A DNA stretch of 64,000 nt from Gemmatimonadales bacterium (GTDB taxonomy: Bacteria > Gemmatimonadota > Gemmatimonadetes > Gemmatimonadales > GWC2-71-9). Below, in pieces: positions 1 through 64,000 of this stretch. The stretch spans positions 497-64,496 of the forward strand of contig JACCSZ010000190.1 in the NCBI GenBank assembly GCA_013812695.1, read 5' to 3'. The notes under the pieces were generated by a model. The model ran no database searches. It had not been told where the DNA came from and saw only the letters and a list, made by a program, of their open reading frames with translations. Position numbers and translations under genes: made by a program. The stretch's first letter is position 1; each line of letters starts with the position of its first letter.

Positions 1-1091
1 AGGTCCTCGCGGCGCTCGCGGCGATCCAGAATCCCCGGCTGGACAACGACCTGCTCTCGGCCGGCATGATCCGCGAGCTCGCGGTGACCGACTCGGGCGA
101 GGTGAGCTTCACGTTCCTCCTCACGCCCGAGGATCCCGCCACGCTCGTGCGGCAGGCGCGCTCGGCGGTGCAGGGGGTAGCCGGCGTGCGGCGGGAGGCG
201 ATCAAGATCACCGTCACCAATCCGTCGGGCCCCCAGCGCGCCACCCACGGTCCGCCGCCGACCGGTGCGCCTCCGGCTCCCGTGGCGGCGCCGACTCCGG
301 CCGAACAGCCGCATCTGGGGAGGATCATCGCGATCTCGTCCGGCAAGGGCGGGGTCGGGAAGTCCACGGTGGCCGCCAACGTGGCGGTCGCGCTCGCGCA
401 GGATGGATCGCGGGTCGGGCTCATGGACGCCGACGTCTACGGTCCCAATATCCCGCGCATGTTCGGCGTGTTCGAGAAGCCGCGGGTCCTGGACGGCAAG
501 ATCCAGCCGCTCGAGGCCCACGGCGTCAAGCTCATGTCGCTCGGCTTCCTGGTCGAGCGCGACGCCGCCGCCATCTGGCGCGGGCCGATCATCATGAAGA
601 TCGTCACCCAGTTCCTGCGCGACGTGAGCTGGGGCGAGCTCGACTACTTGATCGTCGATCTCCCGCCCGGCACCGGCGACGCGCAGTTGTCGCTGGTGCA
701 GGCCACCCAGGTCGCCGGCGCGATTATCGTGACGACGCCGCAGGAAATGGCCGTGGGCGATGCGCTCCGCGGCGCCAAGATGTTCGAGCGGGTAGGGGTG
801 CCGGTCATCGGCGTCGTGGAGAACATGAGCGGGTTCACCGATCCCGAGACCGGACGCCGCTTCGAGCTGTTCTCCTCCGGCGGCGGCCGCCGGCTGGCGG
901 AGGAGATCGGCGCGCCCTTGCTCGGGAGCGTCCCGCTCCAGCCGCGGCTCGCGGAGCTGGCCGATGCCGGCGAGCCGATCCTGATCGCGAGCCCCGACAG
1001 CCCCGCCGCCAAGAGCCTCCGCATGGTGGCGGATCAGGTGCGGCAGAAGACCGCCGGGCGCAGCGTGGCGCTGCCGATTCTTCGGAATTGA
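1..1091 (+). CDS. apbC: Mrp/ApbC/NBP35-family Fe-S cluster carrier ATPase, 5' end off the window
   Basis: The frame is open from the window edge (VLAALAAIQNPRLDNDLLSAGMIREL, DUF59-like N-terminal domain). Deviant Walker A SGKGGVGKST. The rest is typical Mrp (DADVYGPNIP, LIVDLPPGTGD). Confidence 0.85.
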   Translation, partial: VLAALAAIQNPRLDNDLLSAGMIRELAVTDSGEVSFTFLLTPEDPATLVRQARSAVQGVAGVRREAIKITVTNPSGPQRATHGPPPTGAPPAPVAAPTPAEQPHLGRIIAISSGKGGVGKSTVAANVAVALAQDGSRVGLMDADVYGPNIPRMFGVFEKPRVLDGKIQPLEAHGVKLMSLGFLVERDAAAIWRGPIIMKIVTQFLRDVSWGELDYLIVDLPPGTGDAQLSLVQATQVAGAIIVTTPQEMAVGDALRGAKMFERVGVPVIGVVENMSGFTDPETGRRFELFSSGGGRRLAEEIGAPLLGSVPLQPRLAELADAGEPILIASPDSPAAKSLRMVADQVRQKTAGRSVALPILRN

Positions 1092-1859
1092 TTGGTCAGC
1101 TTGCCGCTCATCACGCTGCTGACCGACTTCGGCACCTCGGACTCGTACGTGGCGGAGATGAAGGGCGTGCTGCTCGGCGCCTGTCCCGGTGCCGTGCTGG
1201 TGGATATCACGCACGCGGTGCCGCCGGCCGACGTGCGCGCCGGCGCGTATCTGCTCGGACGGGCGTGGCATTGGTTCCCGCCGGGCAGCGTACATCTGGC
1301 GGTGGTCGATCCGGGGGTCGGCACGGCGCGCGCGGCCTTGGCATTCCGCGCGCACGGGGCCTGGTTCGTGGGCCCCGACAACGGCCTGTTCACTCCGGTG
1401 CTCCGGGACGCGGAAGTCGAGATCGTCGTGCTTCCCACGCCGCCGCACGCCGCGCCGACGTTCCACGGCCGTGACCTGTTCGCGCCCGCGGCGGCTGCGT
1501 TGGCCGGCGGCACGCCGCTCCAGATGCTAGGCGAGCCGCTGACCGGTATGCCGACACGGCTGACCTATACCGAGCCGCACTACGAAGGCAAGTCGGTGGT
1601 AGGCGAGATCGTCTATGTCGACCGGTTCGGCACGCTCGTCACCAACTTGACGACGGAGGTGGTACCGCCGTACGCGGTGCTCGAGGTCGAGGACCTGGAT
1701 ATCGGCCCGCTCCGCCGCACGTTCGGGGACGCGCCGCCCGGCGGCCTGCTGGCGTACGTCGGTTCCGGCGGCGCGGTGGAGATCGCCGTGCGGGATGGCT
1801 CGGCGGCGCGGCGATTGGGGCTGGGAGTTGGCGGGAGGATTCGGGCGCGGCTGGGGTAG
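1092..1859 (+). CDS. SAM hydroxide adenosyltransferase (DUF62, chlorinase/fluorinase-fold) family protein
   Basis: N-terminus ITLLTDFGTSDSYVAEMKGVLL ... VDITH ... HLAVVDPGVG matches the DUF62 signature. TTG start lies directly after the apbC stop. Confidence 0.7.
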   Translation: MVSLPLITLLTDFGTSDSYVAEMKGVLLGACPGAVLVDITHAVPPADVRAGAYLLGRAWHWFPPGSVHLAVVDPGVGTARAALAFRAHGAWFVGPDNGLFTPVLRDAEVEIVVLPTPPHAAPTFHGRDLFAPAAAALAGGTPLQMLGEPLTGMPTRLTYTEPHYEGKSVVGEIVYVDRFGTLVTNLTTEVVPPYAVLEVEDLDIGPLRRTFGDAPPGGLLAYVGSGGAVEIAVRDGSAARRLGLGVGGRIRARLG

Positions 1860-1891
1860 CGTAGACCCAACCTCCTTTCGTCGCCCTGTCA

Positions 1892-1924
1892 CCCGTCATC
1901 CTTCGCTGCGCTCAGGATGACGGG
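1892..1924. repeat. REP-like palindromic element, copy 1 (half-size hairpin)
   Basis: CCCGTCATCC-ttcgctgcgctca-GGATGACGGG, a 10-bp stem. Contains the family core CCTTCGCTGCGCTCAGGATGAC. Sits between two convergent stop codons. Confidence 0.8.
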
Positions 1925-1932
1925 ATATGGGG

Positions 1933-2553
1933 TTACCCCGACGGCGCCACCGCTTCCCCTCCGCTCGATCGTCGCCCGAACCGCTTCACCGCCTGCCGAA
2001 AGAACCGGAACAGCCGCCAGATCAGCAGCAGCGCCAGAATCACCAGCACCGCCACCACGCCAGCGGTGAGCACCGGATACGTGGCCGCGAGCCAGGCGAG
2101 GAACACCGCGATCGAGTCCTCCGCCAGGCTCAATGCCCAGTTGCTCACCGGCTCCGGGCTCACGTTGGCGGCCGCGCGCGTGGTGGCCTTGGCGCTGTGC
2201 GACGTGAGCGCCACGCTGCCGGCGAGCAGCGCCGCGCCGATCTTCCACTGTTCGGGGACGCCGCCCGCGAAGGCGGTGTAGGACAGCAAGGCGGCCGCGG
2301 GCGGGCGGATGAAGGTGTGGACCGCGTCCCAGACGCTGTCTACGTACGGGATCTTGTCGGCGATAAACTCGACCACGAATAGCGCGAGCGCGATCCCGAG
2401 CACCACCGGATGGGCCAGCCCCTGCAGCGGCTCGGGGAGGTGCACGATGCCGAGCCGCTCGAACAGCCCCGCCGCCGCGACGGTGGCGTAGAGATTGAGC
2501 CCCGAAGCGAACGACGTGCCGAGCGCGAAGCCGAGAGTCTCGAGGGGAGACAT
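1933..2553 (-). CDS. DUF4126-like integral membrane protein
   Basis: Polytopic hydrophobic protein with the EFIADKIPYVDSVWDAVHTFIRP motif typical of DUF4126. Confidence 0.6.
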   Translation of the reverse strand: MSPLETLGFALGTSFASGLNLYATVAAAGLFERLGIVHLPEPLQGLAHPVVLGIALALFVVEFIADKIPYVDSVWDAVHTFIRPPAAALLSYTAFAGGVPEQWKIGAALLAGSVALTSHSAKATTRAAANVSPEPVSNWALSLAEDSIAVFLAWLAATYPVLTAGVVAVLVILALLLIWRLFRFFRQAVKRFGRRSSGGEAVAPSG

Positions 2554-2561
2554 GCTGGAAG

Positions 2562-3416
2562 CTACCTCTCACCTGACAGCCATTCCACCGTCACCCCCCC
2601 AACCGCGGTGGTCACGTGGATGTCCAAGTGCCGCGCCGCCTGGTCGTAGCCTGGTGATAGGTAGCTCCCGCCGCGGCGGACGAGCCCAACCGGCTCGAAC
2701 GTGGCGAGGAACTTGTCCAGTGTGATCCGCACGCCCACCTGGCGCGGCAGTCGAAGCGCCACCTCGCCCAGGGCCATCTTGACCTCGACGGACGAGCTCG
2801 ACGTCCACGTACCGCCGAAGTCGAGCGTCACCCGGCCCACTCCGCCTTCGAACGCGATCCGGTCGCAGCGGCTGTTGCCGAGCCCGAGCACCGAGAGCTC
2901 GGCGGCCCCCGCGCTCAGCGTGGCGGAGCGGCAGCGGGTGGCGTTGGGCCGGGAGAAGCGTACGGTCGCGCGGCTCGCGCCCGCCTCGAGCGCGAGATCG
3001 GTCAGCCGGAGCCCGCCCAGCTCGAGGTCGCCATCGACCGCGCCGAGCGTTACGTCCAGCGATAGATCGCTCTTCGGCGAGAACGTCACCGCGGCCGTCT
3101 GGCGCAGCCGGCCCTTGGAGACGACGCGGAGACCGCGCTGCCCCGACGCATGGAGGCCGAGCGCCACTCCGCCCCGGGCGGCGTCGTAGTCGCTGACCGG
3201 GAGGTAGCGATCGCCATCGTAGAGGACGTCCATGCGATACAGCTCGGAGGGCCGGCCCGCCGCGAGCCTGAGCCCGCCCGCGGCATAGTCGAGGCGGGCG
3301 TCGATCCGGGTCTCGCCGTGCCATTGCCGGTAGGTGCTGAAGGGCCGCATCGACTGCGCCGCGGCACTCGGCGCGGCGAGCACGAGTGTCATCGCCGCGA
3401 GGTGGAGCCGTCGCAT
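2562..3416 (-). CDS. Secreted toast-rack (DUF2154/DUF4097, LiaF/LiaG C-terminal-like) beta-rich protein
   Basis: Internal Met (MRRLHLAAMTLVLAAPSAAAQS) gives a signal peptide. Repeated beta-strand pattern (DLELGGLRLTDLALEAGASRATVRF, LSAGAAELSVLGLG, VGRVTLDFGG). Its ATG shares one nt with the upstream stop (TGATG). The longer 367-aa ORF-track N-terminus is rejected. Confidence 0.55.
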   Translation of the reverse strand: MRRLHLAAMTLVLAAPSAAAQSMRPFSTYRQWHGETRIDARLDYAAGGLRLAAGRPSELYRMDVLYDGDRYLPVSDYDAARGGVALGLHASGQRGLRVVSKGRLRQTAAVTFSPKSDLSLDVTLGAVDGDLELGGLRLTDLALEAGASRATVRFSRPNATRCRSATLSAGAAELSVLGLGNSRCDRIAFEGGVGRVTLDFGGTWTSSSSVEVKMALGEVALRLPRQVGVRITLDKFLATFEPVGLVRRGGSYLSPGYDQAARHLDIHVTTAVGGVTVEWLSGER

Positions 3417-4708
3417 CAGAGCCCCCGGGTGGGGGTCCGGGAACCCGGGCGCTTCGCGGCGGTCACGCCGAACTGCGGGGTGGCCCAGAGGTACTCGTCG
3501 GTCAGCGCCTCCGGCGGAATGAGCCGCCCCGCGAAGTTCGGGCGAATGCCCGCGCGGCTCAGGAGCGCGGCGCCGAAGCCGGCGGTGCCGAGGAGCCAGG
3601 TGACCAGGATCGCCGCGCCGCGAATGAGGTCGCCGGCGATCGGCACCCAGCCGAAGATCGACCACGCCATCCAGAATGCCGCCAGCGCGCCGAGTCCCAC
3701 GATCAGGTACCGATAGCTGTTGGGCGAGCCGATCAGGGCGCCGAGCGCGAGCCGCCGCCGGGTGTAGGTCTCGCCCATGGCGTGCGCCACCGCGAGATAC
3801 CCGCCGACGGCGGCGATGATGACCAGGAGCACGTACACCACCACCGCGAACGGCAACAGCACGATGCCGATCACGCTGAGGATCAGGCCGACGACGAGCA
3901 TGCCGAAGGTCGGGAGCAGCAGAAGCTGACCGAGCAGCCCCGTGGCGAACGAACGGGCGAACGAATGCGAGATGGTGTCCGACACGACCTCCAGGTTCGG
4001 CCGCCCGAACATCACCAGGCCGAACCCGAGCGCACCGAGCGTGAGGAACACGCCCACGACGCCCGCCACGCGCCGGAACACCGTCGCGACGGCGCTCGGC
4101 GCCGCCGGCTCGGTCCGGACCAGCGCACGCAACACCGATGACGAGCGAAAAGTCCGGACCTCGCCGCCGATCTCGCCGCCTTCGTCGCGCACCTCGCCGC
4201 CGAAGGTGAGGATGTCGCCCGACACCACGCCGCCAGGGTGGAGGACGACGTCGCCTTCGACCGTGACCAGATTGCCGAGCAGCTTGCCGTAGACGTCGGC
4301 GGTACCCTGGACGACGAGCAGATGACCCGTCACGCTCTCGTTCGACCCGATGCTGAAATCGCCGAGGCGCGCGGTGCCACCGGGAACGGTGACGCGCGCC
4401 CCTCCCTTGCGCGGGCGCAGCGCCGCGCGAAGCCGCGATTCCATGGTGATGGGCTTGCTCAGGTCGTCGAGGGAGACGGGCGGCTCGCTCGGGGGAGCCG
4501 GCGCGAGGGCCTGCGGAGTGGGATGCGGCTCTTGGGCGCCGTCACCTGCGTCGGGACTGCCGCGGACCTCGGACACCAGCGTCCAGAAGCCGTGCACCAG
4601 GTCTACGGCGCGGGAGCCGGTGGGATCGATTCGAGTGCCGGCGTGCGCCGCGCTCGGCACACTGAGCGCTCCGAGCGTCAGCGCCGCGAGGATCCTACGC
4701 GTGGGCAT
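3416..4708 (-). CDS. Exported bactofilin-like (polymer-forming beta-helix) domain fused to a C-terminal polytopic membrane domain
   Basis: Signal peptide MPTRRILAALTLGALSVPSAAHA. Bactofilin-type repeats follow (VTGHLLVVQGTADVYGKLLGNLVTVEGDVVLHPGGVVSGDILTFGGEVRDEGGEIGGEV). The C-terminus has about 6 hydrophobic helices. Confidence 0.55.
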   Translation of the reverse strand: MPTRRILAALTLGALSVPSAAHAGTRIDPTGSRAVDLVHGFWTLVSEVRGSPDAGDGAQEPHPTPQALAPAPPSEPPVSLDDLSKPITMESRLRAALRPRKGGARVTVPGGTARLGDFSIGSNESVTGHLLVVQGTADVYGKLLGNLVTVEGDVVLHPGGVVSGDILTFGGEVRDEGGEIGGEVRTFRSSSVLRALVRTEPAAPSAVATVFRRVAGVVGVFLTLGALGFGLVMFGRPNLEVVSDTISHSFARSFATGLLGQLLLLPTFGMLVVGLILSVIGIVLLPFAVVVYVLLVIIAAVGGYLAVAHAMGETYTRRRLALGALIGSPNSYRYLIVGLGALAAFWMAWSIFGWVPIAGDLIRGAAILVTWLLGTAGFGAALLSRAGIRPNFAGRLIPPEALTDEYLWATPQFGVTAAKRPGSRTPTRGL

Positions 4709-5303
4709 GGGCCACCTGCTGGGCCGGCAGTGCCAGGAGGCGACGGAGCGCGAGCACGCCGGCCACGTAGGCCAGCATCGCGAGCGCGGAGGCGAAACCG
4801 AGGCGGCCGGGATCGGCCGCCAGGGTCTTGAGCGTGGCGAACCAGGGCTGCTCGATGAAGGTCGATGCCACTCCCCGGACGCCGATCCAAGCGGCCTGGT
4901 TTGCCTGCGCCGCGAGCCAGCTGCCGACCGCCGCCAGCGTCTCCTGGTTGCCCAGGGTCCACACGACGCTGCCGGCCATGGAGCCGACCAGCAGGGCGAG
5001 CAGGCCGGCCGCGATGGCGGTGCTCCGGCGGGTGGCGAAGATACGGCGCCGAATCGACGCGAGCGGACGGGTGGCGAGCGGCTCCGGGATGGCGACGCGC
5101 GCCATCACCCGATCCGCGAACCCCGGGGCCGGGCTCATGAGTGGCAGCGCCCCGAGCAGCGCCACGATTTCCCGCTCGGTGTCCGCGCGCTCCTGGCAGG
5201 CGGGGCACTGCATGAGATGCTCACGCGGCGCCGGGGCGAGGCCACCGGCGAGGTGGGCGTCGATGTCATCGGGCGTGAGGTGGGACCCAGGAACCGGCAT
5301 CAT
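4695..5303 (-). CDS. Anti-sigma factor (zf-HC2 type) with transmembrane segments
   Basis: HLMQCPACQ (H-x3-C-x2-C) near the N-terminus, with hydrophobic helices downstream. Lies immediately downstream of the ECF sigma gene. Confidence 0.6.
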   Translation of the reverse strand: MMPVPGSHLTPDDIDAHLAGGLAPAPREHLMQCPACQERADTEREIVALLGALPLMSPAPGFADRVMARVAIPEPLATRPLASIRRRIFATRRSTAIAAGLLALLVGSMAGSVVWTLGNQETLAAVGSWLAAQANQAAWIGVRGVASTFIEQPWFATLKTLAADPGRLGFASALAMLAYVAGVLALRRLLALPAQQVAHAHA

Positions 5304-5340
5304 AAGTGGACCCTCCTACGGTGAGGACAGGAACGAGGTT

Positions 5341-5946
5341 TCACTCTTCCCTCAGGTGCGCCAGTGCGTGCCGAAGCTCATTCCGGGCGCGATGGATGTA
5401 GGTTTTGACGGTGCCGAGCGGCAGGTCGAGCAGCTCGGCGATCTCCTCGTACGGCCGACCCTCGACGTGGCGCAGCAGGATGCACGAGCGGTATTCGGGA
5501 CGGAGCCGGCCGATGGCGGATTCGATCGCGCCGCCGAGCTCCTTGGCCTCGACCGTGTCGAGCGGCGACTCCTGCCGCGCGCCGATCTGCAGCGCGGTGG
5601 CTTGCATCGCTTCCGGCGTTTCGGCGTGGGGAGAGCCGTCGAGCGACAGGGTATCGAGCTCGCGCCGGCGGAGGTGATCGATCGCCGCGTTGTTGGCGAT
5701 CTTGAAGATCCACGACGAGAACTTGAATTCGGGCCGGTACGATTCGATCGCCTTGAGCGCCTTGATGAACGTGTCCTGCGACAGGTCTTCCGCCAGCTCG
5801 CGGTCGCGCACCATCCGGAACAGCAGGGCGAAAATCGGGCGCTCGTAGCGGCGAATCAGCTCGCGATAGGCCACCTCACGTCCCGCCCGGGCCATGAGGA
5901 CGACCTCCTGGTCGCTGAGCCCGACCCACTCGGGCGTCTCAGCCAC
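5341..5946 (-). CDS. ECF-subfamily RNA polymerase sigma-70 factor
   Basis: Region 2 (YRELIRRYERPIFALLFRMVRDRELAEDLSQDTFIKA, FSSWIFKIANNAAIDHLRRR) and region 4 (YRSCILLRHVEGRPYEEIAELLDLPLGTVKTYIHRAR). Confidence 0.85.
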   Translation of the reverse strand: MAETPEWVGLSDQEVVLMARAGREVAYRELIRRYERPIFALLFRMVRDRELAEDLSQDTFIKALKAIESYRPEFKFSSWIFKIANNAAIDHLRRRELDTLSLDGSPHAETPEAMQATALQIGARQESPLDTVEAKELGGAIESAIGRLRPEYRSCILLRHVEGRPYEEIAELLDLPLGTVKTYIHRARNELRHALAHLREE

Positions 5947-5996
5947 CTGGGCGCCGCCTTGCGAACGGTCTCCTCGCCGGACTACATTGAGCGCCT

Positions 5997-6725
5997 ATGT
6001 TAGCCTCGGATCGTGAGTTACCCGTCTCTGGCGGTCCCGACAAGCGGGTCTATGTCCGCGAAATTTTCACCGCCATCGCCCCGACGTACGACCGCCTCAA
6101 CCGCCTTATCAGCTTCCGATTCGATCAGCGCTGGCGGCGGCACGCGGTGCGGCGGCTGGGGTGGGAACGAAAACCGGACGGAATCTACCTCGACCTCTGC
6201 GCGGGAACGCTCGACTTCGCGGCCACGCTGGCGCGGCAGGCCGGGTTCCGCGGCCGGGTCATCGGTGCCGATTTCGTGACGCCGATGCTCAGGCTCGGCC
6301 GCGACAAGGCCGCCCGCGTGGATCCGGTGGCGGCCGACGCGCTCGAGCTGCCGTTCCCGGAGGCGTCGTTCGACGGCGCGATGGTCGGGTGGGGGGTGCG
6401 GAACCTCGTGGACCTCGACGCGGGGCTCGCCGAGGCGGCGCGCGTGCTCCGGCCAGGCGGCCGCCTGGTGATCCTCGAGATGACCTTGCCGCCCCAGCCG
6501 CAGCTCCGCCGGGTCTACGAGTTCTACTTCCGGCGCGTGCTGCCATGGGTCGGTCGGCGGATCTCCAAACATACGACGGCGTATACATGGCTACCAGCGT
6601 CCACGCTGGCCTTTCCGGGCCCGCCCGAGCTGGCGCGCCGGTTTGCAGCGCAGGGATTTACCGAGGTGTCGTACCGCTTGTTCATGGGCGGGGTATGCGC
6701 GATGCACGTGGGGACGCGGAAGTAG
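5997..6725 (+). CDS. ubiE: Demethylmenaquinone/ubiquinone C-methyltransferase (UbiE/MenG)
   Basis: VREIFTAIAPTYDRLNRLISFRFDQRWRR plus the SAM-binding YLDLCAGTLD, and the typical UbiE C-terminus. Confidence 0.85.
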   Translation: MLASDRELPVSGGPDKRVYVREIFTAIAPTYDRLNRLISFRFDQRWRRHAVRRLGWERKPDGIYLDLCAGTLDFAATLARQAGFRGRVIGADFVTPMLRLGRDKAARVDPVAADALELPFPEASFDGAMVGWGVRNLVDLDAGLAEAARVLRPGGRLVILEMTLPPQPQLRRVYEFYFRRVLPWVGRRISKHTTAYTWLPASTLAFPGPPELARRFAAQGFTEVSYRLFMGGVCAMHVGTRK

Positions 6726-6776
6726 CACGGGGGGGGCGGCCCTCCACGCAGGACATTCACTCGACTTCGGACCTTC

Positions 6777-8255
6777 ATGCCCCTCGACAACCTCCGCCAG
6801 TTCATCAAGGAAATCGACCGCCTCGGCGAGCTCGTGCGGATTGCCCATCCGGTCCGCGCGCGGCTCGAGGTCGCCGAGATCGCCGACCGGTGCATGAAGA
6901 GCCCACGCGGCGGTCCAGCGCTGCTGTTCGAGCACGTGCTGCTGGACGACGGCAAGCGGAGTCCGCACCCGGTCGCCATCAACCTGTTCGGCTCGATGCG
7001 GCGCATGTGCCTGGCCCTCGGGGTGGACGACCTCGACAGCATCGGCGGCCGGATCAGCGAGATGCTCAACCTCAAGGTGCCCGAGGGACTGTTCGGGAAG
7101 CTGGCCATGCTGCCCAAGCTCGCGGAGATCGGCAAGTTTCCGCCCCGGCTCAAGAGTGGGCGGCCGCCGTGCCAGGAGGTCATTCTTCGAGGCGACGCGG
7201 TCAATCTCGACCAGATTCCGTTTCTCACCACGTGGCCCGGCGACGGCGGGCGCTACATCACGCTGCCGATGGTCATCACGACCGACCCGTCGCGCGGCGT
7301 CCGGAACGTCGGCATGTACCGGATCCAGGTCCTCGGACGCGATACGCTCGCGATGCACTGGCAGCGCCATAAGGTCGGCGCCGCGCACTGGCGCGAGATG
7401 GCCGGGCGCGGCGAGCGCATGCCCGTGATCATCGCCCTGGGCGGCGACCCGGCCAGCATCTACTCGGGCTCCGCGCCGCTCCCACCCACGATCGACGAGT
7501 TCATCTTCGCCGGGTTTCTCCGGCGGGCGCCGGTCGAGCTGGCGCGCGCCGTCACCTGCGACCTCGACGTGCCCGCCGAGGCGGAGTTCGTGCTCGAGGG
7601 GTACATCGACCCCGCCGAGCCGCTCGTGCTCGAGGGTCCGTTCGGCGACCACACCGGCTTCTATTCGCTCGCGGACTACTATCCGCGCGTGCACGTCACC
7701 GCCATCACGGCCCGGCGCGACCCGATCTACCCGGCCACCCTCGTCGGCCCGCCGCCGATGGAGGACTACTACCTGGGCCACGCGACCGAGCGGATCTTCC
7801 TGCCGCTGCTCAAGCTGACGGTCCCCGAAATCGTGGACTACCATATGCCGCCGGCGGGCATCTTCCACAACCTGGTGTTCGTCTCGATCGACAAGCAGTA
7901 TCCGGGGCAGGCGTACAAGGTGATGAACGCGCTCTGGGGGCAGGGGCTCATGTCGCTCGCCAAGGTGCTGGTGATCGTGGACCGGCACGTCAACGTCCGG
8001 AACCCGGACGAGGCGTGGTGGATCGCGCTCAACAACATCGACCCCGAGCGCGACGTCCGGTTCACCATGGGGCCGATGGACGTGCTCGACCACGCGAGCC
8101 GCGGATTCACCTACGGGAGCAAGATGGGCATCGACGCGACCCGGAAGTGGAAGGAGGAAGGGTTCACGCGCGAGTGGCCGGAGCTGATCACGATGGACCC
8201 GGAAACCAAGCGCCGCGTCGACGAGATGTGGCCGCAGCTCGGGCTCGCCCTGTGA
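6777..8255 (+). CDS. ubiD: UbiD-family (prenyl-FMN dependent) aromatic acid decarboxylase
   Basis: 492 aa with N-terminus LRQFIKEIDRLGELVRI. Conserved GGRYITLPMVITTDP, GMYRIQV, EGPFGDHTGFY. Confidence 0.85.
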   Translation: MPLDNLRQFIKEIDRLGELVRIAHPVRARLEVAEIADRCMKSPRGGPALLFEHVLLDDGKRSPHPVAINLFGSMRRMCLALGVDDLDSIGGRISEMLNLKVPEGLFGKLAMLPKLAEIGKFPPRLKSGRPPCQEVILRGDAVNLDQIPFLTTWPGDGGRYITLPMVITTDPSRGVRNVGMYRIQVLGRDTLAMHWQRHKVGAAHWREMAGRGERMPVIIALGGDPASIYSGSAPLPPTIDEFIFAGFLRRAPVELARAVTCDLDVPAEAEFVLEGYIDPAEPLVLEGPFGDHTGFYSLADYYPRVHVTAITARRDPIYPATLVGPPPMEDYYLGHATERIFLPLLKLTVPEIVDYHMPPAGIFHNLVFVSIDKQYPGQAYKVMNALWGQGLMSLAKVLVIVDRHVNVRNPDEAWWIALNNIDPERDVRFTMGPMDVLDHASRGFTYGSKMGIDATRKWKEEGFTREWPELITMDPETKRRVDEMWPQLGLAL

Positions 8256-9151
8256 CGGCTCCCGCCCGTGAGGGCCAGACGTTCGGTGGCCAGTCCCTGT
8301 TGGTCCGCTACGCGAACTTCGTCAAGCTGCCGCACACGCTGTTCGCGCTGCCGTTCGCGCTGCTCGGCGTGCTGGCCGCCTCGCGGATCGCCCCGGTCAC
8401 GGCGCGCACCGTGGCGCTCGTCGTGCTGGCGTTCTCGGCCGCGCGCTGGGCGGCGATGGGCTTCAACCGCGTCGCCGACCTTCGATTCGACGCCCGGAAT
8501 CCGCGCACCAGCAACCGTGAGCTGCCCACCGGCGCGCTGACCTCCACGCAGGCCTGGATCTCGATCGTGGCGGCCGCGGCGCTCTTTCTCGGGGCCGCGG
8601 CGCTGCTCAACCCGCTCTGCCTGGCGCTGAGCCCGGTGGCGCTCGCGTGGGTGCTCGTCTACAGTCTCGCGAAGCGCTTCACCTGGTGGCCGCACCTGTG
8701 GCTTGGCTTGAGTCTGGCCATCGCGCCGGTGGGCGGTTATCTCGCGGTGACCGGGCGCTGGAGTGAGCCGGCCTGGCTGCTCCTGGCCGTCACGCTGGCC
8801 GTGGCGACGTGGGTGGCCGGCTTCGACATCTTCTATGCCCTGCCCGACGCCGGGTTCGATCGGGACCATGGGCTCCGCAGCGCCGTCGTGCGGCTGGGCG
8901 AGCGGCGGGCCATCGGGCTGGCCAAGCTGCTGCACGGCGTCACGATTCCCGCGCTCGCGCTGTTCGGTTGGGGCGCGGGGTTCGGCCTGTGGTACTTCAC
9001 CGGCCTCGCAGTCGCGGCCGGAATCCTCGCGTACGAGCACCAGCTCGTCCGCCCGGGCGATCTGTCGCGGCTCGACGCCGCGTTCTTCACGATGAACGGG
9101 GTCATGTCGGTCACGGTCTTCGGCTTCGCGCTCGCGGATCGGCTGCTGTGA
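8252..9151 (+). CDS. ubiA: UbiA-family aromatic prenyltransferase (4-hydroxybenzoate polyprenyltransferase-like)
   Basis: GTG start overlaps the ubiD stop (GTGA). Polytopic, with FVKLPHTLFALPFALLG, NRVADLRFD and NRELPTG motifs. The ORF-track N-terminal extension (8015-8251) lies inside ubiD and is rejected. Confidence 0.8.
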   Translation: MTAPAREGQTFGGQSLLVRYANFVKLPHTLFALPFALLGVLAASRIAPVTARTVALVVLAFSAARWAAMGFNRVADLRFDARNPRTSNRELPTGALTSTQAWISIVAAAALFLGAAALLNPLCLALSPVALAWVLVYSLAKRFTWWPHLWLGLSLAIAPVGGYLAVTGRWSEPAWLLLAVTLAVATWVAGFDIFYALPDAGFDRDHGLRSAVVRLGERRAIGLAKLLHGVTIPALALFGWGAGFGLWYFTGLAVAAGILAYEHQLVRPGDLSRLDAAFFTMNGVMSVTVFGFALADRLL

Positions 9152-9158
9152 GGCGCGC

Positions 9159-9764
9159 ATGACGCGCCATCCCGTGGTGCTCGCGCTCACCGGCGCCTCG
9201 GGCGCGCCCTACGGGGTCCGGCTGCTCGAGGTGCTCGCCCGGCGGCAGGTGCCCGTCTGGCTGATCACGTCGGGCCACGGCATGCGCCTCCTCCGCGACG
9301 AGTGCGGCATCGACACGATCGAGACCCTTCGCGCCGCCACCGGCGGCGACTGGAGCTCGGTCACGTCGTTTCCCGACGGCGACCGCGGCGCCCTGCCCGC
9401 CTCGGGCTCGCAGCGCACGCACGGCATGGTGGTGTGTCCGTGCTCGATGGGGACGGTCGCCGCCATCGCGGGCGGCACCAGCCGCTCGCTGGTCGAGCGG
9501 TCGGCCGACGTCACGCTCAAGGAGCGTCGCAAGCTGATCCTCGTCCCGCGCGAGACGCCGCTGTCGCTCGTGCACCTGCGCAACCTGGTGGCGGTCACCG
9601 AGGCCGGCGCGATCGTCATCCCCGCCTCACCGGGGTTCTATCATCGCCCCGGGACGGTGGCGGAGCTGGTGGACTTCATCGTACAGCGCGTGCTCGATCA
9701 GCTCGAGATCGACATCGAGATCGCGCGCCGGTGGACCGGGGACGAGGGCGCGGGACTCGCGTGA
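9159..9764 (+). CDS. ubiX: Flavin prenyltransferase UbiX
   Basis: VVLALTGASGAPYGVRLLEVL, MVVCPCSMGTVAAIA, ADVTLKERRKLILVPRETPLS. Confidence 0.85.
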   Translation: MTRHPVVLALTGASGAPYGVRLLEVLARRQVPVWLITSGHGMRLLRDECGIDTIETLRAATGGDWSSVTSFPDGDRGALPASGSQRTHGMVVCPCSMGTVAAIAGGTSRSLVERSADVTLKERRKLILVPRETPLSLVHLRNLVAVTEAGAIVIPASPGFYHRPGTVAELVDFIVQRVLDQLEIDIEIARRWTGDEGAGLA

Positions 9765-9807
9765 GCGGCAGCTTGGCCATCATCCAGTCGGGATGACCTG
9801 ATGAGGT

Positions 9808-11001
9808 GTGACCATGATCCTCGGCGGATTTCTCCCTAGAACCGTGGGCGGTCGGTGGACCGTCGCCCTCGTCGCCACTCTGGCCTGTGGCGGCGACGAC
9901 GTGCAGGCGCCTCCCAACGACGACGGCGAGCCGGTGGCGGCAGGCTGCCAGGACGCCATGCTTCCGGCCAGCTCCGCCCTGTACCGCGTCTGCTTCCCAG
10001 CGAGTTGGAACGGCGACCTCGTGGTCTACGCCCACGGCTACGTCTCCGCCGATGACCCGCTCTCCATCCCCGACGATCGCGTCGAAGGGCAGTCGGTCGC
10101 TCAGATCGTGAACGGGCTGGGGTACGCCTACGCCACCACCAGCTATCGGGCGAACGGCCTGGTCGCCGATCTGGCGGTGGACGACGTCGCGCACCTGGCC
10201 GACGAAGTCCGTCGGCGCTTCCGGCCCGACCCGTCGCGTATCTACGTGGTCGGGGTGTCGGAGGGCGGCCTCGTGGCGGCGCTCGCCGCCGAGCGTCGGG
10301 CCGACCGGTTCGACGGAGCCGTGGCGTCGTGCGGGCCCGTGGGCGACTTCGAGGGCCAGATCGACTACTTCGGCGATTTCCGCGTCGTGTTCGACTACTA
10401 CTTCCCCGGCGTCATTCCCGGGGATCCTCTCGACGTTCCCGACGCGGTGCGCGCCCAGTGGGCGTCGACCTACGTGCCCGCGGTCGCGGCGGCGCTCCAG
10501 GCCGACATCCCGGCCGCCCTGCAACTGCTGGCCGTGACCGGTGCACCGACCGATCCGCAGGACCTTCTCTCCGCGGGCGCCACCGTGATCGACGTGCTCT
10601 GGTACGACGTGTTCGCCCTGGGCGACGCCCGCGAGCGACTCGGTGGGCAGCCATACGACAACATCGGCCGGGTCTATCAGGGCTCGCTCGACGATGACGC
10701 GCTCAACGCCGGCGTTGCGCGGGTGGCAGCGGACCCGGCGGCGCGCGCGGAGCTCGGCCGGTTCGAAACGACGGGCCTTCTGACGATGCCGCTCGCCACG
10801 CTGCACACGACGGGCGATCCGATCGTACCGGTCGCCCAGTCCGCGCGCTACGCCGACAAGGTGGCGGCGGCGGGCGCGGCGTCCAGCCTCGAGTCGGGGA
10901 CGGTCTCCCGCTACGGACACTGCGCCTTCGAGCGGGCCGAGCTGCTGGACGCGTTCGGCGCGGTTGTCGGGCGGGTCACCGCCGCGGCCCGGCTCGACTG
11001 A
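9808..11001 (+). CDS. Putative lipoprotein, alpha/beta-hydrolase fold
   Basis: Lipobox-like LVATLACGG and nucleophile elbow GVSEGG. No closer family recognised. The start could be GTG 9808 or ATG 9814. Confidence 0.5.
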   Translation: MTMILGGFLPRTVGGRWTVALVATLACGGDDVQAPPNDDGEPVAAGCQDAMLPASSALYRVCFPASWNGDLVVYAHGYVSADDPLSIPDDRVEGQSVAQIVNGLGYAYATTSYRANGLVADLAVDDVAHLADEVRRRFRPDPSRIYVVGVSEGGLVAALAAERRADRFDGAVASCGPVGDFEGQIDYFGDFRVVFDYYFPGVIPGDPLDVPDAVRAQWASTYVPAVAAALQADIPAALQLLAVTGAPTDPQDLLSAGATVIDVLWYDVFALGDARERLGGQPYDNIGRVYQGSLDDDALNAGVARVAADPAARAELGRFETTGLLTMPLATLHTTGDPIVPVAQSARYADKVAAAGAASSLESGTVSRYGHCAFERAELLDAFGAVVGRVTAAARLD

Positions 11002-11011
11002 ACGGGGCCGG

Positions 11012-11518
11012 ATGCGGATCGGGGTCATCGCCGACACGCACGGCCTGTTGCGCCCGGAGGTCTTCGAGGTCTTTCGCCAGGTGGACCACATCGTGCACGG
11101 CGGCGACGTCGGCCCGCCGGCCATCCTCGAGAAACTGGAGACCATCGCTCCCGTGACCGCGGTCTACGGCAACACCGACGGCCGGGAGCTCCGGAACCGC
11201 CTGCCGCGGGTGGCCCGGCTCGAGCTCGACGGCTTCACCATCGTCGTCACCCACGGCGACCAGTTCGGCACTCCCGACCCCGACACGCTGCAGGCGGCGT
11301 TCCCCGACGCGGAGATCATCGTGTTCGGCCACACCCACCGGCCGCTGCTCACGCTGGTGGACGTGGTGGTGACGGTGATGAACCCCGGGGGCGCCGGACC
11401 GCGCCGGTTCGACCTGCCGGCCTCGGTCGGCATCCTCGAGCTCGAGCCGGGCATCCCGCCGCGGGGCCGGCTGGTACCGCTCACGCCGCTGGACGCGGAC
11501 TCTCCCTCGTCACCCTGA
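11012..11518 (+). CDS. YfcE/MJ0936-type metallophosphoesterase
   Basis: MRIGVIADTHG ... HGGD ... VVTHGDQ ... FGHTHRP motifs. An internal ATG was chosen over the ORF-track start. The last codons and the stop lie inside REP copy 2. Confidence 0.75.
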   Translation: MRIGVIADTHGLLRPEVFEVFRQVDHIVHGGDVGPPAILEKLETIAPVTAVYGNTDGRELRNRLPRVARLELDGFTIVVTHGDQFGTPDPDTLQAAFPDAEIIVFGHTHRPLLTLVDVVVTVMNPGGAGPRRFDLPASVGILELEPGIPPRGRLVPLTPLDADSPSSP

Positions 11519-11535
11519 GCGTAGCGAAGGGTGAC
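11509..11535. repeat. REP-like palindromic element, copy 2 (half-size hairpin)
   Basis: GTCACCC-tgagcgtagcgaa-GGGTGAC. Same core as the other copies. Lies between convergent gene ends. Confidence 0.75.
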
Positions 11536-11547
11536 TCGTCGCGGCGA

Positions 11548-11817
11548 CTAGAACCCCAACCGCAGCCCGGCGCTCACCGCGAAGTTGTGCGTCGTCTTCG
11601 TGCCCACGTTGACCGCCGTCGCTTCTCGCACATCGAACTTCCCGATGTAGTCCTTCACCATCACTTGCAGCCCGAGCCGCGGTCCGATCGCGACGTCCGC
11701 GCCGGCGCCGACGTTATAGGCGAAGTTCTTGGCATGCGTCGATGCCGGGCCGAGGTCGAACGACTGCCGCCCCGCTCGCCGCCCACACCTCGTAGCTCGA
11801 GGTCCGGCGCAGCGCAT
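11548..11817 (-). pseudogene. 3' remnant of an outer-membrane beta-barrel (OMP_b-brl-like) gene
   Basis: Only the last 70 aa or so look OMP-like (NFAYNVGAGADVAIGPRLGLQVMVKDYIGKF...THNFAVSAGLRLGF, terminal Phe). There is no signal peptide or N-terminal strands. The upstream part of the ORF overlaps the 3' end of the Cho-like gene. Confidence 0.4.
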
Positions 11818-12883
11818 CCGGGTGCGCGCGAAACCACGACATCAGCAGCAGGATCTCGTCGATCGACTCCAGCGGCAGCGGCCCGGCCGGCGGCATCGGC
11901 CGCCCGGCCTCTTCGGCGACCACGGCCCGGAACGCCTCGTGCTCGATCGGCGTGGACGGATACGGAAATGCGGCGCGCACCACGCCCTGCCGCACGATGT
12001 ATAGCCGGTCGTCCCCGAGCTCGCCCGGATCGCGATAGACGAAGGACAGGAGATCGCGCGCCGTACGTGCCCGGCTCGTGGCGGCCAGCAGCCATTCGAG
12101 CTGCTCGAACTTCGCCCGCCAGCGCGCGGCGATCTCGAAGCGGGCCAGGCCCGCTGCCTCCTGCATCGCCTGGACGACCCGGTCGATCGGCTGGATCGTC
12201 CGCCCCTCGAGGAAGGCCATCGCCGTCTCGACCCTCCGCCGATACTCCCTTTGCGCCACGAGCCCCGCGCACGGTCCGCTGCAGACGCCGAACTCGTGCC
12301 GCATGCACCCTGCCTGACGCGGCTGCTCGAACAGATCTCCCTGGCCCGCGAAGACCGCCGGCATCTCGGCCCTGCAGTCGCGGAGTCCGAGGAGATCGTT
12401 GAGCGTCCGCACCGCTTCGACCGTGCGCGCCATCGAGCGGAACGGCCCGTAGCAGCGCGCGTCATCGCGCGCGACCGTCGCACCCACATACATCCGCGGC
12501 GCGAGGTCGCTGGAGATCTTGATCAGGATGGAGCGGCGGGTAACGTTGGCGCGGTGGTTGAAGTGCGGCCGGTGTCGCCGGATCTGCCGCAGCTCGCCCA
12601 GGTAGGCGGCGAACTCGCTCGGCACGTAGTCCCAAGCGATGTCGCTCGCGGCGTAAAGGATTCGCGCCGCCTTGTCCTCCGGGTACTCGGCGCGAAAGTA
12701 GGTGAGCAGCCGGGTACGGAGCCGCTTCGCCTTGCCGACGTAGATGATCCTCCCCATCGCGTCGAGCATGCGGTACACGGCCGGCCGGTTTGTCGCCAGC
12801 GCGCGCACGCGCTGCCGCAGTTGCTCGAGATCGGTGGCAGGAAGTGGGGCGGCGCGTTGCGCCCGGGCGCGCGCGCGGCTCAC
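11714..12883 (-). CDS. UvrC N-terminal-half homologue (GIY-YIG nuclease plus UVR domain, Cho-like)
   Basis: GIY-YIG (VYRMLDAMGRIIYVGKAKRLRTRLLTYF), CYGPF, and a UVR-like helix pair (EYRRRVETAMAFLEG...FEIAARWRAKFEQLEWL). At 389 aa it lacks the UvrC C-terminal EndoV/HhH half. The GTG start overlaps the mutM stop. The exact 3' end is uncertain. Confidence 0.7.
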   Translation of the reverse strand: MSRARARAQRAAPLPATDLEQLRQRVRALATNRPAVYRMLDAMGRIIYVGKAKRLRTRLLTYFRAEYPEDKAARILYAASDIAWDYVPSEFAAYLGELRQIRRHRPHFNHRANVTRRSILIKISSDLAPRMYVGATVARDDARCYGPFRSMARTVEAVRTLNDLLGLRDCRAEMPAVFAGQGDLFEQPRQAGCMRHEFGVCSGPCAGLVAQREYRRRVETAMAFLEGRTIQPIDRVVQAMQEAAGLARFEIAARWRAKFEQLEWLLAATSRARTARDLLSFVYRDPGELGDDRLYIVRQGVVRAAFPYPSTPIEHEAFRAVVAEEAGRPMPPAGPLPLESIDEILLLMSWFRAHPDALRRTSSYEVWAASGAAVVRPRPGIDACQELRL

Positions 12884-13704
12884 GACTGGCAGCGGTGGCA
12901 GAACACGGAAATGCGGGCGTCGATCTCATGGGTACCGGTCAGCCGGGTGCCACACTGCCGGCACGGCTCGCCTTCGCGCCCGTAGACGAGCAGCTCGAGC
13001 TGAAAGCTTCCGGGCTGACCGGTGCCCGTCCGGTAGTCCCGCACCGTCGTGCCACTGGACACGATGGCCGCCTCCAGGATGCGCTGGATCTCGGTGTGCA
13101 GGCGCTGATGATCGTCCGGGGTCAGCCGGCTGGCCGGCTTCGAGGGGTCGATGCCCGCGGCGAAGAGCGCCTCGTTCGCGTAGATGTTCCCGACGCCGGC
13201 CAGGTGGCGCTGGTCCATGAGCACTTTCTTCACCGCCGCCCGCGAACGGCCCAGCGCGGTGCCCAGACGGGCGGCGGTGAAATCCGCGGCCAACGGCTCG
13301 GGGCCGATCGCTTCGGTGTATCGGCGCCAGCCGCCCGCGTTCAGCAGCCGGAGTTTGCCGATCCGCCGGACGTCGCGGTAGACGAGCTCTCGCCCGTCAT
13401 CCAGCGGCGCGCGGAGGACCGCGTACCGCGCTTCGTCGAGTGAGAGCGGGCGGTCGTAGACGATGAGCGACCCCGTCATGCCCGGCTGGACGACGAGGCG
13501 GAGCTCGCCGAGATCGAGCACGGCGTGCTTGGCGCGCCGGAACACCGAATGGACGGTCGCACCGCTCACGTCGCGGATGAGCCGGCGGCGGCTCACGCCG
13601 CGCAGGATGTCGTCGTGGCTCAGCGAGACCGGGCCGAATTGGCGGCCGACGAGGGCGGGGCGGATGTCGCGGACGATGGTTTCGACTTCGGGGAGCTCGG
13701 GCAT
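12880..13704 (-). CDS. mutM: Formamidopyrimidine-DNA glycosylase
   Basis: MPELPEVETI N-terminus, H2TH region and C-terminal zinc finger CRQCG...CHRCQ. Confidence 0.9.
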   Translation of the reverse strand: MPELPEVETIVRDIRPALVGRQFGPVSLSHDDILRGVSRRRLIRDVSGATVHSVFRRAKHAVLDLGELRLVVQPGMTGSLIVYDRPLSLDEARYAVLRAPLDDGRELVYRDVRRIGKLRLLNAGGWRRYTEAIGPEPLAADFTAARLGTALGRSRAAVKKVLMDQRHLAGVGNIYANEALFAAGIDPSKPASRLTPDDHQRLHTEIQRILEAAIVSSGTTVRDYRTGTGQPGSFQLELLVYGREGEPCRQCGTRLTGTHEIDARISVFCHRCQS

Positions 13705-13777
13705 CGCGCGGAAATGTAATGCGGGGGCGCGGTGCGGTACCGCCGCGTCGCACGGTCAGGTTGGCGCGTGCCGCGCC

Positions 13778-13875
13778 GTCATCCTGAGCGGAGCGAATGT
13801 TCGGCCGGGGCATGGGAGTGAGGCTCGGGGCTAACTCGCATCACCCACCCGATCCTTCGCTCCGCTCAGGATGAC
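13778..13875. repeat. REP-like palindromic element, copy 3 (full element)
   Basis: GTCATCCTGAGCGGAGCGAA (13778-13797) has its exact reverse complement TTCGCTCCGCTCAGGATGAC at 13856-13875, 58 nt away. Located between the purD stop and the mutM start. Confidence 0.85.
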
Positions 13876-13939
13876 AAACGGCGCTCGGGATGACAAACGG
13901 CGCTCAGGATGACAACGGCGCTCAGGAGGCCAGCGGCGC
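13866..13939. repeat. Tandem 18-19 bp repeat (3 good units plus 1 degenerate) extending from REP copy 3 into the purD 3' end
   Basis: TCAGGATGACAAACGGCGC / TCGGGATGACAAACGGCGC / TCAGGATGACAACGGCGC / TCAGGAGGCCAGCGGCGC. The last unit contains the purD stop codon (complement of TCA at 13922). Confidence 0.75.
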
Positions 13940-15238
13940 TCCCGCTTGCACCTCCGCCCCCGCCCCCTGCCGGGCCGCCTCCCGCCACCCGATGTCCCTC
14001 CGGAAGATCTTGCCCTCGAACTCCACCGCCTCCGACGCCTCACGGCTGAGACGCTGGGCCTCCGCGAAGCTCGGAGCCACGGCGGTCACGGTGAGCACCC
14101 GGCCGCCGCTGACTCGAAGGACGCCATCGGCGCCTCGGCTCGTCCCGGCATGGAAGAAAGTGACCCCGGGCGGCGGGAACGCGGGCATCGTGATGGCGGC
14201 GCCCTGTTCTGGCCGGTCCGGATACCCGCGCGAGGCGAGCACGGTCGTGACCGACGCCTCGCCGATGCGGCGCGCGATGGGTGCCACGCCCTCGCCGCGC
14301 GCGACCTTCCAGAACGCGGCGGTCAGCCCGCCCGCCACCAAGGGCAGGACCACCTGCGTCTCGGGATCGCCCAGGCGACAGTTGAACTCGACGACCCAAG
14401 GCGTTCCCTGACGGTCCACCATCAGGCCGGCGTAGAGCACCCCGGCGAAGGGCGCGCGTCGCCGGCGCAGTTCCTCGAGCGCAGGGTACAGCACTTCGCG
14501 CCTCGCCCGGTCGAGCAGCGCCGGTGTCGCCACGGCCACCGGGCTGTAGGCGCCCATACCGCCGGTGTTGGGGCCGCTGTCGCCTTCGAGGAGCCGTTTG
14601 TGATCCTGGGAGACCGGCAGCAGCTCCACGTCGGTGCCGTCGGTGACGGCCAGGATGGAAATCTCCTCGCCCTCCAGAAAGGCCTCGATCACGACGATGG
14701 CTCCGGCGTCGCCGAAGACCCGATCGTCGAGCATGGCGCGGACGGCGGCCGCGGCCTCGGCGCGGGTGAGGCAGACGACAGCGCCTTTGCCGGCCGCGAG
14801 CCCCGACGCTTTGACCACCAGCGGCTCCGGATGCCGGTCGACGTACGCGAGCGCCGGCGCCAGCTCCTGAAAGGTGCGGCTGGCCGCGGTCGGAATGCCG
14901 GCGGCGACCATCACGTCCTTCGAGAACGCCTTCGAGGCCTCGATCTGCGCCGCCGCGGCGCTCGGCCCGAAGACGGCGCGGCCCTCGGCGCGAAGCCGGT
15001 CGCCCAGTCCGCGCGCGAGCGGCATCTCGGGGCCGACCACGGTGAGGTCGATCCCGTGCATGTCCGCCGCATCCGCGATGCGGTCGATGTCGTCCGCGGC
15101 GATGGGGAGGTTGGCGGCGAGGTCGGCCGTGCCGGGGTTGCCGGGGGCGCAGTAGATATCGGCCTCGGGATTTTCCTTCCGCAGCGCCCAGCACAGGGCG
15201 TGCTCCCGACCACCACCCCCGACCACCAGAAGCCTCAC
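13922..15238 (-). CDS. purD: Phosphoribosylamine-glycine ligase
   Basis: VRLLVVGGGGREHALCWAL start (GTG overlapping the upstream stop as GTGA), ATP-grasp body, GGMGAYSP. The 596-aa ORF-track N-terminus is rejected. Confidence 0.9.
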   Translation of the reverse strand: MRLLVVGGGGREHALCWALRKENPEADIYCAPGNPGTADLAANLPIAADDIDRIADAADMHGIDLTVVGPEMPLARGLGDRLRAEGRAVFGPSAAAAQIEASKAFSKDVMVAAGIPTAASRTFQELAPALAYVDRHPEPLVVKASGLAAGKGAVVCLTRAEAAAAVRAMLDDRVFGDAGAIVVIEAFLEGEEISILAVTDGTDVELLPVSQDHKRLLEGDSGPNTGGMGAYSPVAVATPALLDRARREVLYPALEELRRRRAPFAGVLYAGLMVDRQGTPWVVEFNCRLGDPETQVVLPLVAGGLTAAFWKVARGEGVAPIARRIGEASVTTVLASRGYPDRPEQGAAITMPAFPPPGVTFFHAGTSRGADGVLRVSGGRVLTVTAVAPSFAEAQRLSREASEAVEFEGKIFRRDIGWREAARQGAGAEVQAGAPLAS

Positions 15239-16251
15239 GATTTCTGCGCGTTCCGGAAGGCGTCCCGCGCGCGCTCGGCGGCGCGCCTGGCGGCGTCCGC
15301 GACCTGGCTGGCCAGTTCCCGCGCTTCGCCGGCGTAGTACGTGCCCGCGGCGCCGAGGTCGCCGGCTAGCGGCCGGTCGTCGGCGTCCGGGCCGCGCCGC
15401 GTGTATTCGCCGCGAAGGATGCGGTCGTATTCGCCGGTCGCCACCCAGCGCTGCAGCTCCGCCGCACGCACGGTGTGCATTGGATGGGTCAGCGCCAGGG
15501 TGCTCAGGAGCTTGTACACCACGTCGAGCCCCTCGCCGGCGGTGGTGTACTCGTGCGCCTGCTGCATGAAGGCGTCGACATTGAGCTGCCCGGCAAAGCC
15601 CTGGCCCCGCCCGCCACCCGCCATCTTCATATCCAGCCGCTGCGCCGCCACGACGTCCTGGGCGCCGAGGAGCCCGGCCCGATCGGCCGAGAGCTCGGAC
15701 TTCCGCGACCACTCGAGGAAGGCCAGGCGAATCGGCAGGACGGCCAGGCCGGCGAGCGTGGGGAGCGCGCCGAGGCTGATCAATGCCAGGATGGCGGCGA
15801 TCGTCCGGTAGAGCGAGTGGCCGCTGATCACGTGGCCAAGCTCGTGCGAGAGCAACACGCGCAGCTCGTCGTCGTCGAGCAGCTCGATCGCCGCGGAATG
15901 CAGGACAATGAAGGGCTTGTCGATGCCGTAGGCCCCGGCGTTGAAGAACGGGGTCTGCGACACGTACAACTCGGGGACCGCCGGCCAGTCGAAGGTAGTC
16001 ACGACTTCGTGGTGCAGGTGCCAGAGCTTGGGAAACTGTGCGGCACCCACGCGCACGGCGTTGCCCAGAAACAGAAGCCGCACGCCCCGCTCGCCTCCCA
16101 GCAGGGCCAGCGTCCTCCGGATGACCTCGTCCACGCCGGGAATGGCGCGCAGGGTCTGCAGCGCCGCCCGGTCCGCGGGGTGCTCCCAGGAAACGGCGGA
16201 GATCTGCGGATGGGTCTGGCGCGGGCGGGTGGCGGGTAGCGATGTGCTCAT
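15235..16251 (-). CDS. M48-family zinc metallopeptidase
   Basis: HELGHVISGH zinc motif. Start taken at internal MSTSLPATRP (ATG 16249-16251). The upstream part of the ORF is Arg/Gly/Pro-rich noise. Confidence 0.75.
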   Translation of the reverse strand: MSTSLPATRPRQTHPQISAVSWEHPADRAALQTLRAIPGVDEVIRRTLALLGGERGVRLLFLGNAVRVGAAQFPKLWHLHHEVVTTFDWPAVPELYVSQTPFFNAGAYGIDKPFIVLHSAAIELLDDDELRVLLSHELGHVISGHSLYRTIAAILALISLGALPTLAGLAVLPIRLAFLEWSRKSELSADRAGLLGAQDVVAAQRLDMKMAGGGRGQGFAGQLNVDAFMQQAHEYTTAGEGLDVVYKLLSTLALTHPMHTVRAAELQRWVATGEYDRILRGEYTRRGPDADDRPLAGDLGAAGTYYAGEARELASQVADAARRAAERARDAFRNAQKS

Positions 16252-16316
16252 GGATGGACTCGGGTTGGGGATGGGCGCCTTACGGGTCTGCCGGTGTCGG
16301 GTTTCAAGTTGAGACT

Positions 16317-17492
16317 CTACCGCCCGCTCATCGCGAACGCCCCTTCCAGATCCTCGATCAGGTCTTCGGTATCCTCCACCCCACAGCTCAGGCGCACCAG
16401 GCTCTCGGTCAGCCCCATCGCTTCCCGCATGGCTGGGGGGACGGATGCGTGCGTCATGCTGGCCGGGTGGCCGATCAGGCTCTCGACCCCGCCCAGTGAC
16501 TCGGCCAGGGCGAAGATCCGCGTGGCCTCGACGAAGCGCCGGGCTCGTGCCGGGTCGCCCAAGTCGAGCGCGATCATCCCGCCGAAGCCCGACATCTGCC
16601 GGCAGGCAAGCTCGTGTTGCGGGTGCGATGGGAGCCCGGGATAGTATAGCCGCACGACGTCCGACCGCCGCGCCAACCACTCGGCCACCCGGCGTCCGTT
16701 GGCGTCATGTTGCCGCATCCGGAGCGGCAGCGTCTTGATCCCGCGGAGCGCAAGCCAGCAATCCATCGGCCCCGGGACCCCGCCGGCCGCGTTCTGGATG
16801 AAGCCGATGCGCTCGGCCAGGTCGTCGCGAGCCGTGATCAGCAGCCCGCCGACCATGTCGCTGTGGCCGTTCAGGTATTTGGTGGTGGAGTGGAGCACGA
16901 GGTCCGCGGCGAACTCGAGCGGGCGCTGGAAAAACGGCGTGGCGAAGGTGTTGTCCACGACGTACAACAGGCCGCGGACCCGCGTGAGATCGCCCACGGC
17001 GCCGAGGTCGACCAGATTCATCATCGGATTGGTCGGCGTCTCGCAGTAGACGAGGCGTGTGGCCGGGGTCAGCGCCCGCTCGACATTGTCCGCGTCCCGC
17101 ATGTCCACAAACGTGAATCTGAGTCCCAGCTCGCCGTAGATGCGTTCCATCAGCCGGTGCGTACCGCCGTAGACGTTCTCGCCGCAGACGACGTGATCGC
17201 CGCTCCGAAGCAGCTTCAGGATCGTATCGAGCGCCGCGAGCCCCGAGCCGAACGCGAACCCGTGGGTCCCGCCTTCGAGAGCCGCCACGTTCCGCTCGAG
17301 CGCCTCGCGCGTGGGGTTCTGGGTGCGCCCATACTCGTAGCCCTTGTGCTGTCCCAGCCCCGATTGCACGTAGGTGGAGGTCTGATAGATGGGCGTCATG
17401 ACGGCGCCGGACAGCGGCTCGAGCACCTGGCCCGCGTGCACGGAGCGGGTGGCGAACCGATGGTCGTGGTCGTGGGGCAGAATCCGGGTCAT
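16317..17492 (-). CDS. PLP-dependent Cys/Met-metabolism enzyme (cystathionine gamma-synthase/beta-lyase/gamma-lyase family)
   Basis: ATRSVHAGQ...MTPIYQTSTY, a STTKYLNGHSD lysine motif, and a family-typical C-terminus (RLSCGVEDTEDLIEDL). Confidence 0.85.
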   Translation of the reverse strand: MTRILPHDHDHRFATRSVHAGQVLEPLSGAVMTPIYQTSTYVQSGLGQHKGYEYGRTQNPTREALERNVAALEGGTHGFAFGSGLAALDTILKLLRSGDHVVCGENVYGGTHRLMERIYGELGLRFTFVDMRDADNVERALTPATRLVYCETPTNPMMNLVDLGAVGDLTRVRGLLYVVDNTFATPFFQRPLEFAADLVLHSTTKYLNGHSDMVGGLLITARDDLAERIGFIQNAAGGVPGPMDCWLALRGIKTLPLRMRQHDANGRRVAEWLARRSDVVRLYYPGLPSHPQHELACRQMSGFGGMIALDLGDPARARRFVEATRIFALAESLGGVESLIGHPASMTHASVPPAMREAMGLTESLVRLSCGVEDTEDLIEDLEGAFAMSGR

Positions 17493-17581
17493 CGTGAGCC
17501 CGAGCGGGTGAGGGTGGGAGAAGCGTAATGGCGCGGCGCGCGCGGTTGTAGAGGGGACCCGTTCTCGGTTACCTTCGTGGC

Positions 17582-18628
17582 GTGCATGAACCCTTGACCG
17601 CTCCCGTGACCGTGCATTGTCTCGTCGTGGATGACGATGCGCAGGTCCGGCACTCGCTCGCGCGCGTCATCCAGGCCCACGGCCTGGCCACCCTCGAGGC
17701 CTCCTCCGGCGCCGAGGCCCTCGCGATCCTCGAACGCGAGGGCGAGATCCCGCTGGCCATCTCCGACATCCACATGCCCGAGATGGACGGCGTCACGTTC
17801 CTCCGCCAGGCGCTCGAGCGCTACCCGGACATGGCGATCGTGATGCTCACGGGCGTCGCCGAGGTGGCGACCGCGGTCGAGTGCCTCAAGCTCGGCGCGC
17901 TCGACTACATCTCGAAGCCGGTGCTGATCGACGAAGTGCGGGCCCGGGTGGACAAGGCGCTCGAGAAGCGCGAGCTCGTGCTGCAGAACCGGTTCTATCA
18001 ACAGCATCTGGAAAGCCGCGTCCGCGACCTCGACCGCCGCAACAAACAGAGCGTCATCAACGGCGTGCAGATGCTGGTGCACGCGCTCGAGGCCAAGGAC
18101 GCCTACACCAGCGGGCATTCCACCCGGGTGAGCCGATACGCGGTGAAGACCGCCGTCCACCTCGGCTTCACGGGCGACCGTCTCGAGCACATCCGGCTCG
18201 GTGGCGAACTGCACGATATCGGCAAGATCGGGACGCGCGAAGACATCCTGAACAAGCCCGGCCCGCTGACCCCGGACGAGTTCGAGCACATCAAGGGTCA
18301 CACGGCCCTGGGCGAGCGGATCCTGGCGCCGTCGCTGGGCGAATCTCCGATGGTCCTCAGGGTTGTGCGATCGCATCACGAACGCATCGATGGCGGCGGC
18401 TTCCCCGACGGCCTCGTCGGACAGGCCATCCCCCAGGAAGCCCGGATCGTCGCCGTCGTGGATGCGTTCGACGCGATGACCACCAACCGCGCCTACCGGC
18501 CGTCGCGGACGCCCGGCGACGCGAAGGACGAGCTCCAGCGCTGCGCGGGCACCCATTTCGACCCCGAGGTCGTGGACGCCTTCGTGCACGCCTTTCCCGA
18601 CGTGTCCATCCTTCCGAGCTCGATCTGA
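17582..18628 (+). CDS. Response regulator with HD-GYP phosphodiesterase output domain
   Basis: REC domain (VVDDDAQV...ISDIHMPEMDG...MLTG). HD-GYP domain (HSTRVSRYA, LHDIGKIG, HHERIDGGGFPDGL). Confidence 0.85.
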   Translation: MHEPLTAPVTVHCLVVDDDAQVRHSLARVIQAHGLATLEASSGAEALAILEREGEIPLAISDIHMPEMDGVTFLRQALERYPDMAIVMLTGVAEVATAVECLKLGALDYISKPVLIDEVRARVDKALEKRELVLQNRFYQQHLESRVRDLDRRNKQSVINGVQMLVHALEAKDAYTSGHSTRVSRYAVKTAVHLGFTGDRLEHIRLGGELHDIGKIGTREDILNKPGPLTPDEFEHIKGHTALGERILAPSLGESPMVLRVVRSHHERIDGGGFPDGLVGQAIPQEARIVAVVDAFDAMTTNRAYRPSRTPGDAKDELQRCAGTHFDPEVVDAFVHAFPDVSILPSSI

Positions 18629-18648
18629 CCTCCGGCGGTCCTGGCACC

Positions 18649-20049
18649 ATGTCCGATACCCTGATGATCAGCGTTTCCGGGATGCGTGGCCATGTGGGCA
18701 CGGATCTCACGCCGGAGCTGGTGGCCCGCCACGCGGCGGCCCTCGGCGCCTGGGTGCGCACTTCATCCGCCGGCCAGACCGCCGCGGCGCGCCGAGAGCG
18801 CCCTCGGCCGGCGGTCGTGCTGGGGCGGGACTCACGCACCAGCGGGCCGATGTTCGCCCGCGCGGCCGCCGCCGGTTTCATGTCGGTAGGGGTCGACGTG
18901 ATCGACGTGGGGGTCGTGCCCACGCCCACCGTGCAGATGGCGGTCGAGCATCATCACGCGGGGGCGGGGCTGATTCTCACGGCCAGCCACAATCCGATCG
19001 AGTGGAACGCGCTCAAGTTCGTGGGGCCGGACGGGATCTTCCTCGACGATGAGGCAGGGAGTCGGGTGCGGGCGCTGGCCGAGGCGGGGCCGCCGCGCAT
19101 GGGGTGGGACGGACTCGGGACGTTGAGCGAGGACCGTGAGGCCGTCGCGCGGCATCTCGACGCGGTGCTGGCCTTGCCCGTGATCGACGTCGCCGCGATC
19201 CGCGCCAGGCGATTCCATGTCGCGCTCGACTGCGTGCGCGGCGCCGGCGCCTCGGCGATCCCGCCGCTCCTCGAGCGGCTGGGTTGCCGCATGAGCGCGA
19301 TCAATCTCGAGCCGGACGGCCGCTTCCCGCGCGCGCCGGAGCCGGTGCCCGAGAACCTTGGCGATCTCGGCGCGCTGGTGCTGGAGAGCGGGGCGGCGGT
19401 CGGCCTTGCGGTGGATCCCGACGTCGATCGCCTGGCCCTGGTGGACGAGCGCGGGCATCCCATCGGGGAGGATTACACGCTCGCGTTCGCGGTGCGGGCT
19501 GTGTTGGATGGGCGCGGCAGTGCGGCAGAACACCCTACCGTCGTGGTGAACCTGTCGACGAGCCTCGTCGTGGAGGATGCCGCGCGGGCCGCCGGCGCGA
19601 GACTGGTTCGCGCGCCGGTGGGCGAGGCCAACGTGGCCCGGGCCATTCGGGACGAAGGCGCGGTCGTCGGCGGAGAAGGGAACGGCGGCGTCATCCTGCC
19701 GGCGCTCCACATCGGCCGCGATGCACCTCTGGGGGTGGCCTTGATCTTGCACCTTCTCGCCAAGTCTGGGGTATCGGTCTCAGATCTGGTGGCGTCCGCT
19801 CCGCGGTACACGATCGTCAAGGCGAAGGGCCCGCGCGGGCCGGAGCTCCGCCCGCTCTACGATCGGCTCCGGACCCGGTTCCCTGATGCGGGCACCGACG
19901 AGCGCGACGGACTCCGCCTTTCCTGGCGGGATCGCTGGCTCCACGTGAGACCGTCCGGGACCGAGCCGATCGTCCGGCTCATCGCCGAAGCACCGACCGC
20001 CGGCGAGGCCGAGGCCCTGGTCGCCGCCGCTCGCGAACTCTTGCACTGA
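18649..20049 (+). CDS. Alpha-D-phosphohexomutase (phosphoglucosamine mutase/phosphomannomutase-like)
   Basis: SVSGMRG, catalytic TASHNP, metal loop AVDPDVDRLA, GGEGNGG. Located 13 nt upstream of glmS, which suggests a GlmM-type role. Confidence 0.8.
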   Translation: MSDTLMISVSGMRGHVGTDLTPELVARHAAALGAWVRTSSAGQTAAARRERPRPAVVLGRDSRTSGPMFARAAAAGFMSVGVDVIDVGVVPTPTVQMAVEHHHAGAGLILTASHNPIEWNALKFVGPDGIFLDDEAGSRVRALAEAGPPRMGWDGLGTLSEDREAVARHLDAVLALPVIDVAAIRARRFHVALDCVRGAGASAIPPLLERLGCRMSAINLEPDGRFPRAPEPVPENLGDLGALVLESGAAVGLAVDPDVDRLALVDERGHPIGEDYTLAFAVRAVLDGRGSAAEHPTVVVNLSTSLVVEDAARAAGARLVRAPVGEANVARAIRDEGAVVGGEGNGGVILPALHIGRDAPLGVALILHLLAKSGVSVSDLVASAPRYTIVKAKGPRGPELRPLYDRLRTRFPDAGTDERDGLRLSWRDRWLHVRPSGTEPIVRLIAEAPTAGEAEALVAAARELLH

Positions 20050-20062
20050 GGTTCATGGCCTG

Positions 20063-21892
<1,830 letters not shown>

Positions 21893-21964
21893 CAAAAACG
21901 GTCACTCGGTGCCGGCGGTTGCCGACGACTTGATAACGTCGCCTGCCTGCATCGTGGTGATCTC

Positions 21965-21992
21965 GGCTCCCGGGCAACCGGGGCCGATTTTT
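21965..21992 (+). terminator. Candidate intrinsic terminator after glmS
   Basis: GGCTCC-cgggcaacc-GGGGCC hairpin followed by GATTTTTGTG. Lies about 70 nt downstream of the glmS stop. Confidence 0.45.
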
Positions 21993-22055
21993 GTGCGCTC
22001 AGCACGTCCGGTCGTCCGGGGGCGTACGTGTGGCCGGCCCGCGAGCCGCGGGGGG

Positions 22056-23120
22056 TCAGGTCGGGGCCGGCGAAGCCTCTCCGTGGCCGGCGGACCCCGT
22101 CGACTTCAGGCCTGAGACCGCCTGCCCCTCCGGCAGGGACCAGGTCTGACCGACTTCGGTGATGACCACGCGCCACCGCTCGGGCCCGGCGGCGGCGAGG
22201 AGCCGGCGCATGGGCTCGTCCATCGGCTCGCGGCTCAATCGGAAGGTGGAGTGGTGAATCGGCAGCAGGTACTCGGCCCCGAGCGCCTTGAACATCCGCC
22301 AGGCTTCTTCGGGCGAGGCATGGCTCGCGATCCAGGGATCGTAGGCGCCGATGGGCAGGATGGCGAGATCGACGGGTCCACGGCGGGCGAGCCCGGCAAA
22401 TGCGTCGGTATACGCGGTGTCCCCGGCGAACACCACGGTCCGGTCGTGCTTCCGCAGCAGGTAGCCGCCATAGCCGCGATGCCGGTCGGTGACCATGCGC
22501 GCGCCCCAGTGCCGGCTCTCGATCGATTCGACAGCCAGATCCCCGATCCTTACCACATCTCCCCATCCGAGCTCGTCAACGACCCGAAACCGCCGGACGA
22601 GATCGCGATTGCCTGCCTGCACCACGACGCGGACCTTCCGGGAAATGGCGCTGAGGGTACCCAAATCGGTGTGATCCATGTGGGCATGCGAGAGCAGCGC
22701 CACATCGAGGTGCGGCAGCTCGCGCTTCCGGAGCGCGGGCTGGATCAGCCGGCGCGGCCCCAGCTTCAGGATGCCCCGGCCCAGGCCGATGCGGCGCTCG
22801 AGCGCGGGGTCCGTCACGATCCAGGTGCCGTGGAAGTTGAGCAGGACGGTGGCATGGCCGAGCCAGGCGGCCGTCAATCGGTCATCCGGCCACGAGGACG
22901 GGTCGGGCCGATGCGGTGCCGGTGCGACGCTCCGGCCAAGATCCTGACGGCGGTCTACGACGGCGTCGCGGGCATAGCGGCGCGCGAAGGCCAGGCGATG
23001 GGCGAACGTCAACTGGCAGTCAGTATCGGCGGCCGTTCCCGCCGGACAGCGCGTCGAACGCAGCCGCGGTCGCGAGCCCGAACACGGCGTGGGTGCCAAG
23101 CGGGATGAGTGCCTTGGCAC
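22056..23120 (-). CDS. MBL-fold metallo-hydrolase (Lactamase_B_2 / NAPE-PLD-like)
   Basis: WLGHATVLLNF...LLSHAHMDHTD metal motif. The annotated start overlaps the upstream gene by 100 nt, so the true start is probably further downstream and remains unresolved. Confidence 0.65.
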   Translation of the reverse strand: MPRHSSRLAPTPCSGSRPRLRSTRCPAGTAADTDCQLTFAHRLAFARRYARDAVVDRRQDLGRSVAPAPHRPDPSSWPDDRLTAAWLGHATVLLNFHGTWIVTDPALERRIGLGRGILKLGPRRLIQPALRKRELPHLDVALLSHAHMDHTDLGTLSAISRKVRVVVQAGNRDLVRRFRVVDELGWGDVVRIGDLAVESIESRHWGARMVTDRHRGYGGYLLRKHDRTVVFAGDTAYTDAFAGLARRGPVDLAILPIGAYDPWIASHASPEEAWRMFKALGAEYLLPIHHSTFRLSREPMDEPMRRLLAAAGPERWRVVITEVGQTWSLPEGQAVSGLKSTGSAGHGEASPAPT

Positions 23121-23526
23121 GCGGGCGTTCGGTCGCCGGCGGCAGAATCCCGCGCCGCGGGAGGATGCCCCTCTTGGGATAGTTGAGCGCCCAGATCAGC
23201 TCCCCGTAGACCAGCCCGTGGAGGGCGTGCGGCAGACGCAGGCGGTTCTGGACAACCCCGTAGATTGCGCCCCACAGGGCTGAATAGGCGAGGTGGGCGC
23301 CCATCCCGGCGGCCCACGCCGCTGGCTTGGAGATTGGGTGTCCTGCCTTCCGCGCCTCCGTCTCCACCACCAGGATCGGTTCGATTTCCAGTGGCTCCTC
23401 GACCGGCAAAAACAGTTTCTGTTCGATCCCGTTGGCCGTCGTCACCGCTGCCGCGCCTGCCAGGCCGGCCAGCGCCCCGGTAAGCGCCGCCGTGGCCACA
23501 CCCAGCGGTCGGGGTTCAGCGTTCAT
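23020..23526 (-). CDS. Hypothetical membrane protein
   Basis: 168 aa with several Ala/Gly-rich hydrophobic segments. No family recognised. Confidence 0.4.
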   Translation of the reverse strand: MNAEPRPLGVATAALTGALAGLAGAAAVTTANGIEQKLFLPVEEPLEIEPILVVETEARKAGHPISKPAAWAAGMGAHLAYSALWGAIYGVVQNRLRLPHALHGLVYGELIWALNYPKRGILPRRGILPPATERPRAKALIPLGTHAVFGLATAAAFDALSGGNGRRY

Positions 23527-23624
23527 AGTTCAATGCGCTCCAGACTACGTTTGGATTCATGGATTCGCCACGCGTCGTTCGGACATTATCGTCTGCGACG
23601 CGCTGCGACCATGACGGAGGTCAC

Positions 23625-24065
23625 ATGCGCGTCGTTCTTCAACGGGTGTCCAGAGCGTCGGTGACGATCGATGGCCGAGTGGCTGGCGCCATCGGGCGGG
23701 GATACTGCGTGCTCGTCGGCTTCACCCACGCCGATAACGGCGACCGGGTAGATTGGATGGCCGACAAGGTCGCCGGCCTCCGGCTGTTCTCCGACGATCA
23801 GGGCAAGATGAACCTCGCCCTCGCCGAGGTTGGGGGCGCGGTGCTGGTGATCAGCCAGTTCACGCTTTACGGCGACGCCGTAAAGGGCCGCCGGCCGTCG
23901 TTCATCGACGCCGCGGGGCCCGGGGCGGCCATCCCGCTGTACGAAGGCTTCGTCGCCGCGCTCCGGGCTCGCGGAGTGGAGACCGCCACCGGCGAGTTCG
24001 GCGCCGACATGCAGGTCGAGATCCACAACGACGGCCCCGTGACCCTCCTCCTGGACCGCGCATGA
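23625..24065 (+). CDS. dtd: D-aminoacyl-tRNA deacylase
   Basis: MRVVLQRVSRASV...SQFTLYGD...GRRPSF...NDGPVT. Internal ATG chosen. Confidence 0.9.
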   Translation: MRVVLQRVSRASVTIDGRVAGAIGRGYCVLVGFTHADNGDRVDWMADKVAGLRLFSDDQGKMNLALAEVGGAVLVISQFTLYGDAVKGRRPSFIDAAGPGAAIPLYEGFVAALRARGVETATGEFGADMQVEIHNDGPVTLLLDRA

Positions 24066-24667
24066 CCCGTGAGATCCTGACCCTCGCCTCCGCGTCGCCC
24101 CGTCGCCGCCAGCTGCTCGAGATGCTCGGCATTCCGGTCCGCGTGGTACCCTCGAACATTCCCGAGGTGCGCCGGCCGGTGGAGGCGCCCGTGGACTACG
24201 TGGAGCGCCTGGCGCGCGAAAAGGCGTTGAGCGTCCCGGGACGCCTGGTCCTGGGGGCCGACACGACCGTCGTGATCCGCGACGAGGTGCTGGAGAAGCC
24301 GGCCGACGAGGCCGATGCCCTGCGGATGCTCAAGAAGCTGCAGGGCCGGACGCACCAGGTGGTCACATCGGTGGCGCTGGTGGCGGACGAGACGATTCAT
24401 CAGGCCACCGACGTGACCAACGTGGTCTTCCGCCGCCTGAGCGACGAGTTCCTGGGGGCCTATGTGGCGACCGGTGAACCGATGGACAAGGCGGGGGCGT
24501 ACGGAATCCAGGGCTACGGGGCGGCGCTGGTCGAGCGGGTCGAGGGTGATTTCTTCAGCGTGATGGGCCTGCCGCTTCGCCTGGTCCTCCAGTTGCTCGA
24601 GCGGGCAGGCCGTGCCTATCGCTTCGAGGGCCGCAACGGCACGCCGGCGGTGACCGAGGTGCGCTGA
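24062..24667 (+). CDS. maf: Maf-like nucleoside triphosphate pyrophosphatase
   Basis: LASASPRRRQLL, GADTTVV, DKAGAYGIQG. ATGA overlap with dtd. Confidence 0.85.
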   Translation: MTREILTLASASPRRRQLLEMLGIPVRVVPSNIPEVRRPVEAPVDYVERLAREKALSVPGRLVLGADTTVVIRDEVLEKPADEADALRMLKKLQGRTHQVVTSVALVADETIHQATDVTNVVFRRLSDEFLGAYVATGEPMDKAGAYGIQGYGAALVERVEGDFFSVMGLPLRLVLQLLERAGRAYRFEGRNGTPAVTEVR

Positions 24668-26277
24668 GGCTCGACGTCCCGGACCCGATACACCTGGACC
24701 ACGCCCACCTTGCCTTTGAGGCCCAGCTCCGGCAGGAATTCGGAGCTCACCTGATCCCGCACCACCCCCAGCAACGCTTCGCTCACCAGGATCTCGCCCG
24801 GCGCCGCCTCGGCGCAGAGCCGTGCGGCCACGTTCACGGCGTCACCGATGACCGTGTATTCCAGGCGCCGATGGCTCCCGATGTTGCCGGCGAAGACCTC
24901 GCCGGTGTTGATGCCGATGCCCACGCCGATTTCGGGCCGGCCCTGGCTCGCCCACCGCTCGTTCAGCCGCGCGATGGCCTGCTGCATCGCCATCGCGGCC
25001 CGGACCGCTCGGTCCGGATCGTCGGCATGAGCGATCGGCGCTCCCCAGAGCGCCATGATCGCGTCGCCGATGAACTTGTCGAGCGTGCCGCCATGCTCGA
25101 AGATGACCTCCACCATCTCGGTGAAGTACTCGCTCAGGAGCTGCGCGATGGCGTCCGGTCCCATCGACTCCGCGATCGCGGTGAAGCCGCGGATGTCGCT
25201 GAAGAGCACGGTGGTCTGGCGGCGCTCTCCGCCCGTGCGGATGGCGCCGTCCTGCTGAGCGATCTCGGCGGCGACGTTGGGCGCGAAGTACCGCTCGAAG
25301 TTGGAGCGGATCGTGGCCTCCCGGCGGATGTGCTCGGCGTAGCGCGAGTTCTTGATGCCGACGGCGGCAAGGCCGCTGAACGCGACGAGAAACTGCAGGT
25401 CCTCGTCGGTGAACGTGTCCGTCGTGGTGAGGTTGTCGACGTACAGGAGCCCGAGGAGTCGGTCACCGCTCGCCATGAGCGGCGAGCACATGGCGCTCCG
25501 GACGCTCTGGAGCACGAGGGACTGGCCGCGGAAGCGGTTGTCCGCCGGCGCGTTCTGCGACACGACGGCGACCCGCTCCTGGATGACCTTGTCGGCGATC
25601 GATCGCGGCACCTGGAGCGGCTGGGCGTCGCCGAGCCGGCTCCGGGAGATCGTCGGCACCAGCTCGCCGGTCTGCTCGTTCTGAAGCACGATCGTGACCC
25701 GGTCCACGCTCATGACCTCGAAGGTGGTGTCGACGACGGCGCGGAGCAGGCGGTCGAGATCGAGCTCGGCCGAGAGCTTCTGGGATACTTCGAGGAGCAT
25801 CTGGAGCTTGCGCGCTTGGCGGTCCTCACCGGTCGAGGCGGTGACCCGAAGCTGTCCGGCCGACGGGGCATCGCGGCTGGTGATCCCCGGCGGGACCCCG
25901 GCATTCACGACCAGCTGCCGGACGATCTGCCCGCCCGGCGGTCCCGCTTCGCCCCCGATGGCCGGACGCTGCAGCGCCGGCATGGACAGGCCCCCGCCGA
26001 GGAGTCGGAACACCACTTTGCCGAAGGTGATCGCCTCGTCGAGCGCCAGGCGGCCCGTGCCGATCCGGATGCCGTTGATGCAGGTCCCGTTCGAGCTGCC
26101 GAGATCTTTCACCTGCACGCCGTCGGTACCGACGGTCAGCTCGGCGTGCCGCCGGGAAATCGTCGGGTCGTAGATGGCGATGTCGCTGGCCAGCCCCCGC
26201 CCCACAACGAGCGTGCGGCCCTCGGCGAGCTCGAAGCTCTGGTCGCCGGCGGCGCTGACGAGGCGGAACGGGGGCAT
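24616..26277 (-). CDS. FHA-GAF-class III adenylate/guanylate cyclase
   Basis: FHA domain (GRGLASDIAIYDPTISRRHAEL...GSSNGT), a central GAF-like region, and a cyclase domain (TVLFSDIRGFTAIAE...KFIGDAIMALWGAP...GINTGEVFAGNIGS). Confidence 0.8.
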   Translation of the reverse strand: MPPFRLVSAAGDQSFELAEGRTLVVGRGLASDIAIYDPTISRRHAELTVGTDGVQVKDLGSSNGTCINGIRIGTGRLALDEAITFGKVVFRLLGGGLSMPALQRPAIGGEAGPPGGQIVRQLVVNAGVPPGITSRDAPSAGQLRVTASTGEDRQARKLQMLLEVSQKLSAELDLDRLLRAVVDTTFEVMSVDRVTIVLQNEQTGELVPTISRSRLGDAQPLQVPRSIADKVIQERVAVVSQNAPADNRFRGQSLVLQSVRSAMCSPLMASGDRLLGLLYVDNLTTTDTFTDEDLQFLVAFSGLAAVGIKNSRYAEHIRREATIRSNFERYFAPNVAAEIAQQDGAIRTGGERRQTTVLFSDIRGFTAIAESMGPDAIAQLLSEYFTEMVEVIFEHGGTLDKFIGDAIMALWGAPIAHADDPDRAVRAAMAMQQAIARLNERWASQGRPEIGVGIGINTGEVFAGNIGSHRRLEYTVIGDAVNVAARLCAEAAPGEILVSEALLGVVRDQVSSEFLPELGLKGKVGVVQVYRVRDVEPQRTSVTAGVPLRPSKR

Positions 26278-26313
26278 GGGGAAATATAGGGTGACGAGGG
26301 CAGCACGCCGGAC

Positions 26314-26375
26314 CGTCCGTCACCCTGAGCGGAGCGATAGGGGGCAGGAGTCCGGTCATGCCCCCTTCGCTCCGC

Positions 26376-26390
<15 letters not shown>
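26314..26390. repeat. REP-like palindromic element, copy 4 (full element)
   Basis: CGTCCGTCACCCTGAGCGGAGCGA ... TTCGCTCCGCTCAGGGTGACGGACG, 24-bp arms with a 28-nt spacer. The right arm contains the trpE stop codon. Confidence 0.85.
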
Positions 26391-27886
<1,496 letters not shown>

Positions 27887-27890
<4 letters not shown>

Positions 27891-28510
27891 GGGGCGGCGG
27901 CCACGAGATAGATCCCGGACGCGGGCAGCGGTGCCCGCAAGTTGTCGGCGGTCGGCCGGCTGGACGGGAGCAGGGCGAGCGCGGACCCGCCGGCCTGCAC
28001 CTGGCCTACCGCGAGCGCGCGCTCGTAGAGCACATCGCTACCGAAGGCGATGCGCGCGCGTGCCGGGGCCGAGAAGTAGCGTGCGTACTTGAACGTCACC
28101 GACGCGCCCTGGCGCAGCGGTTGGCTGGTGACCACCTCCAGGCCGTACACGCCCGGGCGCGGCCGGATCTCGACGCTCACCACCCGGCCGCTGTCCACGC
28201 GGAAGGCGCGGGGTGGAAAGCTCACCTCGGCGAACACCACGTTCTCGGGCGGGCCGTGCCGGAGCACGACGACGTGGAGCGCTCCGGCCGCGAAACTGAC
28301 GGCGGTGTCCGAGGGCGGCGGGCCCGCGGTCTCGAGCACGATGGCCGTCGCGGCCGGCACCACCCGAACCGCGGATGCCTCGACCCGCGGGCCGGACACC
28401 GCCCGCCCGCCACACGCGGCCGCGAGGGCGGTGACCGCCGTGGTGGTGGCGGCAGCGGCAACGCCACGCCAGGTTGCCCGCTTCCGGCGCCTCCGGGATA
28501 TTCCCGTCAT
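27887..28510 (-). CDS. Hypothetical lipoprotein, translationally coupled to trpE
   Basis: Internal Met gives MTGISRRRRKR...ALAAACGG (lipobox). 4-nt overlap with the trpE start. No family recognised. Confidence 0.45.
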
Positions 28511-28512
28511 CG

Positions 28513-30582
28513 ATGTCCTGTCAGCGCGAGAGGTGTGCGGTGCACAGTGCGGTGCGTGTGACGTTCGTGGTCCTGCTGGCCCACGCGCCCCCGCTCGCGG
28601 CCCAGGGATGGAACGCACCCGAAGCGCTCACGCTCGTGCGGCGGGCGACCGATCGGAGGCTTGCGGCCCAGGCCGACTCGGCACTCGAGAGCTACCGCAC
28701 GCGGGCGCACGGGTTCCTGTTTTTCCTGGCGCAGGTGGGCGAAGGGTTGGCCGAGCCGCCCAGGCTGGTCAAAGCCGACGAGCTGCGCGTGGAAGTGTAT
28801 TGGCGGGCCCCGGACCGGAGCAAGCAGGTCGTGCTCGGCTGGCGGGACGGCGCGTTCCTGCCGACCGACATCCAGTATCACCGCGATCACCTGGGTATCG
28901 TCACCAACGACTTCGGCCCCGTCATCCGGATCGGTGAAGGCGAGGAGGTCCGGGACGTGCCGCATCCGCTCTCGCCCGCGGGTCTCGGCGCCTACGACTA
29001 CGCGCTGGGCGATTCGCTGGTCATCCGGACCGCGTCGGCGGAGACGATGGTCCGCGAGGTGCAGGTGCGCCCGCGCACGTTCGCGCGCCCCCGGGTGGTT
29101 GGCACGCTGTACCTGGATGCTGCCGGCGCGCAGCTGGTGCGCTTCCGCTTCAGCTTCACGCCCGCCGCCTACCTCGACCCGCAGGTCGAGGACATCAGCA
29201 TCGTCCTGGAGAACTCGTTGTTCGAGCGCCGTTTCTGGCTGCCGTACCGCCAGGAAGTCGAGATCCGCCGCCGGACGACGTGGCTCGACTTCCCGGCGCG
29301 AGGCATCATCCGGGGCCGGTGGGAGATCGAGGACTACGAGCTCAACGTCCCGCTGCCGGAGGCGCTCTTCCAGGGGCAGGCCATCACTGGGCTCGACCGT
29401 CCGCTCCCCGCCGACACGAGCTGGACCACGCCGCTCGGCGAGGCCATCGCGGGCGTCGCGGCCCCCGTCAATCGCCAGGACATGGACGCGCTCCGGGTGG
29501 AGGTCGAGCGGATCGCCGGCGCGCGGGCGCTGAGCGGGCTCCCGGCGAGGCGGCTCGCGGCGGGATCGGTGAGCGACGTCGTGCACGTGAACCGGGTGCA
29601 GGGGCTCACCCTCGGCTTCGGCGGCGTGGTCGGACTGCGACGGAGCCGGGTGCAGATCCGCCCGTGGATCGGCTACGGCAGCTCGGACCACCGCGTAACC
29701 GGCGGCGTCAGCGTCACCGCGGGGGTGGGCGCCACGCAGCTCACGGGCGGTGCCGCCCGCCGGATCGCCGACCTGAGCGACCTGCCGGTCATCGCCCCCG
29801 TCGTCAACTCGCTCCTGGCCCAGGAGGGCGGCAAGGATTACGGCGACTACGTCCTGCTCCACACGGCGGCGGTCGGACTGAGGCGGCGGCTGAGCGGGCG
29901 GACCACGGTCGGGGTGTCGGCCGCCATCGAGGAGACCCGATCGGTGAGCACCCGGGCCACGCCCGCCACCGGCAGCTACCGGCCGAATCCGGCGCTCGGC
30001 TCGGGGGTCTATCGCGTGGCGCGCGTGGAGCGGGAGCGCGCGAGCGGTGGGATCGCCGTCCGGCGCGACCTGCAGGGCCGCCTGAGCCTTGAAGCGGGCG
30101 GGGGTCCGAGCGGGTACGCCCGGTCGACCCTGGAGGGGCGTTGGCTCACCACGCTCGGTGGTCGGGAACTGGTGTCGCGGCTATACCTCGGCGCCGGTAC
30201 GGCTCGGCTTCCGCCGCACCGAAGCTTCGCCATCGGCGGCCGAGGCACGCTGGTCGGCGAGCCGTTCAGGGCCTACGGCGGACGGGAGATGGCCCTGGCC
30301 CAAGTCGAATGGCGCTTCGCTGTGCCGGTGCCGGCGATGCCCCTGGGCTCGTTCGCCTCGACCGGCCGGACGCTGACGGTGGCGCCGTTCCTCGCCGCTG
30401 GCGTCGCGGGCCGATCGATCGCCGGACTGCCGTGGGCCGGCACGGACGGCCTCCGTCCCGTCGCCGGCGTGGCGCTCGAATGGTTCATGCGCCTGATCCG
30501 GGTCGAGGCCGGGTTTGGCCTCAGGGACGGCGGCTTCGGGGTGACGGTGGACGTCAATCGGGACTGGTGGGGCCTGTTGTAG
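28513..30582 (+). CDS. Putative Omp85/surface-antigen-family outer membrane protein
   Basis: Signal-like N-terminus (VTFVVLLAHAPPLAAQG). The C-terminal region is beta-barrel-like, as in bacterial surface antigen domains (FAIGGRGTLVGEPF...GVALEWFMRLIRVEAGFGL). The start is ambiguous (28474, 28513 or GTG 28540). Confidence 0.5.
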   Translation: MSCQRERCAVHSAVRVTFVVLLAHAPPLAAQGWNAPEALTLVRRATDRRLAAQADSALESYRTRAHGFLFFLAQVGEGLAEPPRLVKADELRVEVYWRAPDRSKQVVLGWRDGAFLPTDIQYHRDHLGIVTNDFGPVIRIGEGEEVRDVPHPLSPAGLGAYDYALGDSLVIRTASAETMVREVQVRPRTFARPRVVGTLYLDAAGAQLVRFRFSFTPAAYLDPQVEDISIVLENSLFERRFWLPYRQEVEIRRRTTWLDFPARGIIRGRWEIEDYELNVPLPEALFQGQAITGLDRPLPADTSWTTPLGEAIAGVAAPVNRQDMDALRVEVERIAGARALSGLPARRLAAGSVSDVVHVNRVQGLTLGFGGVVGLRRSRVQIRPWIGYGSSDHRVTGGVSVTAGVGATQLTGGAARRIADLSDLPVIAPVVNSLLAQEGGKDYGDYVLLHTAAVGLRRRLSGRTTVGVSAAIEETRSVSTRATPATGSYRPNPALGSGVYRVARVERERASGGIAVRRDLQGRLSLEAGGGPSGYARSTLEGRWLTTLGGRELVSRLYLGAGTARLPPHRSFAIGGRGTLVGEPFRAYGGREMALAQVEWRFAVPVPAMPLGSFASTGRTLTVAPFLAAGVAGRSIAGLPWAGTDGLRPVAGVALEWFMRLIRVEAGFGLRDGGFGVTVDVNRDWWGLL

Positions 30583-30648
30583 CGGTCTTATCTTCCCACC
30601 GCGTCCTCACCGGCCCTTCCGCGGCACCTCACGACAGCAAAGCGAGCG

Positions 30649-32907
30649 ATGCAGTTCACCGATGAATGGTTGGTCCATACCATCGACCCCCTGCTGCCCG
30701 ACGGCTCGATCGCCGCGATCCGGCAGGAGCCGGCGACCGCGCCGGCATCGCTGTGGGAGATCCTGGTCCAGCGGAAGCTCGTCGGCGACGACCAGATCCT
30801 GAAGGCGATCTCGGCGCGCTTCCGCATCCCCATCGCCGAGCTTGCCCGCATCGATCCCAAGCTGCAACAGAGCGTCCCGGAGCAGGTGGCCCGGCGCTTC
30901 AATGTGGTGCCCGTCCGGCAGACCGATTCGTACCTCGAGGTGGCCACCGCCAATCCGTTCGACATCGATGCCGAAAAGATGCTGGCCTTCGCCACGGGCC
31001 GGGACGTGCGGATGCTCGTCGGGTCGCCGTCGACGATCCGCCAGCGGATCGACGAGCTCTATCGGAGCGACGACGTCGTCAACCGGCTGCTCGAGGGCAT
31101 CGGCGGCGACTTCGAGGTCAAGGAGCTCAAGGAAGAGGAAGATGCCGCGGCGAGCGCCGAAGAGGCGAGCCAACGGCCGATCATCCGGCTGGTGGACGTC
31201 ATGCTCGCCGACGGCGTGGCCAGCCGCGCGAGCGACATCCACGTCGAGCCGATCGAGGGTGGCGTCGCCGTCCGCTATCGCATCGACGGCGTGCTCCGGC
31301 AGGTGATGAAGATTCCCCGCACCGCCGGCCTGCCGCTGATCTCGCGCATCAAGATCCTCAGTGGACTCGACATCGCCGACCGGCTGCGGCCGCAGGATGG
31401 GCGCGCCCGCGTGTCGGTGAACGGCGAGGCGGTGGACCTCCGCGTGTCGACCCTCCCGGCCTCGCTCGGCGAGAAGGTCGTAATCCGCATCCTGAGCCAG
31501 CGGGCCACCGCCCTGAGCCTCGATGCGCTCGGCATGCACCCGGACGAGCAGGAGGCGATCAAGCGGCTGCTCTCGGCCAAGGAAGGGATCATCCTGGTCA
31601 CCGGCCCCACCGGCTCCGGCAAGACGACCACGCTCTACTCGGCCATCCGGCTCATCCAGAGCGAAGGCGTGAACATCGTCACCGTCGAGGATCCCGTGGA
31701 ATACCGGCTGGGCGAGAACATCGTGCAGGTGCAGGTGCACGAGAAGGCGGGGCTGACGTTCGCGTCCGCGCTGCGCTCGATCCTGCGCCAGGATCCGGAC
31801 GTCGTGCTCATCGGCGAGATCCGGGACCAGGAGACGGCGCAGATCGCGCTGCAGGCGTCGCTCACGGGCCACCTGGTGCTGTCGACGCTGCACACGAACG
31901 ACGCGCCGAACGCGGTCACCCGGCTCGTCGACATGGGCATGGAGCCGTACAAGATCGCGTCCGCGCTGCGCGGCGTCGTGGCGCAGCGGCTCATGCGCCG
32001 GGTGTGCACCAAGTGCCGCGAGGCGAGCACCGAACCGGTGCCGGAACGGGTCGCGAAGTTCATACCCGCCGGGACGCCCCTGTTCCGGGCGGTGGGCTGC
32101 CCCGAGTGCTCGCAGACCGGGTACCGCGGCCGCTTCAGCATCATGGAAGTCCTCACGCTCAACGCCGAGATCGAGCGCCGGATCGGCGCCGGCGCCACGG
32201 CCGAACAGCTCGCCAATGCCGCGCGGTCGGCGGGCATGCGGTCGCTCTGGGAGAGCGGGCTCCGCCACCTGCTCGCGGGCGAGTCGACCGTGGAGGAGTT
32301 GCTACGCGTTACGGACGTACCGCTCGACGGCGCGCCCGCAGGGGAGGCGCCCGCGCCCGAGCAAGCCCGCGGCGACCACCACCCCGCTCGCGGCGCGGCG
32401 GCGAGCCCAATGTCCACGGCAGCTCCCGTGACGCCGGCTGGGTCCGCTCCAGCGCTCGATTTCACGATGGACATGGAGCTGGTGGATGAGCCCGGCACGA
32501 CCGAGGTCGACGGCGTCACGGGTCGCGGGCGCGGCGCCAAGGTCCTGCTGGTCGAGGACGAAGAGCAGCTTCGCCGCGTGATCAAGGATCTGCTGGAGCG
32601 CGAGGGGTATATCGTCACCGAGGCCCGCGACGGCGTGCAGGCGCTCGACCAGGTGGACCGGCATGCGCCGGACGTCATCGTGCTGGACCTCAACCTGCCG
32701 GGACTCGACGGCTACAGCGTGCTGCAGCAACTTCGCTCCCGGCCCGCCACCCGCGCCATCCCGGTCATGGTGCTCACCGCGAAAGGCGACGAGGACAACG
32801 AGGTGCGCGTGTTCGAGCTCGGGGCCGACGACTTCCTCACCAAGCCGTTCCGCGCGCGCGCCCTCTCCGCCCGGCTCGAGGCGATCCTCGGCCGCCATCG
32901 CGCTTGA
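30649..32907 (+). CDS. GspE/PilB-family secretion ATPase with C-terminal response-regulator receiver domain
   Basis: T2SSE N-terminal domain. Walker [11 protein letters not shown], Walker B/Asp box DPDVVLIGEIRD, His box GHLVLSTLHTNDA, tetracysteine CTKC...CPEC. After a linker of about 60 aa comes a full REC domain (VLLVEDEEQL...DVIVLDLNLPGLDG...VLTAKG...TKPF). Confidence 0.85.
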   Translation: MQFTDEWLVHTIDPLLPDGSIAAIRQEPATAPASLWEILVQRKLVGDDQILKAISARFRIPIAELARIDPKLQQSVPEQVARRFNVVPVRQTDSYLEVATANPFDIDAEKMLAFATGRDVRMLVGSPSTIRQRIDELYRSDDVVNRLLEGIGGDFEVKELKEEEDAAASAEEASQRPIIRLVDVMLADGVASRASDIHVEPIEGGVAVRYRIDGVLRQVMKIPRTAGLPLISRIKILSGLDIADRLRPQDGRARVSVNGEAVDLRVSTLPASLGEKVVIRILSQRATALSLDALGMHPDEQEAIKRLLSAKEGIILVTGPTGSGKTTTLYSAIRLIQSEGVNIVTVEDPVEYRLGENIVQVQVHEKAGLTFASALRSILRQDPDVVLIGEIRDQETAQIALQASLTGHLVLSTLHTNDAPNAVTRLVDMGMEPYKIASALRGVVAQRLMRRVCTKCREASTEPVPERVAKFIPAGTPLFRAVGCPECSQTGYRGRFSIMEVLTLNAEIERRIGAGATAEQLANAARSAGMRSLWESGLRHLLAGESTVEELLRVTDVPLDGAPAGEAPAPEQARGDHHPARGAAASPMSTAAPVTPAGSAPALDFTMDMELVDEPGTTEVDGVTGRGRGAKVLLVEDEEQLRRVIKDLLEREGYIVTEARDGVQALDQVDRHAPDVIVLDLNLPGLDGYSVLQQLRSRPATRAIPVMVLTAKGDEDNEVRVFELGADDFLTKPFRARALSARLEAILGRHRA

Positions 32908-34082
32908 ACCGGACGCCGACTCCGCCGCCTGACCCACCCGCCGCGCTGGTCCCCGCCCGACCGATCCCAGACGCAGCTCGCGGCCCGGCTGGGGCGACGT
33001 CGGACGGCGCCGAAGGGCTCGCGCTCATCAAGCCCGCGGTACGGGCGCAAAGCGCGTATACGCTGCACGCGCCCGCCGCACGCCGGAAGCTCAACCAGAA
33101 CGAGAGCCCGTGGGATCTGCCGCCCGAGCTCAAACGCGAGATCCTCGCGGCGGCGGAAGCCGCCCCCTGGCAGCGCTATCCGGAGTTCGCCCCGCCGGCG
33201 CTGCTGGCCGAGCTCGCGGCGCATTACGGGTGGGTCGCGGACGGGGTGCTGGTCGGCAACGGCTCCAACGAGCTCATCCAGGCGACGCTGGCGGTAGCGC
33301 TCGAGCCGGGCGGCGTGGTGGTGGCCCCGAGTCCGACCTTCTCGCTCTACCGCCTGCTCACCGGCGTGCTCGGCGGACACTACCGCCCGGTTCCGCTCGG
33401 CCGCGATTTCGCCTACGACGTGGACGCACTGGTCGACACCGCGGTCCGCGAGCACGCCCGGGTGGTGGTGCTCAACTCCCCGAACAATCCCACGGGATCG
33501 GCGCTGCCCGAGGGCGCGGTGCGGCGGATGCTCGAGGAGACCGGCGCCCTCATCGTGTGCGACGAGGCGTACCAGGAGTTCGGCGGGCCGACGGCGCTCC
33601 CGCTGCTGGCGGAGAGCTCGCGGCTGGTAGTGCTCCGGACGTTCTCCAAGGCGCTCGGCATGGCGGGGCTCCGATTCGGGCTGGCGCTGGCGCATCCGGC
33701 GGTGGTGCGGGAGATCGCCAAAGCCAAGCTGCCCTACAACGTCAACGTGGTCACGCTCGCCGCCGCCGCCGCCGCGCTCCGGCACGGGCCGGCACTCGAG
33801 GAGCGGGTGCGGCTGATCGTCGAGAACCGGCGCCGGCTGGTGGCGCGGCTCGGGCAACTGCCGGGGATCACCGTTTTTCCGAGCGCGGCCAACTTCGTGC
33901 TCGTCCGGTTCGAGCGGCAGCCCGCGCGCGAGGTCTTCCGCCGCCTGCTCGACGAGCACGGCATCCTCGTCCGGGACGTGTCGGGAGGGTCCGAGCTCAC
34001 CCAGTGTCTCCGGATCTCGATCGGGACGGCGGAGGACGTGGAGGCGGTGGCGGAGGGGCTGGAACAGATCCTGTCAGCCTGA
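32904..34082 (+). CDS. hisC: Histidinol-phosphate aminotransferase
   Basis: KLNQNESPW, NGSNELI, NSPNNPTG, FSKALGMAGLRFG (PLP lysine). The TTG start overlapping the upstream stop is uncertain, and the true start may lie up to about 40 codons downstream. Confidence 0.85.
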   Translation: MNRTPTPPPDPPAALVPARPIPDAARGPAGATSDGAEGLALIKPAVRAQSAYTLHAPAARRKLNQNESPWDLPPELKREILAAAEAAPWQRYPEFAPPALLAELAAHYGWVADGVLVGNGSNELIQATLAVALEPGGVVVAPSPTFSLYRLLTGVLGGHYRPVPLGRDFAYDVDALVDTAVREHARVVVLNSPNNPTGSALPEGAVRRMLEETGALIVCDEAYQEFGGPTALPLLAESSRLVVLRTFSKALGMAGLRFGLALAHPAVVREIAKAKLPYNVNVVTLAAAAAALRHGPALEERVRLIVENRRRLVARLGQLPGITVFPSAANFVLVRFERQPAREVFRRLLDEHGILVRDVSGGSELTQCLRISIGTAEDVEAVAEGLEQILSA

Positions 34083-34115
34083 GGGAACCAGGATGACCAG
34101 AGAACGGGGAGCGCT

Positions 34116-34706
34116 GTGAGCCGCATCGGTGAGGTTCACCGCACGACCAAGGAGACCGATCTCCACGTCCGCGTCGACCTCGACGGGCGCGGGGCCGCCA
34201 GCGTGCGCACGGGTATCGGCTTCTTCGACCACATGCTCGAAGCCCTCGCGCGGCACGCGCTGCTCGATCTCACTGTCGAGGGCCGCGGCGACCTGCACGT
34301 CGACGGCCACCATACGGTCGAGGACACCGGGATCGCGCTGGGGCAGGCGCTCGATCGCGCCCTGGGCGACCGCGCCGGAATCCGCCGCTATGCCGACGCG
34401 CTGGTCCCGCTCGACGAGGCCCTGGTGCGGGCCGTGGTGGACGTGTCGGGCCGGCCATATCTCGCGTACGACATCGACATCCCCAAGTGGCAGCTGCTCG
34501 GCGACTACGACGTCTTCCTCACCCCGGAGTTCTTCCGCGCCGTCACGCTCAACGCGGGGCTCACGGTGCACATGGACCTGATCCGCGGCGACAACCCGCA
34601 CCACATTGTCGAGGCGGCATTCAAGGCATTCGCGCGCGCGCTGGACGGCGCCACGATGCCCGACCCGCGCGTCACGGGCGTCCCGTCCACCAAAGGCGCC
34701 CTGTGA
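34116..34706 (+). CDS. hisB: Imidazoleglycerol-phosphate dehydratase
   Basis: RTTKETDL.V.LDGRG, GFFDHML, HHTVEDTGIALG, NPHHIVEAAFKAFARAL. Confidence 0.9.
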   Translation: MSRIGEVHRTTKETDLHVRVDLDGRGAASVRTGIGFFDHMLEALARHALLDLTVEGRGDLHVDGHHTVEDTGIALGQALDRALGDRAGIRRYADALVPLDEALVRAVVDVSGRPYLAYDIDIPKWQLLGDYDVFLTPEFFRAVTLNAGLTVHMDLIRGDNPHHIVEAAFKAFARALDGATMPDPRVTGVPSTKGAL

Positions 34707-35323
34707 TCGTCGTGGTGGACTACGGGGTGAACAACCTCAAGAGCGTGGTCCGCGCCCTGGCCGCGGGCGGGCATACTGCCGCGCTCACCACCGACCCCGA
34801 TGAGGTCCGGCGGGCGGATCACGTGCTGCTGCCGGGGGTCGGCCATTTCGGGCAGGCGTCGCGCACGCTGGAGACCACCGGACTCGGCGCCGCCGTCCGG
34901 GAGGCCGCGGTCAGCGGACGACCGGTCATGGGCATTTGTCTCGGCCTGCAGCTCTTTTTCGCCACGAGCTCGGAGGCGACGGAAGCGCGTGGCTTGGCCA
35001 TCCTTCCGGGCACCGTGGTCCACTTCGACACCGGCCTGCCCGTGCCACACGTGGGCTGGGCCCAGGTGGACCTCACGGCGCCGGGCGGTCGCCACGCCAT
35101 GCTCGCCAGGCTCTTCGACGGGATGCCGCGGTTCTTCTATCACGTCCACAGCTACCATCCCACCGCGCTGCGGGACGATGATGTCCTCGGCACCGGTACG
35201 TACGAGCGGGTGTTTCCTACGCTCGTGGGCCGCGACAACGTGATCGGCGCGCAGTTTCACCCCGAGAAGTCGCAGCGGGCGGGCATCGAGCTGCTCGACG
35301 CATTCGCGCGGTGGCGGCCATGA
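34703..35323 (+). CDS. hisH: Imidazole glycerol phosphate synthase, glutaminase subunit
   Basis: [44 protein letters not shown] overlap with hisB. Confidence 0.9.
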
Positions 35324-35787
35324 CCTCGGTCCGGGTGTCGCTGGTGGATCTGTACGTGCTGCGCGGCGCGGGGCCGGCACTCGAGTGCCTGGTGCTGCGC
35401 CGGGCGTCCGGCGGGCGCTGCCCCGGCTCGTGGGAGGCGGTGCACGGGCACATCGAGCCTGGCGAGACCCCGGCCGATGCCGCACGGCGCGAGCTGCACG
35501 AAGAGACCGGGCTCCGGCCCGAACGGCTCTACAACCTGAGCCGGGTGGAGACCTTCTATCAGCACCGGCTCGACGAGGTCGCGCTGGTGCCGGTGTTCGC
35601 GGCGTTCGTTCTGCCGGACGCGGCGGTGTGCACCGGCGTCGAGCACGATCGCTTCGAGTGGCTAGGCCCCCCGGAGGCGCGCATCCGGTTCGCCTGGCCC
35701 CGCGAAACCCGCGCGCTCGACGACGTGGTGGCGCTGCTGGGGGCGGGCGACGCGGGACCGGTCGAGGACGTGCTCCGCGTATGCTAG
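35311..35787 (+). CDS. NUDIX hydrolase
   Basis: Nudix box [22 protein letters not shown]. Overlaps both the hisH end and the hisF start. Confidence 0.75.
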
Positions 35788-36533
35788 CCCGGCGGATCAT
35801 TCCCTGCCTCGACGTGGCGGGGGGACGGGTGGTCAAGGGCGTCCACTTCGAGTCGCTGCGCGATGCCGGGGACCCAATCGAGCAGGCGGCCCGGTACGAC
35901 GCCCAGGGCGCGGACGAGCTGGTGTTCCTCGACATCTCCGCGAGCCACGAGGCGCGGCAGACCACGCTCGACATGGTGGGCCGAGTGGCGGAATCGATCT
36001 TCATTCCGTTCACCGTGGGCGGCGGCATCCGCGCCGTGGCGGACGCGGGCGCGGCGCTTCGGGCCGGTGCCGACAAGATCGCCGTCAACACCGCCGCCGT
36101 GCGCGATCCCGCGCTGGTCTCGCGGCTCGCGGAGAGCTTCGGCACCCAGTGCATCGTCGCCGCGGTGGACGTGAAGCAGACCGGCGGACGGCTCGCCGTG
36201 ATGGTGAACGGCGGCCGTGAGGAGACGCCGCTCGAGGCGATCGGGTGGATCACCCGGCTGCAGGCCCTCGGCGCGGGCGAGATCCTGCTGACCTCGATGG
36301 ACCGCGACGGCACCGGGGCGGGATACGACCTGCCGCTGCTCACCGCCGCGTCCGCCGCCGTCTCCATTCCGGTCATCGCCTCGGGCGGCGCGGGCGAGCT
36401 CGCGCACCTGGCCGAGGCGTTCGAGGCGGGTGCGCACGGCGTGCTGGCGGCGACCATCTTTCATTTTCAGGGCTCCACACTGCCCGAGGCGCGCGCCTAC
36501 CTGCGCGAGCGCGGGTACCCGGTGCGTCCATGA
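35781..36533 (+). CDS. hisF: Imidazole glycerol phosphate synthase, cyclase subunit
   Basis: [50 protein letters not shown]. Confidence 0.9.
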
Positions 36534-37963
36534 TCGCGCGGCTCCTCGCCGGCCTCGTGGGCGCCGGGGCGCTGCTGCACGCGGGCAGCGCCCGGGCCGC
36601 GGCGCCCTGCGTCCGGCTCACGCGGGCCGGCACTCAGGTCCAGGGTGACGTGCGCGTGTGTCCAGGGCGATACCGGATCGCGGATCCGTCCGAGCGCGGC
36701 GTCCTGATCGCCGCCGCGTCAGGGACGCGGATCGATCTGGCCGGGGTCACCATCGAGAGCGGCGATTCGGTGGCCGAGCGCTACGTCGGCATCGGCGTCG
36801 CGAGCCGCGGCGTCGATGGTGTGACGGTGCTCGGTGGCACGGTCCGCGGGTACCGCGTCGGGGTTCGGCTGGACGGCGGGCGCAACCACCGAGTGACCGG
36901 CATCGACGTCTCGGGCAGCCGGCGGCAGCGGCTGCGCTCGACCACGCAACGGACGGACAGCCTCGACCGGCTCGACCTCGGCACCCTGGAGAGCGTCGAG
37001 CGGTACGGCGGGGGCGTACTGCTCCGCGGCACCGTGGGGGCCAGCGTGACCGGGGTGACGTCGCGCAGCGCGCAGAACGGCATCGGCCTGATCGATGCCA
37101 GCAACTCGTACCTGGCCGACAACAATCTGTCGGACAACTCGGGATGGGCGCTGCACCTCTACCGCTCCAGCCACAACACGGTGGTCCGGAACGATGGGTC
37201 GCGCACCCGGCGATGTCCCTCGGACCGGGCCGGCTGCGCGGCCGCCGCGATGCTCCTGCGGGAGGGCAGCGACTCCAACACGGTCGCCGACAACGATCTC
37301 AGGCGCTCGAGTATCGGCGTGCTGATCGCCGGGCCGCCGCGGGTGGGCCGGGTGTCGGTGGGAAACCTGATCTACCGGAACGACGCGTCCCTGGCCGGCG
37401 TGGCCGCGTTCGCCGCGCGCGGCACCTGGCGGGTCACGTGGCTCGACAACCGTGCCGACAGCGCCGCCGTCGGGTTCGAGCTGGTGCGGGTGAGCGCCTC
37501 GCTCGTCCGGGGCAACACCGTCATCGGCGCCCGGCGCGTGGCCATCGAGATCGTGCATGGCAGCGAGACGGGCATAGAAGCCAACGTCCTGCTCGGCGCG
37601 CCGGTGGGAGTGCGCGTGACCGCGCCCGACACGGGTGCCGCGCCGAGTCGCGGGTTCCGGATCGATGACAACCTGCTGGGCAATCTGGAGCAGGGCATCG
37701 CGCTCAGCGGCGTCGGCGGCAGCCGGCTCCGCGGCAACGTCTTCGACGGGGTGGGGGTCGGCCTCGTCGTGGATGGCGCCGGGCACGGCACCGAAGTGAC
37801 CGGCAACGTCTTCCTCCGCGCACGCCGGTGGTTCATCGATGCGCCCGACCTCGCGGCCGGCGGAAACTACTGGGCCACGGGCGACGCGGCGCGCGCGGCC
37901 GCCCGGGTGCGCGGCCGGGTCAGCGTGCTGCCGTGGAAGCCGGCGAGCGCGGCGGGCTACTAG
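36530..37963 (+). CDS. Secreted right-handed parallel beta-helix repeat protein (NosD/CASH-like)
   Basis: Signal peptide [23 protein letters not shown]. Repeated units of about 22 aa of the type G..V.GN.I, N.GIGL, N.L.DN. ATGA overlap with hisF. Confidence 0.6.
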
Positions 37964-40286
37964 CCGCGAGGACCTGCGACGCGAGCGCGTGGAGATCGCG
38001 GAGGTTGAATGGCTTGCTCGCGCGGAGGACCGGGCGGTCGGGGAGGGGGTCGGGCGGCGCGGCCGGCCCCGCGTAGGTGAGCACGAGGCGGTCGACGTCC
38101 CGTGGTCGGGCGGCCGCGAGTGCGTGCACGAAGAGCTCCGTCGCGCCGGCCGTCGTCCGCGCGTCGGCGATGATCAGGTCGTATTCGCGGTCGCCCGTCA
38201 GGCGCAGTCCCTGCTCGCCCGTCCGCACGCATTCCACTTCGACGCCCTCCGGTGCCAGCAGCGCGTTCACCAGACGATGGACGCCGGGGTCGGCATCGAC
38301 GACGAGCACGCGCTGCGGCTCGCGCGGGCGGGCGGGGGTGAGCCCTGCCTCCGGAGATTCCCCCGGCTCGCCGTCATGGCTCGGAAGCACCACACGGAAC
38401 TCGGCGCCGCCCTCGGCGGGCAGCTCGTAGCTGAGGACCCCGCTGTGCGATTGCACCAGCCCGTAGCTCAGCGAGAGCCCGAGGCCGGTGCCCTGGCCGG
38501 GCGCCTTGGTCGTGAAGAACGGGGTGAACAGATGCGACGTGTGCTGCAGGGGTACGCCGGGTCCGGTGTCCCGCACGCGGAGCACCGCCTGGCCCTCCTG
38601 CCGGGAGGTGGCGATGACGATCTTGCGCGGGCGCCCCGGCGGCAGCCCGCTCACCGCCTGCACCGCGTTGGTGATCAGGTTGAGCAGCACCTGCTGGAGC
38701 TCGTACCGGTCTCCGAGCACGACCACCGGAAGCCGGTCGAGCGCCTGCTCGAGCTCGATCCCGTGGAGCTGCAGCTCGTACACGATGAGCAGCGACGTGC
38801 GGGCCGCCACGTCATTGAGGTCGACGGGCGCCTTCTCGGGAACCCCCTTCCGCGCGAACGTCAGCAGGTTCCGCACGATGCGGCCGGCCCGCTCGGCTTG
38901 GTCGTGAATCACGCGCAGGTGCTCGCGCGGAAAGCTGGACGGCAGCTCGCGCTCGAGCAGCAGCTCGGTCAGGCCCGCGATCGACGTCAGCGGGTTGTTG
39001 AGCTCGTGGGCCACGCCCGACACCAACTGGCCGATCGACGCCATCTTGTCGCGCTGGATGAGCTGGGCCTCGAGCACCCGCTGCTCGGTCACGTCCTCGA
39101 CCAGCATGACGACCGGGCCGGTCCCCGCGCGCTCGGTGAACGGGCCTGCGGTCAGCCGGAGCACGCGGCCGGTCCGCTCGAGCCGGACGACGGCGGGCGC
39201 CGTCCGTTCGCCGCGGTGGGCCGCCTCGATCAGCTCCGCCACCGTCTCGGAGGTGCCGAGTAGCGCTTCGCAGAAGCCCTGGCCCACCAGCTCCGATTCC
39301 GACGTTTCGGCGAGCGCGGCGAGCGCGTGGTTGGCGCGGAGGATCGTGTCGCCCGGACCCACGAGCGCGATGCCTTCGGCCAGCGCGTTGAACGCCGTCT
39401 CCCATTCCTCCTTGCTCCGCCGCACGATCTCGTACAGCCGGCTGTTGGCCAGCACCACCGACGCGTTGGTCGCCACCGTGGACAGCAGCCAGAGGTCCTC
39501 GGTCGTGAACGGGCCACCCTGCCGGTCGGCGACCGCGAGGGCGCCCATGGTCACGCCCTGCGAGCGGAGCGGGGCGACCGCCGCGGAGCGGACGGTGAGC
39601 CCGCCGATCAGGTGGACCGACGGCGTCGCCGTGCCCTGCGCGACCTCGATGCGCTCGTGCTGGATGGCGAAGCGCACCAGGGCCGTGTCGGGGTCGTCGG
39701 TCACCTGCCCGATGAGCGGCTCGAGGGTGCCCGCGGCGCCGGCCACGCGCAGCATCCGCCCGGTCTCGTCGTCGCCGAGCACCACGATGGCGCCGTCCGC
39801 CTGCAGGAAACGCCCGGCGTATTTGGCGACCTGCTCGACGATGCGATCGAGCTGGATCGACTCCGAGAGCACGTAGCTCAGCTCCTGGAGAGAAAACAGC
39901 TCGCTGATCCGGCGGTCGAGCTGGCTGGCGAGCTGCTCGGACTTGAGTTCGGAGTCGCGCAGGCGCCGCCGCCCGCGGGCGATCGCCACCCAGAAGCTGC
40001 CCGAGATCGTGATCACGGCGAGGACCACGAGCCACCAGCGCTCGTCCTGGGCGAGCCACGCCACCACGCCGAGCAGCGTCGCGGCGACGGCGTGCACCGG
40101 CACCTCCCACTCCCTCCGCCAGACCGCGAGCAGCAGGATGAGCCCGGAGGCGATGCCGAGTCCCATCGCGACCCACCCGGGCAGTCCGCTGAGCAGCGAG
40201 CCGAGCAGGGCGCTCACCAGGAGCGCCCAGGCCACGAGGGCCGACGGCGAGAGGTACCAGCGATCGCGCGAGCGGCGCAGGCTCAA
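37920..40286 (-). CDS. Membrane-bound hybrid sensor histidine kinase (TM-GAF-GAF/PAS-HisKA-HATPase-REC)
   Basis: The TTG start overlaps the upstream stop (TTGA). The N-terminus has about 4 TM helices. H-box SGVAHELNNPLTSI, N-box LLNLITNAVQA, G-box GTGLGLSLSYGLV. C-terminal REC-like domain (VLVVDADPG...DLIIADA...SKPF). The 1158-aa ORF-track version is rejected. Confidence 0.8.
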   Translation of the reverse strand: MSLRRSRDRWYLSPSALVAWALLVSALLGSLLSGLPGWVAMGLGIASGLILLLAVWRREWEVPVHAVAATLLGVVAWLAQDERWWLVVLAVITISGSFWVAIARGRRRLRDSELKSEQLASQLDRRISELFSLQELSYVLSESIQLDRIVEQVAKYAGRFLQADGAIVVLGDDETGRMLRVAGAAGTLEPLIGQVTDDPDTALVRFAIQHERIEVAQGTATPSVHLIGGLTVRSAAVAPLRSQGVTMGALAVADRQGGPFTTEDLWLLSTVATNASVVLANSRLYEIVRRSKEEWETAFNALAEGIALVGPGDTILRANHALAALAETSESELVGQGFCEALLGTSETVAELIEAAHRGERTAPAVVRLERTGRVLRLTAGPFTERAGTGPVVMLVEDVTEQRVLEAQLIQRDKMASIGQLVSGVAHELNNPLTSIAGLTELLLERELPSSFPREHLRVIHDQAERAGRIVRNLLTFARKGVPEKAPVDLNDVAARTSLLIVYELQLHGIELEQALDRLPVVVLGDRYELQQVLLNLITNAVQAVSGLPPGRPRKIVIATSRQEGQAVLRVRDTGPGVPLQHTSHLFTPFFTTKAPGQGTGLGLSLSYGLVQSHSGVLSYELPAEGGAEFRVVLPSHDGEPGESPEAGLTPARPREPQRVLVVDADPGVHRLVNALLAPEGVEVECVRTGEQGLRLTGDREYDLIIADARTTAGATELFVHALAAARPRDVDRLVLTYAGPAAPPDPLPDRPVLRASKPFNLRDLHALASQVLAASSPPRSPASTAAR

Positions 40287-41128
40287 GGCTCCGCGGCGTG
40301 GCTGTGCGCGATCCGCTCGGCGACGTGCGCTTCGGGCGGCGCGTTCGGCTTGATGCGGATCGACTTGGCGGGAATCCCGACGTTCACGTGGAACGGCCGC
40401 ACGTTTTTGGTGGCTACCGCGCCGGCACCCACCATCGCGTTCCGCCCGACGCGCACGCCGGCCAGGACGGTGGCGTGGTAGGTGATGCGGACGTCGTCCT
40501 CCAGCACGGTGCGCGCGTTGGTCACGTCTTTCTGATCGACGATGCTGTGTGTGTGGCTGTAGATGTTCGCGTAATCCGAGATGCTGACGCGGTTCCCGAG
40601 CGTGAGGCCGCCGCGGTCGTCGAGCAGCACGTGGCGGTGCACGACACAGTCGTCGCCCACGTCCAGGTTGTACCCGAAGGAGAACTCGACGAACTGGAAG
40701 CACTTGAAGTTCCGCCCCACCCGTGCGAAGAGGTGCGGCGCGAGCAGCCGGCGGAAGCGGACGCCGAGGTGCACGTTCCCGCCGCCGAGCGGGGAGCGGT
40801 CGAAGCTCTGCCAGAGCCAGTGCAGCGGCTTGACCCGGGCGTACCGCTCGGCGTCGACGTCGGCGTAGTACTCGGGCTCCAGGGTCACGTTCGCCGGATC
40901 GAGACTCAGCAGCGCGGCGCGGGTGCCGAGCGGAAGAGCCGGATCGGCCACCAGCGCATCGTAGTCGGTGAGCCCCGGGTACCAGATCTCGAACATTACG
41001 TCCCGCGCGAGGCGGTTCCAGTCGGCACCGGGAGCGGCCAGGCGATGCTCGACCTGCTCGAGCCAGCCGTCCAATAGCCGCTCGGAGGTCTCCGGGAGGC
41101 CGACCGTCTTGAGGGGCAGAAAAGCCAT
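40283..41128 (-). CDS. Hexapeptide-repeat (left-handed beta-helix) acyltransferase with an unrecognised N-terminal domain of about 130 aa
   Basis: C-terminal LbH repeats (VGDDCVVHRHVLLDDRGGLTLGNRVSISDYANIYSHTH...VRITYHATVLAGVRVGRNAMVGAGAVA). I could not assign the N-terminal half to any family. Confidence 0.65.
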   Translation of the reverse strand: MAFLPLKTVGLPETSERLLDGWLEQVEHRLAAPGADWNRLARDVMFEIWYPGLTDYDALVADPALPLGTRAALLSLDPANVTLEPEYYADVDAERYARVKPLHWLWQSFDRSPLGGGNVHLGVRFRRLLAPHLFARVGRNFKCFQFVEFSFGYNLDVGDDCVVHRHVLLDDRGGLTLGNRVSISDYANIYSHTHSIVDQKDVTNARTVLEDDVRITYHATVLAGVRVGRNAMVGAGAVATKNVRPFHVNVGIPAKSIRIKPNAPPEAHVAERIAHSHAAEP

Positions 41129-41201
41129 CGAGGAGCCTCGGGGGCGGACCGGATGTTACGGGTGTGCGGGGGTTGCCTCCAATGATGTGTGGGGTGCGCA
41201 G

Positions 41202-41230
41202 TTGACACCAGTGCCAATGGGGAATAAAGT
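41202..41230 (+). promoter_or_regulatory. Sigma-70-like promoter for the porin/FMN-binding/ApbE operon
   Basis: TTGACA (41202-41207), a 17-nt spacer, then TAAAGT (41225-41230). Sits in a conspicuously AT-richer intergenic island, 57 nt upstream of the ATG at 41287. Confidence 0.45.
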
Positions 41231-41237
41231 AGTAGGT

Positions 41238-41259
41238 GTTCTCATGATAATCGTTCTCA
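41238..41259. promoter_or_regulatory. Fur-box-like operator overlapping the predicted transcription start
   Basis: GTTCTCA-TGATAAT-C-GTTCTCA. The 15-mer TGATAATCGTTCTCA matches the 7-1-7 Fur consensus TGATAAT-N-ATTATCA at 12 of 14 positions. Lies immediately downstream of the -10 element. Confidence 0.4.
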
Positions 41260-41286
41260 ACTAGTCTTTCCCCTGAGAAACGCGCT

Positions 41287-42435
41287 ATGCGCTGCCCGCC
41301 CCCGATGATCGCCCTGCTCGCACTGTGTTGCCTGCCGTTGGTGCCGCACCGGCTCGTCCAGGCCACGGCCCAGGAGCCCGACGAGGAGCGCACCACGGTG
41401 GGCGGGTACGGCGAGGTGCACTATCTCAATCCCACCGGACCCGGCACGCCCGGTGAGGTGAACGTCCGCCGCTTCGTGGTGTACCTCGCGCACGCTTTCA
41501 GCGAGCGCATCGCTTTCCGGTCCGAGCTCGAGCTCGAGGACACCAAGATCGAGGGTGGGGAAGACGGGGGCGAGGTGGCGCTGGAGCAAGCCTATCTCGA
41601 TTACACCCTGTCACCCGCCGCCACCATCCGCGCCGGCCTCGTGCTGCCGCCGATCGGCATCATCAACGAGACCCACGAGCCTCCGACCTTCAACGGCGTC
41701 GAGCGGCCGTCCTTCGAGCGGAACGTCATCCCGAGCACCTGGCGCGACATCGGCGTCGGTCTCGTCGGCGCCATCCCCGGCTCGTCGGGCCTCAACTACC
41801 GGGTGTTCTTCCTCAACGGGCTGGTCGCGAGCGGCTTCACGGCGGATGCCGGCATTCGCGGCGGCCGCCAGGAGGGCAAGGAGGCGAGCTTCGCGAACCC
41901 CTCGCTCACGGGCCGGATCGAGTGGGCGCGGCCGGGGCTTCGGCTGGGCGGCTCGTTCTGGTACGGCGGGAGCGCGGCGCAAGACCCGGTGCTGGGCACC
42001 GGGTCGTTCGACAACGCCGTGGCGCTGGTGTCGGCCGACGCGCGCTACGATGTGGGCCCCTTCATGTTCCGGGGCGTGGTCGCCAACGTGAGCATCGCCG
42101 ACGCCGACGCCATCAACGCGGCGTACGGCGGCCAGGTCGGCAGCCGGATCGCCGGCGGGTATCTCGAAGGCGCCTACGACCTGCTGTCGACGCTGGCTCC
42201 CGGATCCACCCACCGCCTCAACGCGTTCGTGCGCCACGAGCGCTACAACACCCAGGCGGGCGTGCCGGACGGCATCACTCGCGACGACGCGCTCGCGCGC
42301 CGGATCACCACCGTCGGCCTCTCGTACAAGCCGGTCTACAACGTGGTCTTCAAGGGCGATTACCAGCTTCGACGGAACCGTGCCGGGGCGGGCGAGGACG
42401 AGCAGCTCAGTCTGGGGGTGGGGTATCAGTTCTAG
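41287..42435 (+). CDS. Outer-membrane porin-like beta-barrel protein
   Basis: Signal peptide. Alternating amphipathic strands rich in Gly/Tyr/Asn. C-terminal LSLGVGYQF with terminal Phe. Confidence 0.6.
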   Translation: MRCPPPMIALLALCCLPLVPHRLVQATAQEPDEERTTVGGYGEVHYLNPTGPGTPGEVNVRRFVVYLAHAFSERIAFRSELELEDTKIEGGEDGGEVALEQAYLDYTLSPAATIRAGLVLPPIGIINETHEPPTFNGVERPSFERNVIPSTWRDIGVGLVGAIPGSSGLNYRVFFLNGLVASGFTADAGIRGGRQEGKEASFANPSLTGRIEWARPGLRLGGSFWYGGSAAQDPVLGTGSFDNAVALVSADARYDVGPFMFRGVVANVSIADADAINAAYGGQVGSRIAGGYLEGAYDLLSTLAPGSTHRLNAFVRHERYNTQAGVPDGITRDDALARRITTVGLSYKPVYNVVFKGDYQLRRNRAGAGEDEQLSLGVGYQF

Positions 42436-42455
42436 CCGGCAGCGCCACGCGATCC

Positions 42456-42570
42456 GTCATCCCGAGCGGAGCGAGGGGTCTGCTCCGCCGGGCTCGAGCT
42501 ACTCCGGCGCGAGATCCCTCGCCGTGCTCGGGATGACAGCGATGAGAGCCAGCGCTCCGTTCGGGATGAC
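42456..42570. repeat. REP-like palindromic element, copy 5 (full element plus an extra half arm)
   Basis: GTCATCCCGAGCGGAGCGAGGGG (42456-42478), inverted arm CCCTCGCCGTGCTCGGGATGAC (42516-42537), and an additional CGCTCCGTTCGGGATGAC (42553-42570). Intra-operonic. Confidence 0.8.
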
Positions 42571-43063
42571 AGCCGTCGTGGCCCTCCGCGTGTCGGTCCT
42601 GCTCGCCCTGCTCTCCCTTCCCGCCGTGGCGCAGTCCGCCCCGCCCGCCAGGCTCGCCAAGTCCATCGAGCGCGTCTACGGCGACGGTGCCCAGGTCGAC
42701 ACCCTCCGGGTCGACTCCGCCCGGGTCTACCGCATCTCCCGGAGCGGTACGCTGCTCGGCTTCGCGCAGGTGCGGAACGTGAAGGGCAAGGACCAGCAGA
42801 TCACCTACCTGGTGGCCACCGACTCCGCCGACGCGCTGCGCGATATCGACATCCTGGTCTACCGCGAGCCGTACGGCGGCGAGGTGGCGTACGAGCCGTG
42901 GCGCAAGCAGTTTCGCGGGAAGACCAGCAACGCCGCGCTCCAGGTGGGCAAGGATATCCGGAACGTCTCCGGTGCCACGATCAGCTCCAACGCGGTCACC
43001 CGCGGCGTGCGGCGGGCCCTGGCGGACCTCACCGCGTGGCGCGCCGCGGGGAAGTTGCGGTGA
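42566..43063 (+). CDS. Exported FMN-binding domain protein (ApbE flavinylation substrate)
   Basis: Signal peptide MTAVVALRVSVLLALLSLPAVAQS. FMN_bind-type motif NVSGATISSNAV (Thr of SGAT is the usual FMN attachment site). An alternative ATG at 42533 exists, and both ATGs lie inside GGATGAC repeat arms. Confidence 0.7.
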   Translation: MTAVVALRVSVLLALLSLPAVAQSAPPARLAKSIERVYGDGAQVDTLRVDSARVYRISRSGTLLGFAQVRNVKGKDQQITYLVATDSADALRDIDILVYREPYGGEVAYEPWRKQFRGKTSNAALQVGKDIRNVSGATISSNAVTRGVRRALADLTAWRAAGKLR

Positions 43064-43569
43064 CGGAGGCGCGCGGGCCGGTCTGGCGGCAGCTCTCGCC
43101 CGCGCTCCGCGCGCTCGGGCTGTGGGTCACGATCGTGCAGCTCGCCGGGTACACCACCGGATTGCTCTTCGTGTATCACACGACCGGCATGACGCCGCCC
43201 GGCGCCACCGCGCAGTACCGCGGCTCCGACTCCACCGTGGTGACCGATGCCGCCATGAAGTTTCCGAAATCGTACGCCGAAATGCTCAACATCACGCATA
43301 CGCACCTGCTCGGCATGGCGGCGATCTTCGTCGTCAGCGGCGTCGCGCTGGCGCTCTGCGAGCGGCCCGCGGAGCGCTGGCGGGTGTTCCTCATCGCGGA
43401 GCCGTTCGCCGCGCTCCTGGTCTCGTTCACGGCGATGTGGCTCATGCGCTACGTGGACCCCGGCTACAGTTGGCTGCTCACGCTGTCGAGCGGGCTGATG
43501 GCGATCACGTTCTACGCGCAGTCGCTGCTGGTCCTGCGGGAGCTGCTGGCGCCGCGAGCGCCGCGATGA
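43060..43569 (+). CDS. Hypothetical 4-TM membrane protein with His-containing motifs
   Basis: GTGA overlap with the upstream gene and ATGA overlap with apbE. Four hydrophobic helices. His residues at helix ends (VYHTTG, NITHTHLLGM). No family recognised. Confidence 0.5.
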   Translation: MTEARGPVWRQLSPALRALGLWVTIVQLAGYTTGLLFVYHTTGMTPPGATAQYRGSDSTVVTDAAMKFPKSYAEMLNITHTHLLGMAAIFVVSGVALALCERPAERWRVFLIAEPFAALLVSFTAMWLMRYVDPGYSWLLTLSSGLMAITFYAQSLLVLRELLAPRAPR

Positions 43570-44510
43570 GGCGCCGAGCGTTTTTCGGCGCCGTCGCCAT
43601 GGGTCTGGCCGGCACCGCCGCGCCGCGATGGCTCACGGGCTCGGTCGGGCACGCGGGCGATGAGGCGTTCGTCGAGCGCTGGTCGTGGGCGATGGGCCAG
43701 CCGGTCCGCCTGCGACTCTTCGCGGAGTCGGAATCGGCCGGCTACGATGCCGCTCAGGCCGCGCTGGCCGAGCTCCGGCGGGTCGAAGGCGCGCTCTCCC
43801 GGTTCGACGAGTCGAGCGATCTCTCCGAGCTCAACCGGCGGGCGGGCCGCGGACCGATCGCGGGCGGGCCCGATCTCCTCGCGGTGCTCGCCTCGGCTGT
43901 CGAGTTCCGGCGCAGCACCGAAGGCGCGTTCGACGCCGCGATCGAGCCGCTCATGCGGACGTGGGGATTCCATGCGCCGCGCGCCGGCGAGCCGACCCCG
44001 GCCGAGCTGGCGGAGGCGCGTGCGGCGGTGCATGCGGCCGGGATCGACTTGGGCGAGGGGCGCGTTGCCTTGAGGGGCGCCGCGACTCGGCTCGATCTCG
44101 GCGGGATAGGCGTCGGCTACGGGCTCGACCGGGCGGCGGAGGTCCTGCGCCGATCGGGGGTCCGCCGCGCGCTGCTGGACGTGAGCGGCGACTGCGTGGC
44201 GCTCGGCGCCCCACCGGGCGAGTCCGGCTGGCTGGTGGAGATCGCCGATCCCGAGCGGCCGGGCACGGTGATGGGCTCGACGCGCCTGCGCGATGCCGCG
44301 CTGGCCACCTCCTCGAATCTGGTGTCCGTGGTGCGCTACGGTCGGGCCGTCCGCGGGCACGTCATGGATCCCGCCAGCGGCTATCCGGCGGCGCAATGTC
44401 GCCAGGTCAGCGTGGTGGCGCGCACGGGGCTCGAGGCGGACGCGCTCTCGACCGCCATGCTGGTCTCGCCTAGGAAGTACCCGGGGGTGCTGCGCTCGTA
44501 CGTTCGGTGA
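43566..44510 (+). CDS. apbE: FAD:protein FMN transferase (ApbE family), Tat-type signal
   Basis: MRRRAFFGAVAMGLAG twin-arginine-like N-terminus. ApbE motifs SDLSELNR, GAFDAAIEPLMRTWGF, DLGGIGVGYGLDR, ATSSN. Confidence 0.85.
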   Translation: MRRRAFFGAVAMGLAGTAAPRWLTGSVGHAGDEAFVERWSWAMGQPVRLRLFAESESAGYDAAQAALAELRRVEGALSRFDESSDLSELNRRAGRGPIAGGPDLLAVLASAVEFRRSTEGAFDAAIEPLMRTWGFHAPRAGEPTPAELAEARAAVHAAGIDLGEGRVALRGAATRLDLGGIGVGYGLDRAAEVLRRSGVRRALLDVSGDCVALGAPPGESGWLVEIADPERPGTVMGSTRLRDAALATSSNLVSVVRYGRAVRGHVMDPASGYPAAQCRQVSVVARTGLEADALSTAMLVSPRKYPGVLRSYVR

Positions 44511-44516
44511 AGCCGA

Positions 44517-44612
44517 GTCACCCTGAGCGATGCGAAGGGGGCATCCTTAGAGGCATGCCCCCTTCGCTCTGCTCAGGGTGACTCCCGTCAGGTCAGGGTG
44601 ACTCCCGTCAGG
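44517..44612. repeat. REP-like palindromic element, copy 6 (full element plus a perfect 20-bp tandem duplication)
   Basis: GTCACCCTGAGCGATGCGAAGGGGGCAT ... ATGCCCCCTTCGCTCTGCTCAGGGTGAC (2 mismatches). TCAGGGTGACTCCCGTCAGG then occurs twice in tandem (44573-44612). Confidence 0.85.
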
Positions 44613-44629
44613 GCGAGTCCACACGACCG

Positions 44630-45331
44630 CTAGGGCGTGCCGCGCGCCCGAATGCTATCGCCGGCCACGCTGTCCACCGCCACCCGCCCCGCCTGAACCG
44701 TGTCGCGGACCCCGCCGCGAGCCCGGAGCGCGACCCGCGCACGCTCGCGGTCGAGCGTGATCTGCTTGCCCTGCCAGTCGTCGGATCTCTGCCCCGCGTA
44801 GCGCAGCGAGAACGAGTCGTTGACCGGCAGGTCCTCCTCATACAGATAGATGCCGCTCACCTGTTCGCGCACGTCGAGTTGCTGCGAGGTGAAGTGCCCG
44901 CTGAACGGCACGATGGCGAGCGGGCGGAATTCGCGGTTCCGGACCACCACGATCAGGGTCTGCGGGTCGAAGCGGGCGTCCGTCCGCTGGGCGTGAAAGG
45001 TCACGAGTGCCAGCCCCGGGCGGGACACCCCGGACCGGTTGGCGAGCGAATCGATGGCCGCCCGCCGGGATTCGACCAGCGACCGGAGCGACTCCCAACT
45101 GTCCCGGGCCAGGAGCCGGGTCACCCGGGCATCGAGGGGCACGAATCGCACGTCGAGGTCCGGTGTCTGGATGCGGAGGGCGAGGTCGTTCTGGGTGAGC
45201 GAGCCGTAGCCGCCCGCCGGGAGCGGGGCCGCGGCGCCGCCACCCGCCTGGGACACGGCTGGTGCGGCGCGTCCGATCAGGAGGACGGCGGAGCACAGCA
45301 GCAGAGACCACGGTCGCTGCACGATCCTCAC
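44630..45331 (-). CDS. Hypothetical secreted protein
   Basis: Signal peptide [28 protein letters not shown]. 4-nt overlap with engB. No family recognised. Confidence 0.45.
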
Positions 45332-45932
45332 GCGGTCCCTCCCACGGCGGCCAGGATGCTCTCGGCGAGCTCGGCGATACCCAGCCGCGAGGTACTGCTG
45401 GTGAGCTGGAGCTGGTCGTCATGCAAGCCCAGGGCCACGGCGAGCGCACGGGTTCGCTGCGACTGCGCGGAGCGGGTCAGCTTGTCGCCCTTGGTCAGCG
45501 CCACCAGCACCGGGTGGCCGCTCCGGGCGAGCAGGTCCTGCATGTCCCGGTCGTCGCTCGACGGCTGGTGCCGCACGTCGAGCAGCCAGACCACGCCGGC
45601 CAGCGTCGGCCGCTCGAGCAGGTAGCGATCCACGAGCCGGCGGTACCCGGCGCGCGCGGTCTTGCCGGCCCGGGCCCACCCGTAGCCCGGCAAGTCGACC
45701 AGATAGAAACCGGGAAAGCGAAAGGCGTTGAGCAGGGTGGTCTTGCCGGGGGTCCCGCTCACGCGCGCGAGCCCGGGCCGGCCGGTGAGCGCGTTGAGCA
45801 GGCTCGACTTGCCCACGTTGGACCGGCCGATCAGCGCGACTTCGGGGAGCGGCGGGGAGAGCGTGACCAGCGGGTCGGGAAACGAGCCGACGAACTCGAC
45901 CGGCGCCGCGGAGAGCGGCGTCGGGAGCGCGG

Positions 45933-45936
<4 letters not shown>
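45328..45936 (-). CDS. engB: Ribosome-biogenesis GTPase EngB/YihA/YsxC
   Basis: G1 [15 protein letters not shown]3 DLPGYG, G4 TKGDK. The GTG start overlaps the clpX stop. Confidence 0.85.
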
Positions 45937-47207
<1,271 letters not shown>

Positions 47208-47240
47208 GGGGACCTTGCCTCGTTGCTTGAGATTTCAATG

Positions 47241-47288
47241 ATAACTAAATAAACAACGGCGTTTCCCGTGTTACAGGAAACGCCGTTG
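47241..47288 (-). terminator. Hairpin plus T-tract between clpP and clpX (terminator/attenuator)
   Basis: On the minus strand: CAACGGCGTTTCC-tgtaacacg-GGAAACGCCGTTG (perfect 13-bp stem) followed by TTTATTTAGTTAT. Confidence 0.5.
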
Positions 47289-47334
47289 CTGCTATGCAAC
47301 CAGAGGTATGAGCGGCTCGCGGCTCGCTGGTTCC

Positions 47335-47943
47335 TCAGGGACGCTTGGCAATCACCTGATCGACCAGGCCGTACGACTTGGATTCCTCGGCATCGAGGAA
47401 ATAGTCGCGCTCAGTGTCCAGCCTGATCTTCTCGATGGGCTGGCCCGTGCGCTCGGCAAGGATGCGATTCATCGTTTCCTTGGTCTTCAAAATTTCCTTC
47501 GCATGGATCTCGATGTCCGTCGCCTGTCCCTGCGCACCGCCCAGGACCTGGTGGATCATGACCTTGGAATTGGGCAGCGAGAACCGCTTGCCCTTGGCGC
47601 CCGCGGCCAGCAGGAACGCGCCCATGCTCGCCGCCATGCCCGTGCAAAGGGTCGACACGTCCGGCTTGATGAAGTTCATGGTGTCATAGATGGCCATGCC
47701 GGCGCTGACACTTCCGCCGGGCGAGTTGATGTAGAACGAGATGTCCTTGTCCGGGTTCTCGCTTTCGAGGAAGAGCAGCTGCGCCACCACCAGGTTGGCC
47801 GTCTGGTCGTTCACCGGGCCGACCAGGAAAATCACGCGTTCGCGCAGCAGGCGCGAATAGATGTCGTAGGACCGCTCGCCGCGGCCGGATTGCTCGATGA
47901 CGATCGGCACCATGCCAAGCGCCTGGGTTTCAAGTGAACTCAT
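47335..47943 (-). CDS. clpP: ATP-dependent Clp protease proteolytic subunit
   Basis: Start at [34 protein letters not shown], catalytic [15 protein letters not shown]. The upstream 30 codons of the ORF-track call are rejected. Confidence 0.95.
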
Positions 47944-47987
47944 GGGGAAAACTCCGGGTTGCCTGTGCTGTACTTTATGCCAAAAGC

Positions 47988-48015
47988 AAATGGGGCTTGT
48001 GGCCGGGACTGCAAG
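47988..48015 (-). promoter_or_regulatory. Sigma-32 (RpoH) type heat-shock promoter upstream of clpP
   Basis: The minus strand reads CTTGCAG, a 13-nt spacer, then CCCCATTT. The proteobacterial consensus is CTTGAAA-N13/14-CCCCATNT. Confidence 0.5.
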
Positions 48016-48093
48016 TCCCTCCCAAAGCCCCACTTCAGTGACACGGCCTTTCAGGCCGCGTTTGCCCCTTGTCGATGCCGCGCTCTCACGCCG

Positions 48094-49410
48094 TTATCCC
48101 TGCTGGCCCATCAGATCGTCGAAGGAAACGGCCTTCTCGACGACCTTGGCCTGCTTCAGCACGAACTCCGTGACATTGTTCTCGATCACGATGGCTTCGA
48201 CTTCGGCGAGGCGCTGCTTGTCGCCGTAGTACCAACGCACAACGTCAGCCGGCTTCTCGTAGCTCGCCGCCAACTCTTCCACGTGGCTCTTCACCTGCTC
48301 CGGCTTGGCATGCAGGTTGTTGCTGCGCACCAGTTCCGCGACCACGAGGCCAAGCCGAACTCGGCGCTCGGCCTGGGAACGGAACATGTCGTCGGGCACC
48401 GGAACCTTGTCGGCGTCCTTGATGCCGCGCTGCTTCAGGTCCGCGCGCGCGCCTTCGATCATGCGATCTACCTCGGACTGCACACTCGACCTGGGCAGGT
48501 CCAGCTCGGCCTTGCCCACCAGCGCGTCCATGACGGACTGCTTGTTCCTGGCCAACAGGCGGAACTTGACTTCGCGCTCCAGGTTCTTGCGAATGTCGGC
48601 CCGCAGCCCATCCACGGTCGCGTCGGCGATCCCCAGCGATTTCGCCAGGGCCTCGTTCACTTCCGGCAGGTTGGCCGCTTCGATCTTCTTGACGGTGACC
48701 ATGAAGTCGGCCTGCTTGCCCGCCACATCCTTGCCGTGGTAGTCGGCAGGAAACGCGAGGGGAAAGGTCTTGCTCTCGCCTGCTTTCATGCCGCGCACGG
48801 CTTCCTCGAACTCCTTGAGCATCTGGCCTTCGCCGACCAGGAACTGGAAGTCGGAGGAAACGCCGCCCTGGAATGTCTCGCCGTCGATCTTGCCTTCGAA
48901 GTCGACCGTCACCCGGTCGCCATCCTGGGCGGCGGCGTCCTGCGCACGCTGGGCGAAGGTGCGGCGCTGCTTGCGCAGGATATCGAGCGTCTTGTCGATC
49001 GCGGAATCGTTCACCTCGGCGCTGAGCTTCTCGACTTCAGCTGTGGAAAGATCGCCGATCTTGACCTCGGGGAACACCTCGAACACCGCGTCGAACGCGA
49101 GCTGCCCTTCCGGGGACTGCTCCTTCTCGGTGATCTTGGGCTGGCCGGCCACGCGAAGCTTGGCCTCGTTGGCGGCTTGGGCGAACGCCTCGCCCACCTT
49201 GTCGTTCATCACCTCGTAGTGAACCGAATAGCCGTAGCGCTGGGCCACAACCGTCATCGGAACCTTGCCGGGGCGAAAGCCGTCCATCTTCACGGTGCGC
49301 GCCAGGCGCTTCAGGCGGGAATCGACTTCCGACTGGATGACGTTGACGGGCAACATCAGCGTCATCTTGCGTTCCAGCTTCTCAAGGGTTTCAACGGTCA
49401 CGGCCATCAT
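48094..49410 (-). CDS. tig: Trigger factor
   Basis: MAVTVETLEKLERKMTL, GFRPGKVP, a central FKBP-type PPIase region and the C-terminal domain. The true start may be the second ATG (49407). Confidence 0.95.
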   Translation of the reverse strand: MMAVTVETLEKLERKMTLMLPVNVIQSEVDSRLKRLARTVKMDGFRPGKVPMTVVAQRYGYSVHYEVMNDKVGEAFAQAANEAKLRVAGQPKITEKEQSPEGQLAFDAVFEVFPEVKIGDLSTAEVEKLSAEVNDSAIDKTLDILRKQRRTFAQRAQDAAAQDGDRVTVDFEGKIDGETFQGGVSSDFQFLVGEGQMLKEFEEAVRGMKAGESKTFPLAFPADYHGKDVAGKQADFMVTVKKIEAANLPEVNEALAKSLGIADATVDGLRADIRKNLEREVKFRLLARNKQSVMDALVGKAELDLPRSSVQSEVDRMIEGARADLKQRGIKDADKVPVPDDMFRSQAERRVRLGLVVAELVRSNNLHAKPEQVKSHVEELAASYEKPADVVRWYYGDKQRLAEVEAIVIENNVTEFVLKQAKVVEKAVSFDDLMGQQG

Positions 49411-49439
49411 TGCTCTCTTTTTTTGCAGTAAAGGTGTTC

Positions 49440-49526
49440 TGGTGCGCGGGGGGGGACTCGAACCCCCACACCATTGCTGGCGTCAGGACCTAAACCTGGT
49501 GCGTCTACCAATTTCGCCACCCGCGC
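49440..49526 (-). tRNA. tRNA-Leu (anticodon UAG), class II with long variable arm, CCA encoded
   Basis: The minus strand reads GCGCGGGTGGCGAAATTGGTAGACGCACCAGGTTTAGGTCCTGACGCCAGCAATGGTGTGGGGGTTCGAGTCCCCCCCGCGCACCA. It folds by hand into a cloverleaf with a 7-bp acceptor stem, anticodon loop TTTAGGT and T-arm GGGGG-TTCGAGT-CCCCC. Confidence 0.9.
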
Positions 49527-49543
49527 TTAAGCTCAAAGTCAAA

Positions 49544-49572
49544 GCGGGCGGCCGGATAACCCGACCGCCCGC
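49544..49572 (-). terminator. Candidate terminator hairpin after the RND operon
   Basis: GCGGGCGG-13 nt-CCGCCCGC. On the minus strand it is followed by TTTGACTTTGAG. Located between the RND stop and tRNA-Leu. Confidence 0.4.
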
Positions 49573-49595
49573 CCTAATTCGGTCAACCCGGTATT

Positions 49596-52500
49596 TTAGA
49601 CGGGAACGGGCGACGCACCCGCCAGGGAGGGCTCGGCGGGCGGGGCGTCCTCCCGCTTGACCCTGAACCAGGCGGCATACATTGCCGGCAAGGCCAGCAG
49701 CGTCAGCACCGTAGCGACGATCAGCCCGCCCATGATCGCCACGGCCATGGGGCCCCAGAAAACCGATCGCGACAGCGGGATCATGGCCAGCACGGCGGCT
49801 GCCGCCGTGAGCACGATCGGCCGCAGCCGGCGCACGGCGGATTCGACGATCGCGTCCCAGGCGGGCACGCCCCGGGCGCGATCCTGCTCGATCTGGTCGA
49901 TGAGGATCACCGAATTGCGCTGGATCATGCCCATGAGCGCGATCACCCCCAGCAAGGCGACGAATCCGAATGGCCGTCCCAGCAGCAGCAAGGCGCCCGC
50001 CACACCGGCGATGCCCAGCGGTCCGGTGATGAACACCAGCATGGCGCGGCTGAAGCTGTGCAACTGCAGCATAAGGAGCGTGAAGGTGATGAACAGCATG
50101 ATGGGCACGCCCGCCGAGATGGACGATGTTCCCTTGGAGCTCTCCTCCACCGCGCCGGCCACCTGGATCTGGTAGCCCAGCGGCCACTTCTTCTCCAGCG
50201 CCTTCAGCTGCGGCAACAACTCGTCGGTCACCGTGGCGCCCTGCATTCCCTCGACCATGTCGCCTTGCACGGTGATCGCATAGTCGCGGTTCTCGCGCCA
50301 CATCACGCCCGGCTCCCAGCTGAACACCGGCTTTGCGATCTGCGTGAGCGGAATGGATTTGCCCGAAGCCGTCGGCAGGTAGGCGTTGCCGAGGTCGGTG
50401 ATGGCGTTGCGCTCGTCCAGCGGCTGGCGCAGCACGATGTCGATCAATTTGTCGCCTTCGCGGTACTGGCCCACGTTGGTGCCCGACAGGATGGTCTTGG
50501 CGGCCTGGGCGATGGACTGGCTGGTCACGCCCAGCGCGCGGGCCTTGGACTGGTCCACCTCCAGGCGCAGCACCTTGACCGACTCGTTCCAGTTGTCGTT
50601 CACGCCTCGCGTGTTCGGGCTGGCGCGCATGACCGCCTTGACCTCGTCGGCGCGCTCGCGCAGTCCGATGGGGTCGGGACCGACCACGCGGAACTGCACC
50701 GGGTACGGGATCGGCGGGCCGTTGGGCAGCAGCTTGACGCGTCCGCGCACTTCCGGAAATTCCTGCGCAAGGAGGGCGGGAAGTTTCACTCGCAGCGTTT
50801 CGCGCACTTTCAAATCCACGGGCAGCACAATGAACTGGGAAACATTGGTCTGGGGAAAAACCTGGTCGAGCGGCAGGTAGAAACGCGGCACGCCCGAACC
50901 CACCCAGGTGCTCACGGAGGTCACGCCCGCTTCGCCGCGCAGGCGCTGTTCCACCCGCTTGGTGACCTCTTCGTTGGCGGCGAACGAGGTCCCTTCCGGG
51001 AACCAGACGTCCACCATGATCTCGGGCCGGCTGGAATCCGGGAAGAACTGCTGCTGCACCTTGCCCATGCCGACGATGCCCAGCGCGAACGTAAGCACCG
51101 TGGCGCCGATGGTGATCCAGCGATGTTCCACGCACCAATCGACGGTGCGCCGGAACGTGCGGTAGAACGGCGTGTCGAAATGCTCGTGATGGTCGGGCTC
51201 CGCCGGGGTGGGTCCAACCGTGGAAGGACGCGAGGCTTTGGCCTCGCGTTTATCCGTCAACAATATCGTGCCAAGGTACGGGACGAAATACACCGACACC
51301 AGCCAGCTCAACACCAAAGCGATCACGGTGACCGCGAAGATGGCGAACGTGTACTCGCCCACCGTGGACTTTGCCATGCCGATCGGCAGGAATCCCGCGG
51401 CCGTGATCAGCGTGCCCGTGAGCATCGGCATGGCGGTGATCTCGTAGGCGAACGTCGCGGCGCGCACCTTGTCATAGCCCTCCTCCATCTTGCGCACCAT
51501 CATCTCCACGGCAATGATCGCGTCATCGACCAGCAGGCCCAGCGCGATGATGAGCGAGCCCAGCGAGATCTTGTGCAGGCCGATGCCCCAGTAGTCCATC
51601 GCCAGGAAAGTCACCGCCAGCACCAGCGGTATCGTGATGCCCACGACCAGGCCCGGCCGCATATCCACGTAGTAGCGCTTCCACAGCGGCAGCATGGCCG
51701 CGTCGGGGCGCTTGTGCAGCCCCAGGGCGATGAAGCTCACCGCCAGCACGATGAGCACGGCTTCGATCAGCGTACGGACAAATTCGTTGACGGAGTTGGC
51801 CACGGCGCGGGGCTGGTCCTGGATCTGCACCAGCTTGATGCCGGCCGGAAGCCCGTCCTCGATCCGGTTAAACGTCGTCTTGAGCGATTGTCCGAGGCGG
51901 ATGATGTCGCCGCCCTTGGCCATGGAAACGCCCAGGGCGATGACTTCCTTGCCCTGGTGACGCACCTTGACCGCCGGCGGATCGGCGTAGCCGCGCTTGA
52001 TCTCCGCGATGTCCCCCAGGCGCAACTGGTTGCCCGAGGACCCGCGTATCGGCATTGCGCGCAGTTCCTCCACGGCCTCGAACTGGCCGCCGACCCGAAC
52101 CTGGACCACGTCCAGCGGCGTCTGCACGGCTCCTGCGGACTCCACCGCATTCTGCTGGCTCAACTGCTGCAATACCTGCGTCAAATCCAGCCCGAGCTGC
52201 GCCAGGCGTTTCTGCGAGATCTCGACGTAGAGCTTCTCGTCCTGGACGCCGAACAGTTCGACCTTGGCAACATCCTGCACACGCAGCAGCTGCTGGCGCA
52301 CATCGTCGGCGAAGGCCTTGAGTTCCGCGTAGTTGAATCCGTCCGACTCCAGCGCGTAGATCACGCCATAAACGTCGCCGAAATCGTCATTGAAGAAAGG
52401 CCCCTGGATGCCGCCGGGCAGCTGGAACCGCATGTCGCCGATCTTCTTGCGCACCGTGTACCAGACATTGGCCACGTCGCCGGGCTTGGACGAATCCTTG

Positions 52501-52811
52501 ATCTGGAAAATGATCTGCGATTCGCCCGGCTTGGAGTAGCTGCGTATCTTGTCGGCATAAGGCGCCTCCTGCAGCGCCCGCTCGATCTTGTCGGTGACCT
52601 GCTCGGCGACCTGCTGCGCCGTCGCGCCCGGCCAGTAGGTGCGAACCACCATGGCGCGGAAGGTGAAAGGCGGGTCCTCGTCCTGGCCAAGCTGGAAGTA
52701 CGAAGCGAAGCCCAGCAGCATCAGCACCACCATCAGGTAGCGCGTGAGCGCCGGGTGATCGAGCGCCCATCTGGAGAGGTTGAAACCTTCTTTGGGTTGT
52801 GCCTGCGTCAT
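49596..52811 (-). CDS. RND-family efflux transporter, inner-membrane permease (AcrB/AcrD/AcrF family)
   Basis: 1071 aa with two large periplasmic loops and 12 TM segments. Typical motifs FNLSRWALDHPALT, GLLVDDAIIAVE, VLTLLALPAMYA. Confidence 0.9.
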   Translation of the reverse strand: MTQAQPKEGFNLSRWALDHPALTRYLMVVLMLLGFASYFQLGQDEDPPFTFRAMVVRTYWPGATAQQVAEQVTDKIERALQEAPYADKIRSYSKPGESQIIFQIKDSSKPGDVANVWYTVRKKIGDMRFQLPGGIQGPFFNDDFGDVYGVIYALESDGFNYAELKAFADDVRQQLLRVQDVAKVELFGVQDEKLYVEISQKRLAQLGLDLTQVLQQLSQQNAVESAGAVQTPLDVVQVRVGGQFEAVEELRAMPIRGSSGNQLRLGDIAEIKRGYADPPAVKVRHQGKEVIALGVSMAKGGDIIRLGQSLKTTFNRIEDGLPAGIKLVQIQDQPRAVANSVNEFVRTLIEAVLIVLAVSFIALGLHKRPDAAMLPLWKRYYVDMRPGLVVGITIPLVLAVTFLAMDYWGIGLHKISLGSLIIALGLLVDDAIIAVEMMVRKMEEGYDKVRAATFAYEITAMPMLTGTLITAAGFLPIGMAKSTVGEYTFAIFAVTVIALVLSWLVSVYFVPYLGTILLTDKREAKASRPSTVGPTPAEPDHHEHFDTPFYRTFRRTVDWCVEHRWITIGATVLTFALGIVGMGKVQQQFFPDSSRPEIMVDVWFPEGTSFAANEEVTKRVEQRLRGEAGVTSVSTWVGSGVPRFYLPLDQVFPQTNVSQFIVLPVDLKVRETLRVKLPALLAQEFPEVRGRVKLLPNGPPIPYPVQFRVVGPDPIGLRERADEVKAVMRASPNTRGVNDNWNESVKVLRLEVDQSKARALGVTSQSIAQAAKTILSGTNVGQYREGDKLIDIVLRQPLDERNAITDLGNAYLPTASGKSIPLTQIAKPVFSWEPGVMWRENRDYAITVQGDMVEGMQGATVTDELLPQLKALEKKWPLGYQIQVAGAVEESSKGTSSISAGVPIMLFITFTLLMLQLHSFSRAMLVFITGPLGIAGVAGALLLLGRPFGFVALLGVIALMGMIQRNSVILIDQIEQDRARGVPAWDAIVESAVRRLRPIVLTAAAAVLAMIPLSRSVFWGPMAVAIMGGLIVATVLTLLALPAMYAAWFRVKREDAPPAEPSLAGASPVPV

Positions 52812-52818
52812 GTCCGGC

Positions 52819-53970
52819 TCACTTCGCGGCGGGCTGCGCCGCGGGCGCCTGGGCGACCGCGTGGGTTGCAGCCACCTTGGCCTGGTAGATCACGACTTTC
52901 TGGCCGGCGGAGAGCACGTGCACCCCGGCCGACACCACCAGCATGCCGGGCTGAAGCCCCGACGAGATCACGGCCTCGTTGCCGTCCGCGGTGGCAATCT
53001 GAACCGGCTGGGACTGGAGTGTCATCGAGGCCTTGTCCAGCACCCAGACCGCCGTGCCCGCCCCTTCCTTGCGTAACGCGCTGGTGGGCAGCTTGATGAC
53101 GGGCGTGCCGGCATGGCTCAATGCCTGCGGCGACACGTAAGCCGTCGCTCCGAGCGCCGGCATTGCGGATGCATCCAGGGACACTTTGACCGGGTAGGTC
53201 CGCGTCGCGGGGTCGGCGCTGGCGGCGACTTCACGCACCTTCCCGGCGAGGGCCGTGCCGTCGGACCAGATGCGCACCGCCACTGCGGAACCCGGCTTGA
53301 TCGCCGCCACCTTGTCCTCCGGCACCGAGAACACGACGTCGCGCGCGCCATCCTGTGCGATCCGCACGACGGGCGTCCCGGCGCTGACGACTTGCCCCGG
53401 CTCGGCCTCGACCGCGGTGACCACACCGGAAACGTCGGCAACAAGATGGGTATAGCCCGCCTGATTGCCCTGCGAGGCGAGCTGCGCCCTGGCCTGGTCG
53501 ACCTGCGCCTGGGCTGCCTTGAGATTGGTTTCGCGGCGTTCAAGTTCGGCGCCGCTGATGAAGTTCTGGTCCTTGAGGGCGGCGAACCGCTTGAAATCCG
53601 CGGCAGCCAGGTCGCGGTTGGTGCTGGCCGCGGCCACCTGCGCCCGAGCCGCGTCCGCGGCCAGCTGGTAATCGCGGGGATCGAGCTGGGCCAGCACCTG
53701 GCCGGCTTTCACCTGCTGGCCGAGTTCGGCCTGGCGCTTCACGATCTTGCCGGCCACCCTGAAACCCAGCCGGGATTCCACCCGCGGGCGGACCTCACCC
53801 GCGAACTCATAGCCCGACTTGATGGTTTCGACCCCGACAGCCATCACCTTGACCGAGCGCACCGGCTCTTGGGGCACTTCGCTTTTGGAGCACGCCACCA
53901 TCATCAGCGAAGCAGCAAGAGCAAGCGGGAGCAAGGCGCGCGAATGGCGAACTGAAAGCACTGAAGTCAT
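52819..53970 (-). CDS. RND efflux periplasmic adaptor (membrane fusion protein), lipoprotein
   Basis: Lipobox LMMVACS. Coiled-coil hairpin (AADAARAQVAAASTNRDLAAADFKRFAAL...NLKAAQAQVDQARAQL). Beta-barrel/lipoyl-type segments. Confidence 0.85.
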   Translation of the reverse strand: MTSVLSVRHSRALLPLALAASLMMVACSKSEVPQEPVRSVKVMAVGVETIKSGYEFAGEVRPRVESRLGFRVAGKIVKRQAELGQQVKAGQVLAQLDPRDYQLAADAARAQVAAASTNRDLAAADFKRFAALKDQNFISGAELERRETNLKAAQAQVDQARAQLASQGNQAGYTHLVADVSGVVTAVEAEPGQVVSAGTPVVRIAQDGARDVVFSVPEDKVAAIKPGSAVAVRIWSDGTALAGKVREVAASADPATRTYPVKVSLDASAMPALGATAYVSPQALSHAGTPVIKLPTSALRKEGAGTAVWVLDKASMTLQSQPVQIATADGNEAVISSGLQPGMLVVSAGVHVLSAGQKVVIYQAKVAATHAVAQAPAAQPAAK

Positions 53971-54077
53971 GACAAACCTAAGCTAAAAGTAACTAACTAC
54001 AATCACTAATGACTGACCGGTTAGTAATCTAGGATAATTGCCTAGGCTTGTCAAGCGACAATCCGCAGGCCAACGAC

Positions 54078-55100
54078 ATGCTTGCCACCCCCCGATCCGC
54101 CCCCGAGATGCTGGCGCTGCTGCGCGGCGTGTCGCGTTCCTTCTATCTTTCCATCCGCTTGTTGCCGGCGCCTTTGCGGCGCCCGATCGCGGTGGCGTAC
54201 CTGCTTGCGCGCGCGGCGGACACGCTCGCGGACACCGGGGACCTGCCTGCGGGCGAGCGGCAAGCCGTGCTCCAGAAATGGGCCAGCGCAGTGGCGGGCG
54301 GCGCCGGCGCGTCGGCTGCCTCTGAACTGGCCGCCATGTTCGCGCCACTGCAACACGACGACGCGGAGCGCAAGCTCATCATGGCACTGCCGCTGTGCCT
54401 GTCCTGGCTCGACGAGCTGGCCGCGCCGGACCGCGACGATGTCCGCGCGGTCCTTCACCACATCACGGACGGCCAGGCACTGGACATCGAGCGCTTCACG
54501 AGCGGTAAAACACCCAGCGCGCTGGAATCGGCCGCGCAACTGCACGAATACACCTACCTCGTCGCGGGCTGCGTGGGCGAATTCTGGACGGATCTGTGCG
54601 CACGTCACGTTCCCGGTTTTGCGAGGCTGCCGCTGCGGCAGATGCGTGAACTGGGGCGGGGATTCGGCGTGGCGCTGCAACTGGTCAATATCCTGCGCGA
54701 TGCCGGTCCGGACCTGGCCGCCGGGCGGTGCTACTTTCCCGCCGGCGAACTGGCGGCCGCGGGCCTCGCGCCGGAAGACATATTGCGCGAACCCGCTCGC
54801 TTCGAAGCCGTCTGGCACCGGTGGCAAGTGCAAGCCGGGCAAGGCCTGGAGCTGGGCATGCGCTACGCCGATGCGGTGAACAACCGGCGCGTGCGCGCGG
54901 CCTGCGCCATTCCCGCCTTGCTGGCTGCCCGCACGCTGGCGCTGATGCGGGCTGCGGGTTCGGCGCGGCTGCAGCACAAGGTGAAAGTGCCTCGCCACGA
55001 AGTTCGCGCCATCCTGGCGCGCCTGGCCGTGACACTCGCGGGCCGAGCCCCGCTGCAGTCGTCGTTTGCCCGCCTGCGATGGGACAATCCCGGCCCATGA
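54078..55100 (+). CDS. Squalene/phytoene synthase family protein (HpnC-position paralogue)
   Basis: VSRSFYLSIRLLP, DxxxD-type ARAADTLAD, NILRDAGPDLAAGRCYFP. ATG 54078 is preferred over the TTG at 54048. The sequence is not the ENFPV-type N-terminus I associate with canonical HpnC. Confidence 0.7.
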   Translation: MLATPRSAPEMLALLRGVSRSFYLSIRLLPAPLRRPIAVAYLLARAADTLADTGDLPAGERQAVLQKWASAVAGGAGASAASELAAMFAPLQHDDAERKLIMALPLCLSWLDELAAPDRDDVRAVLHHITDGQALDIERFTSGKTPSALESAAQLHEYTYLVAGCVGEFWTDLCARHVPGFARLPLRQMRELGRGFGVALQLVNILRDAGPDLAAGRCYFPAGELAAAGLAPEDILREPARFEAVWHRWQVQAGQGLELGMRYADAVNNRRVRAACAIPALLAARTLALMRAAGSARLQHKVKVPRHEVRAILARLAVTLAGRAPLQSSFARLRWDNPGP

Positions 55101-55936
55101 CACCGCAAGAGTACGTGCAGGAGAAAGCCGCTGCCTCGGGGAGCAGCTTCTATTACGCCTTTCTGTTCCTGCCCAAGCCGCGCCGCGCCGCCATCACCGC
55201 CTTCTATGCGTTCTGCCGCGAGGTCGACGACGTCGTGGACGAAGTCAGCGACCCTTCGATTGCCCGGACGAAGCTGGCGTGGTGGCGGGCCGAAGTCGCC
55301 AAGTCGTTCCGTGGCGAGCCCAGCCACCCCGTCATGAAGGCCCTGATGCCCTGCGCAGCCGGCTTCGGCATCGAAGAGCGCCAGTTGCATGCGGTGATCG
55401 AAGGCTGCCAGATGGACCTGGAGCAGACCCGCTACCTGGACTTCCCCGGCCTGGAGCGTTACTGTCATCTGGTCGCGGGTGTGGTGGGCGAAGTCGCGGC
55501 GCGCATCTTCGGGCAATGCGACTGCGCGACCACGGGCTACGCGCACAAGCTGGGCCTGGCCTTCCAGCTCACCAACATCATCCGGGACGTCGGCGACGAC
55601 GCCCTGCGCGGGCGCATCTACATCCCCGTGAACGAGCTCCAGCAGTTCGACGTCAAGGCGCACGAGATCCTCAATCGCAAGTATTCCGATCGATTCCTCG
55701 CGCTCATGACGTTCCAGGCCGAGCGCACGCAGCGCCTGTACGACGAGGCCCTGGCCTTGCTGCCCGCCGCCGACCGGCGCAGCCAGAAGCCGGGTTTGAT
55801 GATGGCCAGCATCTACCGCACCTTGCTGCGCGAGATCCAGGGCGATGGCTTCCAGGTGCTGCACCAGCGCGTGAGCCTCACGCCGCTTAGAAAGTTCTGG
55901 CTGGCGTGGAAGGTGCAGGCCTTGGGCAGGCTGTAG
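55097..55936 (+). CDS. hpnD: Presqualene diphosphate synthase HpnD-like
   Basis: SGSSFYYAFLFLPKPRRAAITAFYAFCREVDDVVDE, NIIRDVGDDALRGRIYIP. ATGA overlap with the upstream paralogue. Confidence 0.75.
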   Translation: MTPQEYVQEKAAASGSSFYYAFLFLPKPRRAAITAFYAFCREVDDVVDEVSDPSIARTKLAWWRAEVAKSFRGEPSHPVMKALMPCAAGFGIEERQLHAVIEGCQMDLEQTRYLDFPGLERYCHLVAGVVGEVAARIFGQCDCATTGYAHKLGLAFQLTNIIRDVGDDALRGRIYIPVNELQQFDVKAHEILNRKYSDRFLALMTFQAERTQRLYDEALALLPAADRRSQKPGLMMASIYRTLLREIQGDGFQVLHQRVSLTPLRKFWLAWKVQALGRL

Positions 55937-56015
55937 GCCTGCGCGGACAGACCTTTGCAGAGACACGGTGGCTCTCTACCGGTTGAGCCGCGACGCGAGG
56001 ACTGTCCGGCGAAAA

Positions 56016-56717
56016 TCAGGCGCTACGAAACAGCTCACACAGTTGCGTGAGGTCGGTGACCGTCACATGCGGCTTCGCCTCATGGGGCCACAAATGGTCC
56101 GCGCGGTTGAGCCATGCGGCCTGCATGCCTGCGTTCAAGGCCCCCAGTACATCCAGCGTCGCGTCATCGCCCACGTGCAGCACGTCGGCAGGCGTCACAC
56201 CGACTGCGCCGGCGGCCGCGTGGAAGATGCGCGAATCGGGCTTGCCTGCCCCGAACTCGCGCGCCGATATGGCGGCGCGGAAATAAGAAGCCAGGCCGAC
56301 CCGCTCCAGGTCGGCGTTCCCATTGGACAAGCTGACCAGCGGAAAGCGCGCCGACAGAAACTCGAGTGACGGCCGGGCGTCGTCGAACAAGGTTACACGC
56401 TGGCGTTCGGCGAAGAAAACTTCGAAGGCCTGGTCCGCCAGCAGCGGATTCTCACCGGCGCGATAAAGCGCCAGGCGGATCGACTCACGGCGCAGGGCGC
56501 TCAAATCGTGCTTCAGCTCGGGCCGGTTGGCCGCCATGTGATCGCGAATCTCCCGCAGCGCCGACGGGCTCGAGAAAAGCGCGGCGGCCATGGGCGCATG
56601 CACCCCCATCCACTCGTGCAGCACCTTTTCAGCTCTTTCGATGATCGGCCAGATGGGCCACAGCGTGTCGTCAAGGTCGAGCGAGATGGCCTTGACTCTC
56701 GGTATATCCAGCATCAT
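56016..56717 (-). CDS. HAD-superfamily hydrolase (subfamily IA)
   Basis: Motif I ISLDLDDTLW, motif II SLSNG, motif III/IV GKPDSRIF...HVGDD. Start at internal MMLDIPR. The 600-aa ORF-track version is rejected. Confidence 0.75.
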   Translation of the reverse strand: MMLDIPRVKAISLDLDDTLWPIWPIIERAEKVLHEWMGVHAPMAAALFSSPSALREIRDHMAANRPELKHDLSALRRESIRLALYRAGENPLLADQAFEVFFAERQRVTLFDDARPSLEFLSARFPLVSLSNGNADLERVGLASYFRAAISAREFGAGKPDSRIFHAAAGAVGVTPADVLHVGDDATLDVLGALNAGMQAAWLNRADHLWPHEAKPHVTVTDLTQLCELFRSA

Positions 56718-56753
56718 GAGCGAACGTGGGGGTCCATTCAGTGAGAATACCTC

Positions 56754-57857
56754 ATGCTCTCCTCGCTTCCCTTTAGAAAAGAACCTGAATTCACCCACGG
56801 TACGGCGCCGCACACGGCCGTGCTCTACTGCAATCTCGGCACGCCCGACGAGCCCACGCCCGCGGCGGTGCGGCGGTACCTGGCGGAGTTCCTCGCCGAT
56901 CCGCGCGTGGTCGAAATTCCGCGCGCGGCCTGGCTGCCGCTGCTCCACGGCATCATCCTGCCGCTGCGCTCGGGCAAGTCCGCCGCGAAATACGCAACGA
57001 TCTGGACACCCGACGGGTCGCCGCTGAAGTTGTGGACCGAGAAGCAGGCCAAGCTGCTGCAGGGCTGGTTGGGCGAGCAGGGCCTGCGCGTCCCGGTTCG
57101 CTACGCGATGCGCTACGGGAATCCTTCGATTGCTTCGCAGCTGGACGCGTTGAAGTCCGACGGCGCCACGCGCATCCTGGTCCTGCCGGCCTATCCCCAG
57201 TATTCCGGCACCACCACCGCCAGCGTGGTGGACGCGGTGGCGTCGTGGGCAGCCGGCATCCGCCACTTGCCCGAGATTCGTTTCGTCAATCACTACCACG
57301 ACGATCGCGGCTACATCCAGGCCATCTTGCGCCGCGTCGAGCGCTACTGGCGCGAGCACGGGCGCGGCGAACACCTGGTCATGAGCTTTCACGGCGTACC
57401 AGAACGCACCCTGCACCTTGGGGATCCCTACCACTGCCAGTGCCAGAAGACGGCACGGTTGCTGGCCACGCAGCTGCGCCTGGAGACAGACCAGTACACC
57501 GTGGCTTTCCAGTCGCGGTTCGGCAAGGCCAGGTGGCTGCAACCCTACACCGAGCCGAGCTTGCGCGCCCTTGCCGCACGGGGTGTCGCGCGGGTCGACG
57601 TTGTCTGCCCGGGCTTCACCGGCGACTGCCTGGAAACCCTGGAAGAAATCGCGCAGGAGGGGCGCCAGGCCTTCCTCACTTCGGGCGGCAAGGACTTCCA
57701 CTACATCCCCTGCCTGAACGACGAGGCGGCCTGGATCGTGGCCCTGGGAAACGTGGCGCGGCAGCACCTCGCGGGCTGGCCCGCCGGCGAGCCGGCCGAC
57801 CCGCAGGCGCTGGCGCAATCCCGCGACGCAGCGGTGGCTAAGGGAGCGCCGCGGTAG
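56754..57857 (+). CDS. hemH: Ferrochelatase
   Basis: AVLYCNLGTPDEPT, RRYLAEFLADPRVVE, LPAYPQYSGTT, MSFHGVP, CPGFTGDCLETLEEI. Confidence 0.9.
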   Translation: MLSSLPFRKEPEFTHGTAPHTAVLYCNLGTPDEPTPAAVRRYLAEFLADPRVVEIPRAAWLPLLHGIILPLRSGKSAAKYATIWTPDGSPLKLWTEKQAKLLQGWLGEQGLRVPVRYAMRYGNPSIASQLDALKSDGATRILVLPAYPQYSGTTTASVVDAVASWAAGIRHLPEIRFVNHYHDDRGYIQAILRRVERYWREHGRGEHLVMSFHGVPERTLHLGDPYHCQCQKTARLLATQLRLETDQYTVAFQSRFGKARWLQPYTEPSLRALAARGVARVDVVCPGFTGDCLETLEEIAQEGRQAFLTSGGKDFHYIPCLNDEAAWIVALGNVARQHLAGWPAGEPADPQALAQSRDAAVAKGAPR

Positions 57858-58752
57858 CGGGGCTGGTGGAAGCGGCCGGCTGCGCCGCTTCGTGCCGATC
57901 GATGAACGCCGCCACCAGGTTCAGCTGTTCGGGCACGTTCAAGGCGGGCGCATGACCGCAACCGGCCACCTCGACGACACGCGCAAGACTGAGGCGTCCG
58001 GGACCGCGGCGCAACATTTCATCGGTGGCGTCGCGCAGGACGAGGTCGGAGTGCTCACCGCGCAGGCACAGCACGGGGACCTCGATCGCGTCGTAGTGCG
58101 CCCACAGTTCGTAGTCGTTCGGGTGATCGATGAACTGGCGCACCATGGCCGGGTCGTAGTGCGGGGTCACACGGCCGTCCGGCAACCGCCGCGTCGACGT
58201 TTCGGTCAGGCGCCGCCACTGCGCATCGCTCAGCCAGCCGTATGGCTTGTAGACCTCGCGGAAAAAAGCCTCCAGTTCGGCGATGGTGTCGAAGGCTGGG
58301 GGGTTGCCGGCATAGGCGCGGATGCGGGCGAGCGCGGCGTCGGCCAACCGCGGCGCGCTGTCGTTGACCACCAGGCTCTTGATGCGTCCCTTGAGCTCGG
58401 GCAGCACCAGCCCGCCCGCGCAGACCGTGCCGATCGCGCCGCCCATCGAGGTGCCGACCCAATGGGCCTGGCCGATGCCCAGGCGGTCGAACAGGCCGGC
58501 GGCCAGCTTCGCATAAAAAGCCAGGGTGTATTCGTTGCCCGGGTCAGGGCTCCATTGGCTCAGGCCCCGTCCCAGGGTGTCGGGGCAGATCACGCGGTAT
58601 CGGCCGGAAAGATGCTCCGCGAGTTCATCCATGTCGCGGCCGGTGCGTGCGAGGCCGTGCCAGGCGACCACGGTGCTGCTGTGTTGGGCGCCCCACTCGG
58701 TGTAGTGAATCTCGCGGCCGGCGCAGGTGGCGTAGCGTGAGCTGTACTTCAT
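57838..58752 (-). CDS. Alpha/beta-fold hydrolase
   Basis: HGLARTGRD, nucleophile elbow GTSMGG, C-terminal GCGHAP. Start at MKYSSRY (ATG 58750-58752). Confidence 0.7.
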   Translation of the reverse strand: MKYSSRYATCAGREIHYTEWGAQHSSTVVAWHGLARTGRDMDELAEHLSGRYRVICPDTLGRGLSQWSPDPGNEYTLAFYAKLAAGLFDRLGIGQAHWVGTSMGGAIGTVCAGGLVLPELKGRIKSLVVNDSAPRLADAALARIRAYAGNPPAFDTIAELEAFFREVYKPYGWLSDAQWRRLTETSTRRLPDGRVTPHYDPAMVRQFIDHPNDYELWAHYDAIEVPVLCLRGEHSDLVLRDATDEMLRRGPGRLSLARVVEVAGCGHAPALNVPEQLNLVAAFIDRHEAAQPAASTSPATAALP

Positions 58753-58787
58753 GATGGACCCCTTCGTGCCTGTTTTGCCTGCAAGCG

Positions 58788-59060
58788 CTACTTCAGCAGC
58801 TTGCCGGTGCTTCCAATGACGGTGACCTCGACAAAGCGCGATCCCACGCGGTTGCCGGGCGAGTAGCCCACATTGACGCCGCCCAGGTCGAAGTTGTTCA
58901 AGCCTTCCAGCGCCATCTGCTGGCCGGTGGTCGCCAGCACCCCCGAAAGGGGCGCCACCTGGGCAATGGTGATGTCCGCGATAGCGAGCGGCCCGAACAG
59001 GGCCAGGGCCAGGGCCAGGCCCGCGGCGCGACTGCGGCCCAACCATTTCCATTCATTCAT
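58788..59060 (-). pseudogene. Internally deleted branched-chain amino acid ABC substrate-binding protein (LivJ/K-like) remnant
   Basis: The 90-aa ORF joins a signal peptide and the first conserved strand (ADITIAQVAPLSGVLATTGQQM) directly to the family C-terminus (DLGGVNVGYSPGNRVGSRFVEVTVIGSTGKLLK). Full-length members are about 380 aa, so roughly 290 central residues are missing. Confidence 0.6.
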
Positions 59061-59181
59061 GAGTCAACTCCGGTACTGCTTTGGAAGTCCCTGAAATCTG
59101 TTGGCGGCGGTGACCGCAGGCGCGGCGCCGGCCGCGCCGGCCTTGAAATGCGAATGACGGCGGGGAGTGATCGACACAAAT

Positions 59182-60249
59182 TCAGGCGCGTTGCCGCATG
59201 GCGCGAAGCCGCCCCACCACGCCCGTGGGAAAGTAATAGACCGACAGCACGAAGAGCAATCCCAGCCACAGCAGCCAGCGATCGGGCGAGAGCAGCGCCG
59301 ACAGCCAGGGCAGGCCGGAAGCGGTGTCGCTGCCGAGCCTGAGCAAGTCCTGCAGGTAGCTCTGGGCGATGACGAAGACGCCCGAGCCGATGGCCGCCCC
59401 GTAGATGGTGCCCATTCCGCCAATGACCACGATCAGCAGGACGTCCAGCATGATTTCGAAGGAAAGGGATGTGTCCGGCCCGTTGTAGCGAAGCCAGATC
59501 GCAAGCATCGCGCCCGCCACGGTGGCGAACAGCGCCGACAGGATGCTCGACGTGGTGCGGTAGACAACCACCCGGTAGCCGATCGCTTCGGCCCGGAACT
59601 CGTTCTCGCGGATCGCCTGCAGCACGCGCCCGAATGGCGAGTTGACGATGCGCAGCATGGCCAGCAGCAGCGCGAGCGCCGTGAAGAACAACAGGTAGTA
59701 GCAGATCAGCCGGCCGTCGAGCATGACGCCCAGGAACGGCGTCTCGGACATCTGATAGCCCGGCGACAGCACCTCGGGCATCTTGAACGTGAGCCCGTCC
59801 TCGCCGCCAGTGACTTCCGACAGCTGGGACGCCAGCGTCTGGAACGCCGCCGCAACGGCCAGCGTGATCATCGAAAAGAAGATCGCCCGCACCCGCAAGG
59901 AGAACAGGCCGACGAGCAGCGCCAGCACGAAGGACAGGGCGAGCGCGGCCGCCAGGCCGGTGGCGATGGCCGGCCAGCCCGGGCCCATTCGCGTGGACGC
60001 GATGGCGATGCCGTAAGCGCCGATGCCGAAGAACATGGTGTGGGCGAAACTCACGATCCCGGTGTAGCCCAGCAGCAGGTCGAAGCTCGCCACGAGCACC
60101 ACGAACACCAGGATCTTGGCCGCCACGTTGAGCGCCTTCACGCCCGGGAAGATGAAAGGCATGAAGGCCAGCGCCAGCAGCAGGCCGACCAGCACCACGG
60201 CCAGGATGCGGTTGCGGGGGAAATCGTTCGAAAGAAGTCGCGTCAGCAT
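59182..60249 (-). CDS. livM: Branched-chain amino acid ABC transporter permease (LivM-like)
   Basis: LLLGYTGIVSFAHTMFFGIGAYG and a polytopic body. Confidence 0.85.
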   Translation of the reverse strand: MLTRLLSNDFPRNRILAVVLVGLLLALAFMPFIFPGVKALNVAAKILVFVVLVASFDLLLGYTGIVSFAHTMFFGIGAYGIAIASTRMGPGWPAIATGLAAALALSFVLALLVGLFSLRVRAIFFSMITLAVAAAFQTLASQLSEVTGGEDGLTFKMPEVLSPGYQMSETPFLGVMLDGRLICYYLLFFTALALLLAMLRIVNSPFGRVLQAIRENEFRAEAIGYRVVVYRTTSSILSALFATVAGAMLAIWLRYNGPDTSLSFEIMLDVLLIVVIGGMGTIYGAAIGSGVFVIAQSYLQDLLRLGSDTASGLPWLSALLSPDRWLLWLGLLFVLSVYYFPTGVVGRLRAMRQRA

Positions 60250-60258
60250 ATTCTTGGT

Positions 60259-61233
60259 TTACTTGCTCAGCGCGTAGACGCCCTGGGGCCGCCACAGCAG
60301 GATGGCCATCATCAGCGCGATGTTGGAGAACAGCGCCGCCTTGGGGACGAGGAAGCCGGTGTAGTTGGCCATCAGGCCCACCAGCAACGCCCCGATCAGT
60401 GCGCCGGTGGTCGAACCCAGCCCGCCGATGATCAGCACGATGAAGATGAGCACATTGACCTGGGCGCCCATCTGCGGGATGACGTTCTGCTGGTACAGGC
60501 CCCACATCACCCCGCCCAGGCCCGCCAGGGCGCTGCCGACGACGAAGACGCCGATGAAAAGCACCTTGATGCGATAGCCGAGCGACTCGACCATTTCGCG
60601 GTCCTGCACCCCGGCGCGGATCAGGAGGCCGATCTTGGTATGAGTCAGCACCCACAGCAGGACGCCGAACACGACCAGCCCCACCACGACGGCGATGACG
60701 CGGTATTTTTCGACCGCGGCATCGCCCAGCAGGATGGTTCCACGCATGCCCTGCGGCAGGGGCAGCGGAATCTGCAGCGGGCCCCAGATCACCTTGATCA
60801 GCTCCTCGCCGATGATCATCCCGCCCATCGTGATGAGGATCTGCTTGAGGTGGTTTCCATACACCGGCCGAACGATGAAGCGCTCGAACGCCAGGCCGAC
60901 CGCGCCGGCGACGAGCATCGCGACGATCATGGCCGGAAGCACGGCCATCATGTTGCGCCACAGGCTCTCCGACGACGTGTAGTCGCCCATGCTGCCCAGC
61001 ACCGTGGTGGCAACGAAAGCCCCGAGCGCGATGAACACGCCGTGACCGAAGTTCAGCACGTCCATCAGGCCGAACACCAGCGTGAGGCCCGAGGCGATGA
61101 CGAAAATGATCATGCCCATGGCCAGGCCTGCGACCGTGAGCGTGACCCAGGTCGAGCCCGAACCGATGAACGGCAGCACGAGCAGCGCCAGCGCCGGCAC
61201 CAGGGCCATCGGTTTCCAGTCGAAATCTTTCAT
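60259..61233 (-). CDS. livH: Branched-chain amino acid ABC transporter permease (LivH-like)
   Basis: Start at MKDFDWKP. GLTLVFGLMDVLNFGHGVF motif. The 641-aa ORF-track version is rejected. Confidence 0.85.
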   Translation of the reverse strand: MKDFDWKPMALVPALALLVLPFIGSGSTWVTLTVAGLAMGMIIFVIASGLTLVFGLMDVLNFGHGVFIALGAFVATTVLGSMGDYTSSESLWRNMMAVLPAMIVAMLVAGAVGLAFERFIVRPVYGNHLKQILITMGGMIIGEELIKVIWGPLQIPLPLPQGMRGTILLGDAAVEKYRVIAVVVGLVVFGVLLWVLTHTKIGLLIRAGVQDREMVESLGYRIKVLFIGVFVVGSALAGLGGVMWGLYQQNVIPQMGAQVNVLIFIVLIIGGLGSTTGALIGALLVGLMANYTGFLVPKAALFSNIALMMAILLWRPQGVYALSK

Positions 61234-61319
61234 GAATCCCCCCACGCTTGTCACTTCGTGTCCTGCGCTGCCCCCCGAGGGGGCCCTCCCGCCTTGGAGC
61301 GGTCCTGCGTCGGTCGTCT

Positions 61320-62045
61320 TCATATCGCCAACCCCAGCAGCGAATGCTGCAAGGCCCCGTCTTCGGCCAGCTCCTTCATCGACCCGGCATGGACGACCAC
61401 GCCGTTGTCCATGACGGCGACGCTGTCCCCCAGCCGCTTGGCGAAATTGATGTTCTGCTCGACCAGCAGGATGGTGACGCCGCTGGCCTTGAGCTGGGCG
61501 AATGCGTCGATCATGTTGTTGATGATCGCGGGCGCCAGGCCCTTGCTCGGCTCGTCGATCAGCAGCAGCTCGCGCGGCTCCACGATCGCGCGTGCCACCG
61601 CCAGCATCTGTTTTTGCCCGCCGGAGAGCTTGCCCGCCGGATGGTTCCAGAACTTTTCGACCGCGGGGAACAGCGAAAAGATCCACTTCAGTCGCGCTTC
61701 GTCCATCTGTGCGGCGTTGCGGGCCGACCGCGCGGCCAGCAGCATGTTCTCCTGCACCGTGAGGTCGGCGAAGATGCCCATGCTCTCGGGGACATAGGCC
61801 ACGTTCATCGACGCGATTTCCGGCGTCGCGAGGCTTGTGATGTCGCGCCCGTTGAAGGCGATGGCCCCCTGGGACGCTCGCCACAGGCCCATGATGGTGC
61901 GCAGCGTGGTGGTCTTGCCGGCGCCATTGCGGCCCAGCAGCATGGTGAGCTTGCCGCGCGGCACGGACAGGTCCACGCCATGCAGGATGTGGTAGGCGCC
62001 GATGTGCGTGTGCACGCCGGAAAGTTCGAGCAGGTTCGCTTTCAT
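61320..62045 (-). CDS. livF: Branched-chain amino acid ABC transporter ATP-binding protein (LivF-like)
   Basis: Walker A GRNGAGKTTT, signature LSGGQKQML, Walker B LLLIDEPS. Confidence 0.9.
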   Translation of the reverse strand: MKANLLELSGVHTHIGAYHILHGVDLSVPRGKLTMLLGRNGAGKTTTLRTIMGLWRASQGAIAFNGRDITSLATPEIASMNVAYVPESMGIFADLTVQENMLLAARSARNAAQMDEARLKWIFSLFPAVEKFWNHPAGKLSGGQKQMLAVARAIVEPRELLLIDEPSKGLAPAIINNMIDAFAQLKASGVTILLVEQNINFAKRLGDSVAVMDNGVVVHAGSMKELAEDGALQHSLLGLAI

Positions 62046-62878
62046 GGCTGCTCTCCCCTTTCCCTTCGAGGGGAAACGCCGGGATGGGGGGGCGTCCCAT
62101 CCTGCGCGGAAGCGTTCTGGGCGGCAACGCCCAGATAAGCTTCCTGCACGATCGGCGAAGCGATGACTTCGGCCGGCGCGCCATCGGCGACCAACGTGCC
62201 GTTGTGCAGCACGATGATGCGGTCGGCCAGTTCGCGCACGACGTCCATCTTGTGCTCCACGAGCAGGATGGTCTTGCGCGGGTCCTCCTTGAGCTTGCGG
62301 ATCAGGTTCAGGATGACCGGGGCTTCGGCTGCGTTCATGCCCGCCGTCGGCTCGTCGAACATGAACACCTGCGACTCCAGCGCCATCAACAGCGCCACTT
62401 CCAGCTTGCGCTGGTCGCCATGAGGAAGGTTCGCCACCAGTTCATTTTCCTTGTCGGCCAGCGCCACCGCCGCCAGGATCTCGTCGGCGCGCGCGATCAG
62501 GCCGCGGTGATCGCTCCAGACGCTCCACAGGTTCAGCCCGCGCCGGTGTCCGCCCTCGCGCGTGGCCTGCACCGCCAGCCGGATGTTCTCCAGCACGGTG
62601 AGGCGCGGGAACAGGTTGGTGAGCTGGAAGGCCCGGCCCAGTCCCGCGCGGGTGCGCTGCGATACCGAGAAGCCGGACAGGTCGCGCCCATCGAGCGTGA
62701 CCTGCCCGGCGCTCGCCTTGAGCTGGCCTGAGATCAGGTTGAAGTAGGTCGTCTTTCCCGCGCCGTTCGGGCCGACGATGGCGGTGAGCGTGCCTGGCTG
62801 GAAAGCGCAGGTCACGGCATTCACCGCCACGTGGCCGCCGAAGCGGATGGTGAGGTCCCTGGTGGCGAGCAGGCTCAT
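62042..62878 (-). CDS. livG: Branched-chain amino acid ABC transporter ATP-binding protein (LivG-like) with an unusual C-terminal tail of about 27 aa
   Basis: Start at MSLLATRDLTIRFGG. Walker A GPNGAGKTT. LPHGDQRKLEVA. FMFDEPTAG. After the usual end (EAYLG) the frame continues through a GC-rich hairpin-containing stretch to an ATGA overlap with livF. Confidence 0.85.
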   Translation of the reverse strand: MSLLATRDLTIRFGGHVAVNAVTCAFQPGTLTAIVGPNGAGKTTYFNLISGQLKASAGQVTLDGRDLSGFSVSQRTRAGLGRAFQLTNLFPRLTVLENIRLAVQATREGGHRRGLNLWSVWSDHRGLIARADEILAAVALADKENELVANLPHGDQRKLEVALLMALESQVFMFDEPTAGMNAAEAPVILNLIRKLKEDPRKTILLVEHKMDVVRELADRIIVLHNGTLVADGAPAEVIASPIVQEAYLGVAAQNASAQDGTPPHPGVSPRRERGEQP

Positions 62879-62927
62879 GATTCCTTTGTTGCTTGCGGGA
62901 CAGATCTTCAGCTCTGTCCGCAACTGT

Positions 62928-64000
62928 TCAAGAACAAGTGCCGATCACGTAGTAATTCGTGCCGGTCTGCTTCAGCGTGGTTATCGTGAAGGTGTTCCAC
63001 AGCCCCATGTACTGCGCCGATCCGTTGGCGTAGGTGTAGCCGCCGGACGTGTAAGCCCGGCCGGCCGTCGTGTGGGCGTAGTTCGAAGATGTGTAGCAGG
63101 TGGCGGTCGGCGGCGCCGTGCCGGTGGTGGTGCCGCTGGCGGCCGCGGAAGCCGCACTTTCAGCGCCATTGCCGTCCACTGACTTGACGGTCCATGAATA
63201 GGTGGTGCCGGCCGCAAGGCCCGTGTCCGTGTAGTTCGTCACGGTGACGCCAAGCGCATTGACCTTGTTGCCGCCCCGATAGACGTTGTAGCTCGCGGCG
63301 CCGGTCACGCCGTTCCACGTGATGTTCATCGTGGTCGTCGTAGCGCCGGAAGTCGACACGCCAGTGGGCGCGGGCAGCGTGGAGGCCGGGGTGCCGCTGG
63401 ACAATTGGTCGACCATGGCCTTCACCGCCACCATCTGCGGGCCCGACTTCTTCGCGTAATTGACGCTGTCGTAGCCCCACCAGTCCCAGCAGCTGTTGGT
63501 GGCCGCGGTGCTGGTCTGCGGGTACAGCATGATGATCTTGTTGGTGTCGCCCCAGCGGTTGTAGCCCGTGCTGCGCACGTACTTGTCACCAACGAGGGTG
63601 TAGTTCTGCTGGCAGCCGTGGAACACCACATGGACGCGGCACTGCTGGCCACCGCTGCATGCGGAGGGAATGTAGGCCCATCCCGTCGGGGACATGCCGT
63701 GGTTGGTGATGAACTGGCTCTGGTTGAACTCGACGAAGTTGCCGGCGGGCAAGGCATTGGGGTTGCGGGCATTCAGCGGCCCGTAGATCTGCTGCAGGAT
63801 GGCGCCGGCCAGGTCGAAATTGCAATCGTTGATGTACGGACTGGCCTTGGTCGAGCAGGCGCTGCCGAAGTCATCGGTGATCATCGCGTGCTCGGCGGCG
63901 ATGTCCTTCTTGTAGATCACGTTGGCCGTGGGCACGAAGCTGTTGTAGTAGGTCTTGAGCGCGTCCATCACGCCGGGCTTGACGGTGCTGTCCAGCGAAC
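62928..64000 (-). CDS. Extracellular poly(3-hydroxybutyrate) depolymerase, 5' end off the window (catalytic domain - Fn3 linker - substrate-binding domain)
   Basis: The frame is open to the window edge. The catalytic-domain end carries VVFHGCQQ...LYPQ...NSCWDWWGY (oxyanion-His region at the C-terminal side, i.e. type-2 order). An Fn3 module follows (TTMNITWNGVTGAASYNVYRGGNKV...YSWTVKSVD). The C-terminal PHB-binding domain reads CYTSSNYAHTTAGRAYTSGGYTYANGSAQYMGL...YYVIGTC. Confidence 0.75.
   Translation of the reverse strand, partial: SLDSTVKPGVMDALKTYYNSFVPTANVIYKKDIAAEHAMITDDFGSACSTKASPYINDCNFDLAGAILQQIYGPLNARNPNALPAGNFVEFNQSQFITNHGMSPTGWAYIPSACSGGQQCRVHVVFHGCQQNYTLVGDKYVRSTGYNRWGDTNKIIMLYPQTSTAATNSCWDWWGYDSVNYAKKSGPQMVAVKAMVDQLSSGTPASTLPAPTGVSTSGATTTTMNITWNGVTGAASYNVYRGGNKVNALGVTVTNYTDTGLAAGTTYSWTVKSVDGNGAESAASAAASGTTTGTAPPTATCYTSSNYAHTTAGRAYTSGGYTYANGSAQYMGLWNTFTITTLKQTGTNYYVIGTCS

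Follow-up and report, generated by a model that had tools for sequence, protein, structure and literature searches.

What does a porin-like gene do beside three genes for extracytoplasmic flavin chemistry? The four form one co-directional unit in a soil bacterium of the order Gemmatimonadales, within the 64-kb stretch of DNA analysed here (the window). The unit is conserved and uncharacterised, and it looks like a flavin-based route of iron acquisition that is switched on when the metal is scarce.

Organisation of the operon

The genes and repeats of the locus are as follows.

41287-42435, + strand: porin-like ORF, 382 aa
42380-43063, + strand: FMN_bind gene, ORF open from 42380, probable start ATG 42566, ~165 aa
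43060-43569, + strand: 4-TM gene, 169 aa, PF27139 Aq_1264_TM
43566-44510, + strand: ApbE gene, FAD:protein FMN transferase, 314 aa
42453..42540, no strand: REP-like palindromic dispersed repeat between porin and FMN_bind, outside the conserved module
44513..44586, no strand: REP-like long hairpin directly after the ApbE stop, sequence read directly

A reading made from the sequence alone had described these genes as one unit with translational coupling of the last three, and every sequence feature that it reported was located where it had been placed. Direct reading of the sequence found both overlaps: GTGA at 43060-43063 combines the FMN_bind stop with the 4-TM start, and ATGA at 43566-43569 combines the 4-TM stop with the ApbE start. 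Together with one promoter, one operator and a terminal hairpin, at which the transcript probably ends, these overlaps bear out the single unit. Against Rfam, the terminal hairpin gave only spurious hairpin matches below threshold. The presence of the FMN_bind gene also stood, but its start moved, probably to ATG 42566 rather than 42380; the orthologue in locus L001 is 163 aa long. The segment 42453-42540 was considered as coding sequence and rejected as a REP-like dispersed palindrome: it folds into a hairpin (z = -3.05), and GTCATCCYGAGCGGAGCGARGG occurs in seven copies in the window versus 0 expected. Locus L001 lacks the repeat and has a porin-FMN_bind gap of 17 nt. The 64-kb window contains no fur, feoB, FTR1 or TonB-receptor gene.

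A conserved promoter and Fur-family operator

Upstream of the porin gene, the segment 41196-41290 is the sole 60-nt stretch with a GC content of <=47% in bases 1-46000, in agreement with the AT-rich island noted earlier in the GC-rich part of the window. Two regulatory elements are found here.

41202..41230, + strand: sigma-70-type promoter TTGACA-17-TAAAGT, sole promoter-like match in 40-46 kb
41245..41259, + strand: Fur-family 7-1-7 operator TGATAATCGTTCTCA, 12/14 positions versus TGATAAT-N-ATTATCA

Both the near-consensus promoter and the Fur box directly behind it were confirmed as first described. Shuffled sequences gave a mean of 0.2 promoter-like matches over 40-46 kb, and the hexamers and spacer are nearly invariant across 11 Gemmatimonadales genomes. 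If transcription begins near 41237, as the position of the -10 hexamer suggests, the operator would span about +8 to +22. TGATAATCGTTCTCA is the sole match in the window at <=3 mismatches (expected 0.06; 6 of 100 shuffles gave one). We examined 11 other Gemmatimonadales promoters of the porin gene, and 10 of them have a site of this type at the equivalent position; in 8 of the 11 it has <=2 mismatches, each time as the sole match in its own locus, and in L008 and L010 it is the perfect palindrome TGAAAATCATTTTCA. The operator lies inside an 80-nt block conserved to the level of coding sequence, with 84-96% column identity versus 40-71% in the flanking intergenic DNA. In the checks on the Fur-like site, its uniqueness in the window, its kept position in orthologous promoters and its place in this block all spoke for it.

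In delta-proteobacteria, the same 15-mer has been predicted as a Fur box ahead of fur and feoB, and TGAAAATCATTTTCA is the Zur box of mycobacteria and corynebacteria. As this operator type is used by Zur in mycobacteria, the box alone cannot name the metal that is sensed, which is presumably iron.

The encoded proteins

The porin-like protein has a signal peptide, ends in Phe and contains a conserved L3-like loop (PxGIINETHEPPTFxGVERP). Its AlphaFold2 (AF2) model, of low confidence (pLDDT 61.5), has about 16 strands, and Foldseek matched it to OmpK35, OmpC and OmpF at E about 1e-11 and TM about 0.6, so that the outer-membrane beta-barrel proposed from the sequence is borne out as a 16-strand general-porin fold. 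Searches against Pfam and NCBIfam gave no family match, and hence no characterised family with an unrelated role. Among 23 orthologues, residues E80, E82, E84, E100, N127, H130 and R140 are invariant. The protein carries an invariant Glu ladder and a NETHE loop. Relatives of the porin give faint matches to PF07396.

The exported FMN_bind-domain protein matched Pfam FMN_bind above the cut-off (E 2.5e-9; 38 bits versus 22). Its SGATIS motif, pointed out earlier as a flavinylation site, is present, and the acceptor Thr (GAT) is kept in 46/46 orthologues; the first Ser of SGAT is replaced by Ala in 7 of the 46. A YRExYGGExxYE motif is conserved among the orthologues inspected. ApbE matched its Pfam family at E 2.5e-60 and begins with MRRRAFFG, read as a Tat-type signal, in keeping with the Tat-exported ApbE first proposed. 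The FMN_bind protein is the predicted target of flavinylation.

For the 4-TM protein, membership in the uncharacterised Pfam family PF27139 (Aq_1264_TM) is the sole annotation, and neither sequence nor fold gave a relative in the PDB; a characterised family with an unrelated role was accordingly not found here either. When 60 members of the family were compared with Pfam, no consistent match to PepSY or any other family appeared. The family is named after an Aquifex protein. The AF2 model of the protein has a pLDDT of 94.3. H40 lies where TM1 ends, and H80 and H82 lie where TM2 begins on the periplasmic side, in line with the His residues at helix ends seen in the sequence. Across 60 diverse homologues, no residue is invariant other than the two periplasmic His, H80 and H82. 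As there are two invariant residues only, and no recognisable cofactor or quinone site, a role of this protein as an electron conduit is a guess.

Synteny and iron-gene context

The gene neighbourhood is conserved well past Gemmatimonadales. We assessed about 31 loci outside this order, from Bacteroidota, Ignavibacteria, Kapaibacterium, Chlorobiota, Fibrobacterota, Rhodothermaceae, and Alpha- and Gammaproteobacteria. FMN_bind lies immediately upstream of the 4-TM gene in all assessable loci, spanning about ten phyla or classes, and the two thus form an obligate pair. The porin gene is adjacent in about 25 of the ~31 loci, and ApbE in about 17.

In distant versions of the module, iron genes form co-directional clusters with it. 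Locus L005 reads feoB, small Cys-rich ORF, porin, FMN_bind, 4-TM, ApbE and SufT-like gene, with overlapping starts, while L028 and L037 read fur, FTR1, PD40, porin, FMN_bind, 4-TM and ApbE. A fur gene is also found in L025, L029 and L034, and the L034 copy scored best against Fur equivalogs. A ferritin-like gene adjoins the porin in L021, L023 and L024; L026 contains a TonB receptor and PepSY_TM, and L042-L048 contain a heme-type TonB receptor and an HmuY-like gene. All metal-related neighbours in the neighbourhoods examined are iron genes, with no zinc- or manganese-related gene in any of them. P19 was not identified in any locus examined, nor was a conserved cytoplasmic electron-donor gene found near the module. 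The iron link of the module is well supported.

Proposed function and alternatives

The best reading of this locus is a periplasmic ferric-reductase or electron-relay module repressed by a Fur-family regulator. The 16-strand porin would let iron species into the periplasm, where Tat-exported ApbE would link FMN covalently to the SGAT Thr of the secreted FMN_bind protein. Its obligate partner Aq_1264_TM would tie the flavoprotein to the membrane and most likely relay electrons from the quinol pool via a periplasm-facing site around the invariant HxH. The reduced flavin may then convert Fe(III) or Fe(III) chelates to Fe(II), for uptake by a permease encoded elsewhere in the genome; FeoB or FTR1 is encoded in the clusters of other lineages. 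The electron donor, the direction of electron flow and the substrate in this scheme are those that we infer. Its support comes entirely from sequence and genomic context. We give roughly even credence to the full proposal, a Fur-family-repressed and most probably iron-responsive operon that builds an envelope-spanning, flavin-based iron-acquisition module. The sequence-only reading had arrived at a periplasmic flavin-based ferric reductase or electron shuttle expressed at low iron; our results support it, and no check that was run refuted it.

Several observations count against this reading: the low confidence of the porin model, the use of the operator type by mycobacterial Zur, the absence of fur and iron-uptake genes from the window, the few invariant residues of the 4-TM protein and the lack of a conserved cytoplasmic electron-donor gene nearby. 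Another comes from L026. As the module in L026 co-occurs with PepSY_TM, a known type of electron conduit, a second conduit would be redundant there; if PepSY_TM provided the electrons, the 4-TM protein would be free for another role. It might be a metal permease or periplasmic entry site, with the flavoprotein reducing Fe(III) and the HxH, perhaps in an oligomer, moving Fe(II) inward. The invariant HxH does sit at the periplasmic mouth of a helix bundle, TM3 contains a membrane-embedded Glu-Pro, and other permease genes are missing from the window operon and from many further loci. However, E114 is present in only 72% of members and missing from a clade that is still paired with FMN_bind, there are very few polar residues within the membrane, and bona fide permeases co-occur with the module (FeoB in L005, FTR1 in L028 and L037). 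We consider a permease unlikely.

Fur-type control would also suit an iron-sparing substitution, in which the flavoprotein and its partner replace a heme or Fe-S periplasmic route, as flavodoxin does for ferredoxin. According to a survey, transfer based on flavinylation may offer an advantage where iron is scarce (PMC8238504). Such a carrier leaves little reason for a porin that is dedicated, co-conserved and marked by an invariant acidic ladder, and uptake and storage genes (feoB, FTR1, TonB receptors, ferritin-like), not genes for respiratory enzymes, adjoin the module, which makes this explanation quite unlikely. A module for another metal or for a peroxide/redox response, controlled through the operator by Zur, Mur, PerR or Nur, is very unlikely. 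The window has no regulator gene and TGAAAATCATTTTCA is the mycobacterial and corynebacterial Zur box as noted above, but the regulator adjoining the module in other lineages is best scored as Fur (1e-24 versus 9e-12 for Zur), and both the iron-only metal neighbours and the predicted Fur boxes before feoB and fur in delta-proteobacteria point the same way. Finally, a natural 4-TM-ApbE fusion (531 aa), the overlap of the two genes in many loci and the route of FAD to periplasmic ApbE, called obscure in the literature, could suggest that the 4-TM protein is a maturation factor, as a membrane dock or FAD supplier for ApbE-dependent flavinylation, but this is highly improbable, as FMN_bind and 4-TM occur without a nearby ApbE in at least seven loci (about 8 kb of flank), the flavoprotein and not ApbE is the invariant partner, and FAD export is hardly to be expected of a four-helix bundle with two invariant His.

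Comparison with known systems

Links between flavinylation and iron assimilation have been described before (PMC8238504). The ferric-reductase module proposed here is close in layout to the PepSY-like/FMN_bind/ApbE clusters, described as flavinylation-associated assimilatory iron reductases (Meheust et al. 2021, PMC8238504); a FoxB structure is cited in PMC11334425. Both combine ApbE with an exported FMN_bind protein and a small inner-membrane partner of several helices; in both, some species show Fur control, and both have a tie to outer-membrane iron uptake proteins. Here, however, the partner is Aq_1264_TM, with four helices and a single periplasmic HxH, instead of a PepSY_TM cytochrome with four heme-ligating His, and the outer-membrane part is a TonB-independent porin instead of a TonB receptor. 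The P19-FTR1 clusters with FMN_bind (PMC8238504) similarly place FMN_bind beside an iron permease, as do L028 and L037 with FTR1, but they are mostly Gram-positive and have neither porin nor Aq_1264_TM, whereas the window operon has no FTR1.

The porin itself fits the published description of 'psp', a hypothetical porin of Geobacter metallireducens and Desulfuromonas that is predicted to be Fur-regulated and was proposed as an iron carrier (Rodionov et al. 2004, PMC545781). There, psp is reported to show weak similarity to the phosphate-selective porins (PF07396) and to have homologues in Aquifex aeolicus and uncultured bacteria, and Fur boxes of the TGAAAAT-N-ATTTTCA type lie ahead of it (PMC545781). 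In the passages of that paper that deal with psp, it is treated as a single gene, and FMN_bind, 4-TM and ApbE are not mentioned.

The best named relatives of the FMN_bind protein are RnfG/NqrC of the Rnf and Nqr complexes (E about 3e-7), which have the SGAT flavinylation site in common with it. These matches are weak, at 30 bits versus family cut-offs of 102-230, and no Rnf or Nqr membrane subunits are encoded near the operon. In the extracellular electron transfer system of Listeria (PplA, FmnB, EetA, EetB, Ndh2, DMK; Light et al. 2018, cited in PMC8238504), an ApbE-type enzyme likewise attaches flavin to an FMN_bind protein outside the cytosol, and this protein reduces ferric iron. The Listeria system is a Gram-positive one; it lacks a porin, contains a dedicated NADH dehydrogenase and quinone-synthesis genes, and serves respiration, not assimilation. 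Its small membrane proteins without obvious cofactors pass on electrons from quinol. The Aq_1264_TM membrane partner, not found among the flavinylation-associated membrane classes in the two published surveys searched, sets this module apart.

Gene organisation of the module

The porin, the FMN_bind flavoprotein, the four-transmembrane (4-TM) protein and ApbE are encoded by four genes that all lie on the plus strand, as the sequence-only reading had described. The GTGA and ATGA overlaps that it placed between the last three genes are present as well.

Features of the operon
41196-41290: AT-rich island that holds the promoter and the predicted operator
41287-42435, plus strand: porin, 382 aa, with a signal peptide and the C-terminus ...GVGYQF
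42566 (most likely start) to 43063 (ORF end), plus strand: FMN_bind flavoprotein (Pfam FMN_bind)
43060-43569, plus strand: 4-TM protein, 169 aa, hydrophobic
43566-44510, plus strand: ApbE, 314 aa (Pfam ApbE)

The genes on either side are unrelated to the operon. Those upstream encode a histidine kinase and an acetyltransferase, those downstream are engB, clpX, clpP and tig, and no further iron gene or fur was found within the 64-kb window. A minus-strand ORF of 1158 aa (37920-41396) is a GC-rich read-through artefact; it covers the GAF/PAS hybrid histidine kinase gene and the hexapeptide-repeat acetyltransferase gene (40283-41128), two genes that are distinct in the syntenic L001 (754 and 280 aa). 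From the clpX/clpP/tig region on (~46000-64000) the GC content falls from ~70% to ~64%, and more AT-rich intergenic islands occur there (e.g., 47186-47300 and 53936-54080).

The 100 nt that precede the flavoprotein start at 42566 are a REP-like palindromic repeat that recurs elsewhere in the window. Seven copies of GTCATCCYGAGCGGAGCGARGG were found against 0 expected.

Positions of the REP-like palindromic repeat GTCATCCYGAGCGGAGCGARGG
1900-1921, minus strand
13778-13875
26364-26385, minus strand
42456-42570
44513-44586

One pair of copies forms a long hairpin between the porin and FMN_bind genes that is absent from the orthologous L001, and a related hairpin follows the ApbE stop codon (44513-44586). 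These hairpins may serve as terminators, or may stabilise the RNA between cistrons or at its 3' end. The promoter and the intergenic stretches were also considered as sites of a riboswitch or leader RNA; this was rejected, as an Rfam scan of 40000-45500 returned only sub-threshold 'miRNA' matches on the REP hairpins; no Rfam family was assigned to any non-coding part of this region.

The flavoprotein and its flavin transferase

Pfam upholds the identities of both proteins. ApbE matched PF02424 with 204.7 bits (cut-off 25.6, E 2.5e-60) over profile positions 1-247 of 266, and the flavoprotein matched PF04205 with 38.1 bits (cut-off 22, E 2.5e-9). The translation of apbE starts with MRRRAFFG, in line with the Tat-type signal claimed for it: its N-terminus, MRRRAFFGAVAMGLAGTAAP, combines a twin-arginine motif with a hydrophobic stretch after it, as expected of an extracytosolic ApbE. 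For the flavoprotein gene, the domain and the SGATIS flavinylation motif near the C-terminus stood, and the start was corrected, most likely to 42566. The protein combines the FMN_bind domain and a [S/T]GA[S/T] motif with an N-terminal export signal read from the sequence (...LLALLSLPAVAQS), and the acceptor Thr is kept in all 46 orthologues. It is thus a predicted ApbE substrate that would carry FMN on this Thr.

Shortly before the flavinylation site (window ~42870-42940) lies a Tyr/Glu-rich motif, YRE(P/S)YGGExxYExFRxQFxGK. It is near-identical in the inspected orthologues from modules of the window's type and is partly retained in loci of the DUF6607 variant (see below). Such a motif is not known from RnfG or NqrC; it could be a ferric-iron binding patch.

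A membrane protein family without a known function

Neither the 4-TM protein nor the porin could be assigned to a characterised family by HMM searches and structure models, which agrees with the earlier impression that this set of genes is not a known system. The 4-TM family comprises 740 homologous clusters at 90% identity, with 282 representatives at 50% identity (E <=1e-3). The closest named relatives are Gemmatimonadales MAGs. The precomputed Pfam annotation of P0001, a database protein identical to the 4-TM protein, is PF27139 (Aq_1264_TM), as it is for all 120 homologues among the matches listed. This family takes its name from an uncharacterised protein of Aquifex and carries no known function; the 10 family-member clusters that were looked up are named 'hypothetical protein' only. 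NCBIfam and a Pfam set without the PF27139 model gave no match for the window's protein.

An AF2-type model (pLDDT 94.3) shows four long helices and a short periplasmic helix. H80 and H82, both on one helix, are the only invariant residues among 60 diverse members. As the positive-inside rule predicts that both termini are cytoplasmic, the H80-x-H82 pair would lie at the periplasmic start of TM2. Small residues are conserved at G30, G34, G55, G94 and S143, and E114-P115 in TM3 is found in 72% of members and is lost in a clade that is still paired with FMN_bind. The segment L76-x3-H80-x2-L83 fits the loose Fisher-Rich quinone-site motif, a match to which we attach little weight.

Membership in a known cytochrome or transporter family was rejected, since a PDB sequence search was empty and Pfam searches with the 60 members were inconsistent, with a lone PepSY_TM_like_2 match (E 0.096). 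No fold relative emerged from Foldseek with the high-confidence model either, the best match (E 0.4) being among generic helix bundles.

A porin with conserved acidic residues

The porin has ~2500 homologues; those with a name are all called 'hypothetical protein', and Pfam domains are absent throughout. Its AF2 model, built on a shallow alignment of 75-88% identity and with a pLDDT of 61.5, has 16 strands and a long loop (120-153). Foldseek matched it to OmpK35, OmpC, OmpF and OmpU (E ~1e-11, TM 0.55-0.66). Together with the signal peptide and the C-terminal aromatic residue, the modelled barrel and its long L3-like loop point to a general 16-strand porin. Across 23 orthologues, the best-conserved part is the loop PxGIINETHEPPTFxGVERP. 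E80, E82 and E84 are invariant and lie on a single strand, so they would share the same face; E100, N127, H130 and R140 are likewise invariant. We infer that the lumen is specialised for cationic or metal species.

Profile searches gave little more. Pfam and NCBIfam returned no match for the window's porin, NCBIfam gave no consistent porin family for the 23 orthologues, and a PDB profile search found OmpA only (E 0.2). Curated porin families (Porin_O_P PF07396, LbtU, ExtI and others) gave no match above cut-off, some relatives having faint PF07396 or BBP2 matches only. An LbtU or ExtI identity was rejected because the weak matches in one relative (E ~2e-3) did not recur.

A conserved promoter and a predicted Fur-family operator

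In a window with an overall GC content of 69%, the promoter and the predicted operator lie in the island at 41196-41290, the sole stretch with a GC content <=47% in the first 46 kb. The TTGACA-17-TAAAGT promoter was found where it had been proposed and is the sole promoter-like match in 40-46 kb. The operator, TGATAATCGTTCTCA, begins 15 nt downstream of the -10 hexamer and agrees with the 7-1-7 Fur consensus in 12 of 14 positions, as the sequence-only reading had counted. It is the only site with <=3 mismatches to this consensus in 64 kb (expected 0.06).

The operator was looked for in 11 other Gemmatimonadales genomes, with proteins 64-86% identical to the window's. Ten of the 11 promoters have a site at the equivalent position, ~30-45 nt before the porin ATG, and in eight it lies within two mismatches of TGAWAAT-N-ATTWTCA, as the sole match per ~16-kb locus. 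L008 and L010 contain a perfect palindrome (TGAAAATCATTTTCA), L016 has a weaker site at the same place, and L020 has a different promoter, with TGATAATCATCATTCTCA at the operator position. Over the window and the ten genomes with the window's promoter, an 80-nt block (41186-41264) containing the -35, spacer, -10 and operator has a column identity of 84-96%. This equals the best-conserved coding segments, whereas flanking intergenic DNA is 40-71% identical. Judged by this conservation, the predicted operator is a phylogenetic footprint and not a chance match.

Near-invariance in 11 Gemmatimonadales genomes extends to the 17-nt spacer (CCAGTGCCAATGGGGAA) and to the ~20 nt before the -35 (CCAATGATGTGTGGGG). 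The conservation of the block exceeds the needs of a promoter and one operator; a second DNA-binding factor may be involved, or the divergent acetyltransferase promoter may impose an additional constraint.

By its 7-1-7 inverted repeat at the promoter, the operon would belong to a Fur regulon. In Desulfuromonas, the identical 15-mer is listed as a candidate Fur box ahead of fur2-feoB1, and near-identical boxes are found upstream of fur and feoB in Geobacter. As the identical 15-mer also serves as a Zur box in Mycobacterium avium, the box alone does not give the sensed metal. A different Fur-family regulator that responds to another metal is thus a rival reading, to be weighed against the gene neighbourhoods below. 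The conservation of this operator was seen only within Gemmatimonadales, and the same box is absent upstream of the module in other phyla, where different conserved palindromes are found that are possibly lineage-specific Fur-family operators. In Kapaibacterium/Ignavibacteria loci, TATTAAGACTCAGTCTTAATA precedes the cluster-heading fur gene (L025 ~4320-4345, L028 ~3340-3365, L034 ~4265-4290, L037 ~3515-3540). ATTAGATTTAATCTAAT occurs in L038 (~6230-6250) and the half-site AATCTAAT in L021, L032, L033 and L035.

Conservation of the gene set

Neighbourhoods were collected from metagenome look-ups and 42 genome loci, which were screened with the four window proteins and clustered all against all. 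Wherever upstream DNA exists, an FMN_bind gene lies immediately upstream of the 4-TM gene, and the pair is kept in ~31 loci outside Gemmatimonadales, so the conservation that the sequence-only reading had asked about is found well beyond this order. These loci are from Bacteroidota (Saprospiraceae, Flavobacteriaceae and the isolate Portibacter lacus among them), Kapaibacterium, Ignavibacteria, Chlorobiota, Fibrobacterota, Rhodothermaceae, Alphaproteobacteria, Chromatiales, Ectothiorhodospiraceae and Halioglobus. A porin homologue adjoins the pair in ~25 of the ~31 loci, at times divergently, and ApbE in ~17. As the pair is constant and the other two genes vary, the conserved core is the flavoprotein and the 4-TM protein, usually accompanied by the porin and in many cases by ApbE. 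The unit character of the gene set is solid.

A natural Aq_1264_TM-ApbE fusion of 531 aa exists, and at least seven loci with long flanks have no ApbE. Both observations bear on a rival reading that makes the 4-TM protein a factor for maturation or FAD supply, which we favour less than the electron relay discussed below.

Iron genes in the module neighbourhoods

Outside Gemmatimonadales, the module is repeatedly found beside iron genes.

Gene orders at related loci
L005: feoB end, 59-aa Cys-rich ORF, porin, FMN_bind, 4-TM, ApbE, SufT-like gene, with overlapping starts
L028, L037: fur, FTR1, PD40 propeller, porin, FMN_bind, 4-TM, ApbE
L025, L029, L034: fur gene upstream of the module cluster
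L021, L023, L024: ferritin-like gene adjoining the porin
L026: TonB receptor, PepSY_TM, porin, FMN_bind, 4-TM
L042-L048: DUF6607 in the porin's place, followed by FMN_bind and Aq_1264_TM (e.g., L048 2663-8432, L045 3020-8408)

The fur copy in L034 scored best against Fur equivalogs (1e-24) and lower against PerR and Zur. No zinc or manganese genes were found in the module neighbourhoods of any locus. The iron link of the module is solid, which makes a regulator of another metal the less probable reading. The rival in which the module is an iron-sparing electron carrier would share the Fur-family control, and has to be set against the permease, receptor and ferritin-like genes listed here.

In L042-L048, from Saprospiraceae, Portibacter, Halioglobus and other Bacteroidota, the pair and a heme-type TonB receptor gene are divergently transcribed. 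Four of the loci also have an HmuY-like T9SS gene and at least two have DUF6686; neither porin nor ApbE lies within 8 kb of the module. This suggests that the pair serves heme-iron use in this variant. DUF6607 was rejected as a divergent porin because its alignment resembles a soluble exported protein and not a barrel.

A gene for a periplasmic PD40/TolB-like beta-propeller lies upstream of the porin in L025, L028, L034 and L037 and downstream of the 4-TM gene in L053. It recurs in Bacteroidota-related lineages and may encode an accessory component. In L054 (3281-7114, minus strand), a porin-led module is divergent from the heme-biosynthesis genes hemA, hemC/D and hemB.

A possible route for reductive iron uptake

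The sequence-only reading of an iron-linked flavin module was supported by every computational test that could be applied; how its chemistry runs, what the 4-TM protein does and which regulator binds are what we infer. In the best-supported model, a Fur-family repressor, most probably iron-responsive, would sit just downstream of the promoter, and its release would switch the operon on. The porin would admit iron species into the periplasm, where the Tat-exported ApbE would flavinylate the secreted FMN_bind protein. The flavoprotein would probably reduce Fe(III), with the 4-TM partner connecting it to the membrane. FeoB- or FTR1-type permeases, whose genes belong to the cluster in some lineages and presumably lie elsewhere in the window's genome, would then take up Fe(II).

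The weakest step is that of the 4-TM protein. We favour a role as an electron relay from quinol to flavin, as the protein always accompanies the flavoprotein, co-occurs with true permeases and has no conserved cytoplasmic donor gene nearby. The main rival, an Fe(II) permease, is less favoured given this co-occurrence with permeases.

Tentatively, and with somewhat less than even confidence, we propose that Aq_1264_TM makes up a new and minimal class of inner-membrane partners for ApbE-flavinylated proteins: a four-helix bundle with a periplasmic HxH as its sole invariant, which couples the quinol pool directly to a covalent flavin or binds a heme or metal shared between subunits. Combined with the dedicated acidic porin, it would make up a Fur-controlled system for reductive iron uptake that needs neither TonB nor siderophores and is widespread in soil and sediment diderms (Gemmatimonadota, Bacteroidota, Ignavibacteria, Fibrobacterota and some Proteobacteria). 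Reductive, siderophore-independent iron uptake in Gram-negatives is poorly understood with respect to outer-membrane passage, the periplasmic reductant and the electron source. The module, which is kept across many abundant, little-studied environmental phyla, gives compact genetic access to each of these steps, with its acidic-ladder porin, flavinylated protein and new membrane partner. If true, the proposal would extend the known parts of flavinylation-based extracytosolic electron transfer by a membrane component, and would assign a function to a Pfam family that now lacks one. As the components are small and expressible, it is directly testable.

Comparison with known systems

ApbE-flavinylated extracytosolic proteins have been tied to iron assimilation bioinformatically (Meheust et al. 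2021, PMC8238504; Huang et al. 2024), and known examples include PepSY-like clusters under Fur repression and clusters with P19 and FTR1 (Meheust et al. 2021, PMC8238504). The module does not belong with the latter: neither gene is in the window, FTR1 occurs only in L028 and L037, and P19 in no locus examined. The 4-TM protein also falls outside the published flavinylation-associated classes (NapH-like, MsrQ-like, PepSY-like, DsbD, NqrB/RnfD-like and DUF4405), which have four heme-ligating His or Fe-S Cys motifs, whereas it has just two invariant His; PF12801, PF01794, PF03929/PF16357, PF02683, PF03116 and DUF4405 gave no match in the window's protein. The quartet does not appear in the passages of Meheust et al. 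2021, Huang et al. 2024 and a 2025 ApbE review that respond to a term search, and literature searches on aq_1264, DUF6607 or a characterised flavinylated periplasmic ferric reductase found nothing specific.

The closest description of the porin is 'psp', a hypothetical porin predicted in Geobacter metallireducens and Desulfuromonas. As described by Rodionov et al. (2004, PMC545781), psp has Fur boxes upstream, weak PF07396 similarity and homologues in Aquifex and uncultured organisms, and may carry iron. This fits the window's porin family, whose relatives give faint PF07396 matches, although the two are likened by description only. The general kind of system is already established bioinformatically, and what sets this flavinylation-based iron module apart is its undescribed membrane partner and its dedicated porin.
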